From Balanoglossus misakiensis (lineage: Eukaryota > Animalia > Hemichordata), in contig CM082579.2 in the NCBI GenBank assembly GCA_040954595.2, forward strand, positions 1,253,908 through 1,317,907: a stretch of 64,000 nucleotides of DNA, given 5' to 3'. The notes beneath the pieces were generated by a model. That model worked only from the letters and a program-made list of their open reading frames with translations, did not search any database and was not told the DNA's origin. Numbering within the stretch: position 1 is the stretch's first letter; every line of letters begins with the position of its first letter. The translations under genes were made by a program, and so were the position numbers. Below are positions 1 to 64,000 of this stretch, in pieces.

Positions 1-1953
1 GAAAGCAAATGGATTTTCAGCTGATCAGTCATTTTGACTTGGGAAATCCAGAAATAGCTTTGACATGACAATCACTTCTCTTTCTTACCAACAGTAACAT
101 TGCTTAACTATTCTTCCAGTATTACCCCATCAGCATTATGTTTACATTTCCTTATGAATCACCGTATAGTGGTCTTTAGCTTTAAATATTTACACACTAA
201 CAGTTAAAGTCAGATTTGCAGAACGACTGCAACTTTTCAGCCATCTCATACATTCCCCTTACACACCCAAAACTCCTTCACATACACATTTGAAAACTAT
301 CACATGGAGATACCATATGTATATACCACAAAACCAAAGAGCTACTTGTATTTTTCTTACCTAACATATTTGAAGCCCAGTCCCCAAACATACCGTTCCC
401 TAAACCATATCATCTCTCTGTATAGTTTTCTATTTAAACTTTTTGTAATTGTTATAATTCTATTTTCTTGCATGGGAATTATATTTAGAAGGCAAACTTA
501 TGTCTTTTTTACTGTTTAAAAATAGACAAGTCTCTGACTTGTCATCCTGTCTTTTAGTTTTACTCCCATCTTGGTTGTGTATTAACTGTACAGCATTTGT
601 ACTCCCAGTGTGTGAAAAAAATAAATTTATATAAACCATCAACATATTGGAACATCCAATAATTGTGTCAGTGTCATTGTATTATGTGGAAAAATGAAAC
701 TGTGCCCTGGAAAATCTATTCTGCTTCAAAATGATTCTTTAAAATGTTAATGATTGTAAAAATGGCGTGAAAGTCAAACGGCTTAAATCTTTTGGTGTCT
801 ATTCGTCGTGTATGGCGTACTTCAATAACTTGATATAAACCCAAATTGAGGTTTGGCGAGAGGGCGCTATATACCCGACCATCAACTCATTTGGAGCTGA
901 TGACGTCACATGCGTACGTGCCCGATGCGCTCCCAACTGCTTCCCCCACCCTGGCACAAACATATGGTTCGGCCATCTTTCTCTGGAATCACCGATCTCT
1001 GCGCTGGGCTCGACCTTTGGCGGGGTTTCATTTCTACCTCGCACACGGCTCGGACGCACAATAGAAAATTCCTGATCAATAGAATAACTTTAGGGCCTAA
1101 ATTTAAATGTTTCGAGAAAACACGAAAGAAAACTGTTACTTACGTACGCAATTGGACTGCAAGCATGGAGAAATGGCACCCTTGATTTTCGTCAAGTCAC
1201 TTTCCATGACCGTTGGCTTATGTACATCATCTTAAAGGCTATACACATTTGGAAACTCCAGTCCATATCGTCATGACCTTGACTTTCACTTGGTTGTCGG
1301 AAATTGCTCCGGGAAATGAACAGGTCGTTGTCGCTCCTTCAGCCATGATGTTTGTACGTCAACGACTAAGTATCGAATGATGGAAGTGGCACCTCACTGA
1401 CCATCTGGACAAATGAACTGGCAGTCAATTATCCAATCAAAATGTGTCATGCACCAGGGGCATTTTGAGAAGCTTGTGATTGGCTGATGTGATTGAGAAG
1501 TTGTTTAGCATACCAAGATCACAGAATTTGCATACGTGACCATATAATTATTCATGTTTCCTTTCAGTGGGAAAGACATAACCACACAACCAGACAGAGT
1601 GGATTACTATGTTACATGAGTTTATTAATTAATTTGCATTCGCTGCGATCACAAAATAGAAGCGATAGTAGTACATGTAGGGATTGCCATCCAATAAGTT
1701 AAAAATCAAACAAAATCTGCGATTCAATTGTCATCATCTGCTCATCAACAGTCCCTGGATCTGCAAGGTAAACAATTCAGTTGAAGATCAAAAGATGTGA
1801 AATGGTTTCGAAAGAAACTGTCAACTTAAAAAGTCATCAGACATGAGGAACTGTTTGTGTAAATTCTTTTCTTGTGATCTATGATTTTTCCAAATACAAT
1901 GCCGATGACAAGAATTTACAGTTTAATTAATTAATTAATCAATGTAAGTACCT

Positions 1954-2431
1954 CTACGGTTCAACGGGGCATGGGTCTGTACACACTTCGGGGCCGAGTA
2001 CGGCACAGCAGTAGAATTCACTACAGGGACAGTTTTCAGGTTCTACTCCAGACCCGTTGAGGCCAATCAGTGCATCCAGCAACTGATTTTCTGCTTGTAC
2101 CGATGGATTCATGTCGATCGAGATTTTAACCGGAGTGTCCCTAAAATCACCTTGGTGAAAAAGAACACATACAAAGTGTGAGTTTACATGATTATCAAAA
2201 ACGAGTGTCGCTTGTTTGAAATGAGACTTCAAATATCAAGAGAGTCTGATTTGGAAAATGCGTGACTTAATTTGGGCATTGGTTACGCGACATCGATAGC
2301 GGACAGCTCGCCGGCTCTCCCCTGAGAGAATTGTTAAATCACAGAAACAAACAAATATATATGTACTCACCGAAACACTCGACTGTAGCTATGACGACAC
2401 AGAGAACACCCAGAATGAATACACCCCTCAT
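1954..2431 (-). CDS. Small secreted Cys-rich peptide precursor, paralog A (85 aa, most divergent copy)
   Basis: Coding exons 2431-2371 (MRGVFILGVLCVVIATVECF+G, donor GTGAGT) and 2150-1954 (acceptor tttcaccaag; GDFRDTPVKISIDMNPSVQAENQLLDALIGLNGSGVEPENCPCSEFYCCAVLGPEVCTDPCPVEP*), joined by a phase-1 intron. Non-coding exon 1 ends at 2681. A 3' UTR exon starts at 1760, with AATAAA at 1626-1621. Confidence 0.88.
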
Positions 2432-2436
2432 GATTA

Positions 2437-2560
2437 ACTGAAAATATATAATGATTCACAGAATTCACTGAAAATGTATAATTATTTCACAGAATTCAAT
2501 GAAAATATATAAGTATTTCACAGAATTGAATGAAAATATATAATTATTTCTCAGAATTCA
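2437..2560. repeat. ~31-bp tandem repeat x4 in intron 1 of paralog A
   Basis: Unit approximately aMtgaaaatRtataattatttcacagaattc, repeated four times and overlapping the exon-2 acceptor. Confidence 0.85.
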
Positions 2561-2760
2561 AAATTGTTAGTTGTTGAGATATTCCAGTTATTGCGAGCTA
2601 AACCGTTAAAACAATAGTCTACCAACAACTCGAAAACACAACAAAACAAATGTAATATAAAATAATAAATTGTATATTACCTCGTCGTGGTGGTACACAA
2701 CCTACAGCTTGTTTGGCGAGAGTTTTTCCAATACTGTTTTTATTAAAAGCCAGTCCGTTC

Positions 2761-2786
2761 TATTTATTAAACCGACTTGCGTGACA
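2761..2786 (-). promoter_or_regulatory. TGTCACGCA box + TATA-like element of paralog A
   Basis: tgcgtgaca at 2778-2786 (TGTCACGCA on the minus strand), then AATAAATA at 2768-2761. The same arrangement occurs in all seven paralogs. Confidence 0.7.
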
Positions 2787-4027
2787 GTTTTACCACTATG
2801 CGTGTTAAACCCCACTCGTGCCGTTAGCGTCGACAATTGCCTTCTCCTGCTCGTCGTATTTTCATATTTGATGTCTCCTCATTAGCTTTGCTGATATTTT
2901 TTATGGCGTCTTTAGTCTCGTAATTGGTTGGATGGTTTTATTTCACACATGTCGCGTGTGAGTCTCGTTAACTAAACCGACTGTAGCGTTTAGACACGAT
3001 ACGATCAGTTACTTCGTGTTTTCCTCTAAGATCATTTGTTTTCGTTTTCCACTCGTATTTACCAATTGGTCTATTGCAGGACCAACTGAGAGTGAAAACA
3101 CGCAACAGTTTATTTTATCATAACTTTGCGACACAAATCCCATTTACGTCTCCTTAAAATTCAAAAAGCTGGGATATTGATATAATTTATTCCCTATACG
3201 AGAGTTAGGTATGCGTGCAAGAAAAGTGCAGATTGCAATATTCACCATTCTCACTAAACACATATTGGCCTATACATTACGCAATATTTATTATAGATTG
3301 TGATCATTCAACTTGTAAAATAATAATACGCTTTTAATGCGATGCGACATTAATCACCGACATTTCATATTCCTGCATGCAATCATGATACGTTCAGGTG
3401 TAATTTTGAAAATACACGTATAAGGCCTTTTTGTAGACATTGAACACAATAATTTATAATTAACACTTTGCCACGTGCACGTCAAGTTATTATACTTTCC
3501 AACATTTATCGTCAGAAGAACAATATATTCAGTTGTCAGTATATTTGGGAACTTCAAAACTTACGAAAATCTCTCGCTATCGCTAGTGCGGTCGAATATT
3601 GCCGATCCGATTTCTTGTTATAGAGATTAATGATCTGACATGAAACGACAACATGGAATTTTCTCCATTTGGGAACCCTAATTTCCTAGAAATTGGGTAG
3701 AACGAACGCTGGTGATGCATAAACTCACAATCAAGATAATGATGTCAAGCCTTTGTTAGCGTGGTGGCTTTAGTCCGAAAAAATGCTGATTCTCAGCAAT
3801 GGCAATCGACTATGGCGTGAGTGTGCATACATTTACCAGTCCATAGTAAAATCAGTCGAGAAGAAAAAAAGTAATCGCGATGGAGTGATTTTATTGGCTC
3901 GCAAAACTTATCTGATTAAATTATACAACTATATACTTTTGCCATTAACGATTCAGCACCTCACTGTGTGCTCAAATTCCAGGTATTTCCATTACCAAGT
4001 TCGTTTTAACACGAAAAGACAAATCAT

Positions 4028-4053
4028 TGTCACGCATACAATACTGTTATAAA
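4028..4053 (+). promoter_or_regulatory. TGTCACGCA box + TATAAA of paralog B
   Basis: TGTCACGCA at 4028-4036 and TATAAA at 4048-4053; non-coding exon 1 ends at 4140 (cag|gtaaat). Confidence 0.75.
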
Positions 4054-4612
4054 TTGAAGTCGACACACAGCTCATCACTATCGGAGTTTTTCCTGAAAGA
4101 AGCAACTTTCTGCAGACGAAGTGATCCACTAGTAAAACAGGTAAATATACAAACTATACTTATTTACAAAGCCTTTCTAGCACCTATTCTCCAACACTTG
4201 GCTGACAATAGTGTTAACCGAGCATGTAGAAAGTCATACGCCGTACTGGTTGAGCATGCTGTCGGTATTGTCATGGATACTAACGAAAGTTGCTACCGCA
4301 AATGTGCATGCTTACTCTAGTATATCGGTTCATAAATCCGACAAACAGTACATTTTGTTGAATTTGCAGTAGTACTTTAAGGTCTGGATGGAATATCTTC
4401 GACTTTCAAATGAACAAAAAGTACATCATCATCGCCAATTCGTAAACTCTTAAGCACCTATATTCAATGTCACATTTTGCATTTTTTTGTACTATTCATG
4501 TTTATTTCAAACTCTTTCTACAGACCAGATTTTTAACTACAATCAGTCATGTCCAGATCTATACATTAAGTATTAAATATCCAAATTGTATTTTCTCAGC
4601 TCTACTGTCACC

Positions 4613-5235
4613 ATGAAGACCGCATGTGTTTTAGTTTTCTTCTGTGTGTGTGCCGCCATTGCGACAGTTCAATCTTTCGGTAAGTGTTACAGTTCGACAT
4701 GTTTACATTTTGATCACATTTTTCTGCGTTTTGTACGTTTGTGTACTTATCTTTGATTTGACAGACTTAGAACCGTTACTATGATCTACAGAACCTTGCT
4801 ACAAGTATCTATCCAACAAGAATGTATATATAGGCCAGGTGCATGGTTGGTGTCTATTGATGCAACTTTCCCAATCGGTTTTACGTGATATGAGATACAA
4901 TACTGCAGCCCCAGTATGCCTTACATCATTAATGATTATTTCCACAATTAATGAATTCAATTACACGCTGTCAGATTTGATTATAATGTCACAAGTGCCA
5001 TATATTATAGAATGTTTACAGAAAAATATATTCGACTATCGCAGGTGATTTCAGAGATACTCCTGTGAAGATACAAATCGATATGACGCCAAGCAAATCC
5101 TTCCAGGAAGACTTCGTCGACGCGTTGGTCTCCTACAACAACGAAGGTTCAATTGCAATCGATTGTAGCATCTGTCTCCACTGTGTTATGTACGGCTATG
5201 GTGCCTGCCCAGCAGGATGCCCTGGCTGTACTTAA
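4613..5235 (+). CDS. Small secreted Cys-rich peptide precursor, paralog B (85 aa)
   Basis: Exons 4613-4679 (MKTACVLVFFCVCAAIATVQSF+G|gtaagt) and 5045-5235 (GDFRDTPVKIQIDMTPSKSFQEDFVDALVSYNNEGSIAIDCSICLHCVMYGYGACPAGCPGCT*). The 3' UTR intron spans 5249-5661, with an AATAAA run from ~5824. Not in the ORF track. Confidence 0.92.
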
Positions 5236-5372
5236 TTCTTTCCAACAGGTATGTTAGGAGTCACAGCGATTTGTTCCATATTTTAAATGATTGTCAAAAC
5301 ATCATTTTGAACTAAGTGATTAGTTGATTGATTCTACAGCTATGAAGCTTTCTGACTGCATACATAGATGAG

Positions 5373-5581
<209 letters not shown>

Positions 5582-6580
5582 AGCAACAGTGTTTAGCAAA
5601 GAATACCTTTTAATGAAAACAGTTGTCAAGTGCTAACTTCGTCACACTCTTTCCTTTCTAGTTTTTCGTCGTCGGGGAATTGTGAAAGCCAAACTTTCGA
5701 CACCTTAAGCAACGGAACTGACAATATCTTCACGACTGAGTGTGTCTACATCATTAACATGTACCTAAAGTTTGGTTTCACTTGGAATGATCTTGTGGTG
5801 TTATGTATCTTATGGAAAGCAGAATAAATAAATAAATAAATAAAATAGAATACGGCTACCAGAGTTGTTTGTTCCTTGTGCTTAAAGTCACATGCACGCA
5901 TATACTTGTAATTTTTTGTCTATAAACGTTGTTTTGTGTCTTAATGTATCCGAAATGAGTATCATAGCCAACCAGGATAGACTACGAACCAAACAATCAG
6001 AGTTCATACTTTTGTGAAAGGTCAGAAAAGAAATGTTATTGCAAAGTTCATGTTGCCTTCCATTCGGTAGTTGCAACAGTAAATAAGCGTCTGCAAATAC
6101 AGTAGTCCCACTTTGTGAAAAGGCCGATGCTGCTATATATGGTGGTCTGATATTGAATGAGTTGAGTGTTTGTCAATTAACATTGCTGTTGCCATGGAGA
6201 GGTAAACCAATGTAATCAAATATAGAAATAATGACCATTAACGTTTGTTTATGGGCGAGGGCGAGGGGAAAGCCAACAATTCCTAGCCCATGAATTTTGG
6301 CTTTCTTCGAGCTTTCGGTAATGTTGAGTGATTGAAATAGCGTGGCAACACTCTTTTATGAGAAGGCAAAAGTTTTGATAACAAATGTCATCTGGCAATA
6401 GCGTGACGATATATGATATATGGCAGAACAGTAAAATCAGTGGCGAAGAAGGAATATTTCTCACGTAAATCAATTGGGATGATTGATTGGGCTTGCACAA
6501 AAAGTATTTTGAGTTCATTACACAATGATACTAAATGCGTGTCCCAACACTCGATTTGCTCAAGAAATGACAGGTAACCT

Positions 6581-6604
6581 TGTCACGCATATACGTTTAT
6601 ATAA
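6581..6604 (+). promoter_or_regulatory. TGTCACGCA box + TATATAA of paralog C
   Basis: TGTCACGCA at 6581-6589 and TATATAA at 6598-6604; exon 1 ends at 6693 (cag|gtaaat). Confidence 0.75.
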
Positions 6605-7063
6605 GTGTGTTGGATCATAACATTGACTATTTCATAAGGATATTCTTGAAAGGAGGAACTTTCTGCAGACAAAGTTGTCCTACTGACAAACAGGTAAATT
6701 TGTAAAATTTTATTTCTGAAAACTGGCAGATGGCACTGTATTTGTTTTAATCGCTCATAGAATATTTCAAAGTGGGACTACAAATAAGGAAGTGTGAAAC
6801 CGTGAAAACGTTTCTGTATATCCTGTGCTATAAGCTTGATTAGAAACTTAATTCTTCGACTACAAATATTTCTCAACTATATTGCAAGAAAACAATTCAG
6901 ATTTATTCAGGTGAAACTTCCAGTAGTGGTATCTTACTGAGAAAATCGACTTCACAGAGAATACATTGTGAACAAATAAATGAAAAGTGAATCTCAAACA
7001 TGAGTCAATCTCTTAACAGAGTTTTAAAGTTGACGTTGTTCCTTTCGCAGCTCTACTATCATC

Positions 7064-7456
7064 ATGAAGATCGCATGCGTTTTAATTGTTGTCTACTGTG
7101 TCGTCATGTCGACAGTGCAGTCTTTCGGTGAGTACAATTAATAAATTTCATGACGTTTTCTCCGTAAATTTACAACATGGATTGGCGGCGATTTTTATTT
7201 CACATTGGTGAAAATTGTGTTCTTTCATTCAAAATTTTGTACAGTTTCACATTTTTTATACACCGCAGGCGACTTCAGAGATACTCCCACTGAGATAACC
7301 ATCCATTTGACCCCGAAAGCGGATTTCCAGCGAGATTTCATCGATTATCTCATACTCGTGGGAAGTGGTGGTTTTCAGGCGAGCTGTTGCTGCAACAGAA
7401 TTTGTTGCCAGATTTTTGGATATGGGTATTGTCCCGCCGGTTGCCTTCAATGCTAA
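7064..7456 (+). CDS. Small secreted Cys-rich peptide precursor, paralog C (83 aa, 8-Cys core)
   Basis: Exons 7064-7127 (MKIACVLIVVYCVVMSTVQSF+G|gtgagt) and 7269-7456 (GDFRDTPTEITIHLTPKADFQRDFIDYLILVGSGGFQASCCCNRICCQIFGYGYCPAGCLQC*). The UTR intron spans 7471-7827, with AATAAA near 7992. Confidence 0.92.
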
Positions 7457-8935
7457 AAACTTCAAGTCAGGTACGATACTGAGGAACTGTTAATTGTTTT
7501 GTACTTTAATAATTATAATCGCTTCGTATCATATTATCTTCATGATTTTATATTAAAATATATTGGGTCAAGTGTCGTGCCGCATCACATCACATCACAC
7601 ATGTCATGTCATGTCATGTCACATCACTCACGTCACATCACATCATACATTCTGTTTGGCAAGTTCCGTCAAATAAGTTTCGCGAAGTAATTATGTAAAT
7701 CTGAAGTTTCGTAGATGTCGATGACACAGACGCACGCCAACACGGGCATGAGCTTCCGTGGTTTGCACTGGTGTTAATATAAATATCATAAATCAGTTCT
7801 CACTGCTACACACCCTTTCCCTTTCAGATGCTCATCACAGAAGAATCGTGGACTTTAAACCTACTGAAAACACCGTGGCCGGATCAGGGCTCGGACAAAG
7901 TGCTTAACATCTGTATACTTATTCAGTTTACCATCTAGCCTAAATGACTGGCTGTAGCAGCATGCATGTTATTAAGAGTAGCTCACTGATAAATAAAACG
8001 TTATGAAATAAGATTCGTTACAACACTACACGTGTCCAGACTCTTTGTTCTCTCGGGACCTTATCTGTGCTAAAGCACTTGTCCGCTGAGATAGTTCTGG
8101 TGAATTGCAATGTGGTGAATGGTGTGAGGGAATGGCAGGGAGGTGGGGACGGGAAGAAAGGGGGATCAGAATGAAATAAGTAAAGAAGAGATTGCGAAAT
8201 GAGGGAAGGAGATTTCCGAAAGAAAAAGGAATACAAAATGTACGAGGCTTGACAAACAGACTGTCATGTCAAACACTTTGCAAGACAGAGGAGGAAGGGG
8301 AGATGTTAAAATCCCCACACAGCTTCTTACAGAATAAAACTGAAATGTTCTGCGAAATTTCTAACATAGTCCACCTTTGCCACCGGCGACTTATAATAAA
8401 CCGGAAGAGAAGACGGCTTTCATATAGGTATATAACTGGAATGAAACTGAAAAATCGGGAGAAACATCGTGTTATTCAAAGATTGAGCTCCACGATAGAC
8501 GACAAAATGATTCATGTTAGTGGCTCTACACAAGCCACTTCAAGAACACGCTCCAAGTGGACACAAGGGAAATTGAAGGTTTCCTGATTTGATTTAAAAT
8601 AAGCGAACGTTCATTTTCAAGTTCACTTCAGATTGCCCATGGACTCGTAAGCATACTTCAACAATTTAATTAGGGGAAGTGGCATTATTATTTTTTGGTC
8701 AATTTGAATTTATTCCTCTGACTTCAAAGCAAATTACAACCAGGGTATAAATAATTTGTTGAAACTGGAACAGTCTTAAAAAGACAGTTTCTCGTAAACT
8801 GCCTTGGAGACATTTCATTAATCACGGACATGATTTTGAACTATTACTCAATTATAGAAACTTTTCTTTTTGACGTGTGTGGAACACCACTTGTGCTCAA
8901 CTTCCAAGTGTAAGGAAGTTCAGGCATCAGATAGT

Positions 8936-8960
8936 TGTCACGCATTCACATGTATTTAAA
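8936..8960 (+). promoter_or_regulatory. TGTCACGCA box + TATTTAAA of paralog D
   Basis: TGTCACGCA at 8936-8944 and TATTTAAA at 8953-8960; exon 1 probably ends at 9050 (aag|gtacat). Confidence 0.72.
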
Positions 8961-9479
8961 CTGGCGTTGACACAAGCTTCCCTACTCCTGCCGAGGTAAT
9001 TTCGAAATAAGGAACTTTCTGCAGACAAAGATTTCCTGCTGGTTAATAAGGTACATATGCAATCTATTCGACCGTCAATATTAGGCCCAATGCTTGCCGG
9101 GCTTAGAATTCCACCAGTCACGTGTAATGGATGAACGTGTAGTTGAATGCCATGTTGTTGTTATTCTTCACCATAAGGAAACAGCATAATTGTGCTCTAA
9201 TATAAGCTTGGTTCGCGGGGAAATGCATGTCAGTAGAAATATCCGCAAAAATGTTCTTGCCCTTTCTTCAAATGCATGTCAAATTTATTATCAGAAAATA
9301 GTCCCTTTCTAGAAACACTTTTATTTTCCCGGACGGCTAATTTGTTGATTTCGTCAATATCTTCATGAGTTTCCCTTGGATCATGTGAGATAGGATTACT
9401 GAAGTTTTGTCCATAACTCAAAAAATATATTCATCAGATATCGTTTTTAATTTTTTTTTTCAAAAGTTTTGCTGTCAGT

Positions 9480-11043
9480 ATGAAGACCGCGTGCGTTCTG
9501 ATTGTCATCTTCTGTGCCGTCATTTCGACAGTCCAATCTTTCGGTGAGTACAATCTTGAATCTGCTGTTACGACACGCTGGCCGTTCAGTTCCGAAACAG
9601 GGCAGTGAGCAAATATAGACTAATACTGAATGGCTCGCTTTGGTGAACCAACCAGCGCAGCACGCAACAAAGACGGTCAACAATAGGCACACCACACGTT
9701 ATTTCCTTGCTTATGGAAACTTTTAATTACTACAACTAAACATTGGTAAATATAAAAAGATTGTACACTGGGAAGAAAGCACACAAAAATAAATGACTAC
9801 CTTAAATGTGGCCAGGTGTGGGAAATGAAAGACTAAAGTCTTAGGTTCTGTAGCGCACGACGAACGCGACCAGCACCACGGCAGTCCCAACAGCGACGTT
9901 CAGTCCCAACAACGACGTTCAGTCCGAGTAGCGTTCTGGCACAATTCCCCGGTAGACGGCACGGCTTTCAGACGAATTCCCCCATGAGGTAGCACGACTT
10001 CTGGGCGCGGTTTCCAGACCAGTGCAGCATGAAATATGGCACAGCTTCCAAGTCGGCGAGGAACAGAACAGCTCACTCGGGCAAGTCCAAATTAGTAGCT
10101 ACGCCGCAACACAACGTGCGGGCTTTTTATATGGGGAAAATAATGAATGCACCACACCTGGTCACGCAAATATTCAAATTACGAAAGTAAGCGAAAACAC
10201 ACCTGGTCACAAAACAACAGCAAACTTCTCCTACGTAACACTGCTAACTGCATTACTTTGTATTTTGAGTACGTACTGCCACACATTTGCTGCTTGATGT
10301 TGTCTGTTGTATTTTTTGAGTATATAGCCTACTATGTATGCATGTACTATTTATTTCATTTTCGTATAAAACTGAACAATTCCGCCAAAATTCACCTAGA
10401 CTCATTGAAAATTAACTTTTAGTTTGGAGGCGTGAAAACTCCCATAAGTGTTCTTTTATAAACTTATTAGTCATATAGAAACTTTTTTTTATATATTTGG
10501 TGCCTGTGGATAACACAATACCAAGAACATTACGCCCAGGGTATATTCTCAACGACCAATGGTGTAAACGTTGTATAATCGTCACTGTCTACAACTTGCT
10601 GGTTGATTATTGGTATACATAAACAATCTGATTTGTACTCCCCGCGCCATGTGCTACAGAGCGAATATAGACACTACAATAAGAATTAGTTTATTTGACG
10701 CCCTATTATGTCTACATGACCCATTATGCGTGGAAGACAACACGGTTCGTAGACTTTTATGGGTATAGCAAATTATAAATACTATATGTAAATTTTCATC
10801 TGGCTTGTGTGGGAAGTAACAGTTTTCACAGACTACGTTTCTGTAACTCTAACAGGCGATTTCAAAGATACTCCCGTGGAGATTGTCATCCATATGGAGC
10901 CAAAGAAATCCTTCCAGGAAGGTTTCGTCGATATGTTGATCTCCCAAGGCACCGGTGGGTCAATTGCATCCAACTGTTGCGACCCTTACTGGTGTGTTAT
11001 TTACGGCTACGGTTACTGTCCAGCAGGATGTCCTACCTGTTAA
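9480..11043 (+). CDS. Small secreted Cys-rich peptide precursor, paralog D (83 aa)
   Basis: Exons 9480-9543 (MKTACVLIVIFCAVISTVQSF+G|gtgagt) and 10856-11043 (GDFKDTPVEIVIHMEPKKSFQEGFVDMLISQGTGGSIASNCCDPYWCVIYGYGYCPAGCPTC*). The UTR intron spans 11057-11282, with AATAAA at 11422. Confidence 0.92.
9566..10240. mobile_element. Solo LTR (Gypsy-type, 675 bp) in intron 2 of paralog D
   Basis: Starts TGTTACG and ends CGTAACA (TG...CA with a 7-bp terminal inverted repeat). It is flanked by the 4-bp direct repeat CTGC (9562-9565, 10241-10244) and is absent from the paralogous introns. Confidence 0.8.
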
Positions 11044-12449
11044 TTCTTTCCGTCAGGTATGTCAGAAGTGTCAGCGATTTGTTCCATATTTTGAATGCCA
11101 GAACATCTGAACTAAGTGATAAGTTGATATGACTCTACAGCTCTGAATTTGTCAGACTGCATGCACAGACGAGAGTTATAAAGCTGGACAGGGTCATTTT
11201 TTTATGAAATTGTCTACAAGCTGTTAAACCACTTAATGTCAAATCGTCCAATTCTCACTATGTCACACCTTTTCCTTTCTAGTGTTTCATCGTTGGAGGA
11301 TTGTAGAAGAGAACCCCCATATGCTGGAGAACAATGCAAAGTGCTTCATAACGCTACACACCACAACACCATCTCCAAGACAGGATTGACTAGCGATTTC
11401 TTGTGTGCTTTAATTTGTGGAAATAAAGAAAATTATAAGTAGAAATAAACAGCCCAAGACTCTTTGATGTGTGACATAGAATTTATAGTTAATAATAGGC
11501 CAAAATGCTTTAAATAGAACAGAGCATTTGCCGATGTGCTTTATAATTAATTCAGAACGGTACTGATCTGTAGCGTTACGTGTTTTTACATCTCATCCTT
11601 CGGACGTTTTCCTCTTTGGTGCTTCTGTGGTGAATTAACCACATCCAAAAGTTGGAGAGTAAATCTCCACCTCCACATAACCGGCCGATCGCAAACCTTT
11701 TGTTGACAGAAATTTGATCGTTGGTTCTCATCTCTCTCTCTCCCATCTCCTCTCTTCTCTCGTCTAAAATGTCACCACATATAATATACATCAGTCAAAT
11801 ATTAAGTCATAAAAAGAAGACGCCATCTTAATCTAGGAAATGTATATGTGCTGTGCAGGTAATGTACATCATAGTGCATATGTAGATATATAGTATGCAA
11901 TTCTGTGTAAGCATAGGAAATGAAAAAAGACTCCGCGAATCTTACTAAAAGTTCCACCCTTGCCACGGCAACGCACACTATAGTAAACCTAAGGCGAAGA
12001 GGGCTTTCAAAATGAAAACAAAACACGTGAAACATGATGGTATTAAATGATTGAGCCACTACTAGAACACACTTCAAGTGGAAACAGAGAAAATTGAAGG
12101 TTTCGTGTTCTGAGTTAAAATAAGCGAAAATTCACTTCACTTTAGATTGCCGATAGACTCGTCAGCATGATACTTCAACAATTTCATTAGGGGAGGTGGA
12201 ATTATTTTTTCGGTCTATTTGCATTTATTCCTCTGATTTCAAAGCAAATTACAACCAATAGCGTGAGGATATAAATAATTCGTCGAAATGTTGGATCAGT
12301 CGTAAAATGACATTTTCTCGTAAACTGCCTTTATCAATCACGAAAATGATCTTGGCCATATTGCTCAATTATAGAATCTTTTGTTTTTGACGTGTGTGGA
12401 CCACCACTTCTGCTCAACTTCCAAGAAGGAAGTTCATGCATCAGATATT

Positions 12450-12474
12450 TGTCACGCATACACATGTATTTAAA
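12450..12474 (+). promoter_or_regulatory. TGTCACGCA box + TATTTAAA of paralog E
   Basis: TGTCACGCA at 12450-12458 and TATTTAAA at 12467-12474; exon 1 ends at 12558. Confidence 0.72.
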
Positions 12475-12701
12475 CTGGCGTTGACACAAGACTCTTCACT
12501 CCTACCAAGGTAATTCCGAAAGAAGGAACTTTCTGTCGACAAAGATCTCCTGTAACAGGTAAATATGCAATCTATACTACCTTCGATTTATGCCTAATGC
12601 AGGCTGCACGTGTTGACGCGATTGATGTCTAGCACCTGTTAGTCTTCGTCGTGACTAAAATCCTCATTGTTTTTTTTTTTCTCCAAAGTTTTCCTATCAC
12701 T

Positions 12702-13052
12702 ATGAAGACCGCCTGCATTCTGATTGTCATCTTTTGTGTCGCCGTTTCGATGGTGCAATCTTTCGGTGAGTACAATTCGTACCTAATTGTCACATTCTGA
12801 AGGTTTTATTTTTTGTGACATCTAAAATGGAAGTGCTTGCATTTGTTATTCCTTTGCCTTGTACAGCTCCGCTAAACGTTATTATATTTCGCCGCTGGCT
12901 TGGAGCCAAGCAAATCCTTCCAGGAAGAATTCGTCGACGCGTTGGTCTCCTACAACAACGAAGGTTCAATTGCAGTCAATTGTTTAAGCTGTATCCAGTG
13001 TATTATGCACGGCTATGGTGCCTGCCCAGCAGGATGCCCTGGCTGTACTTAA
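12702..13052 (+). pseudogene. Paralog E of the Cys-rich peptide family: probable pseudogene (exon-3 acceptor deleted)
   Basis: The signal exon 12702-12765 is intact (MKTACILIVIFCVAVSMVQSF+G). Relative to paralog F, ~120 nt containing the acceptor and GDFKDTPVEIVIH are replaced by 24 nt of filler (12877-12900). The remainder reads EPSKSFQEEFVDALVSYNNEGSIAVNCLSCIQCIMHGYGACPAGCPGCT* to 13052. The best remaining acceptor (12866) gives a shifted frame. Confidence 0.8.
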
Positions 13053-13499
13053 TTCTTTCCAACAGGTATGTTAGGAGTGACAGCGATTTGTTCCATATTT
13101 TAAATGATTGTCAAAACATCATTCTGAACTAAGTGATTAGTTGATTGATTCTACAGCTCTGAATCTGTCTGACCGCATGCATGCACAGACGAGCGTTATA
13201 AAGTTGGACAGGATCAACACTTATGATATTGTTCGCCATTTGTTAAATTAAAGTCAAATCTTCATATTTTCACTATGTAACAATCTTTCCTTTCTAGTGT
13301 TTCATCGATGGAAGATTCTAGAAGATAAAACACATATTCGGTAGAACAATGCAAAGTGCTTCATAACGCTACACACCACAACACCATCTCCAAGAAAGGA
13401 TTGACTAGCGATTTCTTGTGTTCTGTAATTTGTGGAAATAAAGAAAATTATAAGCATAAACGTTTGAATTTGTTGTGCCATATCACAAACGGATCGTTC

Positions 13500-14420
13500 C
13501 ACTGTATCTAGCCATCTACCAATATCACGTTCATCCCTAGTATTTCGACTGTCCCTGGGGAAACGCTCAAGTATCTACCCCGACCCCTGCCTGACCTCCT
13601 CCCTGTGTCCAATGAGACACAGTCCCTGTGGATGAGACGAGCGGAGTTTTCAGGGCTTCTTCAGAAATGACAGTAGAATTAACGTCTGTTCTCTCGAACC
13701 CGGAATCAACTTTACTGTTGAAAACAACCTCCCTATCCTGCGATAAATTAGCATCCCCCATATACACGTGGCCATGATACGATTTTACCGGACATAATGC
13801 TTTCTAAGAAAACTGCACTAATCTAAAATCGTACAGCCGACACAGAGATCTGACGGGACGATGAATGCCTAAATGAACACTGTATAGCTTTCAAATCACT
13901 GCAAAAGAAGGCGATACAAAAGCCCAGAGTGAATGTGTTGCGCTGACCTGCGTGAACAGATCCCGTAAGGAGTACGGTGCCCAGAGCGCTCAACACGCCA
14001 CGAACTTCTGTGACCTCTCTTCTGCACACAACAATAAAAGGTTCTCAACAAACAACATTCATCGACCAAACCTGACCGCTGCGTCGATCCAGACCTTGGC
14101 GAATATTCGGAAGGGGCTCCTGAACCAAAGTTGCCCCTAACAAACCCACCGCTGCCACCAATTGTAACGGAAATCCAAACGGTCGCGGTCCACCTCTGAA
14201 AACTGGTAGCGCGCAGGCGCACACAGCCTCTCACAAACACTGAAACAGCGCCATCTCTACACACGGCCGGAACTCGACGGAAAGCATCGGCTCACACCGA
14301 ACTGCTACGGTAAACACGTCATAGAACTCGCGATCGGTGACCCGGGGCTGGCTATCCGGTAGGGATAAAACAGGACTAATTAATCAGGCTCGAACCTAAA
14401 AAAACATGCTGAGAAGTGCT
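13500..14420. mobile_element. Unclassified GC/CpG-rich insertion, probably a transposon fragment
   Basis: Abrupt compositional change relative to the flanks; not shared with the duplicated peptide-gene units. No intact ORF or terminal repeats recognised. Confidence 0.3.
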
Positions 14421-14446
14421 GGACATGATAAAACTGTCTACAAATT

Positions 14447-14448
<2 letters not shown>

Positions 14449-14485
<37 letters not shown>
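14449..14485. repeat. (GA)n microsatellite
   Basis: Direct reading of the sequence. Confidence 0.9.
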
Positions 14486-14486
<1 letters not shown>

Positions 14487-14949
14487 GTTTGGTAAATGGT
14501 TTTCTGATATCTTCATATCATAATATCAAATGTCATAAATGTCGACCATTATGCATCGTATTTCCCCACACCTCTTTCTGGAGTGCCCAACTGAAGAAGC
14601 AGAGGAGTCAGGGTAACCGAGACTAGCAGACATACAAGTCAGTCCAATAACGGTCACCATGGCTACACCACCACGCAAGCAAAGCCACACAGAAACACCA
14701 TGTAGAATAATAAATCACATGGAATAGCAATTCCATAACAATATAAAATCAGTAACGAAACCATGTTGACAATCAGAAATTAAATTAGCAACATGTTTAC
14801 ATAAAAAAAAAATCTCTAAAACCTTACTGAATAATGGTAACGATGACGCTTGCCTGTTTTTTCTTACATCCTGCTTATCACCCTTTTAAAAATCGACACG
14901 ACGTTGTTACATTTAAAAAATGTTGGAAAAATTCCATTGAATTCCAACC

Positions 14950-15870
14950 ATTGAATCTATCCAAAACTGTATCACTGACATCAAGCAGTGGATGACTAAC
15001 AAATTCCAACTGAATGGCAGTTAAACTGAAGCAATAATAATATCGAGACTATCTGCAAAATCATCCTTAGGCCTTGCCGTCATTTTGGAGATTCCGTGAT
15101 ATTGTTTGCCTCCAGTGTTAAAGACCTAGGAGTCATAATTGACTCCAACTTGAACATGTCTGATCATGTGCAGAATACTTGCAAAGCTGCCTACGCCCAA
15201 CTTAGACAGATAAGCTCTATCCGTCATTTCCTCACTCAACAAGCCACTCAAACTCTCGTCATTTCACTTGTTCTGTCACGCTTAGAATGTTGGAACTGTC
15301 TCCTTTCTAGTTGTTCTAAACAGCTTATAGACAAGTTGCAAAGAGTGCAAAATGCACAGTACATACCAAATCGACAACTCCGCTATTCATCAGATTCTAG
15401 ACTTGTCATCATTCCTAGAGTTTCCACAAAGACATATCCCCTCAGATTCGCACTACCAACTTTCACTAACGCATTGACATGTTCAAAACTTACATGTACT
15501 TGGGCGTCGTATCCACCTTCTTTCCAGCAACTGCTTGGGTAAAAAAAACACGGGGACGCATACACGTGGACTTCCAAATTTAATACGGAAAAAAAAACAA
15601 TTACACGGACGCCTGCGCACTGACCGCACACGCCAGGTCAAATAAAGCGCAATGCGACAAACGAAACTATGAATATGCATTGAATTCATGACAAAGATCG
15701 TTCGCATATATTGGTCCCAAATTATGGAATAATCTTGTGTGTGTGCCTTGATTCCTGTGCCTGTGTTTCAACAAGTCCTCCTCTTCAGTTTACTTGTTGC
15801 CATCCCGTGCCTTGAGCTCTGATTATCAGAGATTATAGGCGCATTATAAATTGTCTTTCTTATTATTATT
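14950..15870 (+). mobile_element. Degenerate 5'-truncated non-LTR retrotransposon (L2/CR1-group LINE), 3' end
   Basis: C-terminal RT-region motifs IQNCITDIKQWM...QLN and VKDLGVIIDSNLNMSDHV...LRQISSIRHFL...LVLSRL...KLQRVQNA, with stops and deletions. The 3' tail gccttgagc...ggcgcattataaat...(TTA)n ends at 15870. Confidence 0.85.
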
Positions 15871-16181
15871 GCCGATGCACTCATCAGCACGATACTTCAA
15901 CAATTTAATTAGGGGAGGTGGAATTATTTTTTCGGTCAATTTGCATTGATTCCTCTGACTTCAAAGCAAACTACAACCAATAGCGTGAGGGTATAAATAA
16001 TTTGTCGAAATATTGGATCAGTCGTAAAAAGTCGGCTTCTCGTAAACTGCCTTGGAATAATTTTATTAATCACGAAAATGATTTTGGCCCCATTACTCCA
16101 TTTTAGAATCGTTTGTTTTTGACGTGTCTTTAACACGAATTCGGCTCAGCTTCCAAGAAGGAAGTTCATGCATCAGATATT

Positions 16182-16206
16182 TGTCACGCATACACATGTA
16201 TTTAAA
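16182..16206 (+). promoter_or_regulatory. TGTCACGCA box + TATTTAAA of paralog F
   Basis: TGTCACGCA at 16182-16190 and TATTTAAA at 16199-16206; exon 1 ends at 16290. Confidence 0.72.
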
Positions 16207-16743
16207 CTGGCGTTGACACAAGCCTCTTCACTCCCACCAAGGTAATCCCGAAAGAAGGAACTTTCTGACGACAAAGATCTCCTGTAACAGGTAAATATGC
16301 AATCTATACTACCTTCGATTTATGCCTAATGCAGGCTGCACGTGTTGACGCGATTGATGTCTAGCACCTGTTAGTCTTCGTCGTGACTAAAATCAGAGTC
16401 CACAGCATAATTGTGGTTCTCCACTTAGAAATATAAGTTTAGTTCTCGGGAAAATGTATGTCAGTAGAAGTATCCGCAAAATGTTTCCTTTTGTGTCAGG
16501 CTTACCTCAGTCTTTCAAATGCCTGGCCGGCAAGCTCCTTATCAGAAAATGCTCAATTCGTACAATCATATTTATTTGCTCAGACGTCTAATTTGTATTG
16601 AGGAATTACGTCAATAACATTTTGTGTTTAACTTAAATTATGCGCTGTGAGATGGGATTACTGCAGTTGGTTTTGTCTAACTCTAAAAATATATTCATCA
16701 GATATCCTCATTGTTTTTTTTTCTCCAAAGTTTTGCTATCACT

Positions 16744-17188
16744 ATGAAGACCGCCTGCGTTCTGATTGTCATCTTTTGTGCCGTCGTTTCGATGGTGCAA
16801 TCTTTTGGTGAGTACAATTCGTACCTAATTGTCACATTCTGAATTGTTTTATTTTTTGTGACATCTAAAATGGAAGTGCTAGCATTTGTTATTCCTTTGC
16901 CTTATACAGCTCCGCTAAAATTAAGTTTAACTCATTGAAAATCAAGTTTAAGTTTCTAAGCGTGCAAATTTCACAAACTTTGTTTCTGTAACTCTAACAG
17001 GCGATTTCAAAGATACTCCCGTGGAGATTGTCATCCATATGGAGCCAAGCAAATCCTTCCAGGAAGACTTCGTCAATTTGTTGATCCAAGGCAGTGGTGC
17101 TTCAACTGCAACCGATTGCAGCAGCTGTACATGGTGTCAGATTTACGGCTATGGTTACTGCGCACCAGGATGCCCTGGCTGTAGTTAA
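16744..17188 (+). CDS. Small secreted Cys-rich peptide precursor, paralog F (83 aa)
   Basis: Exons 16744-16807 (MKTACVLIVIFCAVVSMVQSF+G|gtgagt) and 17001-17188 (GDFKDTPVEIVIHMEPSKSFQEDFVNLLIQGSGASTATDCSSCTWCQIYGYGYCAPGCPGCS*). The UTR intron spans 17202-17406, with AATAAA near 17539. Not in the ORF track. Confidence 0.92.
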
Positions 17189-18272
17189 TTCTTTCCGACA
17201 GGTATGTTTTTAAATGATTGTCAAAACATCATTCTGAACTAAGTGATTAGTGACTAATTCTACAGCTCTGAATCTGTCTGACCGCATGCATGCACAGACG
17301 AGCGTTATAAAGTTGGACAGGATCAACACTTATGATATTGTCTGCCATTTGTTAAATTAAAGTCAAATCTTCATATTTTCACTATGTAACAATCTTTCCT
17401 TTCTAGTGTTTCATCGATGGAGGATTCTAGAAGATAAAACACATATTCGGTAGAACAATGCTTCATAACGCTACACACCACAACACCATCTCCAAGAAAG
17501 GATTGACTAGCGATTTCTTGTGTGCTTTAATTTGTGGAAATAAAGATTATGCATAAGTAGAATTAACCGGCTGAGACTTGTTTCAATGTGACATATAACT
17601 TAATAGTCTAAGAGGATGTTGATAATACACAGAGGGGTGCACGGTATTGGGTACAACACCATACTTTAAGGAATCGAACAAAGATCTGCAAATGATAGAC
17701 GGATGGCGTGCCTCCCAAATGTGTTGGGGCTGGAGGCCTTCGCGAGTCTCGTCGGGGTGTCGGTTGATGTGAAGAGACAGTACTCATACAATCCACTTAC
17801 GCAATCAGTCACCTGTTTGATTTCGTGAGTTAATTCGTTAAAAAGACACCGAACATTTTTTGATGTAGTATGACGCAATTAGCATTTTATTTCTTAACCT
17901 TACAGAGATGATATCAACATTTCATCAAGGGATATGAATTCCAGGTGCATCAAACTCTAGGGGTCGTCATTGACTAAGGTCCTGAGAAATCGCCAATATC
18001 TGAAATATAAATTGCATAAGTGTCAATTAGTCTGGGCATTCGTATATTCTTAACTTTGCGATTTCTGGAAAAGCCTGAAATATTTATAATATTTTCTGGT
18101 TTGATGATAATCAGTCAATTTGGCCATAAAATTTTAGTGTATCGTCTATATGTATCGTTATACTGGATCGGGAGTGACCGTGCTTTCATAGGCGATTAGA
18201 AGCGGGACGAGAGCTTTGACGCTTCCGAAGTTTCACATGCAAATCTTGAAAGAAACAGAAATCCCCAATACC

Positions 18273-18657
18273 TTAATGACAGATGCAGCCTGCTGGACAC
18301 ACACCGTAACCATGAACGATACAAGACGCTTTGTTGCAGCAATCAACTGCAGCTGTGCCGGCACTTCCCACCGTCATCAACTCTTCAACGAAGTCCTTCT
18401 GGAAGTTTACGTCAGGGGTCATATGAATGACAATTTGAACAGGCAGATCTCGGAAGTTTTCTGTTGAGACAGGAAATAATTATGCAGCCAGTTTTATTTG
18501 ACCTGTTTCGATTCGATTCTCTCTCTCTCTCTCTCTCAATACAAAGGTTAAAAACTCGTCTTTTATAAAAGAATACAAAAGTTTCGCGAAACTTACCAAA
18601 AGATTCCACCGTTGCCACGGCGACGCACAATAATCCAAAGACAAAAACAGATTTCAT
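18273..18657 (-). CDS. Small secreted Cys-rich peptide precursor, paralog G (82 aa)
   Basis: Exons 18657-18597 (MKSVFVFGLLCVAVATVESF+G nt|gtaagt) and 18460-18273 (ENFRDLPVQIVIHMTPDVNFQKDFVEELMTVGSAGTAAVDCCNKASCIVHGYGVCPAGCICH*). Exon 1 ends at 18792. A probable UTR exon starts at 18074, with AATAAA at 17891-17886. Confidence 0.9.
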
Positions 18658-18885
18658 ATTGGTATCTGGAATAAAAATGAACAAATCAGATGAAACATCT
18701 AGGAGAAGCTTGACCAATAAACGACGAAACTAGCGGGCAGCAACACCATGGAAATTCATGGAAAGGATTAAAAAAAATAAGCCATATTTACCGATGTGAC
18801 GGGCAACTTGAAGTTCACAACTTTGTCAGCTGAAAGTTGTTTGCTTAACGATCGAATTGGATGCAGTCTTCTTCGCCCTCCGACT

Positions 18886-18909
18886 TTTTATACCCAGGTG
18901 TGCGTGACA
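18886..18909 (-). promoter_or_regulatory. TGTCACGCA box + TATAAAA of paralog G
   Basis: tgcgtgaca at 18901-18909 and ttttata at 18886-18892 (TATAAAA on the minus strand). Confidence 0.75.
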
Positions 18910-20998
18910 GCCACATAATTCCCGTGCAGCGATCGCGTTGTGCGTGATTTTATTGCACGTCGATCATCCTTGTCAGTTGTTACTTAATAGAAATGTCTAG
19001 CACATTATCTAACATCATCATGTGTCACGTTTTATGTTCAATTTATCAAAATCCATGATCATTTTCGTTCCACACAAATGTTTTTGACGTACGCTCTTAC
19101 TCCCTACACGCCAAGTCATTTCAGTTGATCAAAGAACCGGTGACTTACGATGCATGCCATGAAAGAAACTTTTAAATTTATTGACAACAGGACCGTTAAA
19201 TGCAACTCACAGAAGCTGCAATTGCTTTCATTACTTTCAATAGTGCTCCTCTTAAACTTAGATTGGTTCATTTAAGTAACTTTAATAGGGGGTATACACA
19301 TTCGAACTATCAATCCCTGAAACCCCTGATTATGACTGCACAGTTGCCTCACCCGTTTAAGATAGATGACTCAGTATACGACTACTCACAAGTTATAATA
19401 TTGTCATTTTCCTGCTTAATGTATACATATGTGTATGTACATATGATTTAAATGGTTTAATCATTAGGTGTTATAAAACTACCGTGTAAAACGCAAGGTC
19501 ACACATAAATATAGACATCGTGTTATATCACTGATGTATGCTGCATCAGACATATAGGTGGCGTCATATTGGTCTGATAACACAGCAAGATATTTTGTGA
19601 CAGCTGATTGCGCACAGAACACAGGTGACATGCCTTTGGCTGAAGTCGTGGTATTTCCTCTGATTCTCGTCTTTGTCACGGTGGTTGCCATAGCTATGAC
19701 CCTACCAGAATTTCACAGAAGATGGAAATTATTAAGTGACCGGCAATTTTTCTGATTACCGGTTGACGGTAAGTCATCAATGTGCTTTGCGACTTTTTTT
19801 GTTGTTCTGCCAAAATAAAAACATGTGACTGAGCATTGCTTGGTTTTTGAAGACAATGCAACCTGTTGTAAGTTTTCACGAAATCATAAAACCCACGTAT
19901 ATGAAAAGGTCATCTTGGAGGCTGAACCAATCGAACAGCCGGAACCGAAGATATACCAGTATCCAAACGATGTAGAATGGTTTGGCGCCCCCAAACATGT
20001 TCAATCCTATTTCAGTCGACGTCGGTTCCTTGAATAGGCGTCGATGAAGACACAACTTCAATGACATAGAATCAACTGTTCAAACCTCCGCTGATACAAA
20101 GCCGAAGAGCGTATTGGGATTTTTTTTTGTTTGAAAAGTGGACTTGCTTTGAACGATGTTCTCTTCATTGTTGTCAGCGCATTTACATTGTGATGGCAGC
20201 TGTAACCTCGTCAGTATTAAAGCGACATACAACATGTCCTGTCATCATAATTTAAACCAGTTGTCTAAGATAATGTACCCATTACTAACTTGAAGCTTAG
20301 TGCCTAACACCTCAAAACGATAACGTTAATATTGGATGTGTAAATTTAATTAATGTGGGTTCAAAGTGGTCCGACAAACCACATTAGAACCAAAAATTGG
20401 GCGGCGTATCTAAAAGGCCGCTATGTCTATTGGCATAGACGTGGTCTTAAGGAATTTCTTTTATACTGTATCTTCTGTTGACATTGACACTGCGGTTCTA
20501 TGGCTTCTTCACGTTCAAGGTGAAGAAATCTGGAAGGTCGAGGTTGCCCCTCCTTATGCGACGTCATAAACTACCTTGTTCATATTATTGGTGTTATTCA
20601 ATCGGTAGGGTGTTTCTCATGAACAATTTCGTCATCGTTTGATAATAAAATGACGAGTTTTATCACATAAATTTAGGCGGTGATAGATACCGGATATTTA
20701 TACGGATATCGAATTTAAAGTGTGGCCTGTTGTGCCCTGTGACTGGACTGTGAATCGTAGCGGAGCTCCGTGTGTGTGTGTGTGTGTGTGTCATTGAGGT
20801 GGGAGGGTCCCTATCAACGCATCATATGAATATTCATAAGGTTACTATGTGCGTGTTGAACTATTCAGTTTGTGAGTTACCTTTGTAACAGCTGTCAAAC
20901 GATCGACGTGCTGTGCGTAGTACGGCTCCACCCTGTACTCATCATAACCTAATTAATAACAAATTGATGTAAATTTCATATCGAGCTTATTTTTAACC

Positions 20999-23900
20999 AT
21001 GGCGAGCACAAAACGTCACGTTTTCAGCAGTAATTTATTCAGTCATCGGAAAAGCTTCAAAGTGAAGGCATTGCAGGCGGAATTCGAAGATATGAAGCCG
21101 ACAAGCGCTGAGTCGAAACAAACCATGCCAAGTCTGATCATGGAAGACGGACTTGTTAACGGCGTTAACGGACACCCCGAAAATTTAAGAATACCAGCGA
21201 AATATCCGATGAAGAAGGTTTATTTTGTCACAGAAGATACAGAGTGTAACGACGAGGCCGACGAAAACAGAACTTTGCGTTTCGTTGGTAGACGCGGTTT
21301 TAAGTCGACTAAAGCTGAGGAAGATATAATCAGCGTCAACGGAACCGTCCGCGGGGTTAAAAATCGTGTCCGAGCTGGAGTGACACAGTTTGAATTTCGG
21401 CCGTTACTTAGTACATCATCAAGGGTAAGAACTTGTTTGAATAATTTTATCGCACGTTACAGGTTAATGCCCCTTTAATCTGTTTTAATTATGCAAAAGA
21501 AAAAACAATGTTTCATGCATATATATGACAAAAGGATAGTTTCTCAGTAAATAGTAACCACGGAAAATGTGCATACGACTTTTTTAATAGTAAGTTTTTG
21601 GCATTAAGTCGTCCGTTTTGGAATCTGTAACCCACATGTAGATTTCATGTGATTATTTAGTTAATGTGCGAAAAAAATGCCACAAAGTACGTACTGTTGA
21701 CATGGTGTCTCGATCATTATCACTGTGTGTACAAAATAAATGCTATTTCTGTTGCACATTGAACCTTGTCCAACACTTAACTGTACTGCAGGTTCAATAT
21801 TGGCAGATACCTCTATTGATCAAGTAATTGTTATCACCTGGCCAGATGATACTGCTCGTGGTGTCGTGTGTACACAGACGCGCAACGTGGACGTCTATCT
21901 ATTGTTATGACGATGACGTTATCGAGAGATGGGCCTTGAGAATTTAGCAATACATGCCAAAGTTGAACTTGTAGTCTGCACGTACTATTTAAGCTGCTTT
22001 TGAAATTGGGCGCATATCGTATACACGGATGTCTTTAACTACATTAATTTCACTCTGAAATAATCTCCGTATTGACAACAAATATACAAGATAACTCGTA
22101 TGATATGCCACGGGGTTATATCAGTATCATTTATAATAGTTGTTCTTAATAATTTGAACGAAAATGCGCACTTTTTAAAAAAGCACATGAAAAGTCCTAG
22201 TATACTATTATACTACGCCATGTAATTGTTGAAACACATGACTGCAACTTGCGAGTTTTTTGGTGTCAAGATTTCACATAAATCGTAGGTTTTTGGATTG
22301 AGTGACCGGGGTTTAGCCATTGTGCTTCAGGACATAAATTAGGAGAAACAATTAAGAGGAAAATACTTTAATATCTTTAGTTAAATCCTGTTTTCTGTGC
22401 TTCATTGGTTGCATGTAACTATCTGCGTTTTCAATAGTGGGAGGTGACAGTTAAGACTTAGAATGAGTCACAAAAAAGTATTGTTTAGTATTAACTTGGA
22501 TACCTTTAATGTGCTTGAGTGATCAAAGACCCTTTTAAAGCCCTAAATCCGATTGTTGTGGCTTTAGTATGATGTAACTGTGTGAATAGATCTGCCTTTG
22601 AATACAAAATGAACACCCAACTTCCGAAATGCGGTTTGTCATTTGAGGTTTTATGGCTGCGCCCAGGTTTTGGAGGGAGGGGTGCATTGCAGGTGACAAA
22701 TAACTGGACCTCGGGGGGAGGGGCATTTCTGGGTTTGGCTTTTTTGGTATATTAACCATGGGGTGTTGGTCATTCTTATTCTAGTGACACAACAGAGTGA
22801 GTCCAAATGTATGTACTTTGTGAGTTTGTTCCGGTTGGGATAATGAATAGGTGACCTCTATTTGTGTGTCTACAGTCTAGCTCTCACAGTCTATTGATTA
22901 CACAGTCAGTAAGCTTTGATGGTTCTCTGCCTATCATTTGCAGAAATTAACACTTTTCAAATTTAATTTTTTTAATTGTCCCAATACATATGCTATGATT
23001 TATGTAAATTTGATACAAATTTCGAACTTTTAAAATAAAAATAATGACAAAGTTTGATATCTACAAAAAACAAACAAACAAAAGAACAACACACCCCTCC
23101 CCCCCCCCCCCACACACACACACACACAAATTACATGCAAACTGAAGCTTATCTGGTGAGCTGAAGCCTGGTAACAGTAACAACATATTTTTGTGTAAAA
23201 TCAGTCTAATTGGCAGGGAAGCTAGGCCACATGCAGGGCCATATGGAACTTAGGTAACACTTTGTTTTGACCAATCTACTGGCGACATTATGAATTGTAA
23301 GAGCATTGGTGAGTAACCCACTTGAGTAAAGCAGTATAATAAAAAAAGGCAGCTAGATTGTTTGATTTACTCTTTGACTCAGCTGCAATATTTGGACACA
23401 CCCTAAAAATACACCACTCAGAGCGACACAACCTTGGCGGAATACTTGAAGCAAATGGCACATATTGACATTTATGCCAGAATTTATGATTAAAATGGAA
23501 GTCCAATAAAATCCTTTTGTCAGCTGGTCGATCAATAAAAAGGTAATTTTCTTCCCAGGTAGAAAGAGTGAGGTAGGTGCCAGTTGGTCTGGGGGCAAAG
23601 GTCAAATCTGCCCCTTCTGAGAATTTTTATGTGTTTATAATAGCATTAGCTTAAATCATGTAATACTGTGGTCTAGTCGTACAGCTAGCATGAACTACTT
23701 AAAAATGGCCTGCATGCCCTCAGGAAACATAAACTCTGTGTGGTTTTGTTATTCATATACTTTTATAAGCTCTTTGAAAAAGACATCAGATTTTTTATAT
23801 CTCAGACTTCAGCAACAAAAGCGTATTCTTGTAGAATGCTGGGATGAAGAAATATGAGCATCCTTCCTGTACCGTTGGTTTGCTTTAGTTGCAGGAATTG

Positions 23901-26900
23901 GCTCATATCTCTTTATTAACTTTATCGCAACTGAATGGCTAGACTACCAAGTACCTTAATAAGTTAGCTATTACAAACTTGAGGGTCAAACCTGGTTGCA
24001 ATGAAAGAGTTGAAATCCATAAAATTGGTGGTGGCTTTATATAGTTTCTATGATATGAAGGAATAAATCGTGTATACTGTATCCCAAATCTGAGACGTTC
24101 ATATCTAATGAAATTGATTTTATTTCTTTGTTCCAGAACGCCAGAAAAGAAGAAATTGGCAAAATCATCATTTACACTACCAGTATGAGTATTATCAGGG
24201 GCACTTATGAAAAATGCCAATTTGTGAAGAAAATCTTTCAGAATCACAGAGTGAAGTTTGAAGAGAGGGATGTATACTTGAACAAACACAATCAGAAAGA
24301 TTTACATGAGAGGCTGGGCAAGAATGTTCCAATAACAGTACCACAAGTTGTCATCGATGGAGAAATATTAGGGGTAAGTCAAACAATAAGAAAGATGTTT
24401 AGCACCGTGTATTGATTTAAAATATGTTCTAGAAAGTCTCTCAGAAAGCTGTCTGATCTATATAGGTATCCAGGTCAGTTTAGTCAGATTTCATTGATTA
24501 GGCCATTCTTAGCTATCCAATATTATTGTACATTGAAAGCCTGCCACGGTTTCCATGGATATTATCAATTTTCACATAAAATTTTGTGCATTTACTTCCA
24601 GTACTTTAAGTTGATCAGCGAGCTTTGGGAAGTGTACCAGTAATTGATTTCATGTGGTTAAAAATATCCATCTATTAATGAGAATATGAAAATAGCTGAC
24701 AGAATCATGTTTCGTGACATTCCTGGTAAAAGTGGGTGATGGAGTAAATGAATTGTCATGTTTGATGAGGTAAATTGCCTGAGATGACGTCATCACCACC
24801 TGCTGTTGAAGTAATACCATCCTGGCAACATGAATTGACTCTGATATTCTGAATTCTGAATTACATCGTAAATATTAAAAGAAAAGCAATTGACCAATCT
24901 GTGTTCCCAATTAACAGTGACGATGTTTATATCAAACTAGAAGATACACTGAGTAATGATTACTGAATATTCCAGCACTCATTTCCGTGAGCAATTTGAA
25001 GTTTCCCTGAAGCTATCCGACTGTCGCCACTGACATGAATCCTTCAACTCCACTCTGTTGCCATGGTAGTTTCAAAACAGACAATGCGACTGACGCATGA
25101 ATTTTTTATTTGGCACAGGACTGTTATGTCGTGTTTCAGTTGGGGAAGTGTGCATATTTCCCGGTTTAGGGAGCATTCGTTTTTTACAGGGAGGGGGGGG
25201 GGGCGGTGGAAATCAGGGGGGGGTTTACTTTTACAAAGCAGTTTTTAGGGGGGGACAAATTTTATAATCAAGGGATTATTATATAGGGACTGAAAGGGGG
25301 GGACTTGAAAACTTTGACGGCTAAATATTTATTTTGAGTCCACAAAAATGCAGTTTCGCGTCCTTTATTTTACAAAATTTTCTAATGTGGGAGGGGGACA
25401 CCCCCTCCCACACCCACCCCCTCCATTCATCAACACCTTTCAATCATTGACTGGTTTATCTAGTGTCCCAGGTCAGGGGACTTGCCCCCACCCCATGATA
25501 ACTTTGAGCGGCGACGTTAATTTGCTTTTGCTGGGTTCATTAAAATGCAGCTTTGAGCTCTGTATTTTATAAAATTTTCTTACGTGGGAGGGGGACACCC
25601 CCTCCCAAACCCACCCCCTTCAATTCTCGGTTTACAATGTCTCCCAGCACAGAATACAAATACTTAAAAAATAAAAACAATGTTCAGTTTTACTACCCAC
25701 TGATGAGGGGAAACATCGGTTTCAAATTCTTTTCATGGGAGCGCTGTGTCCATGATAAGTTTAATCCGGTGGATAAACTTTTTTTTTTTTGGGGGGGGGG
25801 GGGTCACATTTTAGAAAAGTAATTTCCAGGGGGGGTTGCCTTTTACATTTAGTCGGCGACTCAAATTCCACCGGCCCCCCCCCCCTCCCTGTAAAAAACG
25901 AATGCTCCCTTACCTGCTGGGTAAATCATGTCACAATTCACACCTACAAATCATTGAATGTCATTTTCTATGTGATGTTTGCTTGCTTTCCAAACAAGTA
26001 ATCATGGGAAGTGAATTTTGGTGACAGGTGAATTACAAATATTGACTTTAATACACAAATTTATCACCTTTACTGTTGTCATTCTTATAGCGCTGAACCA
26101 TATTTTTGAGAAATGTCACAGAAAGGAAATAAAGAAACCTTGAAAAGTGGGAAGTGACCCCACTTTTGAAACAGGCAGTAATTTCATCACAATAACATAC
26201 ATTCTAATTAAGAATATAAAACTTAATTTCTACCTCAGTATAACTTGCAATTTATGAAATTATCACCCATTGGTATTTTATGAGCTATGACTATTTCTCA
26301 ACCCAGTACTTAAAAGTCTAACATTGCTACTGTCCTTATTAAGTGGTGACTTTGATGATTAGTAGCATTTTTCAGTGACGTGCTGTTTCCACGGTAACAA
26401 CAGAGTAGTACATAGTATTGCTTTTCTGGAATTTTCTAGTTCAATAAACCAGAAGCCTATACAGTTGTCATTAAGCAGGAAAATGGGGTTTAAGTGGCAT
26501 TTGAATTGAAAGACTTGGTTGATATATTAAAATTATAAGTGCCTTTTTGTATTTCTCAAGGGTTTGGCTATAATCAAAAGCAGTGTGTGTGGAAGTTATT
26601 GAAATGGTCTTCAAAGCATTAGTCTGCTAAGAATACCTGTAGTAGTTGAAGCTCACATATTTAGGTCCCATTTGGTATACGTATACATATATACCAGTGG
26701 AGTCCTTTTAAAAATAAAAATTGAATTGTTGCTATGGTGTGGCTGATTTCAGTGAATTGAACATGGTGAATTCCAGTCCTTCTAACAATACATGCAGCAA
26801 CAAAAGATCACCTGACCAACATAAGTCATCTGGTACAAGTTGGTTCAATTTGCAAAAAGCCAGCTAGGCCAAATAATCAATCAGACATGTTACAGTCCTG

Positions 26901-29900
26901 GTGAACTTTATTCAGAGTCGTCTGTCCAGTTCATGACCTTCATCCACCTGTAAGGTGAACCCACTTCAGTCCAGTATAGACACTTGAAATTCAAACTTTT
27001 AAGGAGCTAATACCGTGTGACCAGAATTTCAAGGTATTCATCCCACAAAGCAATCACCAGACAGTTATGTTTGAGTGACATTCAAGGTTGGGGGAGACTT
27101 ATAGAGGGGAGTTACAATGTAGGTCTTGATTTTGGTACTTCAAATTCACTTTGTAATATAGCAAGACAGGTCAGATAATTGGGAACACAGATAATTCACC
27201 TATTTTCATGAGTTTTATTTCTGCTGAATTTTAAGAAAAGTATTTTAAGTTCTGATGATCTACCAAGAGTAAGTTAACCTTTAACCATGTTTAACGAGTA
27301 GAGCAGTGCCACAGGTCACTGCGATAAGTGGTCCCTTGGTATTTGCCATGACTATACACCTTTGGTATTTTGATTGTTTTACAGTACTTCAACTATTGTT
27401 AGATTGTCAATACTGCCATTGCATTGTAAGCTGTGTAATGCTGTAATAAGTTTTACAGTGGCTGCTGGCAGTTGTAAACAGTTAAAAAGTGGAAGTTCAG
27501 AATGTTGGGGGGGGGGGGGTTGTTCTGTTGCGGTTTTTGAAATTTGTTGAAGCTAGGCTATCCTTGAATCATACCCCACCTACACTTCAGCAATATTAAT
27601 GTCTCACAGATTCATAGAAACTTAGAAGGCAAGATACATCTTTAATGTTGCCCGCCTACAATTGCTTGCATCATCATTGCATGACGTTATATAGAAATGA
27701 TACTGATGGGATGAACACGACAAACCATAATTACATTGTAGCTAATAATAGCAATGTTGCTGTCAATAAATTGCACTTAGTGAAAGGTCATATCTATTAT
27801 TAATTAATACCCTCAAGGATATTACCTTGAACACAAAAGTGTAAATTTCAAGCCATTTTGGGTGAATTCAATCATTAACAATGATGGTGTGTATTGTCTC
27901 CATGTAATATTGTGTTGTTCTATATAATGATTCATGTGAATACTTGATATCGGATGGTACAGATGATCTGGAGAACAGTATTCAGCGAGTTTTATAACGA
28001 CTACAGTCAATATACAAAACAAAAACACTGGAAAAACATAGCCGACAGCTTAAAATGTACAGGTGCAATTTAAATGTTTCCATTCATCCTTTAAATAAAA
28101 ATATAAAAATATCAGGTAAAAAACCTTGTGTATTTTCTGTTTTGATGCATATATGCTGGCAGTGAAATTTTAATACACGATGCTGTATGAAACTTACATG
28201 CATGTTTTTGAATATTTAGGTCAGTTTGAAAATAAAGATTCTTTACAACATGTACAAATTAATGTATGTGACTGAAGATATTATACTGCAGCTTCACAGG
28301 GCAAACACTTGGACTTGCCAATTCACATCATTCAGATTACAAGCAGGAAGATAGTAGAGCTATAAAATTGTGTTTTTAGTTGTCAAGACTGAACATGATA
28401 TGGGTGGGGTACCATAATAAATGGTCGGCTGTAACTGACACCATTCCTTCCTGAATACTAGTCCACTGCGATTAATTCTGCCTACTGTGTGAGATCACAG
28501 GATGGTGTACGTACGGGGTCGGGGTGACACACTGTCGCGCATAAAATAGGCCGTTTTAGACACTACCAGAGGGGCAAAATTAGTCCCTGTCTTACTCCCC
28601 CCCCCCCCCCCCAACGATTTTGGTTGCTCAGCAACAGTAGCAAATTTACTTACAGGGAGTTTCTTATTTAACTATGTAGAAAAACATGGATATTATGTCA
28701 TATTTTACCGTTCAATTTTTTTCCTTTCTGCAAATGCAAATATGTACATGAATTTCAGGTAAATATCTTGAAATGTTGATATTTTCATATCTGCCATCAA
28801 AGGCATGTGTATCTGTATTGACCATTCTTTCAGTAATTTGAGCAGGGTGGTAATGGGTTGGCTGCCCCAGGCTGGTCAGGGGTTAAAGGTCAGGAGTTGT
28901 ATAGCAGAGAAGCTGCCATTTGTCAAAAAAGTTAACAATCCTTGTTTGACGGGAAGAATGGTGTTCGTGTACTAGATCTCTCCAGTAGCTGCAAAATGTA
29001 CATGTAATCATTCAAGTGCTGACAGCTACACTGAATGATTTAAATTCAATTGATGCCTATATTAATTGCCTCGACTATCTATCTAATATCTATCTCTCTA
29101 TCTATCTATATCTCTCTATCTATTTATCTATCTGGCTTAGTAGCTACATGTAGCTAGCTAACTTAGCCCATGTATGCAGTGATCCATATGGTGACCCTTG
29201 GCTCACTTTGTTTATGCTTTCTATGACAGTGTTTTGAAGATTTCTTGGGCAATTTATAAGCAGAAGTTTATGATGTACTATTTGGGTATACCGTGTCCTA
29301 TTTCACCACAACTATACTGTCAGGCTCAGTCAACTGAAAATGAATATTCTCTACTCTGTTATGATGATAATGATGAATAAATTCGTCCAGGAAAACAGGA
29401 AATTGAAATGTTTAAACCACTATTACAGGCAAGGATATAGCTGACTTTATTGACAGCATATATACAATGCAACTTTTACCTTGACCCTGAATACATCAAT
29501 AATCTATGGCAGTCTAGTCTTGTAATAGGAGTTTCATTTTAATCAGTCCAGCATAACGTCTCAATTGCCTTTGTGGACTTCTGAAATTAAAACGCCCACT
29601 ATGTACATTGTGTGATTATTAATCATGCCTGTAATATTCCTGCACTGGAGACATTCACTGATTAAAGTCTTATCGGGACATAAATTATTAAATTGACTGA
29701 ATATTTATCACTCAGTCACTCATATTGCTTGATATTCAAGAATGACGCCTTTTTTGAATATTTGCATGATTTGTGTCTTGACTAACGAGCGCAAATTGAC
29801 AGAAGTTTCCAGATAAGGCTGAAAGTGAGTGAATTCTCACATGACACTTCTCATTTTATATTTTAATTGAACTTCTGTTTTTTTATTATTTTACATGTTC

Positions 29901-32793
29901 CTTTCCACTTCCACCAATGGCGCCATTTTGTTCTTTTCATTGTTTCCAAACTAGGCATTCTACCTTCTCTTAACTTTTCCCAACAATAAACATCAAAAGT
30001 GTCTAAGAATTGTGCGGTCAGTGTTTAGGTATTCTGGTGATGGTGTGCATGGACAATCCATCCTTGTTGACAGCTTGAAGCTGACCTCTTAATGGAGGTT
30101 ATGCTTTGGTTTCGTGATAATCGTGATTGCTCATTGATGGTGCCATATTCAGGTGGGAACTGAAACGTTCGGACAGCAAAGTTGATGAATAGGTGAGCCT
30201 TGAAAGGAGAACTGTCTAGGGGTTGTTTGGTGTCATTTCCTTGTACGCAAGTCACGTAATGATTTAATTGTACACAGTGGACCCACAGGCCTCTTAGTGT
30301 GTACATAAAAGGTGTTGCTTTTCCTCCTGTGGTTCTTAAATTCTCGAGGTGATTTGAAATTATTTCTTGATCTGCTGGGAAGTAAAGGAAAATCTGCGGC
30401 ACTATTTGTGACAGCTGTCAATCATACTGGACTGTCCAGTAATGTCATCAGTAGATACATTTCAAATCACTTAGAAAGTAAAAAGAAAATTAGGTCTTAA
30501 AAAGTTTGTTTTCAATGGGTATTGCTGCAAACAGATTTTATTCCTACTTATAGGTTTATCTTCTCTGTCTGTGCTATTCAAACTGATCTTGAGAATTATT
30601 TATGTCATCTGCGACAGAAGTCCTAGCCAGGTAACCTTTATTCAGGGGTTAACCTTTCCCCCCATAATTACAAACTGTTTGGTTTGGTCTGCATGACTCA
30701 TGTAGGCCTGGGAGTGCAATAATGTATCAGCAGCTTTAAGTTGTACTAGGTTTTTTGTAACTTAGTAAATTAGTTGTTCGCTAAATCTTTGGGATTAGAG
30801 AATTTGTCTGTAACATATATATCATGTCTGTAACAAAATTTGCAAATTATAATCACACATTTTGATATATCCCTATGGTTCATGAGCATGAATACTAGTA
30901 AATCAAAAACTGAAACTGATTCCATGAATATTGGTGAATACATTGCTTGAATAAAGAGCTGTTTTGCCACGTTTCTATACTTAAAAGGGCCTTTTGTTCA
31001 ATCTTGTGTCAACCACACCTGTGTAGATGACATGTTTGGTTTTGTGGTTGGTGAAGTGACTATTCCAAGGCTATTTATCATGCTATTTCCTGGTTTGCTG
31101 CAGGAGATCCTGTCTCATTTCAATGCACTCAATAATTCAACAGTCAGAGGAGTTAAAAAAAGACATCTGTGTATCATGGTGTATTGTCCAGTACCTTTGA
31201 TCTGAGACCTTCAGAGACAATGCTGCTTTTATGAAACATTTGTACAAATACTCCAAGCATTCCTTTACAATTGACGTCCAGTTGTTGTTGTTTACAAAAA
31301 CCCCTCCCTTTAAATGAATTTTTCATCCTCATGGTGATTGGTAATGGCATTCAGAAATCAGTCTGTGAATTTCTTCACAGGCCTATAATAATTCCCACAA
31401 GAACAATACAAAGAACTATTGTTTATGCTTAAAAAATATCTCAGCAAAAGTAGAAAACTGTGTTAAAGGTTAAAATATAATAAACATTAATTAAAATTAG
31501 AGATGGTACAAATTTACTCCTTACAATCCAAACTGAATCTCGCCCTTCAGCTTTCGCTAAACAGGGGAGCCCACTGGAAATGTAAATCTATGTGAAATTT
31601 CAAAAATCGATGTTCTAAGAAAATCAAATATTTAAGTTTTTAAAAAAATATTTGAAATGCAAATTTGATATTGATTTCCAGTCATGGTGTTTGATTTTAC
31701 TGGTCTGTGACTAGACATGTGTCAGGTGCTTGTCAATACGTCAGGTGATTGACTTTTTAAACCCTGAATCACAAACAGTTGCTACATTCCAATTTTAGCG
31801 CATTACGTCATTTATTGTTGAAGTCACCTGGTAATCAGAGCTTCGTTGCTATTTTAGAAAAAGTATTTAGTGGCTGAGATAAATGATTCAAGGGTCTAAG
31901 ACTTTCACAGAATAAGGAACAGAATTTTCTGTGTTGGGTTGAATTTTTTAGTAGATAATATTTTTGTACGTTTCACTTTGGATCTTGACTGTGAGGGCAG
32001 TATTGTTGTGAGATTTGTTTGCTTTGATTGGTTGAAGCAGAGGATGGGATTGTTGAGTCATGCTGTTATCACTGTAACTCTTTGACATTGAGCAGGTGTG
32101 GTTATTATTAATAAATTCCATGAAATCCGCTCTGCAATGTGAATCCAACAAGGATCTGTCGGTGGTTAGATCATGATGTAATTGAACACTTTGAGTATTT
32201 ACTGTACAAATACCTGTGCTGAAGTTATACTACTGTTTCAAAGGTCAACAGTCAGAGAATTTCCATTGTCCATGGTTCTGGACAGCTTTGTCGCAACACG
32301 GATCATTCTTTGAACTCAGCGATCACCATAGAAACAACAATCTGTATCCAAGCACTTCATCTTATCACAAAAAATGTCAAACTAATCTAACAGGAGCATT
32401 TAACTCTTTTTTTTGTAGGATTTGGACAAATTAGAACATTTAAATGAATCTGGGGAGTTAAGAGGAATTCTCAGCAGATTTGAGGTGAGTTTTTTATGTT
32501 TTGTCGTTTCTTGAAGGTTCATTTAAAGTGAATGATGATGTCATTAATAACTCTATGAGGAGATCATATTACAGGCACTAATTATAAATTTGTATTTTGT
32601 TTTTCTGCAGAAATGTGTGCCAACATCTCACTGCAGTCACTGTGGGGGATTTCGTATGGTGCCTTGCAATTCGTGCAGTGGAAGTAAAAAGTCATCTCAC
32701 AGAAATAACTTTACTTATGATTTCCAGGCATTAAAATGTGTAAAATGCGACGAGAATGGTCTTCAGATGTGTATGGAATGTACAGATGATTGA
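20999..32793 (+). CDS. GRXCR1: Glutaredoxin domain-containing cysteine-rich protein (GRXCR1-like), ~303 aa
   Basis: Exons 20999-21424, 24137-24373, 32419-32484 and 32611-32793, all phase 0 with GT-AG introns. Motifs: GTVRGVKNRVRAG; glutaredoxin-like IIIYTTSMSIIRGTYEKC...VPQVVIDG...LNESGEL; C-terminal CxxCGGFRMVPCxxCSGSKK...LKCxxCDENGLxxCxxC. Confidence 0.92.
25169..25909. mobile_element. PIF/Harbinger-type MITE (741 bp) in GRXCR1 intron 2
   Basis: TIR GGGAGCATTCGTTTTTTACAGGGAGGGGGGG... at 25169, with its inverse ending at 25909. TTA target-site duplication at 25166-25168 and 25910-25912. Internal ~80-bp direct repeats at ~25343 and ~25542; no coding capacity. Confidence 0.88.
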
Positions 32794-35700
32794 AACAAAA
32801 AGGAACATAATAATTTAAATGAAAGAAAACTGCCACTTGCAAACTTGTGCATGGATTCGAGAAAAAAAACCCTCCTCCGAATAGGTCGCAGTTATTTTGG
32901 GCTGCCCGGGTTTGCTGTCCGTGATTGGAGAGATGATTTTCTAGAAGTTGCCAAACGAATCCAGCATCACAACCGAGACAGAAGATTTTCTCCCCCCCCC
33001 CCCCAAGTGTTTGTTTTAAAACCCTTTCACAGTATGCAGTGCACTTTGACATCAAGTTGCAATATTTATAAACAAGTGAATTTCATCTATGTATATATTT
33101 TCATGTATTCAGTAAATGTGCAGTGTCATGGTTGAAATCATTTCTTGCCTTGGCAACTCTGGGAGGCAACTGATAAGCATGTACATGTAAGGAGGCTGGC
33201 ATTATAACTTATAATCTGCAGTACTCCTAACCCAATTGGTCCAGATGCCCAGTAGGCCTAAATCCGGAATGATACTGCAAACTCCTAGAGAGCTATATAT
33301 GCAATAAGTATTTGGAAATATTGTATATACCAGACAGATGTATATAGACATGTGCCTTTGTTATTTTTGTCTTAGTTGTTTGAATAAGTACAATTGCAAT
33401 GACTGTTGATCAGTGACAGAAAGTCCTGCCAAGAGTGAAGAAAATAATTTGTTAATAAATAATATATTATAGAAAAATAATATATTCAGCGTGGAAGACA
33501 GAATGAAGTGTAGAATACAAACAAGTATGTGTAATGGTTTGATTTGCTTTCAAATTGTGCATATTTTCTTTTCTTTCAAAGTCACTTTTGAAATCACAGG
33601 AGTAATGCCAACTGTCTGTCATTTAGAACACATTCTCACACAGTTTACAAATTTCTGTTAGCCGGTGGAATCACATGTCATGCACCACATGCATACATGA
33701 TATTCTGCCTTCATTTACACAAGATTGAACAAACCTGTGTACCCTTCAAGAACTTTATGAAATTACACCATCATTGAAGAAACAGTACATGTAACATTAT
33801 TCTGCAGAAATATAAGGGTATAAGGTTTGAAATTAGAGTAGTTTACATTTACAACTTTAATATGGCTGCTGCCTGTGTTTTCCAGCTGTTTACCAAGGTC
33901 TGTTTACCAGTAAACATTTTGATACCTTTGTTTGTACTTCTTATGACAACACAATACTGGTATAGATGTTGTTGATCCGCCTACTTATAAGTTTATGCTT
34001 AAAGTTCTGAAGTCTGTGTTTTATCACATTATTATTATTAATCTCATTTTTTCCATGTTTTTACTTACTTCACTGCTTTGTGCCAAAGACGAACAATTTA
34101 CGAACAAATATTCTTTAGAGGTTTTCATATTCAAGTTTTCTGTTCTTATATAGTCCATCACAGTACATACATACATACATTTAAATTTGTTGTATTTAAA
34201 CTCCAAAACCATTTTTCAGTTCTATAATCAGAATTTATATTCAGCCATGACATAAATATACAACAGTATTCCTGATTGGATTCCATAATTTGAATTTTGA
34301 CTTGCAGCTGTACAGCAACCAATCAACTCTTTTTTCATATAATCAGAATTTTACCAATTACAATGTGGATCAAATGTGCTTTATAATTTTTTTGTTAGAA
34401 AATACTTTCTTTGTTACCAACAGGTTTGGTTTAAATTTTATAATTTATGTAATTATTTAGAACTCTTACAACAGCAAATTGTGAGAGAGAATGTTATATC
34501 AATCTTCCGAAAGATTTTTACACTAGTGCATTCTAGTGTATCTGTAAAAAATTTCATTTATTCTCCAGTATTTTTGTGTTGATTTCAAATTAATATATAC
34601 AGACAATTTAGCAAGTATGGTTTATGCAAGGAAGAAATGTTGTCTCATGATCTACATTCTGTGCTTGATGCACATGTAATGTTAAAATTAGATTAATTTT
34701 TGTTTTCAATGGTGACATTTGTTTTCAGTTGTTTGTACCATTAAAAACAACAGAATCTTACATTGAACTGGTGTGTTTATTTTTTCCTTGAACGGGCTGG
34801 CATTGTGACAATGAGTTTGTTGTTCTCACAGGTCAGTTTTCAAGTTTCAACACGTTTCATTCGGCAAATCTATATCTATAGTGTGTCATTCAGTCAGAAA
34901 AACATGTAGCATACAATGGTGTTAATTTATTGACACTTGTCTCTGGTACATTCTTATTCATGTGATCTGCCAAAAAATAAATTGCAAAAGAAAATGTATT
35001 GCATCAAAGCCAATGGATTCATCTCCTGTCTTCATCTTATTATTGCGCTCAGCTCAACTAGAAATAAAATATGTTTGTTGCATATTAAAAACCATAACTT
35101 GAGAATCTACAAGTAAAAATATTTACAAAATCCGACAGCATTTGTCTTTCATTTCTGGGTTTCATCTTTCGCAAAAGTGATGAACTTTCAGGACTGTCAG
35201 GGGTTGTCTTGTTTATTACATTAACACTTTCAATTTCTCATAATGTCTGCAACATGAGCTGCACCAGATTTACCATAAAACTGACCTAATGCATATATTA
35301 GCCACCATTGCAATTCCTTTCACCTGACTCTGTTTAACACATCACAAACATTGACTGATTTCAAAGTGAATCAGCAGTGAATCATGAGAGATCTAACCAT
35401 CATTGGCAGAAGCACCCTCTACAAGCCATTACAAAAAGATCAGTGGTTCAAACCACAGCTCTATATTTCAGTTGATATCATAAATGGTAGTTTGGCAAGT
35501 GACTGCATTTCTACAGATTAACCCACTTGCATTATTAATTGATTTGGACAAGTACTTACACAAGATCACTTCTTCTAGTTCATCTTAGTAGAATTTACGG
35601 ACAGTCAAAAGTATTGAGACAGGGTGAATCTACACAATACGACAATTCATCAATACTCCACAAGGATGAATCTTCTGTTTACAAGTTCAAACACAAGAAC

Positions 35701-37677
35701 AGATATTCTGATTGATAATAAAAAGCCTAATACGTTTCATTCACTATACTGAAACTAAACCATTTCCATATACTTTGGCAGTTGGCACAGACTTACAGGA
35801 TATATACAATATAAGACCTTACTCCCACACAACTGAACATATTAGGCCACCTAGATTACTTGAGAAAACTAGACAAGTTCAGATTAACATCATAGCACAA
35901 CAGAGAAAGTCTTATACAATATTTTGCTATTCAGAAATTACTTTAGTTTTCCCTTTTTTGTTGAAGTTCTAAGTAATGGTGAAAATGTTGGTTCCCCTAG
36001 CATGATGGATGACTGACACCAAACACAAGACTCTCTATCTCACTCATTTACTGTCCTCTATTGAACAGAGGATTTCCTTCAGTTTATATTAGAATACTGT
36101 TTCGAAGTTGAAGGAAGCTAAAAATAGCACTTTAAGTTCAGAAAGCAAGCACCACTTTTCAACTTCTATAAAAAGAGAGAGAGAGAGAGAGAATGTATCA
36201 TCTCCTGAAACTGGTGTAATTAAATATTTATCAGAAATACTGTTTGTAAAAGTGACTGTAGAATTGATAAAAAAATACAGACATAATATAGCTTGAGAGC
36301 ATAGTTATGTGATAGATACTGTCTGTATTTTATGGTATAGTATTAAGAACTAGAAATTTGATCTTGAAATGATTAAAGCAGTTGAAAAAATAGTATTTGT
36401 ACTTGAAAAAGTTCCGTATATGTAGAAAAGTGACACACTTGGTTAAATTCATGATAAAATTTGGCTGTACATTATTGACACACACTTTTACAATGTTTTG
36501 GCTTTTTTGGCTCAGAGTACTGAAACCTACCGCTGACATGTTTGTTGAAATCAAGATGCCAAGCAGATAGACCTGGTTTGGCATTGTGAATATACAATGA
36601 ATTTTTTGCTATTTTAGCGTGTCTAAATCAGAAATTAAGCGACGTCTTCACATTTGAAGAATTAAATGACTTATCAGGTTGAGTAAAATGACGGCTTTGT
36701 TGAAAAAAACTGAAAGATTTACAAAATAGGAACATTGGTGATGATCACCATTATTTTTCTTCTTTTTATATTATCCAATAAGTTTATCCGATCAATGATG
36801 AAAATATGGTATTTAAAAAGGAATTAAGATTCTGACGCCAAATGCATGGTTTGAATGAAGTGAAGGAGTGACCAGTGAAATGATCACTGAAAACAAGAAA
36901 GCATTTATCTCTTTACCACCAGCTGTCCTCATCGAAAAGAAATCACGTTTCATGGTGAGATAACCGGTGCCAGCACAGTGCTTCTTGCACCTGTTCTGAT
37001 GCAAGTTTGATACATGTATGAACTAGGCTATTTTTTCATTAAAACAATTAAAGTTGCACGAACGTTTAAATTTCTCATCAAAGACTGGCTCAGACTTGTC
37101 ACATGACAGCAGTAATCAAAACCCAAGAGTCAGATTAAAAGTAGATAAAAAAAACTATTAAAGAAATCTATTGAATGAATAAAATTATCATTGTAATTTT
37201 AGGATAAAAATATCATATTGTAATTTTTCTTACTCGATTGTCGTATCACTGACACGTCATCTCACCCCATCCATCCATCCCATCGCGCCCCAACCCCCAA
37301 GTCTAATATTTATGTGATCTCAGCCCTTGCTAGAACACACAAAAACTAAATCCACTGTTATTCCAAATAACTGAAGTTACAGATATAGACCATGGAACCA
37401 TTCTGACAGTTTTGTCCACATAGAGTAAAAATATGCAACTGCCAGACAACACAACCACAGAGACTTAATGAAATAAAAAAAAAAATGCTCAAAATCTGTG
37501 GCAAGCACCACACATCAGCTTTGACAAGACTGATGTTAACAATTTAGGTTAGCACATGAAAAGCACTTCACCCAGTACACACTACTGGTAGCTTGCTCTG
37601 AACAGTTGTCAACTGTCCTCTACAGCCTACAACTACATTCTTTTGTTTTTATGTGATGTGTGACTGTGTGTGTGAAG

Positions 37678-40600
37678 TTAGACATCGATCTGCTTGGCTT
37701 TGACCTCGGAGCCATGAGGTCTGCAGTAGATGACATTCTGCACCAACATTAAATTTCCGATCATGAGTGTGCGATTACAGACTTTGCACTTCTGGCAGGA
37801 TTTATGGAACACTTTTCCATCAGTCTTTGCCATCTCAGCCATGTAGACGTGTGTCCCACAGATGATACATTTCTCAGTCTTTGGGGCCACAAACATCTTG
37901 CGGGAGTTCCCCGCTGGCTTCTTGTTGATCTCATTTTTCTGTTCTTCCTGTGTGGATTCACTTTTGAAACTCTGCAATCTGCTGCTTATTGACCCTACAG
38001 ATTTTGGCTGAAAAGCGGAAAAGTAAAAAAAAAAATAGTTGATGAGTAACTTTCTATCTGCAAGTAAATTCACCATCCTTAAACCCTCCTCATACTAAGA
38101 TGTGGTATCACCCAAGACAAGCTGACTGGGTATATAATTAGACTGAAAATGCAGTCCAATAAAGAGTCCAAGCAAACAGATAAACTCACCTTCTCTATAG
38201 TATCATCACTTTCTTTCTCAGTTTCTTTGACTTTTTCTTCCTTTGATTCTGTTGTTTCTTTTGCTTCCTTCTCCTCTTTATCCTCCCTCTCCTGTTGTCT
38301 CTGCTTTGCCATGGCAACCCACATGGGAACCCCGCCATTGGCCGCCTCTTCTGACGCCCTCCTTTCACTGAAAGTGCGGATTTTCAGATGCCCCGCCTCT
38401 TTCTCGCGTTCACTGAAAGTCCGTATCTTGATTCTGGCTTTGTCTGATTCTTTTTGTGTTGGCAGAATAATTTTCGGTGTTGTTGTTGTTGTTGTGGTCA
38501 CTTTGTCTTGTTTGTTTTCTTTGTTTTCTGCTTCTGTGGGTTCAATCGCTTTCTTTTTGGATGCCTTGAAGCCCTCTCTCTTTTTCTTGGCTTCTTCTGC
38601 TGCATCTTGCTCTGTGCCTTCACTGGCTGACACTATAATCACTTCCCTGGACTGTTCTGTCTGTGGATCAATCCTCTCAATTTTCAAGGTCCGTTCCTCT
38701 ACAGTAACAAGCTGACTTGTCTCCACAGAATACTTGCCTGGCCCTTCCTCAATGTCCACTTTCAGCGGCTCAGGGGTGGGCTTTTCAAAAGTTGCAGATC
38801 TATGCCTCAATTCCGGGATCTCAAAAGTACCGGACTTGATGTGTAACTCTTTGGGTTCAAAGCTAGCAGATCGGACCCTCGTTTCAGGCTTCTTAAAACT
38901 GGTGGCTTTCTCAACTTCTAATTTTTCTGTTTCTGTCAGACTGCTTCTTTTATTTTCAACAGATTTCTTTCTCTTCGGTTCCTGCGGGCTCTGTTTCTGT
39001 TCCTTGAATTCCGTGACTGTTTCCTCTTTTTCTGGAATGTGGAGTGTGACTGGTTCTTGTGGCTGGACAGCTTCTTTCCCTTCAGATTCCATGGTTGGTT
39101 CCTCGATCTTCGGTATTTCCAATTCTTTAATTTCAGCAATAGGAGCAGTCACTACCTCCTTGGTGATAACTGTGCTTGAAGTCTTTGTGACACTTTCCCT
39201 TGTGATGAAGATTTCTGCAACAGATGACAAAGATTGACACATAATCAATAAACATGGTCACAATTGTATACATAAATGATCTGTAAAAATCTAGCTAATC
39301 TGTCACTATTGAGAATCTAATCACTGTATCACATAATATCTATTTTAAAAATCATATGATCAAAATCATACGACAGACTGAACAAAATTTGACTGTTGGC
39401 ATTTTACCTCTTGTGAATTCCTTGGAAGATGGTCTTTCTACCTTCTCCCTCTTCTCCACCTTAACACTAGAAACAGTGACAGTCTTTCGGACATCATCTT
39501 CTGTCTCTTCCGGTGTGTTTGGCAGTTCTGATCTGGACCCAGATCGCTGTGTGCATACAGAACCAAAGCAGAAATATGGTCAAACATGATACAGAAACAA
39601 AACCAATACCATTCAGTATTTTCAGGACATATAGACTGAAGTTCCCCTAGAGATCCTGGCCCAGAATATAGCAGCAACTCACCTGCGCAGTCAGACGACT
39701 TCTGCTGGACGCCCTCCTGGCTTTTGGTGCGATTGATATTCTATGTAATGCAGCCTCATTGGTTAAAATTGTATCACTTGTAACAAAATCAAAGTCAATG
39801 TCACCAGCATTGGCTGATAAAGAGAGACAAAAAATACTGATGTTCAATATTCTAATCTGACATGTAATCATGCAACTTAAATTTGTTGAGCTATTTATAA
39901 ATAGCAGATAAAAGATAAAAGCTGTGGAGTCCAATTAAGCCTCTCAAAATACAGAGCCGAAAGCACAGTATAACCAAAATGCAGTCTTTCCATATGGGCA
40001 TTTCACAACAGCTACATCAAATACTACCAGTAGAATCTGGCAATCAGCAACAAAAATGATTACCAGTAACTATACACAATAAATGAATAACATTAACCTG
40101 TGCTTTTGCTTTTCTTGTAACCAAACATCTTCCTCTTCCTTCCACCAAGAGGTGATGAGCTAAGACTTTTCTGTCATGAGCAAAAAGAAGAGAGAAATTC
40201 AAAAGGTGATCTGATAAAGCCTACAAGAAGGGATGCATCAAACACCAGCAAGGGCAGAACTGGATTTTGGAGATGATGGGGCTGGGCATAAGATTTTATT
40301 GTTGTAATATGATTCACCTAGACTATACAAATTAAATTTATCAGGGGATTACACTTGGTATCAGAAGTGACATGTCCACTGTTTCATGTCACATGGATTT
40401 TATCAATGTACACGTACTTTCCTCAGATTAATATGGATGAAGTCCGTGTAATGGCTAGAGGGCCATGCGGCAAAATATTGTAATAAAACACAATATCGCT
40501 TCCATACATTGACTTATAACGAAAGAAGGCATTTCTAATGTATACAAATGATTGCATCTGAATTTGACATCTGAAGGTTACCCGTTTCACCACCAATAAT

Positions 40601-43600
40601 TGGCATAACTACATGGATTTCCATGGTGTGGTTCGATCCACGCACAGAAACATGGGGGTGAAAGGGTGACAATGCTGACATAAAGAGACTATGAACCCCA
40701 ATCACCACACCCATTGTCTAACCTTAGGAAGTGAGAATTTTAGTAAGAGATGACATACATGTATGTTAGTAATATTATATCGGTGGATGTATCATTCACA
40801 TGTACAGTAGACTCCAACTGGTGAAAAACCATGTTAGAAGGTCAAACAGATATAATATAACTGATATTTTGCCAATGACAGTGAGAATAATTCAGTGATA
40901 ATTCAATGATGGATTATCAAACTCCATGCTTGATGACCTTGAGTGCTGACTGTACATTGTAAGTGACATACAACCACTTGACGTTTTTATCTGACATTAC
41001 AGAAAAAAACAGTGATCAAGAGACTGTCTTCTCAGGTTGGATTCAGTGGGAAAATTGAAAAAAAAATCCATTGGGAGGTTTAAGAAGTTTCATTGTACCT
41101 GGTTCTAAACTGGATAGAAATAATAATAATCCCGAATAGAAATGGAACAACTGACTTTGGAGCCTTTCAGCAACCAGCAGAAAAAAACATAATGACACAG
41201 AGAGGGGTGAAGGAAAGAGATTATGAGAGAATTCTACACAAACACATCAAGAGATTGACACCGAAGTAAAGATTTACCGTTCTCCTGGCTATAGGTAGTT
41301 TCTTTGTGACAAAAACCTGTCCACGGCACAGACAGAGACGACCATGACAGCGCAAATAAAGAAACAGAATACAATTGACAATGAGCGTTGAACGATGCAA
41401 TCAACAAACAGATGGATGAGATGCTATAGCAGTGATGATGTTGGTGATGATGATGATGATGAAGATGAAGATGCCAAGGTGTCAAGTGAAGCAGGTTGCC
41501 AAGCGCAGAGGTGATGTCTTTTGATAAGAAGAGGCGGCGAAAGGAGAAGGGCATTGTGCTCTCTATGCAAATTAGTTTAACCTTGTTGTGTGTTCAGAGA
41601 GACAGAAAGGTGGCGTTTTTGACAACTTACTCGCTCAAGGAAATGACCTTTTCAACTATTAGTATTTTATAATTCATTTTGCAACAGAAGCTTATATATA
41701 TTCACAAGATTTTGTTTCTAGCGCTGTTAGATTCTAAATTACCAACGCTCAACAAATTATGTGACATCATTGAAATTTCAAAAGAATTTCGAGAATTTTC
41801 AGGTGGAAATTAGAGTGCATAATTTTATACACAGCAAGTGCCATTATCTACATTGGTGTGTTTACTCATTTGCTGGTGTTTTTTGTTACATTTATCGCAG
41901 TGACCGCTTAAAAATTTCGGAAGTCCACCCCCTACTTTCTCAATAGAATATCACCTGAATCCAATCAAAACAAACAGATTATTCTATTGAACATAGAAAA
42001 TAGGGGTGGATATATCATGAACTCCTGGCTTTAATTTCGAGTTGGTAGCTCTGTGCACAAGATGTGGTTATTATTAAAACAGTTTGAAAGCACTAGTGAC
42101 TATATTTTTTGTATGAACAGATCAGCCATTTTCTGTAAAAATATAATCAACATGCATGTTATTTATCGACACAGTTTTTTCCTCCATATGGATTAAGCAA
42201 CAAAAATCAGAATCTTCAGTGTTTGGGTGACACATACCATTTGTACCATTCGAGACAACAGAGAGACAAAAACAATGGAACATAACGAACTTATCACTAA
42301 CCAATATTCATATACAATGTTTCAAGAGGAAGCAAATGTAGGACTACAGCTTGTCAGTCAATCACTCACCTCATCATCCATACTAAGAATGCCACTGTCT
42401 CTTTTATTGTCCCCTCCGTGTTCGCTTCTTTCATTCAACACATCCGATGTGGTCAGGGTCACGTCAGGGGTGTGGCCAAAACCGTCGTCTTCTGAACCGG
42501 ACTCTGCCCTGGACCTTAGTTTGGCCGACAATTCACTCTGCATATTGATTCAACAACACATGGACAAATTGACTTCTTTGTGAGAATCAGGAAAACTGAT
42601 GGGTCAGAATAAGTTATCCACGATGCGACGACTTGCAACAAACACCAAAACACCCAATGTTCATCTTGGCGACTGATTAAAATTTGGCCCTCTGTTAAAT
42701 TTTGACTCTGACTAGCGGACAGAGATTGGCACAGAGTAACCAGCTGATAATAACCTTTGTGATGGTTGCATGTCAGTGAATGTACACCATATAGTTACCA
42801 CAGTATTTTAATATGTCATACATTTGCCTATTCATTAACTGGATTTGTGGCTCTCATTGCTGGTATTCCATATTCGTTGTACTTCACTGAATGACTGCAT
42901 GAAGTTTTCTAGGGAACATGGCTAACATTGGCTAAATCCAAGTAGGTATCATTGTCTTATCACCAATGAATCTCTACATTATCATATTTTTATCTTGGCA
43001 TTTAATAGAAATTACGTAATTCCATGCAGCGTGACTTTTTGAGTGAATATTTTTTCTGCTGGTCATAACAACTATTCCAACCCACGCCGCATTCCTGTCT
43101 GTGTTTAAACAAGGTCATCCCTTGGTCCAATATCCCTGTGTTTTCATCAACTTGTCAGATGTCTTTTTATTTATGAAGTAGTCACCCCACTGGGCTAACA
43201 CTTTGACCCAATGGCCTCTGCTGGTCACTCCATTTGGTGGCAGTGACCCAGATTATGACAGGACAGATCTGACCAACTGGTTTATGTTTCAACTGTTTTG
43301 AATTACTAAAACAGTGAACAACTTCCATTTTGCTGATGTTTTGGATATAAGGAGAAAGTGACTCACCGTAAATCCTACAGGAATGTTTTCAACTGAAATT
43401 GTGATTTGTTGTAATGGCTGTTGGCTTGGCTTCTGTTGGTCTGGATTGAAAACGCTGTCGTGTGACAGACTCAATCCACTCATGCCAACTGGAGATCCAG
43501 GTTTCAATCTGCAATTGTACACACAGACAATTTTGTTGATTTCAGAACAATGACTCACACACACATCAGGGAAAAGTGCAGGTAAAAAAATCAATTGAGT

Positions 43601-44864
43601 GGAATTCTGGCATCACATGAACATCCATCTCTTGTTCTAATTAGCTTCTATTATATCACGATGATAACCATATCCAGAATGACTTCCGCGGATGATACAA
43701 AACTAGAAACACTGATTTGCATCTTTCGGATCCACTGTTATACCACCGATTCAGTTTTTATATATTTTTCATATCATTATCTACAAAACACCATTTTATT
43801 CCCATGAGATAACATTCTTTCTACTCAATTTGATCAGAGCTACCACGATGTCCCCTTAATTAAACGGTGACACTTAAGCGCAAACACACATCAATCGATG
43901 ACAAAAAGTAAACTTTACCTTGAGGCAAAAAATAATATTGATCAGACAGAAATGTGTCTACTAAATTGTGAGATTTAGAAAAAAAACAATCCAATATATT
44001 ATTTCATCTATCAGTGTGTTATGTGGCAAACTCACCTGTCATCTTCCTTCTGTGAGAGTTCACTTGTTGACTTTGACAATGGCTGTGATAAACCAGACTC
44101 AACTTCAGCCTCACCTAGAGATTTACTCTTTCTACTCCTCCATTTGAATATTTTACGGATTGATTTCAGCTTGGGTGTCCGGAACCGTCTTTTCCGCACA
44201 ACTTCTGAAAAGCGGGAAAGGAAAGGTTGCATTAAGAATTGCAAAGTGGATTAGTAATAAATCACAACACTGAGGGAAATATAACTTTCTTTGCCCGGCT
44301 TGAATGATGTGGCTTTTGGCAATGAAATATTGTATTGTACATTGAGGCATCTTCAAAATAACCATGGCAACCAGACTGATGAGAGTTGGCTAATATTTGA
44401 GTAGCTGCCCAATAAATCATGTCACTATTGTAAAGTCCATCCAGGTATTCTACTCTCAACATCCTCCAAATGATTTTCAAGACTCTGTAAAATTCTTTTC
44501 CATTGTCAACAAGAAAACGCAATATTAACATATGGCAGATTCCCGTTGAATTTTACTCCACAGACCCAGGACACCTTTAGTGCATTGAATGACGACGTCT
44601 CTACAAAAGATGTGTCTAGACATCATTGAGTCCATTCAATGATAACAGAGGCTTGATCAATGCTTGATCTATGTCAATCACTGTACATACAAATGTTTAT
44701 CAACAGTCTTTGATAAAACACTTTGGTACCTCCACATTATATTCTTTTTCAAACAAACTACAATTCCAACCTGTTGTCTCATTGTCTTCATCATCACTAT
44801 TCTTTGGTGCTGGATTGTCCACTTCTATGCTGCTAATTCTCTGTGTAGTTCCTGTGGCAGCCAT
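37678..44864 (-). CDS. CRACD/KIAA1211-like (DUF4592) actin-capping regulator with C-terminal LIM domain
   Basis: Phase-consistent exons 44864(44995)-44771, 44204-44036, 43508-43367 (LSHDSVF...SVENI), 42537-42370, 41316-41278, 40170-40098, 39813-39683 (LTNEAALHRISIAPKARRAS), 39546-39408, 39214-38190 (Glu/Lys-rich; PMWVAMAKQR) and 38007-37678 (LIM: CxxC...HxxCxxCxxC...CxxH). An extra coding exon 49646-49517 and a non-coding first exon ending at 55069 are possible. Confidence 0.78.
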
Positions 44865-47800
44865 ATTGGATCCTAGCACATCCCTTTGGTAGCGATAACG
44901 GCCTGAAAATACCTCAGCTTTTGGAAACTGCTGGTTGCGATTCTTCTCCCTGCTCTTGTCTTTCTCTGCCTCGATTCTCTCCTCTGTGTCAGAGTCTGCA
45001 AAGAATAAAGGATAAATAAAATTTGGAGATGTTCAATAATCGCATTCAGAAACAGGAACACATGGAGCAATTATTTTTAAATCACTAAACTTGATTTTTA
45101 CATTATTAACACTGATGTTAATTGGATGTTGAAAGTGTATGATGGTTGCCTAGCAACCTCACATTTCCAATGATATGGCCGGAAGGGGTTAAGAGCAGGT
45201 TCTATACTCTTTCTACTAGGTCTTCACTTGGGTTCGACTTGTATGTACTCTCAGACAATGAGAAATCATATAAGTGTTCCGTCATCAAGGTACACTGTTT
45301 CATGTCAGACAGACAAACACAGACACAACACACATATGGTAACATTAATTTTCACTATTTATATTTTAAAAAAGACAAACTATATTTGGATAATTATGCA
45401 ACTATTATTATCCTAGCTATTTTAGTGAGCTGATTTTCCCCTCAAATTGAATGGTTAGATCCTGATGATAATTTGCCTAATATCTGTTTTGTATTCATAT
45501 ACACATGCAGTATTCAACATGTTCAATGATATTCAGCATACATTCAATATTTATAGTCAATTACACGTATGCGTGTTATATTATACTGCTGTGTGAAAAA
45601 TATCCCCTAATTCATTCTTAATATTTAAGCTATTTAATGCTTTTGAATTGTATTAAAAGGATACTTCAAATTGACAGTTTGTACTTCCTGAGATATGCAT
45701 AATTTTAAAAAACTAAATGATTTTTAAAAGATATTACGACATGCCTAGCATATGTTGCAGACGTACCACATACACCATTAGATACATGTACTGTACAATT
45801 GAAATGTAACCCTCTTTCATGCCAGCAAACGTAAAGTCGTTGAATATAAGGAGAGAATCAAATGGTGGTATTACAATGTGTGTACAAACGGTATATCTAT
45901 GTGTGTTCGTGTATTAAATTCTGAAAACGGGATTTTTATTCATGAATATTAAACAGTGTGAGAACATTCTTGTGTTTGAATGGAAAAGAATTCAAATACA
46001 GAAATTACTGTCTTTGTTCTATAGAGATTTATTTTGCATGGAATTTCACAGTTACGTTGCATGTCTTTCATTGTGTTCTTTCATCACAGAAACAATGATG
46101 TGATTGCAAGCGAAATGATGACGTCAAGAAAATATTGATTCCTTTAGACAATACTATCACAAACTACTTCAGTGTTAGCACAATTCACTGTTGGAGTGGC
46201 CATGAACTAGGTTACAGCTATTCAACAATATCAAACTCTGAGAGCTCAATTTCAATGCCATGCAATCTGAAGTACTGATTACTTTGCTCTTTGTGACATT
46301 AGAATGAGGCAAGATCACTTCTGCCGAAGGACTACAGTACTTAAATTTGATATCATTTTCTAAACTTCAGAAATATCCAGATTCAAAACCATAAGTGATA
46401 CCGGTTCAATTATGATGCAAAAACTTAAATAACACATATTTTTTTTACCGTCAAACAACTGTTTCCACTGTTCTTGCCAGAGTTCCTGCCACTCATCGGA
46501 ACCCAGGCGGAATTCTTCAAATACGCACATGATCAGGCAACCGTTTTACGGGTTGAAATGGCATGTACACATTAATCTGTGACAAAGACTAGGTCCTGAC
46601 ATCCATGCTTCACAGGTTTTCTCGGTTGCCTGTTACCTGGGTTAGTCTCTTCACAATACAACTACGGATATGGTAGTTGGAATATTCAACCGCATTCAGT
46701 GAGTCTCCACTCAAAACAAATGAAGACCAACGGAGCAAATCAAGTCTCCCCTGGAGCACAATTCCTGCAGGCTTAATATCCCTGACTGTCAGAAACTAAT
46801 CCTTCTTCCCCAAACACAGCTCTCAATCTTCAAGAACATCAACGTTTGCAATTTATGCAGAAGATTACATGCAAAGCTGTGGTACACAAAGTTGTAATCC
46901 TGTCAACAAATGTCACTTTGTTGAAATCATTGCATCCTTGCATCTGCTCTCCTACTCTGAATCTTGAAACGCATTACTAGTCCAACTGCATCCTCACAAC
47001 ACAAGACAGTAATCCAACGGTGTGACTTGAAACTTCCGAACTGCAGTTTACACAACCATTTCTCTACTATTTATAAATTCAAATGATACTGACATGTCCA
47101 TACAGAGCATCTCTATGATTCCATTGTTCCTGTGATGAGCATTTCGGCCAAATCCACTGTTTCCATCAATTATGTTTTGCTATGCTTATCTAATAACACT
47201 GACCAATCAATAGAATAAATGGACATCCACGACAACGATCTACTTCACTCAGAGTGATTAGTGCATCAAATCAAAGTTGTGCACCATGCACGTCATACAG
47301 TCTATTTATTAACTCTAATTGGATTTATGAATCAATCCACTATATCGCTAGGTGATGAAATTGACTTCTCAGACTGGTCGACAGTTTGCGTCAGCTACAG
47401 TATTAGAAGATGTGAGTGATAAAATACAGACACTGGGGGAGTTCTGATCTCTGCATACTGGTACAGGGACATGTTTACATTTTGGTAAAATAACCAGTGC
47501 CATATATCGCTTAGATAGAAAAGAAAAGTCAATGAGGTCTGCCACAGTCACTGGGGTCAAATAGTCAAGACAGCAAAGCACGATGCTTCTTGAGTCAGTA
47601 TTTAATCTATGTTAAAATGCCCCACTTCTTTGATAGAGTAAGACTGAGCTTACTTTATATATGATTTTAATCAGAGTGGGCTTCACACTATTTCAGTCCA
47701 TCATCTGATCAGAACACAGTTAATAGGAGAGAGTAGAAAAACACATGCAACCCATCAGAGATTTGTAGACAAATGACCCGACGTGATTCAGTGTTTACGA

Positions 47801-50800
47801 GTCTGATATGGACATGTGATGTCAGTATACTCAGTGTAAACTGAATGTGTGCAATCGGGTGAAAGTACTTAAAAGACGGCTGTAAAGCTTTTTACACCAA
47901 AGACTAATCAGCATTAAATGCCTGACATGCAACAATGCATAACAAAACAGACTTAAATAGAAGTGGGGCAAGTGAAAAAAATCACCACCCAGTTTCCCAT
48001 GATGCAGTTCACTCAACCAAATGGCTGCTGCAGGGTCATTCCCCCCCCCCCCCCCAGTCAGTACCATGTCAACATAATTACACACCTATTAAACTTTGTC
48101 ATCTGTGTTAATTACAATCATCTCATCTACCATTTCACAAGCTGATTAGAAAATTGAGTTGATTGAATATGCAGTTTCTGTTACAGCTGTCTTCTTGAAA
48201 AGTACCTTGGGTACTGGAATTTACATTTACTGATTTCATTTCTGTTCAGATTCATAATTTTTGTCTGCAAGAAAACTGAAACCAGCTATTCATTTTTCAG
48301 TCATCCTGGGGCGTGCCCATGGATAGAGGAAGGAAGGAATGTGGTGGGAAGGCTAGAAAATACCGGACACTTGAATGACAAAATTTCATAACCAGCAACT
48401 ATCCTGTGCAACTGCATAATCCTGTATCAATTTCACAGACTGAAGTCACTCCTAGTGTGCATTATGGTTTTGCCTTGACTGCACTGAATAAAAGCTTTTC
48501 TGTACTTTTGCCATACATATACAAATTTTTATGACAATGGTTTAATTTGTGAGGTCTCTCCTAAAACAAATTGGAATCCAAATACAGCAGTATGTTTATA
48601 AATCTGAATGCAGCAAGCCAGACTAGACTACACTCCTGGATCATATTTGGCTCAACATGTCTCTTATAACAATGATAAAGCTGCTTATTCAATAACAACA
48701 AATGATCTACACTCATGGCATGAACAGAAATGTATGCGTTACCAAGGTGATAACCATGGTTGCTGGGGAACAAGTTTGGAGGTCAGAAGTAAGAGTCAAT
48801 GACCGACAGAACAGTTAGTTTGTGAGACTGCAGGCACTTTAATACAGTGTTCTACTGATGATGGACCATGATACATTATTGGGTGGCAAATAAGAGTGAA
48901 ATCTACAAGCACATTTGAATCAACTTCAGATGTTTGATATCAATACAATCTGTGTCTGAGATCATTTGTGTGTGATACATCTTGTCCAGTAATGAAATGC
49001 TGATACTGTGAATCTCTTATTTAGCAATGAAGCCTTGACAGCCATTATTATTACAACGCCTGATCCTAACTGAGCCATCATTGCATGTAATGGATAAGTA
49101 CTACGATCACAACTTCCCCAGCTACAGCAGTGACACTCAAAACTTGATGGAGAAGTGCAGGGTGGAAGTTGTTCCCATATCCTCACTAAAACCTCCTAAA
49201 GCCAAAAAGACACACTGCCTGCTATATAAGTTTACAATAACATAAAACCTGATGTCTAGATTGTTCAACAATCTGGCATGAGTTATTTCTTCCAGGGGAC
49301 TGGAGCAATAAACTGTTCCCCTTGCAAACTGATACATTGATATTGTAAACAGGAAGGCCAACAAGGCCCATAGGAATGGAGGTCTGCAATGATAAGCTAC
49401 CAAGTGTTGTGTCCGACAGATCAAACAACATCTTCCAACTTGTTCTTCTTTCGTCCATCTCCATGTATTGATGTATGTACTTGGAACTGAAAATCTAAGA
49501 TGGTGTGTCCACTTACCTTCTCCCCTGACACACATGGTACACTTGGAACGTCCCTTAGCCATGATGGGCAAACTTATTTCTCTCTGAACACCCTTGTGTG
49601 TTCTGTCAGAACTATGGTAAATATGGTGGGATGGTTTCGCCTTCATCCAGTTATGGAGTCCGGTTACTGAAGTTATGTGACACCCACCGACAAGCGGATG
49701 GTGCCTCAAGGAAGTCTCCTTAAGCAGCTTCCTATCATCTAGCTGGCTGCCTATCTCTGATGTATGCTTCAAAATTTCATGAATGTTGACATCTGATGTT
49801 ATTGGTCACTTGGGTAGCACTGTATCAGCTAGTGTTTATAGTTCTTGTATGTTTGCATGGGTGAAGGACAGTAGTCTCCCTTATATTCCCCCCATCTTTC
49901 GATTCACAAATCCAGTCCAAGCTAGCAGAGTGATTTATTTGATGATTGATCTATCTAGCAGAGGTTGGATATCTTAACCCACTGGCTTTGGAGACAGAAG
50001 TTGTCCAGATCGTATTTCAGGTAATGAAGGCTAATGCCAGGAATGCACGATCAAAACAGTGATACAAGGTTAGTGAAGTGATCCTTGGTAGATATGCTGT
50101 GTGGGTAATGTACACATCGAGTGAAATTATGCATATTTCACTAAAATATTTAATTTAGATTAAGAACTCTCATATCTTAACACCAGAATTGTGTTTATAG
50201 CCCTTTAAAGTTCACAGCACACTTCCACTCAGGAAAGGGGGGCGTTTATTGAACTTTCACTTGTGTGTACTGTAATGGATACCAGTGAAATCACAAGATT
50301 TAGATTTTCTTACACAGCCTCTAGTCAACAGTCAGGATCTCTGCTGTACAGTTTATAATTATAGTCCGGATCGGATCTGTTTTGGGGTGAAATTGTAAGA
50401 GCTAACCTAGAATGTTATTTTGAAAGCATATTAAAGTATATCATTTGGAAAGCTCTGTTTTTACATTAACACTCAATCAATAAGCATTTCAAAATTTTCT
50501 TACCTGAGACCGCTTCTTGTACAACTTTTATACCTGGCAGTAATTGGGAAATTCAATACACTCCAGCTGTCACCATTGATATATATAATTACATACCAAT
50601 TCTGGCACACACCTGCAAATAATTTCAACATGATTATTTTCATGTCACACACATGTAAAGTACAAGATCACCAACAGTAACACAGGCATGTATCTAGTAT
50701 TGTGTAAAGCACAGAGCAGACTAAACCAATTACTGGCCAGACTGTTGCTAAACTAACACTATATATGCAACCAGCTTGAGTAAACATGATCTACACTTAT

Positions 50801-51960
50801 GATTGATTTCATTACAGCAACCTATCAAACTCTTAAAAGTCTAACAGAGCAGGAACAGCAGTTATCGCCGCCAGACTGATTGCACTGTTTTGATTCTGGA
50901 CATAACTATACCCTCACTGTTCTAATTCTTGAGAGGAGATGACAGTCAACGTGAGATCGTCTACTCTCGAGTCTGAAACCAGTGCTTTAATGTAGTAGGT
51001 GGTTTTTCAGATAACTCAGGGTGCAAAGTTCAACTGCGAAGAAGGCAAACATGATTTTTGAAACTTATGAAACAAGAAAAGTCAGCGAATAAATATGCTG
51101 AAACGTTGATAAATTCCAAAATTAACATATTAAAGATTTATGTATGCATATGCACTTGACGTGGGTGATTTTAAGGGAGATTCCTTTACAGCGTTGAAAG
51201 AAATACTAGTTCAAACTGGGGAAATCCCCAGGATCAACCCACCCTCTGATAAGGATATCATAAATCTTTTATCTGATCTTGGAATTTGTAGACCAGGGAC
51301 CCAGATACCACAGGAGTACATCCTTTGACCCAAGTTATCAAGAAAGAAATGACCAGAATATAAAAAAGACTAGAGCATGGCTTTTTTCCTAACAATTCCC
51401 CTAAAGAAAATGCTGACAATGTGCTTTTTCTTGTATGGCTATTCGACTTTCTTGTATGGATATTTGACAGTATCTGTGTGTTATGACCAACATGGTCAGA
51501 TGGAATGTTGTCTTCGGATGATTGCTTAACAACTGACCTTTGACCTGACAATGTTAACAGGTGTCATCTCTCTCACAATTAATAAATATGAAAGTTCAAC
51601 CCTTCAAACAATCATATTCACATTTTAGTTCAATCAAAACTTTTCACAAAACAGGATTCTGACCTTATTTTTAAAGGAATTATTACACCTATTTTTATTT
51701 CATTTGAGTGTTAAACATTCATTTAGTAAAATAACCATTTTATCCAAATCAAGACATTATATTTCGGCTATGGTTTTCTATAATTAATGATTCATTAATA
51801 AAATCGTCGAAATTCATGTCCCTCAGAAAAAATCTCAATTCGTATTTGCCGCGTATAGACCACGTGACATGACGTCATTGGGGGAAGTCGTTGCCAGTAT
51901 GTAAACAGTGATATCGTTGCACAGCCTAGCCCAAAGCGAGAGTCCCGCGTTTCCATCATT

Positions 51961-52095
51961 ATTATCAAACGATGCGTCGTCGGGGGCTGTAAAAACACTA
52001 TCCGTAGTGTACATAGATTTCCGAAAAGCAAAGGACTGAGAGAAAAATGGGAGCGCTTCATACAAAACGGCCAAAAGGTCCATACATCACCGTAA
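51961..52095 (+). pseudogene. THAP zinc-finger N-terminus remnant (Kolobok transposase)
   Basis: IIKRCVVGGCKNTIRSVHRFPKSKGLREKWERFIQ...*: C-x4-C, HRFP and W of the THAP signature. No ATG at the expected start; truncated. Confidence 0.75.
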
Positions 52096-52446
52096 AGGTA
52101 ATGATGAATGGAACTGTACCGGTGTTATGCCAGTTTTGGGTAACCGGTCGCTTGTGAACAGGGAGTTTATCTGTGATATTTATGTATGAAATTTGTCGTC
52201 CCATTACGTTTTTTTCACAACAGAGATGTCAGCAATGATGTTTTAGTACGGACCGTGTCGGCATGGCGTGGTGCCGCGGACCGGGTTCTTTGTGTATATA
52301 TCGGTGACCAGACGAGCGCAGACCTCCGTATCGGGGAGGCAGATCGGCTACGAGAATATTTGAGTTTCACTGAACCACTCCATGAACATTTTATTGGACA
52401 TATTTATTGTAAAATAAAAACAAACAAACAGAAAATGACGCTTATT

Positions 52447-52709
52447 CACCAATCTATATTTCCCACTCGAGAAGACTCAGGCGAATCTGGACCCGCGCTT
52501 GCAGGCATTTCTTCGCTCTGTACATCGACGGATTGCCCAACAGGTTGAGGAGATACCTCACGCCTTGCTGGTTCAAATCTATACGGCTGTGGCCAGGAAT
52601 TTCCTTGAAAGCAGCGACGAAGAGCCCAAAACTCTCCATCGCTACTGTCTGAATCATATACTCTCCCACAAATTGCCTCGTCACTGACCGTGTTTACCGT
52701 TGACGCCAT
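52447..52709 (-). pseudogene. KolX-like (P2X7 ballast/Zn-binding-type) first exon remnant
   Basis: MASTVN...DSDSSD...PQPYRFEP...SRVGNIDW followed by a gtgaat donor. PYxFEP and RxGNxxW precede the CxC of KolX/P2X7-ballast-like proteins; the downstream exon appears deleted. Confidence 0.68.
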
Positions 52710-55700
52710 AAAAGTCAAGTAGACGACATGTACGCCTCTCGATGCGATGAATTGTAGACTAAAAGCGAAGGAGAGCCCCCAATGACGTCACACGTAACGG
52801 GACCGTTCAGACAGAGATTTTTTTGAAGGGGTGAACATTTATTAGGATAACATTTATTCATCGACGAGAATAAAAAAAAAACGACACCAGAATTCAAATC
52901 ATGAATGCAATTTTAGTTTACGGTCAAACAATGAAAAAAACATTTCGATAGGTGTAATAAACTCTTTAACAATAAAGTCTCATCAATACCCAGCATCTGA
53001 ATGTAAAGGCAGATTTGTTTGGTTTTCCCTTGACATTCAATTCAAATACCACCTGATGAGCAACAAGAATATGTCATGTCCCAGGATCAGTGTCAATCCA
53101 CTCCTTCCTGTTTTTTCTGTAAACTTTGGGGCTTACTGGGATAAAGGGTACCACATACTTTCTGGTAGATTCTTTTAATACTGCAGTGATGTACATTGTA
53201 TACTGACACATGAACGATTACGAGTTTGAAACTCTTTGGGACGCAGGAATCTTAACCAGTTTGACACTTTGACACAGAGGATGATCCATACAAGAATCAA
53301 CAATAGGATTTAACTGTGGCTTTAGTACCTGCTGTTCACAACAATGTGTTTTTTGGGGCAACTTCTGCTTCACCTATTATGTCCCTGACACACACAGATT
53401 ATGAATCTGAATAGGACATCATAAATTACAGTAATAGGGCTACATGAACTTGGTTCATTGGAATTAAGGCAGTCCTGTGGTTAAAAAAAAACTTTAATCA
53501 CAGAACCATCCTTACACATTGGGTAGGTCAGAACTTGAGAAAATACTGAGAATATTTGTCACAAAGGAAAACATAGAAGTAATAAAAGCACACAAACAAC
53601 AAGTTAAGGCACCATGTATCCAACAACACTTTTCTCATTTGTGTTTGAGTTCCACCCCACCCCCAGCACTGGCCAGCAGGAGCTTCATCCAGTGTCTGTA
53701 GAAGTTTGCAACTTGGAGTTTTGTAAATTTTCCCTTGCCACACTCCCCGAGTGTGTTGTTGAGCAAGAAAGTTGAGGTTAAAAATACTAAAGTAACTTTA
53801 GTAAGGTCACAAAAACTGACAGAACTCGAGTAACGCTTCAGTGAGAGCAAATCAACGAGGTCAGCAACTCATTGAATTGATTTTATAAGACCCTTGAACA
53901 CGAAGTTGAATGTCCTCTAGGTGTTTTTAATACTTCAAAGACTCAATGGTTGTGACAACCACTGCATGTCTACATGTAATATACTAGCTGTTGCTTTATA
54001 CATTTGTTAGGTTGGAAAGGTTGATTATTTTGTTCTCATACTTGTAAATATCAACTGGCAGTTATGACTAGTGGGCGACATGCAAGGATCCTGGCTGGCT
54101 GGATGCATTTCCTCATACCATCTTGCTGACCAGCCAAGCCATTTCAGGTCAACAAAAATTGATTGTGAAATTGTTCATGAACAACTGAAACCACCCAAAG
54201 TACTAGCTTTGTTAAAAGTTGACTGGCCTGATGTATAACAACCTTGTTTATTTCTGGTCAACAGGACACCATATAACAGCACCATTGAATTCTTTTGATT
54301 TCTGTATTCAATGTTTAGAAAATGGAACATCGTCCCAACAACGTCCATTCCCAACCAAGCACTGTCATCCAAATGCAGGATGTTTCTATGTGTGATATGT
54401 ACACTTTTGTCAATATTGTTTATAACATAATTATATTAAAAAATAATTTCGCTCAATGCTTAAAGTTGACGGCTACCCTCTCCCATAGAAATGCCATGTT
54501 TTTGTCGGTGTCCAAAATAACTTTACTTATTAATGAGTCTAAACAATGTGATCGATCCCTATTAATTTACATGTCTGTTTCACTGTTTGTTGCACACACT
54601 TTCCTCGCAAATGTTATAATTGACGCGTCAAGTTTATGTGAATTTGTGCAACTTTAGACTGAGTTTGAAACATGGGAGAAAGGACTACATTCAGACACAG
54701 CTTTTCTGTGGTACGTCCGCGTCTGACTTAATGGGAGAGTGTGGTGATATGCATGGTTTTATAACTCTCCCATTCTCCTGTCAAACAATATGAACACACG
54801 ATTACGAGAAACAGACACGTGAACAAATTGACGTTCCATAAATGTCCTGGTAATCATCATTTGATTAGTACCCTGGCCAAAAATCAGACACATAGCGGAA
54901 GTCCGTTATATGTAAAACCCGCGTTCCTTTTCCAAGCCTGTCGTTAGGTTTTTGACACCTGTTTTGTAAAGAAACAGCTCGCCGACAAGACGTCTCTCGT
55001 CACCCAGTAATAAAAAAAAACAAAATTTTCTGGCCGACATAGACATGTGATAGCAAACAAATTCTTACCCTTCAATAAGTCTTCAACTTGAGATTATTCA
55101 ACAATACCAAGTTCACAGACACCCTTACAAGTTCAGCAGTTCTGTTGTAAATATTACAGCGGTGACACCGCCTGCTTGTATGACTAGCGTACGACGTATG
55201 TGCGTACACTTTTGAGGTGAGCCGAAAATCAATACTTCATGCAAATAAATTGTAAATAAACATGGCGGCCACCACCTGTCACGTGATTCAGGTACATACC
55301 ATTTCAGGTAAAGGGGTTTTACCGGAAGATCAACAGGTGTGAGGAATGAGGAAGTTACTGACCATCTCAGCTGACCATTAATCTACGTTTCTACGTGTGT
55401 TTTAGGTCCGTTTTTGCCCAGGGTACCTGACAGGTATTTAAACCTGTATACGTTAAGTTAAGCTTTCGAGGAAATAATCTCGCGGAAAATTGAATGGTGG
55501 GGTGGGGGCGGGGTTGGTCACAGTCTTGGCTACACCTGAATATAAGGGGGTTACTCTAAATCTACAGAAATCACGGTTGCTAGTAGCAACCGTACTCTAA
55601 TAAATCAACGAAACGAGTATCAAATAACATTGAAATATCGGATATAGAGAGAGAATCTCGGATTTTTTTTCTTCAAGTTCAAACACATAGATGCGACAAA

Positions 55701-55836
55701 CGGGCAACTTTGGCCAATTTCGACAAATTGTCCCCCATGGACCATCCTTCCAGGCTAACTTGGAAGTTTGCAGTCCAAATGAAGAAATGGAATGTGATGT
55801 CATTTTTTATTACATGTATTTCAGAAACTCAAAACA

Positions 55837-58685
55837 ATGGCAACCCTCGCATTCCAAATAAAAACGCAGTGGGATTCAATTCAAGTGGATCACCAACCCA
55901 TCGTTATCAGATTGTCTGGTAACCATGACGACAACTTCGTCAGTATGGAAGTGGATTCTCCATTTTTCAATGATCCTGCTGCACCGAGAGGAAATCCAGG
56001 GAAGCCATTTCCACATCTGTGGGATTATGAAGGCATGTAGACACAAACTAACTTACAGTATATGGTGTTTAATTTGTCCCTTAGAAACTGTTTGGCCAAT
56101 AGCTTTTCGAATTTTCTCACTTATATAAACTGTTTCTCTAGGAGCTCTGAAATTTAGTTACCAGGTCCTCCTGAGTCCCTCCTCTGTTTTGTATGGATAT
56201 GTCAGGTGTTTGAGGTTTATAAAAAGTCATATATGGTCTTATAAGTAGTCAGATGTTTAGCATCATTCTATGTGAATAGAAGAAACAAATAACATAATAA
56301 CCCTTTTCTCATCTAACAGTTGTGGAAGCCTTCTTCCTTGGACAAGATGACAAATACTTAGAAGTTGAACTTTGCCCGTAAGTTTATGCACATTTTGCGT
56401 ATCAAATGTCTTCTTGTAGCATTGTTCACAAACATTGTAATGGATTGTGGGCATACACATTTTTCGGGCGTTTCTGGGACCGCTTTATTTTCTGACCCTT
56501 TTTTTCGATGTTTTTTTTCTCGATAACTGTTACCAAAAGCTATGTATGTTAACTCCAATATATAAGGTGTTAGGCAACTATATCGAATATGAACGTTCCC
56601 TGACCGTCTTTCTTGAAGGACTGTGGTATCATAAATTTCACTCAATGGCTGATTTGCATAAGAGCCCATGATGCAATTTTTCTTCAGACAACACCTCACA
56701 CTTCGTTTTTTTCCCTCTCTCTGTTTTTTTATTCCCTTTTAAAAGGCATGGTCAACATTTGGTGTTGGCATTGAATGGGTTTAGAAATATATACAAGGTG
56801 AGAAGCAAATTTAATCCTATCTTGTCTATGATTTATTACAGTAAGATTTAGCATACTTTTACTGACAAAAGGGATATTTTGTGTTGCTACTTTTGCTACC
56901 AAGAATCCATGTCTTATATTAACATGTAAGTGAAATAGTGTTTCAAAGTATTGGCATAAATAAAAAGTAGATCAGGGCATAGATACTCAAGAAGAAAAAC
57001 TTGAGTATCTATAATCAGGGTCGCCACTTTATTGATTGAAAGCAAGGACAATGGAACACTTTGTAATAGTTTATGTGGTTATTTATGGCAAACCAATTTC
57101 AATGGAAATTTAAATTTAAAATGTCAAAGGTCATGAGGCTGGTCAAAAGTCACAGAGATAGAGTGACAGCTTATTTGACATAAAACAATAACTTTTGAAG
57201 TATGTATGTAAATTAGTCATTCTTTTGTGAAACAAGTGATTGCTGGGTGTATGAAAACAAACCAGTGCAAACAATGACTGTAAAAACAGAGCAATTTATG
57301 GTGTTTTTGTTTGTTTTGGAACTGAAGTTATGAACCCAGATAAGAGACTTCCAAAAGTTATACGCCCTAGCTGTTTAAAACTTTCACATATTCCAGGAAG
57401 AACTGCCATTAGAGTTCCAGGCTGTCATATCTGATGACACATGGCATGGCATTGCCAAAATCCCGATGGAATATTTCCCTCCCAACATGAGGAAATTCAA
57501 TGCCTTTGCTATACATGGTTCTGCTGACAGAAGGATCTATGAAGCACTCTACCCAACACCACATGGAAAATATTCAGAACCTGATTTGTAAGTTCTATCT
57601 ACTGTCAACTTTTCAACTGTCTTAAGAAGTATGTAATAAAGGTCTTTCTCTGTAATGCCCATTCTGGTTTAAAGATCAGGCATTATTTTTGAGGTAGAAT
57701 GCACTAAACATGTAGTATAGGGCTTCACTGTGAAACAAAGCCTGGCAGATGCATAGCCACATGAGCCTGGACAGACACGTGCCATGCCATGTGACACACC
57801 CTGAACACAGAAGTTTGTCCTAACTGGTTTCCCATGCTGAGTGTTACCAGAGATCAATATATACAACCCAGTCAGTCCAACTAGTCAATGGATGTTATGT
57901 AATCCAGCGAGGAGGGGAACTCTCTCCACAATAAATAGTCGTACAACAATTAATATGCAGATACAGCCAATTTAAAGTTGTTCACAGCTAAAGTGGGCAC
58001 CTTGATGCCTTTGGAAGGTGAAACTGCATGAAAGTTATAAGGAGCAACTTGGTTGAGTTTGAATAGATTTATTTAGCATATTGTAGCATTTTATCTGTGA
58101 GAACCAGTGAAGTCTCTCATCATCACCGAAGGCTTGATAAACAGAAAGCCCTCAGTTCTAAGTAAAGTGTTAAATAGCTGGAGGGAGAAGGGGAGGGGCA
58201 TTCATTGATGTGGCATAATTGTCCTTGACTGCATTGTTTTCTGCAGGATGTTGAACTAAGTCTTCAAACTACAAACCATGGCCAGTGGAGTCTTTGTGTC
58301 TGTTTGCTGTAAACATGTTTTAAAAAAAGTTCAACCTGAACACACACGACAAACCATATCAGACACACAAACACACAGATATTACCAGGATCGTTATTTG
58401 GGAGCAATGAGCTTTGGGTCTTTCCATTTTTTATTGACAATGTCAAATTGGGTCTCATGCAAATACAGTGAGCTTGCTTTATTTCACTATATGAAAACAG
58501 TAATTTGCATTTCAAGAAAGGTATAATTTTGTGTGACAATAGACAAACGTAGATTAAATTCATACATTTTTTATCATTAATATTGTCTTTTTTTTAATTA
58601 CAGCCACAGACTTGAATATTTTCAAGAAGTCGATTTCGGAGACATGATACACACAGCACAATCAGACCTGTGGACTTCAACTTAA
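55837..58685 (+). CDS. C4orf33: UPF0462 protein C4orf33 homolog
   Basis: Exons 55837-56032 (FQIKTQWD...SPFFNDP...LWDYE), 56320-56377 (VVEAFFL...YLEVELCP), 56746-56797 (HGQHLVL), 57397-57587 (YFPP...KFNAFAIHGS...YEALYP...PDF) and 58604-58685 (HRLEYF...SDLW). The first coding intron is GC-AG. A possible in-frame upstream exon lies at 55262-55291 (MAATTCHVIQ). Confidence 0.93.
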
Positions 58686-58896
58686 TAATCACCATCGCTG
58701 CCACTTTTAAGCTTGTCAAGTTTAAGAATATGCTCATTTCATTTGTTTCACAGCGGTATTAAATGTTACCAGCGGGATTAATAAAGATAATACGTCCATT
58801 ACAGAGTTGAAAATATGGCAGTGTAGCTAAAGTATATATACATTATATTTTATATAATTATATGCATCATGACAACATGATTATTTCTGATTCACA

Positions 58897-61800
58897 CTAG
58901 TTTTCACTTGTTTCATCGACCTCCATAAGAGCATCAAACTCTCCTTGTAATGTTTTATTGGGTTTGTAGATGAATCCATCCATTTCCTCTAGAGGGAGCT
59001 CTGTCAAGGAACTGACGCAGACATCACGGGTAGGAGGGGCTTGGGATTTTGTTGCGCTTAAATGTTCCAGTCGCACTGATCGTCGTACGGGTGTCACGAT
59101 GGAGATTGGAGTGACAGAGGATTTCTCACCGAAGACTTTGTGGATCCTGTAGAAGAAATTGAATTCAATCAAGTCATTCAAATGAAGTTCATTTGTAAGA
59201 TGTTGGCGAGATACAAGTTATATCAATAAAACATCCATTCATTCAAACCTGCTATTTTCTTAACACATTTCTGCTTGTTAACAGATTCCCTTTTTATTCC
59301 ATTAACTCTGAACAATCTTCGGCTTTCATAACTCCCACTACACCATCAACTGGCAGATTCCTCACCTGTTAAACAATGGCGTTCTGCTGACACAGTATCT
59401 GACATTGCATGATGACGGGGTCTGTGTTTCTATTCTGCCTATATCTGATTCTTCACATCTGACAGCTGACGATGACTCTGTTGTTGCCATGACATCAGGT
59501 TGTGCACTAATCGATGATGGATCAGCTACTTCTGGTTGGTTTTCTTTTTCTACCTGCCAATTTATGGGTGCACCAACAAAGTCCATCAAAGCTGTCCTGA
59601 TTTCTTCAATAGGCTGACAAAAAATTAAAAGAAGTGATTGAAATATCACTAAAAACAACAGACAAGACTAAAATATCAGGGGATTTAAAAAAAACCATCG
59701 CCCTCACCAAACCCAAACAAAAGCTCAAAGATTTGCAAAATCCACCCATAGAGGGTGCTCTGGCTGACCTCTGCACCATGTTGCACAGCTAGTTCGTAAC
59801 ACTCTATGATGTCTTCTTGGTTGTTGCTCTCCATTGCGGCTATTTTGGCTTTGCATATCCAGTACTTGGCACACTGTAGAGCGTGGGGATTTTTGCCGCA
59901 TATATTAGACAACCACTGCTTCATGGTGTCAATATGGCAGTCCTGTGAGAAACAAACAGACTGATAAGTGATACAATTTCAATAAAGAAAGTCCTGCAAC
60001 TATTGCATAGATAGCCAGTTACTTTGAATACATGCTATTATCATTGATTGTCAATAAGAACAACATATGTAATTTTGATTGATTCTATACAGAAGTCAAA
60101 CACAACACTTAGCACCTCAACACTGTTTACAAACATTTACGATGAATGCAACAAGCAAGAAATGTACATACATTGTCCAGAAGCGTCAGGCAATCACCAA
60201 GCATATCTTCCAGTACCATTGTGACTTTACTTTTACCAGGATTAGCATCATACATGTCGATGTCCTCTGCTTCTTTGCTGTACACCACAGTTGTGCTCTC
60301 TCTTGTTTCCATGGGGTCATTGTATATAGCCGGCATACTACGTCGGGATTTCGCCTTCTTCTGCACTGAATTATCAGGTTTCTTGCTGACAGGCACCACT
60401 GAACTCAACTTAGAGGGCGTTTTCCCCTTGGCTGCCAACCAGAGTTCCAATCTCTGTCTGTAAAAAGAAACGACAGAACTTAAGATCAGTTTTGTCAGTT
60501 TAATGAACAGAGGAAAGTGATATGCAAAAACTTCATAGGTGTTCAAGAGTGTATACCACTGCAATTTGCCAGCTATGCTCAAATCATTGTAGTAGTGGGT
60601 TAGCCCATTGTTAGGTAATAAGAAATGGGATCTTTGATCTGTATTATATACCTCATACTGAGTTCCTTATTGCTGTAATCCATTGAACTGCCTGAACTGA
60701 AATCAGTGCTGGTGGCTGGACGGGCTGCCTGACTCAATCTCTGCGAACGAGGGCTCCTCCTCACAGGACTTGTGTTGAATCGCACTGCATGCTTTCTGGG
60801 GCGCTTGGCCTTGTGAGCATTGGCCCAGACACTGCCAATACTCGCAGTGCTAGTTGTTGATTCTTGATTTGACACCAATGCCTCACTTGTACTGTGGACT
60901 GGCACATCCTCCTGCAGGGTAGTAGCTAACTGTGTAACGTTGCCCTTCTCCATCCAGCCAACTCCCTCCTCACAATTACTGTTGACATCAACTAAACCCT
61001 TGGAGGCTTCAGAGCGACCATGACTTTGGAACAGCGATTTCTTTGGCTTTGGTGTCATCTTGTCTATCTTGGCATGTGTCACAGATTCTTTTGATGCACT
61101 GCTGGTGGTCTTTAATGCAGAGCCTGGTGCCACTTTGCAAGGAGTAGCCAAACCACCACCTTTCCAAGGAGGCCTTTTGGTTTTCTTTGAAGAGTCTTTT
61201 TCTTTTTGTTTGTCTAACCTCCAGCTTTCCAATTTTTTCCTGAGTGGCATGTAAGAAAAATACATACTATTTTAGCAGACATTTTACTCAAATCTATAGT
61301 TTGCCTTGACATTTCCACCAGATATTCATATTAGATGTTCTCTCGAAATCTATAAGCAACAATAAATGATATTCACCTCATATACTCGCTATCACTTTCT
61401 TGTGTATATTTCTGTGTATCTTTCTTACATCTGATTGGCAATGGTTTATTAGATACCATCTGCAACACTCTTTGTTGTGATTTACCAGGCTGTGGGGTAG
61501 AGCGTTCATGTTGTGTTTTCTTTACTGGATGACTCCTGAAAAGCAGACATCATAAATGTAGATGTACATTTTTGAGGTTAAAGTTCTGATGACAAGAAGT
61601 TGTATGGAGACATATTTCAATAAAATCATCTAATTCATTTTTACAGCAAGTGAGATCCTACCTGGTTGGAGGGAGCTCATCTTTCTTCTTCTTCTTCTCT
61701 GCCAAATATTGCTCTAATTTCTCTCGCAATATATCTACATTGACACAGACCAAGAAGTACATTGTAGTTATTTTAGACAGAAATCAAGGCAAAACATCGA

Positions 61801-62007
61801 GCTATGTTGTGTGTCCGCCATTACATTTGTAAATTTGGCGAACGTTGTTCTTTCCATTGTATTGAAATTACCTTCTTTGCTTCTGTGTCTACCAGTGTTT
61901 TGCTCTTGCTGTTGCATCGTTACGTTACTTGAAGAACTTCTTCGAATGAGCCGATCATCCACAGAGCCTGTGGTCTTGATCGGCGACCCACTGCTCGCAC
62001 TCGCCAT
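58897..62007 (-). CDS. Cytoskeleton-associated protein 2-like (CKAP2/CKAP2L family)
   Basis: Exons 62007-61872, 61734-61662, 61535-61377, 61239-60652, 60457-60172, 59942-59769, 59613-59366 and 59146-58897. CKAP2_C-type motifs RLELWLAAKGKTP, AKYWIC, YELAVQHGAEPIEEIR, TPVRRSVR and YKPNKTL. Confidence 0.82.
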
Positions 62008-62462
62008 TTTGATTTTCGCAGAAATGTGGCGTTGTCCAATCAACGAAGTCGTTATCACAGACTAGCCAAGCACAAGCCATTTGTTCTTTACAATGTGATT
62101 GGCTAATCTTGATCAGGAAATGGACAATACGAAATGGGGCACACAAGCGGGACAACGAGTAAACACGGTGAAATTTAACAACTTTAAGAACACACAACTC
62201 ATTCTTTTTTAAAATAAAAATATGCTTATGATATTTTTGTATATCGTAAGACTACATTTTGCTCCAAAAGGTGACTTATTAGACGGCGAGTGTAACTGCC
62301 CTACACCTATCAGAATATGGACTATTCCACGTTCGCAAGTACAATATACTTTTGTTTTCAGCTTGCTGAAATATACACGCAAAACACGGAAATCAAGGCC
62401 ATTCAGTACGTGATTAAAGATAAAAGCACCTACAAACCCACTTGTTGCTCACTGCCAGAAAT
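62008..62462. promoter_or_regulatory. Short bidirectional promoter between CKAP2-like and HHIPL
   Basis: About 455 bp between the divergent ATGs, with CCAAT at ~62036 and ATTGG at ~62098. Confidence 0.55.
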
Positions 62463-63789
62463 ATGATTTCGGGTAGTTTTCTTTTAGCGTCTAGTCTTCT
62501 TTTCAACGTAGTTGTCGTTTCCTGGACAATCCAGCCCAAGTGTATCGACAACCGTTCCCCGTTTACTCCGATCGGAGGTCTAAATTTTTGTCGCACCTTC
62601 TCGAATTTCGGCTGCTGCGACGTGGAGCAAGACCGTCACATCAAAGACTTTGTTGAAAGTGAGTGGGAAAAGTTAGAGAGCGAAAACAGATTGTCTGCTT
62701 ACTGTTACGGCCAGTTCAAAAACCTGACCTGCTTGCAGTGTTCTCCATTCAGTTTTGATATTTATTTCGCTGGTGAAACAGATGGAGAAAATATTTTCCG
62801 GTCCACTGCCAGTCTTTGCAACGAGTTCTGCCGTGAGTATGTCAATGCTTGCCCGGAAGTTGCAGATCGTCTGCTAGATGTGCCACGTTCGTCCTCAGAT
62901 GTGGCCACAAGATGTGCCGCGCAAACCATAGAAAGCGAAGAAAAATGTTACCCCAAAAGCGGCAAAATAGAAACAGATTCTCCGCTTGGAGAGCTAGACT
63001 GCATCTGCACGAAGAAAATTGCCGGAGGTTTACGCAATCCTCTGGTACTGACCCATTCGAATGATGGAACTGGTCGCCTCTTCGTTGCTGAACACATTGG
63101 GGTGATAAAAATAATCACGATGGGAGAAGATGATAGTGAAGATTCCCTGGTGGAAGAACCTTTCTTAGACATACAAGACAAAGTTTTCACCACTGACACA
63201 CCAGGCGATGAGAGAGGACTGCTTGGTTTGGTCTTTGATCCGGGTTATCATGGTAACGGATACTTCTATGTATACTACAGTGCTGTTGCAAGAGATGAAA
63301 ACTCGGACCATATAAGTGTGGTGTCAAGATTTTCGGTTTCAAACCAAGAAAATAAGGTAAAAGTTTGACTGTAGTCATTATTCCGAAAGACAGTCACACT
63401 ACCCATCAATTACCCCATATAGTTTTAATTGGCCATTAGGCCTATACAGTGTTGCAGAAGCACCGGTAAATATTGTTACACTGTACTTAAATTGTATCAT
63501 AAATGCGCATGTTAGCAGTAAAAACGCTGCGGTAGGTCTGGGGAAAACGCTCGCATAAATTGTGAAAGATATACAGCGTACTTCCCCTTGCTTTATTAAT
63601 TTTAATTTATCTTCTCCTTGCTATTTAGGCAGACCCTGGTTCCGAGAAAATAATTCTGGAGATAAACCAACCAGGAGCAGGTCAGAATGGTGGCCAGCTG
63701 GTGTTTGGTACTGATGAAAGTGGTCATCATGAATATCTCTACGTAACAGTGGGTTATGGTGGAGCTGATGAAGAAACTGCTGTGGATAA
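62463..63789 (+). CDS. HHIP-like protein (HHIPL1/2 family), 5' part; gene continues beyond the window
   Basis: Signal peptide, folate-receptor-like Cys domain (QPKCIDNRSPF...GCCD...CLQCSP...LCNEFC) and GSDH beta-propeller (GLRNP...NDGTGRLFVAEH.G...PFLDI...DERGLLGL.F.P...NG.FYVYYS). Exon 1 is 62463-63356 and exon 2 is 63629-63789. Confidence 0.9.
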
Positions 63790-64000
63790 GTATGAACATT
63801 CACGTTTCATCTGCTATTCTGAATCTACAAAGTACATGTACAACCATATGTGTAGCTATTGTTATACACGCACAAACATGAATTCCATATTGGCATCAAC
63901 TTGCCTACAATTAACCTGGACGTGTCTTTGATTAAAAGCATTGGGACCTTGACAAAGTATGAATAAAAACATCACAATATACATGAATTCAATTTATCAC

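What the first reader, a model, noticed from the sequence alone, without database searches (positions are those of the whole stretch)
1600..18910. Seven-gene tandem array of an unrecognised secreted Cys-rich peptide family
Seen in sequence: seven paralogs (A-, B+, C+, D+, E+, F+, G-) share one architecture: non-coding exon 1, a signal-peptide exon, a phase-1 intron, a pro+core exon and a UTR-only exon 4. The cores are A NCPCSEFYCCAVLGPEVCTDPCPVEP, B DCSICLHCVMYGYGACPAGCPGCT, C SCCCNRICCQIFGYGYCPAGCLQC, D NCCDPYWCVIYGYGYCPAGCPTC, E NCLSCIQCIMHGYGACPAGCPGCT, F DCSSCTWCQIYGYGYCAPGCPGCS and G DCCNKASCIVHGYGVCPAGCICH. Established: signal + conserved pro-region + hypervariable Cys core in a tandem array is how conotoxin-like venom peptides, defensins and peptide pheromones are organised. 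Inference: this is a lineage-specific toxin, defence or signalling peptide system. The cores are neutral to acidic and aromatic/hydrophobic, so they are unlike cationic antimicrobial peptides. I cannot match them to any family I know.
Basis: partly seen in the sequence, partly recalled or inferred. Interest (0 to 1): 0.93.

Follow-up and report, generated by a model that had tools for sequence, protein, structure and literature searches.

The report
Acorn worm's unknown cysteine-peptide gene array
A likely acorn-worm genome carries six intact genes and one broken gene for small, predicted-secreted, cysteine-rich peptides that share one promoter motif and have no relative in the databases searched; they are likely defence peptides of the animal's mucus, but their expression and activity are untested.

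Summary
The array is real. Six copies (A, B, C, D, F, G) give intact 82-85 aa precursors. E has lost its exon-3 acceptor and 13 codons, and two stop-containing signal-exon relics lie in the array. A neighbouring gene places the host among enteropneust hemichordates. The 9-mer TGTCACGCA occurs exactly seven times in 64 kb, once per gene just upstream of the TATA-like box (chance 0.45), which confirms the seven units independently. Signal and N-terminal segment are under purifying selection. Variation sits in the linker and first half of the core, where one cysteine shifts position and an extra pair comes and goes. E is an F-like gene carrying a B-like core exon. No convertase site precedes the core, so the 'pro-region' may stay attached. 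Positive selection is suggestive, not established. No homologue turned up in Pfam, the PDB, the Atlas or 1.84 billion protein representatives; other hemichordate genomes could not be searched as DNA, and expression was not testable. Best reading: a co-regulated, lineage-restricted family of mucus defence peptides (45%); deterrent toxin or chemical signal are the rivals.

The parts
1610..2786 (-). Gene A (most divergent, intact, 85 aa): promoter 9-mer 2778-2786; exon 1 ends 2681; signal exon 2437-2371 (ATG 2431); exon 3 2150-1952 (stop 1956-1954); exon 4 from 1760, AATAAA at 1626
4028..5850 (+). Gene B (intact, 85 aa): 9-mer 4028-4036; exon 1 ends 4140; signal exon 4600-4679 (ATG 4613); exon 3 5045-5248 (stop 5233-5235); exon 4 from 5662
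6581..8010 (+). Gene C (intact, 83 aa, 8-Cys core): 9-mer 6581-6589; exon 1 ends 6693; signal exon 7051-7127 (ATG 7064); exon 3 7269-7470; exon 4 from 7828, AATAAA at 7992
8367..8431 (-). Relic of a G-like signal exon, with in-frame stops and no exon 3 found; weak match (E 0.012)
   Evidence: lies in the block duplicated between the upstream regions of D and E
8936..11450 (+). Gene D (intact, 83 aa): 9-mer 8936-8944; exon 1 ends 9050; signal exon 9467-9543 (ATG 9480); 1312-nt intron 2; exon 3 10856-11056; exon 4 from 11283
11941..12024 (-). Relic of a G-like signal exon (87.5% to G over 48 nt; E 4e-6), with in-frame stop and no exon 3 found
12450..13455 (+). Gene E (broken mosaic): 9-mer 12450-12458; exon 1 ends 12558; signal exon 12689-12765 (ATG 12702); exon-3 acceptor and first 39 nt missing, 24 nt of unrelated sequence at 12877-12900; remnant of exon 3 about 12901-13065 is B-like (94% over 278 nt) while the flanks are F-like; exon 4 from 13298
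16182..17560 (+). Gene F (intact, 83 aa): 9-mer 16182-16190; exon 1 ends 16290; signal exon 16731-16807 (ATG 16744); exon 3 17001-17201; exon 4 from 17407
17870..18909 (-). Gene G (intact, 82 aa): 9-mer 18901-18909; exon 1 ends 18792; signal exon 18665-18597 (ATG 18657); exon 3 18460-18272 (stop 18275-18273); exon 4 from 17999, AATAAA at 17891

Best explanation
This is a tandem family of six intact genes, one broken gene and two relics sharing one promoter 9-mer, likely in an acorn worm, whose predicted-secreted products likely serve as host-defence peptides in epidermal or pharyngeal mucus. Shown: gene structures, the shared promoter element, purifying selection on the signal and N-terminal segment, concentration of change in the linker and first half of the core, a core-exon swap in E, and absence of a basic cleavage site. 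Inferred: (1) one transcription factor co-expresses the set in one secretory cell type; (2) the signal is cut before the invariant Phe, giving an acidic product of 63-66 aa; (3) the conserved 29-residue strand-plus-amphipathic-helix segment is a working module, kept as an anchoring or assembly domain in the manner of big defensins or removed by a non-convertase protease at the Asn/Asp that precedes the first Cys in 6 of 7 copies; (4) the head holds three disulfides (four in C), with a fixed YGYGxCPAGC-type scaffold and a variable first loop that sets the target on microbes or small parasites; (5) duplication, conversion and loss renew the repertoire.
For: Seven of seven units carry TGTCACGCA at the same place, the only 7 matches in 64 kb, against 0.45 expected, although synonymous sites between A and the others are near saturation (pS 0.90-1.02 in the N-terminal segment). 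Pooled pN/pS over 15 non-independent pairs: signal 0.39, N-terminal segment 0.43, linker 1.01, core 0.60. Cysteine numbers are even in 7 of 7 and change in pairs. B versus E: 11 coding differences, about all non-synonymous, 9 of them in 33 nt of the first half of the core. Birth, death and mosaic copies. Host class from the HHIP-like neighbour: best hits Ptychodera 63%, Glandiceps 54%, Saccoglossus 51%, all others listed at most 37%. Hemichordate epidermis is highly secretory (PMC13554239, passage). Big defensins show that a conserved N-terminal domain, flexible linker and Cys-rich head can act at any net charge in salt water, and are reported absent from Ambulacraria (PMC7203481, passages).
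Against: No expression, tissue, induction or activity data. Cores are not cationic (-4 to +1), unlike most membrane-active antimicrobial peptides; the N-terminal segment is acidic, whereas that of big defensins is hydrophobic. Positive selection is not established: B versus E gives P = 0.051, the dense window was chosen after looking, and a conservative parsimony count on B, D, E, F gives omega of about 1.0-1.2 in the core, P 0.37-0.48. The closest analogue by organisation, mussel MgCRP-I, showed no antimicrobial, antifungal, insecticidal or cytotoxic activity when synthesised (PMC4558851 abstract). The promoter 9-mer resembles Pax or AhR sites, not a recognised immune-response element.
Confidence: 0.45

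Rival explanations
1. Predator-deterrent neuroactive peptides released in mucus, acting on ion channels or receptors of worms, crustaceans or fish, convergent with conotoxins.
For: D and G begin CC-X4-C-X7-C, the spacing of the alpha4/7 conotoxins (framework as in PMC4052327, passages). Neutral, aromatic heads suit receptor pockets. Variable first loop and exon swapping. Enteropneusts are eaten by bloodworms and by some cone snails (passages).
Against: That spacing holds in only 2 of 7 copies (3 with the 8-Cys copy C); B, E and F shift the second Cys and A lacks it, and the Cys co-occurrence pattern ties the second Cys to the last one, which is not the alpha-conotoxin pairing. No Pfam or PDB conotoxin match. 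No basic processing site. Acorn worms are deposit or suspension feeders with no venom apparatus (own knowledge).
Confidence: 0.2
2. Species- or individual-specific chemical signals (spawning or settlement cues, gamete recognition), with the variable loop as identity code.
For: No homologue in searches that include three annotated hemichordate proteomes; lack of cationic charge; tight co-regulation by one element.
Against: One genome keeps at least six different heads with different Cys frameworks, which suits a cocktail more than one ligand; no amidation Gly or dibasic neuropeptide sites.
Confidence: 0.15
3. Structural or redox or metal-binding components of mucus or burrow lining, cross-linked through Tyr and Cys.
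For: The conserved half of the head is Tyr/Gly/Cys/Pro-rich; CxxCxxC appears in B, E, F; acidic mature chain (pI 4.1-4.9).
Against: Single short head with no repeats; Cys gained and lost in pairs, as expected of internal disulfides; dense amino-acid change in one loop.
Confidence: 0.12
4. A decaying array that is no longer expressed.
For: One broken copy, two relics and LINE-like insertions nearby; no direct proof of transcription.
Against: Six open frames with intact splice signals, stops placed 1-14 nt before the last junction, pN/pS near 0.4 in signal and N-terminal segment, and a promoter 9-mer kept in 7 of 7.
Confidence: 0.04

Closest known systems
MgCRP-I of Mytilus galloprovincialis (PMC4558851; abstract and sections 16-17 read)
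   Same: Lineage-restricted multigene family of short secreted six-Cys peptides; conserved front, variable head; four exons with non-coding exon 1 and a phase-1 intron after the signal exon; pseudogenes; function unknown.
   Different: MgCRP-I has a dibasic site, an invariant C-C-CC-C-C array, basic mature peptides, and an intron between pro-region and head. Here there is no basic site, the Cys framework varies, heads are neutral to acidic, N-terminal segment and head share one exon, and the last intron is in the 3' UTR.
Big defensins (PMC7203481; passages read)
   Same: Conserved N-terminal module, flexible variable linker, six-Cys head; charge can be anionic; tandem duplication and fast diversification in marine animals.
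   Different: No sequence match. Their N-terminal domain is hydrophobic beta-alpha-alpha-beta and their head is beta-defensin-like; here the module is acidic and shorter and the Cys spacing is unlike beta-defensins. Reported absent from hemichordates.
alpha4/7 and other A-superfamily conotoxins (PMC4052327; passages read)
   Same: CC-X4-C-X7-C spacing in D and G; signal, middle segment and small disulfide head.
   Different: Two extra Cys; spacing not kept in B, E, F or A; inferred pairing differs; no basic cleavage site; no sequence match; host is not venomous.
Guanylin / heat-stable enterotoxin and hepcidin precursors (recalled, no call)
   Same: Small C-terminal Cys cluster on an 80-100 aa secreted precursor; C-X3-C-X2-C end as in STa.
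   Different: No Pfam or PDB match at E up to 10; different Cys number and spacing; no furin site. A resemblance from memory only.

Membership tests
MgCRP-I | Dibasic convertase site ending the pro-region | tested here: not met
   0 of 6 intact copies have K or R in the 15 residues before the core
MgCRP-I | Invariant C(X3-6)C(X1-7)CC(X3-4)C(X3-5)C array | tested here: not met
   Spacings; only A has the order C-C-CC-C-C, with loops of 1, 4, 7 and 3
MgCRP-I | Basic mature peptide | tested here: not met
   Core charge -4 to +1
Big defensins | Sequence similarity to the family profile | tested here: not met
   No such Pfam family among the matches of 7 exon-3 products at E up to 10; no such PDB chain
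Big defensins | Two modules joined by a flexible variable linker | tested here: inconclusive
   Conservation pattern fits; the model has a helix at 18-32 and a low-confidence linker but pTM 0.25
Big defensins | Bacteria-triggered nanonet assembly and antimicrobial activity | not testable with these tools
   Needs peptide and assay
alpha-conotoxins | CC-Xm-C-Xn-C four-Cys framework | tested here: not met
   Six or eight Cys in 7 of 7; the 4/7 spacing is embedded in D and G (and C) only
alpha-conotoxins | A-superfamily precursor similarity | tested here: not met
   No Pfam match for exon-3 products; the signal exons were not scanned
alpha-conotoxins | Nicotinic receptor antagonism | not testable with these tools
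   Needs electrophysiology
Secreted Cys-rich peptide arrays (general kind) | N-terminal signal peptide | tested here: inconclusive
   Basic or neutral start, hydrophobic run and V-x-S/C before the invariant Phe in 7 of 7, read by eye; SignalP was not available
Secreted Cys-rich peptide arrays (general kind) | Tandem duplication with birth, death and conversion | tested here: met
Secreted Cys-rich peptide arrays (general kind) | Positive selection on the mature head | tested here: inconclusive
   B vs E P = 0.051; conservative four-copy count omega about 1

The most novel reading that the evidence does not exclude
Acorn worms run a co-regulated, recombining peptide library: one promoter element drives an array in which a conserved leader, read by a non-convertase protease or a modifying enzyme (possibly brominating the Tyr/Trp-rich head, given the halogen chemistry of these animals) or kept as an assembly domain, carries exchangeable disulfide heads whose cysteine wiring itself is rewired between paralogs. 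These would be the first peptide toxins or defence peptides from the phylum, on a disulfide scaffold not in the PDB.
Probability: 0.15. Interest if true: 0.8.

Novelty: new variant of a known kind. Interest (0 to 1): 0.58.

Why it matters
Hemichordates are the sister group of echinoderms and a key reference for chordate origins. Ten literature searches here turned up no described defence peptide or peptide toxin from them, and big defensins are reported absent. This array gives a concrete, small, synthesisable candidate family. It offers a natural series of disulfide frameworks on one scaffold (a mobile Cys, an optional extra pair), a clear case of a core exon swapped between paralogs, and a 9-bp promoter tag that could find the rest of the cell type's gene battery genome-wide. 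Its weight is limited by the common architecture and the unknown function.

Tried and rejected
No whole genome is held for the window, so copies elsewhere in the genome could not be counted. No RNA holder was listed for 6600-13500, so no reads were laid; this is no evidence on expression. Pfam: 1 weak chance match (EMG1, E 0.043) among 7 exon-3 products. Word-indexed protein search: 0 of 19 candidates at E up to 1 (27-114 aa) and 0 of 2362 at E up to 10 (73-2000 aa, N-terminal segment plus linker). HMMER on 1.84 billion representatives: 2 hits, both long repeat proteins (InlB B-repeat; LRR with tandem repeats) whose scores are summed over 7 and 12 weak stretches, rejected. Atlas: best feature score 0.77, and no usable named hit. 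PDB sequences: 1 match at E 0.33. AlphaFold model low in confidence (pLDDT 64, pTM 0.25); Foldseek and VIA-align found nothing, which means little for such a model. Homodimer job: no answer. Metagenome scan: 0 of 244 pattern matches confirmed. Rfam: 0 matches in 1-21000. No further copy of exon 3 in the window outside 1500-19200 (best tblastn E 0.009). Earlier scan findings: nothing relevant. A literal paper search for the 9-mer returned 30 listed papers whose titles were unrelated. Strict XRE (TNGCGTG) fits only A, 1 of 7; Pax consensus fits as a half site only. A knottin reading of A was rejected because its first loop is one residue.
Full report
HOST. The window is animal DNA (about 32-42% GC in 2-kb bins). 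An HHIP-like frame at 62457-63365 has its three best hits in enteropneust hemichordates: Ptychodera flava 63%, Glandiceps talaboti 54%, Saccoglossus kowalevskii 51%; the other 117 listed hits are at most 37%. The host is therefore inferred to be an acorn worm other than these three, nearest Ptychodera. The next recognisable gene to the right of the array is GRXCR-like (glutaredoxin and GRXCR C-terminal Pfam matches). No whole genome was available.

OBSERVATION. All seven cores are present as stated. A, B, C, D, F and G have a signal exon, a phase-1 GT-AG intron of 136-1312 nt, and an open exon 3, giving 82-85 aa. Each stop lies 1-14 nt before a canonical donor, which by the 50-55 nt rule (own knowledge) avoids nonsense-mediated decay; an acceptor and AATAAA follow. 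A and G are true paralogs: a protein profile of B-F scores them 50.3 and 91.6 bits, with 0 of 2000 shuffles reaching either; for the core of A alone the signal is weak (5 of 2000). E is broken: 120 nt of the F-type sequence, including the exon-3 acceptor and 13 codons, are replaced by 24 unrelated nt. The seven AGs before position 12925 are out of frame; three in-frame AGs lie further inside the remnant and could at most give a product lacking most of the N-terminal segment (untested). Two minus-strand G-like signal-exon relics with stops sit upstream of D and E, in the same head-to-head position as A to B. The array has held at least nine units.

PROMOTER. Aligning the exon-1 regions showed one invariant block. 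TGTCACGCA occurs 7 times in 64,000 bases, once per gene, on the gene's strand, 106-118 nt before the exon-1 donor and just upstream of a TATA-like box; shuffles give 0.45 on average and 0 of 100 reach 7. For D, E and F recent duplication explains the sharing. For A and G it does not, since their synonymous sites against the other copies are largely saturated. The motif holds GTCACGC, part of the paired-domain consensus (PMC2612750, passages), and on the other strand GCGTG, the XRE core; the strict TNGCGTG (PMC4229089, passages) fits only A. The factor is not identified.

ANATOMY. After the predicted signal comes a 29-residue acidic segment with seven invariant positions in six copies, a strand-like and then an amphipathic-helix pattern (helix 18-32 in a low-confidence model), a 10-residue Gly/Ser linker, and a 23-26 residue head. 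No Lys or Arg lies in the 15 residues before the head in any of the 6 intact copies; Asn or Asp precedes the first Cys in 6 of 7. Four Cys columns are invariant. A fifth Cys sits at one column in C, D, G and two columns later in B, E, F; it and the last Cys are both missing in A. An extra pair appears only in A and C. All seven heads have an even Cys number. From this I infer that the mobile Cys pairs with the last Cys and the extra two pair with each other. Head charges are -4 to +1, and the mature chains have pI 4.1-4.9.

EVOLUTION. Pooled pN/pS over 15 non-independent pairs of the six intact copies: signal 0.39, N-terminal segment 0.43, linker 1.01, core 0.60 (0.83 without shared Cys). E is a mosaic: 60-nt tiles are F-like from about 12161 to 12880 and after 13121, but B-like from 12941 to 13120 (94% to B over 278 nt), which reads as conversion or unequal crossover within exon 3. 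B and E differ at 11 nt in 48 codons, about 10.75 non-synonymous (Fisher P = 0.051); 9 of these fall in 33 nt of the first half of the head, against 2 of 111 other coding nt and 7 of 133 non-coding nt (window chosen after looking). Against this, a parsimony count on B, D, E, F that favours synonymous paths gives omega of about 1.0-1.2 for the core with P 0.37-0.48, although changes are dense in its first half (26, against 10 in the second half). Purifying selection on the front is shown; positive selection on the head is only suggested.

HOMOLOGUES. None was found in Pfam, the word-indexed protein collection, the Atlas, PDB sequences, PDB folds (weak model), metagenomes or by HMMER on 1.84 billion representatives, whose 2 hits are repeat artefacts. 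A hit of 47.5 bits had E 1.5e-7 in that search and A scores 50.3 bits on a profile built without it, so an annotated relative as distant as A should have shown. The collection holds annotated proteins of three hemichordates, but small genes are often not annotated and their DNA could not be searched, so the family's range is open.

LITERATURE. Ten full-text searches listed no paper describing such peptides, or any antimicrobial peptide or peptide toxin, from a hemichordate; the library lacks most subscription journals. Read: PMC4558851 (abstract, sections 16 and 17); passages only of PMC7203481, PMC4052327, PMC13554239, PMC4729200, PMC4280546, PMC2612750, PMC4229089 and PMC10210618 (83, which has no occurrence of 'antimicrobial' or 'cysteine'). 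No supplements were opened; marker tables of hemichordate single-cell and immune studies might list unnamed relatives.

MECHANISM. I commit to mucus host-defence peptides (0.45). The reasons are a co-regulated cocktail with birth, death and exon swapping, an animal with a highly secretory epidermis (PMC13554239) living in microbe-rich sediment (own knowledge), and the big-defensin precedent for a kept N-terminal module plus linker plus Cys head at any charge (PMC7203481). The charge-masking role of typical pro-pieces does not apply, since the heads are not cationic; hence the inference that the segment has its own job. Rivals: deterrent toxin 0.2, chemical signal 0.15, structural or metal-binding 0.12, dead array 0.04. 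MgCRP-I warns that such families can test inactive in standard assays.

VERDICT. Real, apparently undescribed family; known kind of organisation with distinct twists (no convertase site, mobile cysteine wiring, invariant promoter tag, core-exon swap), in a phylum where my searches found no such family. It is not a member of MgCRP-I, big defensins or alpha-conotoxins, since defining features were tested and not met. Interest 0.58.

Noticed in passing
window 14900-15400 (+): Decayed fragment whose translation looks like the C-terminal part of a CR1/L2-type LINE reverse transcriptase (label recalled, not confirmed by Pfam); 13480-14400 is GC-richer and may be another mobile-element piece. Together they separate E from F.
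   Followed up: partly
window 19633-19755 and 19819-20037 (+): A 40-codon ORF with one hydrophobic stretch, and a 72-codon open frame just downstream, between gene G and the GRXCR-like gene; no Pfam match; not related to the family.
   Followed up: partly
window 20999-32793 (+): GRXCR1/2-like gene: glutaredoxin exon at about 24059-24370 and C-terminal Cys domain at 32599-32790; a useful synteny anchor for finding the array in other acorn worms.
   Followed up: partly
window 37678-45030 (-): Gene with a long charged region and a C-terminal LIM domain (Pfam LIM).
   Followed up: partly
window 58900-61270 (-): Multi-exon gene that resembles CKAP2-like proteins (recalled; no Pfam match for the one piece scanned).
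   Followed up: no
window 62424-64000 (+): HHIP-like gene; its closest relatives are three enteropneust proteins of 622-635 aa.
   Followed up: yes
window 5369-5580 and 2455-2561: A (GATT)n microsatellite of about 210 nt in intron 3 of B, at a place where D, E and F have one or two units; and three 31-nt tandem copies in intron 1 of A.
   Followed up: no
window 4524 and 4599: B has a second candidate acceptor about 75 nt upstream of the one used in the model, which could give an alternative 5' UTR (seen in the sequence).
   Followed up: no

What the first reader, a model, noticed from the sequence alone, without database searches (positions are those of the whole stretch)
4028..4053. Invariant TGTCACGCA element 8-11 bp upstream of the TATA box in all seven peptide genes
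Seen in sequence: the exact 9-mer is at 2778(-), 4028, 6581, 8936, 12450, 16182 and 18901(-), including A and G, whose upstream DNA is otherwise not alignable by eye. Established: GTCACGC is the core of Pax paired-domain sites, and its reverse complement contains GCGTG, the bHLH-PAS (AhR/ARNT) XRE core. Inference: one transcription factor co-activates the whole array in a specialised secretory cell type.
Basis: partly seen in the sequence, partly recalled or inferred. Interest (0 to 1): 0.7.

Follow-up and report, generated by a model that had tools for sequence, protein, structure and literature searches.

The report
AhR-type switches on acorn-worm peptide genes
Seven neighbouring genes for small cysteine-rich, probably secreted peptides in what is likely an acorn worm all carry the same 9-base element just before a TATA-like box, plus extra copies of its core further upstream, which likely lets one transcription factor, most likely the aryl hydrocarbon receptor, switch on the whole set.

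Summary
Confirmed. TGTCACGCA occurs exactly 7 times (0.45 expected), once before each of 7 paralogous signal-peptide/Cys-rich peptide genes, 8-11 nt upstream of a TATA-like box. D/E/F promoters are recent copies, so there are 5 independent lineages, not 7. It is still the only word of 7+ bases that all share in 1.1 kb. New here: with the 9-mer excluded, its core GCGTG is the top 5-mer of 455 in the upstream 400 bp (11 vs 2.1). The full XRE TNGCGTG occurs 7 times vs 0.6 expected, while Pax (GTYAYG), Sim/Trh (ACGTG), TALE and MRE words are not enriched. One distal XRE is conserved in B, C, E and F. Best reading: a homotypic XRE cluster for an AhR:ARNT-type dimer (~0.55). Pax remains the rival (~0.2), since a PAX2 consensus probe contains the same 11 bases as genes B-F, but the RED half-site is missing. 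A neighbouring gene points to an enteropneust (92% to Ptychodera flava). No peptide relatives were found. No genome or RNA data were available, so start sites, binding and cell type are untested.

The parts
4028..4036 (+). Proximal element TGTCACGCA of gene B (TGCGTGACA on the other strand: XRE core plus ACA flank)
4048..4055 (+). TATA-like box of B (TATAAATT, spacer 11); Inr-like A at about 4077 (1 mismatch), inferred start
2778..2786 (-). Proximal element of gene A; the only proximal copy that is a full TNGCGTG
2761..2768 (-). TATA-like box of A (AATAAATA, 1 mismatch, spacer 9)
6581..6605 (+). Gene C element (6581-6589) plus TATATAAG (6598-6605); perfect Inr 31 nt after the first T of the TATA box
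8936..8960 (+). Gene D element plus TATTTAAA (8953-8960); perfect Inr at +31
12450..12474 (+). Gene E element plus TATTTAAA (12467-12474); recent copy of the F-type promoter
16182..16206 (+). Gene F element plus TATTTAAA (16199-16206)
18885..18909 (-). Gene G element (18901-18909) plus TATAAAAA (18885-18892); perfect Inr at +34
3813..3819 (+). Distal XRE (TGGCGTG) of B, aligned with C 6399-6405, E 12259-12265 and F 15981-15987; deleted in D
3757..3763 (+). Second distal XRE (TAGCGTG) of B, aligned with C 6338-6344
6338..6405 (+). Two distal XREs (TAGCGTG) of C; a further GCGTG core at 6537
12259..12265 (+). Distal XRE (TAGCGTG) of E
15981..15987 (+). Distal XRE (TAGCGTG) of F
2800..3105 (.). 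Upstream GCGTG cores of A at 2800, 2954 (TCGCGTG) and 3099 (TTGCGTG on the - strand)
18942..19113 (.). Upstream GCGTG cores of G at 18942 and 19107 (TGGCGTG on the - strand)
1621..2768 (-). Peptide gene A: non-coding exon 1 (donor 2681), signal-peptide exon (ATG 2431), pro+Cys-rich exon (2150 to stop 1954), AATAAA near 1621 (3' end inferred)
4048..5844 (+). Peptide gene B: donor 4140, ATG 4613, coding exon 3 5045-5235, AATAAA 5823-5839 (3' end inferred)
6598..7997 (+). Peptide gene C: donor 6693, ATG 7064, coding exon 3 7269-7456
8953..11449 (+). Peptide gene D: donor 9050, ATG 9480, coding exon 3 10856-11043
12467..13442 (+). Gene E: F-like 5' part, B-like 3' part; normal exon-3 acceptor and start of the pro-region missing; probable pseudogene or truncated variant
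16199..17544 (+). Peptide gene F: donor 16290, ATG 16744, coding exon 3 17001-17188
17886..18892 (-). Peptide gene G: donor 18792, ATG 18657, coding exon 3 18460 to stop 18273
4104..4125 (+). Second semi-conserved block in exon 1 (AACTTTC-N7-AAAG), also at 6657, 9013, 12527, 16259, 18838(-), degenerate at 2724(-); a full inverted repeat in C and G; function unexplained

Best explanation
The 9-mer is a conserved promoter element shared by all seven peptide genes, and it is likely the TATA-proximal member of a cluster of xenobiotic response elements (GCGTG cores) that an AhR:ARNT-type bHLH-PAS dimer would bind to switch the array on together. Shown: the invariant 9-mer, its fixed place before a TATA-like box and the exon-1 donor, the excess of GCGTG/TNGCGTG upstream, and the conservation of one distal site in four genes. 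Inferred: AhR would take the TGC half and ARNT the GTG half; the site at about -48 to -40 would act next to the TATA-bound machinery and the 1-3 distal sites would add strength; the ancestral gene had this arrangement and purifying selection kept it after each duplication while the spacer DNA diverged. The dimer probably acts as a constitutive cell-type activator, as invertebrate AhRs are reported to, in a peptide-secreting cell.
For: With the 9-mer excluded, GCGTG ranks 1 of 455 5-mers in -400..0 of A, B, C, D, G (11 observed vs 2.1; 0 of 1000 shuffles reached it; 1 of 300 shuffles had any word with so high a z). TNGCGTG: 7 vs 0.6, 0 of 500 shuffles; using only three distant promoters (A,B,G or A,C,G) 5 vs 0.5, 0 of 500. 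The rest of the same CpG-rich 21.5 kb holds 2.15 GCGTG and 0.86 TNGCGTG per 2 kb. In the same -400 windows ACGTG (4 vs 3.5), TCGTG (4 vs 3.1), Pax GTYAYG (3 vs 3.7), TALE TGACA (7 vs 6.7) and MRE (1 vs 1.2) are not enriched. The distal T(A/G)GCGTGA site aligns in B, C, E and F, and its next base is G in 3 of 4, where Pax needs C or A. The XRE DNA in the AHR-ARNT structure reads TCGCGTGACAAG, matching 8 of the 9 bases including the ACA flank (PMC11791172, passages). The core is given as NGCGTG, AHR on NGC and ARNT on GTG (PMC12808330, passages). CYP1A1 uses a cluster of seven such sites, and N = T or C is strongest (PMC4013641, first of 4 parts read); N is T in all 7 proximal copies. Invertebrate precedent: Spineless activates Rh4 through an XRE (PMC8259978, passages).
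Against: Only 1 of the 7 proximal copies (A) has the 5' T of TNGCGTG; B-F have A and G has G. The AhR core explains 6 of the 9 invariant bases; the other three need a flank preference or a second factor. B-F share 11 bases (TTGTCACGCAT) with a PAX2 consensus probe (PMC2832668, passages). Pax TCACGC is mildly enriched upstream (3 vs 0.6; 13 of 500 shuffles), though nested in GCGTG. In the -200 window the TNGCGTG excess is weak (2 vs 0.4; 31 of 500). Two of the 11 distal sites are homologous between B and C and so not independent, and D has lost its conserved distal site. The -1000 windows of A and B overlap. All seven proximal copies also fit the Sim:ARNT SELEX site DDRCGTG (PMC3896416, passages). 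That hemichordates have AhR is recalled, not checked. AhR was not found among the Schizocardium cluster markers, but that file was cut when stored. No binding, start-site or expression data.
Confidence: 0.55

Rival explanations
1. A non-Pax6 paired-domain protein (Pax2/5/8, Pax1/9, Pax3/7 or Pox class) binds the 9-mer through its PAI subdomain alone.
For: The PAX2 consensus probe contains TTGTCACGCAT, identical to B-F over 11 bases (PMC2832668). The Paired PHO site contains GTCACGC (PMC2612750, passages). GTCACGC plus W accounts for 8 of the 9 invariant bases.
Against: The RED-half positions after TCACGC (W-T-S-A-N-T-K in P6CON) are not kept: S matches in 1 of 7 genes, A in 0 of 7, T in 2 of 7. 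GTCAC is not enriched upstream (3 vs 3.3, rank 260 of 455), nor GTYAYG or KTCAYGC. The conserved distal site lacks the Pax flank in 3 of 4 genes. The two extra matching bases in B-F are shared by descent and differ in A and G.
Confidence: 0.2
2. Another bHLH-PAS dimer (Sim, Trh/NPAS1-3 or Dys/NPAS4 with ARNT), or a composite site in which a PAS dimer shares the element with a TALE protein on the overlapping TGACA, is the binder.
For: All 7 proximal copies fit DDRCGTG (Sim:ARNT SELEX), and TGCGTGR was common in fly midline/tracheal enhancers (PMC3896416). A second factor would explain why the three flank bases are invariant. A and G read TGACAG, the TALE site (consensus recalled).
Against: The preferred cores of these dimers, ACGTG and TCGTG, are not enriched at -400, whereas GCGTG with a 5' T is; ACGTG is only mildly raised at -1000 (15 vs 8.2; 13 of 500). 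TGACA is not enriched.
Confidence: 0.13
3. An uncharacterised, possibly lineage-specific factor or TATA-coupled core-promoter element, with fixed spacing to the TATA box (like the rhodopsin RCSI), reads the 9-mer.
For: The spacer is exactly 8 nt in three separate lineages (C, D/E/F, G) and the orientation never changes. All nine bases are invariant, more than any cited consensus demands.
Against: The same core recurs upstream in both orientations (7 of 11 reversed), as expected of an ordinary activator site. Fixed orientation follows from descent.
Confidence: 0.09
4. The element is a neutral leftover of duplication or gene conversion.
For: The genes are paralogs with clear recombination (B and E 3' exons 93.5% identical, E and F 5' regions 91-95%). 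B-to-E/F alignability begins right at the motif.
Against: Flanks are unalignable between A, G and the rest; a 9-base invariant run arose in at most 154 of 20000 descent simulations even with very generous identities; independent enrichment of the same core upstream.
Confidence: 0.03

Closest known systems
AhR:ARNT xenobiotic/dioxin response element (XRE/DRE) cluster, as in mammalian CYP1A1
   Same: GCGTG core; T at the N position; the same ACA 3' flank as the crystallised XRE; several copies per promoter in both orientations.
   Different: The best-kept copy sits 8-11 nt from the TATA box rather than hundreds of bases upstream. Six of 7 proximal copies lack the 5' T. The targets encode secreted peptides, not detoxifying enzymes. 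Ligand control is not shown.
Drosophila Spineless:Tango XRE in the Rh4 promoter, and the rhodopsin RCSI
   Same: An invertebrate AhR acting through an XRE on a terminal effector gene; a paralog family keeping one short element right upstream of TATA (PMC8259978).
   Different: The Rh4 XRE is distal and unique to one paralog; RCSI is a homeodomain site that varies between paralogs; both are neuronal.
Pax paired-domain site (PAX2 consensus probe, Paired PHO site)
   Same: GTCACGCA core; 11-base identity to the PAX2 probe in B-F.
   Different: No RED half-site and no adjacent homeodomain half noted; Pax-type words are not enriched upstream.
Signal/pro/Cys-rich peptide arrays such as conotoxin or invertebrate defence-peptide families (recalled, not tested)
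   Same: Tandem paralogs with conserved signal and pro-region and a variable 6-8 Cys C-terminal part on separate exons.
   Different: No sequence relative found. The pro-region is acidic and the Cys-rich part near neutral or acidic (-4 to +1), unlike typical cationic antimicrobial peptides.

Membership tests
AhR:ARNT XRE | Core NGCGTG | tested here: met
   7 of 7 proximal copies; definition from PMC12808330
AhR:ARNT XRE | Full consensus TNGCGTG at the proximal element | tested here: not met
   1 of 7 (A); B-F ATGCGTG, G GTGCGTG
AhR:ARNT XRE | Full TNGCGTG sites clustered in the same promoters | tested here: met
   7 vs 0.6 expected in -400..0 of five lineages, 0 of 500 shuffles; 7 of the 11 distal GCGTG cores carry the T
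AhR:ARNT XRE | Bound by AhR:ARNT and needed for transcription | not testable with these tools
   needs EMSA/ChIP and reporters
AhR:ARNT XRE | AhR and ARNT present and expressed in the producing cells | tested here: inconclusive
   no genome; not among Schizocardium markers in a truncated supplement
Pax paired-domain site | PAI half GTCACGC(W) | tested here: met
   7 of 7
Pax paired-domain site | RED half (T-S-A-N-T-K after W) | tested here: not met
   S 1 of 7, A 0 of 7, T 2 of 7, K 2 of 7; first T 5 of 7, all in the B-F clade
Sim/Trh/HIF CME-HRE or Dys/NPAS4 site | Preferred core ACGTG or TCGTG | tested here: not met
   proximal core is GCGTG; ACGTG 4 vs 3.5 and TCGTG 4 vs 3.1 upstream
MTF-1 metal response element | TGCRCNC (recalled consensus) | tested here: not met
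   the 9-mer does not match; 1 vs 1.2 upstream
TATA/Inr core promoter | TATAWAWR with an initiator about 30 nt downstream | tested here: inconclusive
   TATA 0-1 mismatch in 7 of 7; perfect Inr at +31 in C-F and +34 in G, 1 mismatch at +29 in B, none in A; no start-site data

The most novel reading that the evidence does not exclude
An acorn worm uses AhR:ARNT to run a battery of undescribed secreted Cys-rich defence peptides in its mucus-making epidermis, possibly in response to aromatic ligands such as its own halogenated phenols and indoles. That would place AhR's barrier-defence role, and perhaps its chemical sensing, at the base of the deuterostomes rather than in vertebrates.
Probability: 0.12. 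Interest if true: 0.85.

Novelty: new member of a known kind. Interest (0 to 1): 0.47.

Why it matters
The invertebrate AhR roles in the passages I read are mainly neuronal and constitutive, while ligand-dependent roles in barrier organs and immunity are described for vertebrates (PMC12808330). A compact XRE-bearing promoter kept across five diverged paralogs would give a direct reporter for AhR activity in a non-chordate deuterostome, and a test of when AhR took on secretory or defence targets and ligand control. The element is also a precise handle for finding co-regulated genes and the cell type that makes a peptide family with no detected relatives. If the binder is Pax or another factor, it remains a clean but ordinary case of promoter footprinting in a gene array.

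Tried and rejected
No genome is held for this window, so the proposed genome-wide scan could not be run. No RNA holder was listed for 2300-9600; this is no evidence on expression. Peptide relatives: the word-seeded search with the six-member exon-3 alignment (E left out) scored 0 of 9 candidates. The profile search of 1.84 billion representatives gave 2 hits: P0121 is a Thr/Gly-rich repeat protein matched in 7 stretches and was rejected; P0122 (3822 aa, 12 stretches) was not opened. Pfam gave nothing above cut-off for 6 peptides, PDB sequences 0 hits, the ESM Atlas no usable hit for B. Six peptide words occurred in 0 papers. The motif search of papers returned 574 papers; the 30 listed showed no relevant title, and the one opened was a primer match. 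An AlphaFold model of B exon 3 was too weak to search (pLDDT 61.5, pTM 0.27). The motif-plus-TATA scan of metagenome contigs gave 118 loci, 0 with tblastn or blastn similarity to the array, so chance matches. Rfam: 0 hits in 1-21500. Earlier scan findings: none. The HHIP-like exon did not place the organism (best 39%); the GRXCR exon did. The 21.5-64 kb background was rejected for CpG-containing words because it is CpG-depleted (o/e mostly 0.3-0.45 vs 0.83-0.93 in the array); local shuffles were used instead. kB and MRE sites are not enriched. The extended DRE consensus that I recall was not found in print (two ids not held), so it is not used as evidence. Passages of the P. flava ATAC paper mention neither AhR nor ARNT (PMC11618098); its supplements were not read and could bear on the motif.

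Full report
Observation. TGTCACGCA occurs exactly seven times in the window, at the coordinates given, against 0.45 expected; 0 of 100 shuffles reached seven. With one mismatch allowed the excess is modest (20 vs 12.4), so the signal is the exact word. Each copy lies upstream of one of seven paralogous genes (A-G); tblastn found no further member in the window. The genes share a layout: non-coding exon 1 with a donor 97-109 nt after the motif, an acceptor just before the ATG, a 61-67 nt signal-peptide coding exon ending in phase 1, and an exon coding an acidic pro-region plus a 22-25 residue part with 6-8 Cys; in A-F a further donor follows 2-14 nt after the stop (the script's donor pattern missed G). 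This layout anchors the motif independently of the TATA call. The best TATAWAWR match has 0-1 mismatch at spacers 9, 11, 8, 8, 8, 8, 8 (A-G). A perfect YYANWYY initiator lies 31 nt after the first T in C-F and 34 nt in G; B has a 1-mismatch one at 29; A has none. The motif would thus sit near -48 to -40. Start sites are inferred, not measured.

Independence. D, E and F promoters are 78-88% identical in the 100 nt upstream. E is 91-95% identical to F at the 5' end and 93.5% to B at the 3' end. It lacks the normal exon-3 acceptor, and the only in-frame AGs (3 of 10) lie inside the exon, so it is probably a defective chimera. The fair count is five lineages. Among them the upstream 100 nt are not alignable (z from -1.0 to 2.6), yet the 9-mer is the only shared word of seven or more bases in 1.1 kb. 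Unrelated windows gave a shared 9-mer in 0-1 of 2000 trials, and descent simulations in 0, 9 and 154 of 20000 at rising identity. The element has therefore very likely been kept by selection.

Organism. The neighbouring GRXCR exon is 92% identical to Ptychodera flava, 85% to Glandiceps talaboti and 81% to Saccoglossus kowalevskii, the only 4 hits at E <= 1e-10 among 24 candidates. The window is most likely from an enteropneust hemichordate close to Ptychodera. The hemichordate epidermis is described as highly secretory, and five secretory clusters are reported in Schizocardium (PMC13554239, passages); nothing here ties these genes to those cells.

Which factor. The 9-mer alone is ambiguous. 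The PAX2 consensus probe contains TTGTCACGCAT (PMC2832668, passages), the same 11 bases as B-F. The XRE crystallised with AHR-ARNT reads TTGTCACGCGA on its reverse strand (PMC11791172, passages), 8 of 9 matching. I therefore asked what else the promoters hold once the 9-mer is removed. In the 400 bp upstream of A, B, C, D and G, GCGTG is the most enriched of 455 5-mers (11 vs 2.1; 0 of 1000 local dinucleotide shuffles; 1 of 300 shuffles had any word that high), while GTCAC ranks 260; swapping F for D gives the same result. The XRE consensus TNGCGTG (PMC10570930, passages) occurs 7 times vs 0.6, and 5 vs 0.5 in only three distant promoters, 0 of 500 shuffles each. The excess holds at -300, -600 and -1000 but is weak at -200. 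The rest of the array region has about 2 GCGTG per 2 kb, and four control stretches hold 5 in 4.7 kb. ACGTG, TCGTG, GTYAYG, TGACA and the MRE are not enriched at -400. One distal site, T(A/G)GCGTGA, aligns in B, C, E and F (deleted in D), and a second in B and C. The Pax RED half is not kept (P6CON from PMC2612750, passages). These results favour an AhR:ARNT-type dimer.

Against this reading: six of seven proximal copies lack the 5' T; the core explains only six invariant bases; two distal sites are not independent; the TNGCGTG test is nested in the GCGTG result; and Sim:ARNT can also take GCGTG (PMC3896416, passages).

Mechanism. Inferred: an ancestral gene carried a TATA-proximal XRE and a few distal ones; duplication spread them, and selection kept them as the spacer DNA diverged. 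AhR on the TGC half and ARNT on the GTG half (PMC12808330, passages) would activate the array together, probably as a constitutive cell-type activator, as Spineless does at Rh4 (PMC8259978, passages). Clustered sites acting together are known from CYP1A1 (PMC4013641, part 1 of 4). Odds: AhR-type 0.55, Pax 0.2, other PAS or composite 0.13, unknown or core-promoter factor 0.09, neutral 0.03. The sites work like XREs, but the proximal element is not filed as a canonical XRE because the 5' T test failed in 6 of 7 and binding is untested.

The peptides. The exon-3 products are 43-63% identical to B. No relative was found in Pfam, PDB sequences, two large protein collections, the ESM Atlas or the paper library. 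The word-seeded search covered only 34-114 aa proteins, and small genes are often unannotated, so this is not proof of absence. Secretion is inferred from the hydrophobic N-terminal exon; function is unknown, and the Cys-rich parts are not cationic.

Other papers opened: PMC4833939, PMC4345280 and PMC2192461 (passages; nothing bearing on the site); PMC11618098 (passages); supplements of PMC13554239 (term search, one file cut).

Verdict. The element is real and likely functional. A promoter motif kept across a paralog array is a known kind of thing. The added value is the sequence evidence for an AhR-type regulator of an uncharacterised peptide battery in a hemichordate, which is directly testable. 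Interest 0.47.

Noticed in passing
window 1621-18892: The seven-gene family itself: signal peptide, conserved acidic pro-region (GDFRDTP...FQxDF) and variable 6-8 Cys C-terminus with a YGYG-C-P-x-G-C motif in B-G; no relative found. Probably the more novel object.
   Followed up: partly
window 12467-13442: Gene E is an F-like/B-like chimera that has lost the exon-3 acceptor, evidence of unequal crossing-over or conversion in the array.
   Followed up: partly
window 4104, 6657, 9013, 12527, 16259, 18838(-), 2724(-): Exon-1 block AACTTTC-N7-AAAG(TT), a full inverted repeat in C and G, kept between G and B-F; could be a downstream promoter element or a 5' UTR hairpin; no Rfam match.
   Followed up: partly
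window 1-24000 vs 24000-52000: Sharp CpG observed/expected step (0.83-0.93 over the array, 0.29-0.44 over the GRXCR1 and LIM gene bodies), consistent with an unmethylated tissue-restricted array beside gene-body-methylated genes.
   Followed up: partly
window 19630-20017 (+): Possible small two-exon gene for a protein with an N-terminal hydrophobic helix (MPLAEVVVFPLILV...), divergent from gene G; splice frame not resolved.
   Followed up: no
window 20999-32790 (+), 37700-52800 (-), 56000-62000 (-), 62424 onward (+): Flanking genes: GRXCR1-like glutaredoxin, a LIM-domain protein, a CKAP2-like protein and an HHIP-like protein; useful synteny markers for finding orthologous arrays.
   Followed up: partly
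window 14900-15500: Degraded stretch that reads like a LINE-type retrotransposon fragment (recalled resemblance; no Pfam hit for the one frame tested), just upstream of where F's promoter homology begins; it holds a near-match TGTCACGCT at 15274.
   Followed up: partly
window 2259(-), 10160(+): One-mismatch copies of the element (AGTCACGCA, GGTCACGCA) in the second introns of A and D.
   Followed up: no
window 8995, 12509, 16241: D, E and F carry a second donor-like AG|GTAAT about 12 nt after the predicted start, which could give an alternative very short exon 1.
   Followed up: no

What the first reader, a model, noticed from the sequence alone, without database searches (positions are those of the whole stretch)
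5045..5163. Conserved structured pro-region with no basic cleavage site; Asp/Asn precedes the first core Cys in 6 of 7 copies
Seen in sequence: the pro-region is more conserved than the core. It has an alternating hydrophobic stretch (V-x-I-x-I-x-M/L-x-P), an acidic amphipathic segment (FQxxFVxxL) and a Gly/Ser linker. No K/R lies at the linker-core junction in any copy. The residue before the first Cys is N (A, D, E) or D (B, F, G); in C that aligned position is itself an extra Cys. Inference: the pro-region is a beta-alpha folding, targeting or enzyme-recognition leader (RiPP-like logic). The core may be released by a non-convertase protease, for example legumain/asparaginyl endopeptidase after Asx or cleavage after the linker Ala. 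Alternatively the whole ~63-aa chain is the mature product.
Basis: partly seen in the sequence, partly recalled or inferred. Interest (0 to 1): 0.72.

Follow-up and report, generated by a model that had tools for sequence, protein, structure and literature searches.

The report
Acorn-worm secreted disulfide peptide family
Seven neighbouring genes (one broken), likely from an acorn worm, encode small acidic cysteine-rich peptides with a predicted secretion signal and no relatives found; both ends are conserved while the middle changes fast, so they are probably defence or recognition molecules that likely work as whole chains rather than being cut at the Asp/Asn.

Summary
The stretch is the front of coding exon 3 of copy B, one of seven tandem paralogues (A–G) for ~85-aa secreted-type peptides. 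The best hits of the HHIP-like gene ~44 kb away are hemichordate. Conservation is bimodal, not pro > core: residues 1–15 identity 0.69, core C-half 0.59, linker 0.25, core N-half non-Cys 0.09. K/R is missing from the whole C-terminal half (2 of 191), not just the junction. 'Asx in 6 of 7' shrinks to 2–3 of about 4 independent lineages: A has Pro at the aligned site, and D/N flips inside a hypervariable window. Copy E lacks the acceptor and the strand motif. No homologue was found among 1.84 billion representatives. New: one 9-mer, a Pax-like half-site, sits 6–11 bp before the TATA-like box in all 7 promoters. Best reading (0.45): an orphan family of secreted, two-module disulfide peptides acting as intact chains in defence or recognition. 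Release of the core by a non-Asx protease gets 0.3, a legumain/RiPP-type leader 0.1. Cleavage, expression and function are untested.

The parts
5045..5163 (+). Copy B N-terminal module plus linker (the finding): conserved residues 1-15, predicted helix 17-33, Gly/Ser linker, Asp39 at 5161-5163
5164..5235 (+). Copy B Cys core (C-x2-C-x2-C-x7-C-x3-C-x2-C) and stop; predicted helix 43-49
5158..5193 (+). Hypervariable window (codons 38-49), holding 10 of the 13 base differences between B and E, including the Asx codon
4613..4679 (+). Copy B signal-peptide exon (coding part of exon 2), phase-1 donor; signal peptide read by eye, no predictor run
4028..4036 (+). Copy B promoter 9-mer TGTCACGCA, 11 bp before a TATA box; non-coding exon-1 donor near 4140
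1954..2150 (-). Copy A exon 3 coding part (most divergent; C-x-C-x4-CC-x7-C-x3-C)
2371..2431 (-). Copy A signal exon, coding part
2778..2786 (-). Copy A promoter 9-mer
6581..6589 (+). Copy C promoter 9-mer
7064..7127 (+). Copy C signal exon, coding part
7269..7456 (+). Copy C exon 3 coding part (8 Cys: CCC-x3-CC-x7-C-x3-C-x2-C)
8936..8944 (+). Copy D promoter 9-mer
9480..9543 (+). Copy D signal exon, coding part
10856..11043 (+). Copy D exon 3 coding part (CC-x4-C-x7-C-x3-C-x2-C)
12450..12458 (+). Copy E promoter 9-mer
12702..12765 (+). Copy E signal exon, coding part (F-like)
12903..13052 (+). Copy E exon 3 remnant (B-like); splice acceptor and first 13 codons missing, so probably a broken, mosaic copy
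16182..16190 (+). Copy F promoter 9-mer
16744..16807 (+). Copy F signal exon, coding part
17001..17188 (+). Copy F exon 3 coding part
18273..18460 (-). Copy G exon 3 coding part (CC-x4-C-x7-C-x3-C-x-C)
18597..18657 (-). Copy G signal exon, coding part
18901..18909 (-). Copy G promoter 9-mer

Best explanation
These are seven tandem paralogues (six intact) of an orphan, likely acorn-worm family of acidic disulfide peptides that are predicted to be secreted and most likely act as intact ~63-residue two-module chains in defence or recognition, not as cores cut out at the Asp/Asn. Shown in sequence: shared exon plan, signal-like exon, an invariant Phe at the end of exon 2, purifying selection on residues 1-15 and on the C-terminal half of the core, a fast-changing linker and core N-half, even cysteine counts, one shared promoter 9-mer. 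Inferred: signal peptidase cuts before that Phe; the strand-like N-terminus and the helix pack against the conserved C-terminal half of the core (or against partner chains) and template disulfide formation; the variable window (short helix 43-49 and the residues before it, Asx included) is the exposed specificity surface, diversified by duplication and gene conversion. Cysteine gains and losses suggest the pairs 41/43-60/61 and 38/39-45, with 40, 46, 54, 58 paired among themselves. The shared Pax-like promoter site would put all copies in one secretory tissue, possibly the pharynx. Being acidic, they would bind a target or aggregate rather than lyse membranes by charge.
For: Both ends are constrained and the middle is free: pN/pS 0.39 (1-15), 0.61 (helix), 0.80 (linker), 0.81 (core N), 0.33 (core C) among B,C,D,F,G. 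Six of the first 15 columns are invariant in 6 of 6 intact copies and the Phe ending exon 2 in 7 of 7, strong constraint for a piece that would be discarded (inference). Exon-3 length is nearly fixed (61-64 aa). No cleavage motif is invariant. Cys counts are 6,6,8,6,6,6,6 and change in pairs. B vs E: 10 of 10 changed codons are non-synonymous, 9 of 13 base changes in 33 nt (p=0.005), 59 of 60 bases identical after the stop. E groups with B by exon 3 and with F by promoter; D and F are identical over codons 1-15. The 9-mer occurs 7 times in the window, once per gene (0.45 expected), and is the only 9-mer shared by all seven gene units. Precedent for a retained N-terminal module: big defensins (PMC6805989 abstract). 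Hemichordate epidermis is highly secretory (PMC13554239 passages).
Against: No expression, protein or activity data. The two AF2 models are low-confidence (pLDDT 65 and 60, pTM 0.32 and 0.34), show no strand and give no sign of a compact single domain. A Gly/Ser linker between an acidic front part and a Cys core is the usual look of a cleaved propeptide, and proguanylin shows that a folded, templating pro-part can still be cut off (PMC5570944 passages). Ala-x-Asx-Cys is kept in 5 of 7 copies. The B/E excess of replacements involves a probably broken copy; pN/pS above 1 in the recent clade is also seen in the core C-half (1.11) and rests on few, non-independent changes. The defence role is by analogy only. 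The 9-mer matches only the 5' half of the published Pax9 site.
Confidence: 0.45

Rival explanations
1. Cleaved propeptide, proguanylin-like: the N-terminal module templates folding and keeps the core latent; a non-convertase protease later cuts in the Gly/Ser linker (for example after the conserved Ala) and the ~23-residue core is the active peptide.
For: Signal-pro-core order; acidic front part (net -3 to -4 in 7 of 7); flexible, poorly conserved linker (0.25); Ala three residues before the aligned Cys in 6 of 7; all cysteines lie in the core. Proguanylin body templates the hormone tail and is then cleaved (PMC5570944 passages).
Against: No invariant site; A lacks the Ala; invariant residues right at the predicted N-terminus and near-fixed length suggest more than a spacer. 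No guanylin family hit in Pfam.
Confidence: 0.3
2. One reading: the N-terminal segment is an enzyme-recognition leader, the core is released by legumain/AEP after Asx and tailored (for example Tyr/Trp halogenation), RiPP-style.
For: Asx precedes the first Cys in 6 of 7 copies, 3 of about 4 lineages (p~0.01). Conserved-leader plus variable-core is the RiPP pattern (PMC6514808 passages). Each intact exon 3 has 1-4 Tyr; enteropneusts accumulate halogenated aromatics (PMC6315191, search listing only).
Against: Aligned position is Pro in A and Cys in C; D/N flips between B and E; 3 of 6 sites are Asp, while legumain is described as Asn-specific, lysosomal and needing a flexible substrate (low-pH Asp cleavage is recalled, not from a call); P1' would be a disulfide Cys (inferred); no follower sequence for AEP cyclisation. 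Pfam finds no protease or halogenase in 353 of 353 frames of 55 codons or more in the window, which is weak evidence because animal tailoring genes need not cluster and short exons are missed.
Confidence: 0.1
3. Water-borne signal or gamete-recognition proteins, or metal-binding/structural mucus proteins, rather than defence peptides; the chain stays intact.
For: Acidic or neutral charge in all copies, unlike cationic antimicrobials; rapid change in one window also fits recognition proteins. Small acidic disulfide-rich pheromones of Aplysia and Euplotes are recalled as precedents (no call).
Against: No homology or expression evidence; a secreted location with paired Cys gains and losses favours disulfides over metal binding (inference).
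Confidence: 0.15

Closest known systems
Big defensins (molluscs, horseshoe crabs, amphioxus)
   Same: Secreted two-module chain: conserved N-terminal module, flexible linker, three-disulfide C-terminal module; charge can be anionic (PMC7203481 passages); N-terminal module is functional (PMC6805989 abstract).
   Different: No sequence match; no separate prodomain with a dibasic site; no intron at the start of the Cys module; Cys spacing variable; big defensins are reported absent from Ambulacraria.
Proguanylin / prouroguanylin
   Same: Structured pro-part in front of a small C-terminal disulfide peptide that ends the chain; pro-part templates folding, then is cleaved (PMC5570944 passages). Lack of a dibasic site there is recalled, not from a call.
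   Different: No Pfam or PDB sequence match; 3-4 disulfides in the core instead of 2; no Cys in the front part; multi-copy diversifying family.
Conotoxin-type precursors and other animal signal-pro-core cysteine-rich peptides
   Same: Conserved signal, variable Cys-rich end, tandem diversification (PMC6514808 passages). D and G begin with CC-x4-C-x7-C, the spacing recalled for alpha-4/7 conotoxins (recalled, probably convergent).
   Different: No basic site before the core; the front part is more constrained than the signal exon (pN/pS 0.28-0.39 vs 0.49-0.53); core C-half conserved; no sequence match.
AEP/legumain-matured plant RiPPs (cyclotides, butelase substrates)
   Same: ER signal, conserved N-terminal region, three-disulfide core, an Asx next to the core.
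   Different: There the Asx motif is C-terminal to the core with a follower; here Asx is N-terminal, not invariant, and the core ends at the stop codon.

Membership tests
Big defensin | Phase-1 intron at the 5' end of the Cys-rich module | tested here: not met
   Front part and core share one exon; the phase-1 intron follows the signal peptide; feature from PMC7203481
Big defensin | Prodomain ending in a dibasic site before the mature chain | tested here: not met
   No dibasic pair in 5 of 6 intact exon-3 peptides; the KK in D is at 16-17 and not conserved
Big defensin | beta-defensin pairing Cys1-5, 2-4, 3-6 and fold | tested here: inconclusive
   Paired gains and losses suggest Cys2-Cys6 in B numbering; models are low-confidence
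Guanylin family | Sequence similarity to the precursor family | tested here: not met
   No such Pfam family at E<=1 in 6 of 6 intact peptides; no PDB sequence hit
Guanylin family | Pro-part templates folding of the C-terminal peptide | not testable with these tools
   Needs refolding with and without the front part
Convertase-processed Cys-rich peptides (conotoxin-type) | Basic site before the mature core | tested here: not met
   0 K/R in 75 linker residues; feature recalled
Convertase-processed Cys-rich peptides (conotoxin-type) | Signal-pro-core order with conserved signal and variable core | tested here: met
   only the N-half of the core is hypervariable
AEP-matured RiPP | Asx motif C-terminal to the core with a follower peptide | tested here: not met
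   Cores end 0-4 residues after the last Cys at the stop codon
AEP-matured RiPP | Invariant Asx at the cleavage position | tested here: not met
   Aligned position D,C,N,N,D,D in B-G and P in A
RiPP (general) | Conserved N-terminal leader and hypervariable core | tested here: inconclusive
   Residues 1-15 conserved, but so is the core C-half
RiPP (general) | Dedicated tailoring enzymes acting through the leader | tested here: inconclusive
   None in 353 frames of the window; the cluster starts 1.9 kb from the window edge, no genome is held, and animal tailoring genes need not cluster
RiPP (general) | Post-translational modification and leader removal in vivo | not testable with these tools
   Needs MS of native peptides
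Cationic membrane-active antimicrobial peptides | Net positive charge | tested here: not met
   K+R 2-4 vs D+E 6-11 in 6 of 6 intact exon-3 peptides; cores -4 to +1

The most novel reading that the evidence does not exclude
An acorn-worm family of leader-directed peptides: the strand-helix front part is a docking leader for host tailoring enzymes, the Tyr-rich core is halogenated and released at Asx by legumain, and the genes are switched on together through a Pax1/9-type site in the filter-feeding pharynx; copy E, by a cryptic in-frame acceptor just before its core, would be a natural leaderless version. This would be a host-encoded RiPP-like defence system in a deuterostome.
Probability: 0.07. 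Interest if true: 0.85.

Novelty: new variant of a known kind. Interest (0 to 1): 0.45.

Why it matters
Secreted peptide effectors of hemichordates are nearly unstudied: my searches of the held library listed no paper on such a family, and big defensins are reported absent from Ambulacraria. An orphan, diversifying family with variable cysteine frameworks on four fixed cysteines gives a concrete candidate for acorn-worm mucosal defence or recognition and a possible new small disulfide scaffold. The shared promoter site makes tissue of expression directly testable. The more exciting legumain/RiPP reading is not supported by the sequence.

Tried and rejected
Homologue searches: word-index search with the 7-sequence alignment, 0 of 59 candidates at E<=0.1; with copy C alone, no candidate; both limited to proteins of about 26-112 aa. 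HMMER over 1.84 billion representatives gave 2 hits at E<=0.001; both are long repeat proteins (InlB-type B-repeat; LRR plus repeats) whose scores are sums over 7 and 12 weak stretches, rejected. A distant relative of a 62-column profile can fall below this threshold, and small genes may be unannotated in related genomes. JGI metagenomes: 1 of 244 stretches, an 11-residue match in a GC-rich, bacterial-looking contig L001, rejected as chance. ESM Atlas: best feature scores 0.76 and 0.80, leads only. Pfam: only EMG1 at E=0.043 for C, below cut-off; NCBIfam 0 of 7. PDB sequence: latrophilin-3 lectin-domain stretch E=0.29 and alstotide E=0.22, chance level; A and F none. Fold searches: best Z 2.2 among 48,161 chains for model 1, no Foldseek match for model 2; the models are low-confidence, so this shows neither a new nor a different fold. 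Homodimer job: no answer, no support and no evidence against. Sequencing runs: no RNA holder listed. No genome held, so copies outside the window could not be sought. One search was an unrelated-protein comparison with no bearing. NF-kB-like sites: none in the promoters (motif recalled). Literature search on the 9-mer returned mostly unrelated papers with single occurrences (listing only). Earlier findings of the scan: nothing relevant. Idea that Asx39 is the N-cap of the core helix: not supported, as both models start the helix at 43 and residue 42 is the more cap-like position (D, N, N, S, S in 5 of 7). Cryptic acceptor in E: inconclusive (see Noticed in passing). No supplements were read.

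Full report
What is there. The window is animal DNA. The long exon at 62469-63365 has its best hits in HHIP-like proteins of Ptychodera flava (63%), Glandiceps talaboti (54%) and Saccoglossus kowalevskii (51%), against 29-36% for all other rows, so the source is most likely an enteropneust hemichordate; the species was not determined. Between 1954 and 18909 lie seven paralogous genes, A and G on the minus strand, B-F on the plus strand. Each has a non-coding first exon, a second exon coding a 20-22-residue hydrophobic signal-like peptide (read by eye) that ends in Phe in 7 of 7, a phase-1 intron, a third exon with front part, linker, Cys core and stop, and an intron just after the stop. A profile search of all six frames finds these seven and no more. 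The finding's coordinates are the front part and linker of copy B.

Copy E is broken. Its acceptor and first 13 codons are replaced by about 24 unrelated bases. Its exon-3 remnant groups with B (support 1.0) and its promoter with F (0.74), so it is a mosaic. D and F are identical over codons 1-15 yet differ in the core. B, D, E and F form one recent clade, so the seven copies amount to about four independent lineages (A, C, G, BDEF).

Checking the observation. Identity over the six intact copies is 0.69 for residues 1-15, 0.43 for 16-28, 0.25 for the linker, 0.29 for the six residues before the anchor Cys46 (0.09 without Cys) and 0.59 for the 13 residues from it. Front part against whole core is 0.57 vs 0.47 (p=0.14); against non-Cys core columns 0.57 vs 0.35 (p=0.007). 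pN/pS among B, C, D, F, G is 0.39, 0.61, 0.80, 0.81 and 0.33 for the same five segments; with A it is 0.28, 0.64, 0.82, 0.65 and 0.50 (synonymous sites near saturation, pairs not independent). So both ends are held and the middle is free. The strand motif is exact in 5 of 6 intact copies and has strand periodicity (p=0.002-0.08); the FQxxFVxxL motif is exact in 5 of 7, but its helical moment does not beat shuffles (p=0.23-0.43). K/R is absent from the linker (0 of 75) and almost absent from the whole C-terminal half (2 of 191 non-Cys residues); the peptides are simply acidic (K+R 2-4, D+E 6-11).

The Asx. It precedes the first Cys in 6 of 7 copies as stated. Four cysteines are invariant (40, 46, 54, 58). 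On that frame A's first Cys is an extra one and the aligned residue is Pro, and C has Cys, so 5 of 7. Per lineage this is 3 of 4 (p~0.01) or 2 of 4 (p~0.11) at the linker's own Asx frequency. Between B and E, 59 of 60 bases after the stop are identical, but 10 of 13 exon differences fall in codons 38-49; all 10 changed codons are replacements, among them D39N; 9 changes in 33 nt has p=0.005. E is probably broken, which weakens the selection argument. The Asx thus lies at the edge of the fastest-changing window. Ala three residues before the aligned Cys is kept in 6 of 7. Legumain is described as lysosomal, Asn-specific and dependent on substrate flexibility (PMC9604545, passages); three of the six sites are Asp and the next residue is a Cys inferred to be disulfide-bonded. 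Butelase reads an Asx motif C-terminal to the core (PMC6514808, passages); these cores end at the stop. Pfam finds no protease or halogenase in 353 of 353 frames of 55 codons or more; the neighbours are GRXCR, a LIM protein, a THAP domain, CKAP2 and HHIP-like. This is weak evidence, since animal tailoring genes need not cluster.

Cysteines and fold. Counts are 6, 6, 8, 6, 6, 6, 6. A lacks both the Cys at 41/43 and the one at 60/61; A and C alone have Cys at both 38/39 and 45. This suggests those two pairs, with the four invariant cysteines pairing among themselves (inference). AF2 on alignments of 7 and 6 rows gives helices at 17-33 (or 17-30) and 43-49, no strand, pLDDT 65 and 60, pTM 0.32 and 0.34. 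The helix of the front part is supported; the strand and any contact between the modules are not shown.

Relatives. None found: sequence; families; PDB sequences; Atlas. The two HMMER hits are repeat artefacts. Distant or unannotated relatives are not excluded.

A shared promoter site. TGTCACGCA occurs exactly 7 times in 64 kb, once per gene, in the gene's sense, against 0.45 expected and 0 of 100 shuffles reaching 7. It lies 6-11 bp before a TATA-like box and is the only 9-mer shared by all seven gene units of 1.7-3.2 kb, coding exons included, and by A, B, C, G alone; random sets of four segments share such a 9-mer in 4 of 1000 draws; promoter identity between deep lineages is only 0.41-0.50. 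The motif was spotted by eye first, so one search's expectation overstates significance; one search is the fairer control. [quoted passage not shown] Pharyngeal expression is a lead only; other Pax factors, or AhR-type factors on the other strand (recalled), fit too. The site does show that these are real, probably co-regulated genes.

How it most likely works. Signal peptidase likely cuts before the invariant Phe, leaving about 63 residues. The constrained N-terminal 15 residues and the constrained C-terminal half of the core likely pack together or on partner chains and template the disulfides; the variable window forms the exposed surface that sets specificity. I favour an intact product (0.45) because no cleavage motif is invariant, the very N-terminus is the most constrained part, and chain length is nearly fixed. 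Big defensins are the working analogy for a retained N-terminal module (PMC6805989, abstract), but membership fails on intron position and dibasic site, and they are reported absent from Ambulacraria (PMC7203481, passages). A proguanylin-like route, template first and cut later in the linker (PMC5570944, passages), is the main rival (0.3). Legumain/RiPP logic gets 0.1; pheromone, gamete-recognition or structural roles 0.15. Defence or recognition is inferred from tandem birth and death, mosaicism and the hypervariable window, and from the secretory hemichordate epidermis (PMC13554239, passages); nothing here tests it.

Novelty and score. Searches of the held library for the core motif and for hemichordate secreted or antimicrobial peptides (listings only) showed no paper on this family; subscription journals and supplements were not searched. 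The kind of system (signal, conserved front part, variable Cys core, tandem array) is well known in animals; the family, its framework switching on four fixed cysteines and its front module appear new. Novelty: new variant of a known kind. Interest 0.45.

Noticed in passing
window 2778-2786 (-), 4028, 6581, 8936, 12450, 16182, 18901-18909 (-): The same 9-mer sits 6-11 bp before the TATA-like box of all seven genes although flanks have diverged; Pax paired-domain half-site-like.
   Followed up: yes
window 12974-12976: Broken copy E has an AG in frame with its core two bases before the Asx codon. Score 3.8 bits, within the range of the real exon-3 acceptors (1.9-7.5), but only 7 pyrimidines of 16 (real sites 9-15), and out-of-frame AGs at 12867 (5.4) and 12924 (3.6) come first; 2 of the 19 training sites were probably mis-set; G has the same AG naturally. 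If used, E would make a core without the front part. Inconclusive.
   Followed up: partly
window 12690-13130 vs 16732-17260 and 4960-5320: Copy E is a mosaic: promoter, signal exon and intron are F-like, exon-3 remnant and 3' intron are B-like. An assembly artefact cannot be excluded.
   Followed up: partly
window 10820-10902 vs 16965-17047: D and F are identical over codons 1-15 and nearly so in the adjoining intron end while their cores differ; looks like a gene-conversion tract.
   Followed up: partly
window 1957-2030 (-): Copy A's core resembles the end of the rhamnose-binding lectin domain of latrophilin-3; profile E=0.29 only, absent when A is searched alone.
   Followed up: partly
window 20960-32790, 37681-39934, 51868-52092, 58900-61271, 62424-63928: Neighbouring genes: GRXCR-type glutaredoxin, a LIM-domain protein with a weak DUF4592 hit, a THAP domain, CKAP2-like, HHIP-like.
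   Followed up: no
window 5375-5581, 2439-2561: ATTG microsatellite (52 copies) in B's 3' intron and a 31-bp x4 repeat at the acceptor of A's signal exon.
   Followed up: no
window 15030-15540: Frame resembling the end of a LINE reverse-transcriptase ORF between E and F (resemblance recalled, no Pfam hit).
   Followed up: no

Follow-up and report, generated by a model that had tools for sequence, protein, structure and literature searches.

Two members of a cluster of seven related genes for small cysteine-rich peptides in the acorn worm Balanoglossus misakiensis, here called B and E, are likely to be old paralogs between which a tract of 255 nt was exchanged by gene conversion. Inside this tract B and E differ at a narrow peak of codons in the N-terminal half of the Cys core, and the pattern is best read as accelerated amino-acid change in that half, with moderate support for positive selection from the alignments of genes in the window (by which we mean the whole 64-kb stretch of DNA that was analysed). 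Gene E itself is likely to be a frameshifted pseudogene, predicted no longer to make the peptide.

The gene cluster and its surroundings

The seven genes, A to G, lie between positions 1954 and 18657 of the window, B to F on the plus strand and A and G on the minus strand (Table 1). Each encodes a hydrophobic leader of 20-22 residues (signal peptides were called by eye), followed by a phase-1 intron and then a single exon that carries both the pro region and the C-terminal core; for C and F, spliced contigs place a non-coding exon at both the start and the end of the gene. The core contains six or eight Cys residues, their number being even in all seven genes despite shifting spacing. Gene B, for example, is intact and encodes 85 amino acids, with a core of the form C-x2-C-x2-C-x7-C-x3-C-x2-C.

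Table 1. Genes and other features discussed in the text, given as positions in the window.
Feature	Positions	Strand	Remarks
Gene A	1954..2431	-	Most distant paralog; intact; 6 Cys
Gene B, coding span	4613..5235	+	Exon 2 CDS 4613-4679, exon 3 CDS 5045-5235
Exchanged tract, B side	5088..5342	+	
Divergence peak in B, codons 24-35	5158..5193	+	
Gene B, exon 4	5662..5830	+	Non-coding; approximate end; the E-type spliced contig in X3 has this exon at its 3' end
Gene C	7064..7456	+	Intact; 83 aa; 8 Cys; spliced contig in X3
Gene D	9480..11043	+	Intact; 83 aa; core CC-x4-C-x7-C-x3-C-x2-C
Gene E, exon 2	12689..12765	+	ATG at 12702; predicted signal peptide of 21 residues; phase-1 donor
Gene E, exon 3 as spliced in X3	12867..13065	+	Cryptic acceptor, its AG ending at 12866
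Gene E, lesion	12877..12900	+	24 nt of unique filler in place of 120 nt of F (16920-17039)
Exchanged tract, E side	12905..13159	+	255 nt; 14 differences
Divergence peak in E, codons 24-35	12975..13010	+	N-terminal half of Cys core; 10 of 36 nt and 8 residues differ from B
Gene E, exon 4	13298..13444	+	3'UTR when read in the normal frame of the family; approximate end
Gene F	16744..17188	+	Intact; 83 aa; sister of E outside the tract; spliced contig in X3
Gene G	18273..18657	-	Intact; 6 Cys

The sequence TGTCACGCA stands directly upstream of a TATA-like box in all seven genes, at 2786(-), 4028, 6581, 8936, 12450, 16182 and 18909(-). Exact matches occur at exactly those seven sites, out of 12 matches to a looser pattern, and the sequence is likely to be a promoter element common to the seven genes.

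A second haplotype of gene C was seen in run X3 (positions 7095, 7311, 7365, 7435 and 7870-7926), with 10 substitutions listed and two small insertions. Three of the substitutions change residues (Y>F, T>N and S>T), one is synonymous and six lie in UTRs; none of the 10 falls in the codons of the N-terminal half of the core, which counts against allelic hypervariability there.

Beyond the cluster lie exons of genes with glutaredoxin (24059-24415), LIM (37678-38094) and GSDH (62424-63368) domains, the last of which we take to be HHIP-like. For the glutaredoxin-domain exon, identity is 91% with a protein of Ptychodera flava and 71-75% with proteins of Glandiceps and Saccoglossus (three matches among 54 candidates), in keeping with an acorn worm as the source. 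High-depth repeats are present in intron 2 of gene D (about 9600-10230) and between E and F (13600-14700 and 15030-15700), where the frame at 15030-15542 bears what we take to be a resemblance to a decayed retroelement fragment.

Searches for protein homologues yielded none at E<=0.01 among 59 candidates of 26-112 amino acids, or at E<=10 among 5,069 longer candidates, although such searches can miss short divergent peptides, HMMER filters drop weak matches and blanks are not proof of novelty. Pfam gave nothing above cut-off for the seven exon-3 products (E up to 1) or for six cores (E up to 10), the best match in a PDB sequence search was a stretch of latrophilin lectin domain at E=0.29, and an Atlas search reached a best score of 0.76, under the lead level. 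A profile search of 1.84 billion representatives returned two matches, both discarded as repetitive unrelated proteins; also set aside was the one match among 244 candidates in a metagenome scan, a chance similarity over 11 residues in a contig that is GC-rich and looks microbial. The predicted structure was of low confidence (pLDDT 63, pTM 0.32) and too weak for use, and comparison with this model gave no Foldseek match and a best VIA Z of 2.1. No hemichordate family of such peptides emerged from a search of the open literature. The peptide family appears to be undescribed; the evolutionary pattern that it presents is already well known.

Divergence of genes B and E within the probably exchanged tract

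Genes B and E align without gaps over 48 codons (5089-5235 against 12906-13052). The nine codon differences reported in the first-pass annotation, all of them residue-changing (D>E, I>V, D>N, S>L, I>S, L>I, H>Q, V>I and Y>H), were recovered in full: nine of the 48 codons differ, at 11 nt, with no synonymous difference and with one codon changed at all three positions (AGC/TTA). The clustering described there was likewise reproduced, eight of the nine changed codons lying within a 12-codon span, codons 24-35 (hereafter the patch), and the sequence that follows is indeed nearly identical, with three differences in the 107 nt of 3'UTR and intron directly beyond. Within the tract, 10 of the 14 differences fall in 34 of the 255 nt, a concentration matched by 5 of 200,000 shuffles, or by 141 of 200,000 when the triple change is counted once.

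Outside the tract the two genes are far apart. They are 22-23% divergent in exon 1 and in the signal exon, and 15-33% past position 5342, as against 2.8% at the non-coding positions of the tract. Informative sites among genes B, E, F and D divide 16 to 0 in favour of BE|FD over EF|BD within the tract and 3 to 25 outside it, where E is the sister of F, the two differing at 4.8% over 1,025 non-coding columns. Conversion would be the likely source of this island of similarity, and judging from the pattern of shared sites it probably ran in both directions. The pro-3' and core part of E appears to derive from B, since F and D agree against it, and a transfer from the E/F lineage to B is suggested by the first ten tract codons of B, which are those of F, together with the tract intron of B, which is 6% from that of F.

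The history of the patch can be followed in the same way. Its informative sites comprise four that group B with E, none that groups E with F and two that group B with F, and in trees of the patch B+E beats E+F by 7.5 lnL units (RELL 0.06) and D+E+F by 7.1 (RELL 0.035), D+E being just 0.9 lnL worse. Since the patch groups B with E it looks young and appears to lie inside the exchanged tract, and its age would then be at most that of the E-F split (4.8%) or, conservatively, of the D-E split (12.8% non-coding), a bound based on four sites. The 10 differences in 36 nt exceed a level of 4.8% at P=5e-6 and one of 12.8% at P=0.013, the latter value rising to P=0.08 if the triple change is taken as a single one. 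The first-pass annotation had allowed that its case for selection would be undone if the identical flanks were recent conversion tracts around an older divergent patch. That scenario is borne out as regards the flanks, which form a conversion tract in genes otherwise about 23% apart, but seemingly not as regards the patch, which itself groups B with E (4:0).

A further stretch of identity joins D and F, which are the same over the acceptor and the first 43 nt of exon 3 (10856-10898 and 17001-17043) against a non-coding divergence of 16%; this is likely to be a second conversion tract. Directly beyond the end of the B/E tract, intron 3 of B contains an ATTG microsatellite of about 210 nt (5369-5581).

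The lesion and putative transcript of gene E

The 120 nt of F that lie opposite the lesion in E comprise the acceptor of exon 3 and its first 13 codons, both of which are absent from E, and the 48 codons of E compared above have no native acceptor upstream. A 445-nt contig from X3, with zero differences from exon 3 of E, carries the junction 12765>12867 (GT..AG), which leaves the Cys core in a different frame from the signal peptide. This evidence of splicing consists of one contig from one sample, X3 being labelled 'DNA?' and interpreted here as RNA because its contigs are joined at the GT..AG introns of C, E and F. Among the X3 contigs listed for the stretches compared, none had the exon-3 sequence of D or that of B itself, which carries no weight as to expression. 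The predicted product in the shifted frame is a precursor of 97 amino acids with a 76-residue Arg-rich tail containing 12 Arg, 2 Lys and 2 acidic residues. Three alternative in-frame AGs downstream in E were considered and rejected, the pyrimidine tract being poor and none of the contigs listed having a joint to them.

The premise that B and E are two working paralogs, on which the first-pass annotation had proceeded, consequently fails on this haplotype, given the genomic deletion and the one out-of-frame contig. All six Cys residues of E and its open Cys frame are preserved, however, a persistence from which loss of the acceptor would appear to have been late.

The E-type contig in X3 matches exons between 12508 and 13065 and then 5662-5775, so finishing in exon 4 of B and not in that of E, and where exon 1 ends it carries one base more than the window sequence. 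It may be either an assembly chimera formed via a 55-nt stretch common to B and E, or a real hybrid allele.

Tests for selection

The earlier argument for selection was the absence of any synonymous change among the nine differing codons. This statistic is weak alone and not significant in neutral simulation, where the probability of no synonymous codon was 0.06-0.10 over the 48 codons and 0.28-0.38 in the patch. A pairwise GY94 test between B and E gave nominal p values of 0.012 (48 codons) and 0.043 (patch), both obtained on the boundary where dS=0 and for a pair chosen out of 21, and the 10 differences in 36 nt of the patch are not above the B-E background of 28 in 124 (p=0.28).

Evidence in favour of selection comes from other pairs. 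D and F, a pair without either B or E, differ at 15 of 36 nt at the same codons, compared with 16.3% in 1,319 non-coding columns of their alignment (p=3.5e-4), the BLAST-aligned columns understating non-coding divergence; the D-F level in the patch is matched by 0.5% of non-coding windows. D-F, D-E and E-F all peak at the patch codons above non-coding levels. Against selection, pairwise omega in the patch is near 1 (D-F 1.14, E-F 1.25).

Regional omega, estimated for six genes with one tree per region, was 0.41 in the signal, 0.22 in the pro-5' part, 0.73 in the pro-3' part, 1.95 in the N-terminal half of the core and 0.21 in the C-terminal half, the value of 1.95 not differing from 1 (p=0.19). 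These codon models were run with in-house GY94/F1x4 code, not PAML, and yield asymptotic p values without simulation calibration; gene A was left out as too distant and one B codon was dropped from the signal alignment. The M7 versus M8 comparison, put forward in the first-pass annotation as a check on its claim, was not significant when run with region-specific trees (p=0.16-0.23), nor was M1a versus M2a (p=0.19-0.69), M8a versus M8 giving p=0.04. With a single tree that ignores the mosaic the corresponding values were 0.046 for M7/M8, 0.046 for M1a/M2a and 0.008 for M8a/M8. Conversion, according to sections of PMC3924837, inflates single-tree site tests and can mimic selection; the same sections describe a narrow divergence peak amid conversion as a sign of selection, and dead copies as able to act as templates.

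The claim of positive selection on the N-terminal half of the core thus parts with its zero-synonymous basis and is kept, as the best reading, because the patch groups B with E (4:0) and D-F peaks at the same codons. The fast-evolving zone may start upstream of the first Cys. The linker preceding the core is highly variable too, reading VSYNNEG in B and E and IQGSGA in F (5119-5157 and 17075-17110).

Interpretation of the divergence peak

Taken together, we give a slightly better than even chance to an explanation in which B and E are old paralogs that came to share the 255-nt tract by conversion, and in which diversifying selection acted on the N-terminal half of the core before E lost its acceptor and became a pseudogene. 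The product is predicted to have a signal peptide for secretion, a helical pro region and a small core with three disulfides. In that core the GYG..C-x3-C-x2-C tail would form a constrained scaffold (omega 0.21) and the N-terminal half a variable face (omega 1.95) under diversifying selection, within which the second Cys would move between CC and C-x2-C while the Cys count stays even. The putative variable face, proposed in the first-pass annotation as the target-binding surface of an arms-race molecule, would contact a changing outside partner, for example a microbe, a predator or a receptor. Conversion would homogenise the remainder of the exchanged region around the patch, and the 12-codon difference would have accumulated inside the tract before the frame of E was lost.

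The foremost alternative, which we consider fairly unlikely, dispenses with positive selection by invoking nested conversions: an older exchange over the whole exon, followed by younger tracts on each side, would leave the patch as a remnant drifting under relaxed constraint at non-Cys positions. The patch is, after all, no more divergent than the B-E background, the probability of its having no synonymous codon is about 0.3, omega over the family is not above 1, exchange both ways implies several events, and selection can be mimicked by conversion (sections of PMC3924837). Against these points, the patch has four BE|FD sites and no EF|BD site, and peaks at the same codons in D-F, D-E and E-F would be unexpected from random tract ends or mere relaxation.

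A broader construction, speculative and in our estimation unlikely, would see in the cluster a library of acorn-worm peptides for defence or signalling, hitherto undescribed and built on a new Cys scaffold whose second Cys can move. Selection would drive the variable face, reciprocal conversion and unequal crossover would shuffle exon 3, the dead gene E would store core variants and return them, and the contig with an E 5' part and a B 3' part would reflect a hybrid gene that really exists on the other haplotype.

It is quite unlikely, in our judgement, that the patch was instead acquired complete, either from a divergent allele of B or from a paralog not seen here, with E as an archive of that donor and with any selection taking the form of balancing selection or patch shuffling. 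E may already have been dead on receiving the tract, the deletion stopping 4 nt short of the tract start, and its branch carries more changes (0.68 as against 0.33 per codon); in addition, one codon is altered at three bases, CAG ATT in the core is common to F and C, and a second haplotype is present. A donor for the patch was nevertheless not found within the 64-kb window, neither version having any 11-mer outside its own place, and the alleles of C are not hypervariable in the core. A template-switch origin of the triple change was also considered and rejected, palindromes reaching 6-10 nt at most.

Very improbable is survival of E in the shifted frame by way of the cryptic acceptor, with the E-side changes selected in the predicted 97-residue precursor. 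A spliced contig is present, the Arg-rich frame is open up to the last exon, and the E-specific triple change falls where B has a stop in the shifted frame; but D has this frame open throughout and F nearly throughout, so that its openness would be inherited, the six Cys residues and the Cys frame are intact in E, and there is no Pfam match. An assembly artefact, or two alleles placed in tandem, might be imagined from a short near-identical segment in a heterozygous animal and is scarcely credible, since the flanks are 15-33% different and independently assembled, read-derived contigs carry both patch types, that of B in X1 and that of E in X2 and X3 (runs of one sample), which argues against assembly error.

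We thus continue to prefer diversifying selection within an exchanged tract. If selection is confirmed, the cluster would represent a compact deuterostome case of the pattern of conotoxins and mussel cysteine-rich peptides, offering seven peptides that are short enough to synthesise and whose Cys framework is unmatched. The pair B and E also makes a teaching case, in which a pairwise signal that is entirely nonsynonymous lies inside a conversion tract and the core of one gene is out of frame.

Comparison with known systems

The cores of D and G start with CC-x4-C-x7-C, which resembles what we take to be the spacing of alpha-4/7 conotoxins, and five of the seven genes finish with C-x3-C-x2-C, presumably similar to the C-terminal motif of guanylin and heat-stable enterotoxin. 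Unlike alpha-4/7 conotoxin, B, E and F carry C-x2-C-x2-C and the cores here have 6-8 Cys residues. No Pfam, PDB or protein-database match of the peptides to alpha-conotoxin, guanylin or heat-stable enterotoxin was found, and the likeness to all three is a resemblance in spacing only.

A closer parallel in architecture is MgCRP-I of Mytilus, described in sections of PMC4558851 as a lineage-restricted multigene family of secreted prepropeptides, of unknown function and including pseudogenes; no sequence match of the peptide genes to it was found. As in the MgCRP-I genes portrayed there, a conserved pre-pro region (here omega 0.41 and 0.22) is set against a hypervariable Cys-rich C-terminus (1.95), and there are four exons, the first non-coding, with a phase-1 intron past the signal exon and a six-Cys mature part. 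Differences are equally evident from those sections of PMC4558851. Whereas MgCRP-I has the invariant order C-C-CC-C-C, spacing varies over the seven genes here, and that order occurs only in A, where the spacings are different. MgCRP-I has a dibasic KR/RR cleavage site, whereas none precedes the core here, the sole dibasic pair being a KK early in the pro region of D. The MgCRP-I core is encoded in exon 4; here pro region and core both lie in exon 3 and exon 4 is non-coding. Site-model support for MgCRP-I is strong (P about 1e-8) in contrast to the weak site tests reported above.

As regards the evolutionary pattern, sections of PMC3924837 describe divergence peaks amid interlocus conversion in exon 5 of the red/green opsins and in MHC and R-gene clusters with pseudogene templates. 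The present case is like those systems, as depicted there, in its homogenised coding and intron flanks, its narrow coding peak and its non-functional copy in the cluster. It differs from them in that one partner is predicted to be dead, that the tract forms an island of 255 nt while the genes diverge by 23% elsewhere, and that the peak is seemingly younger than the tract that contains it.
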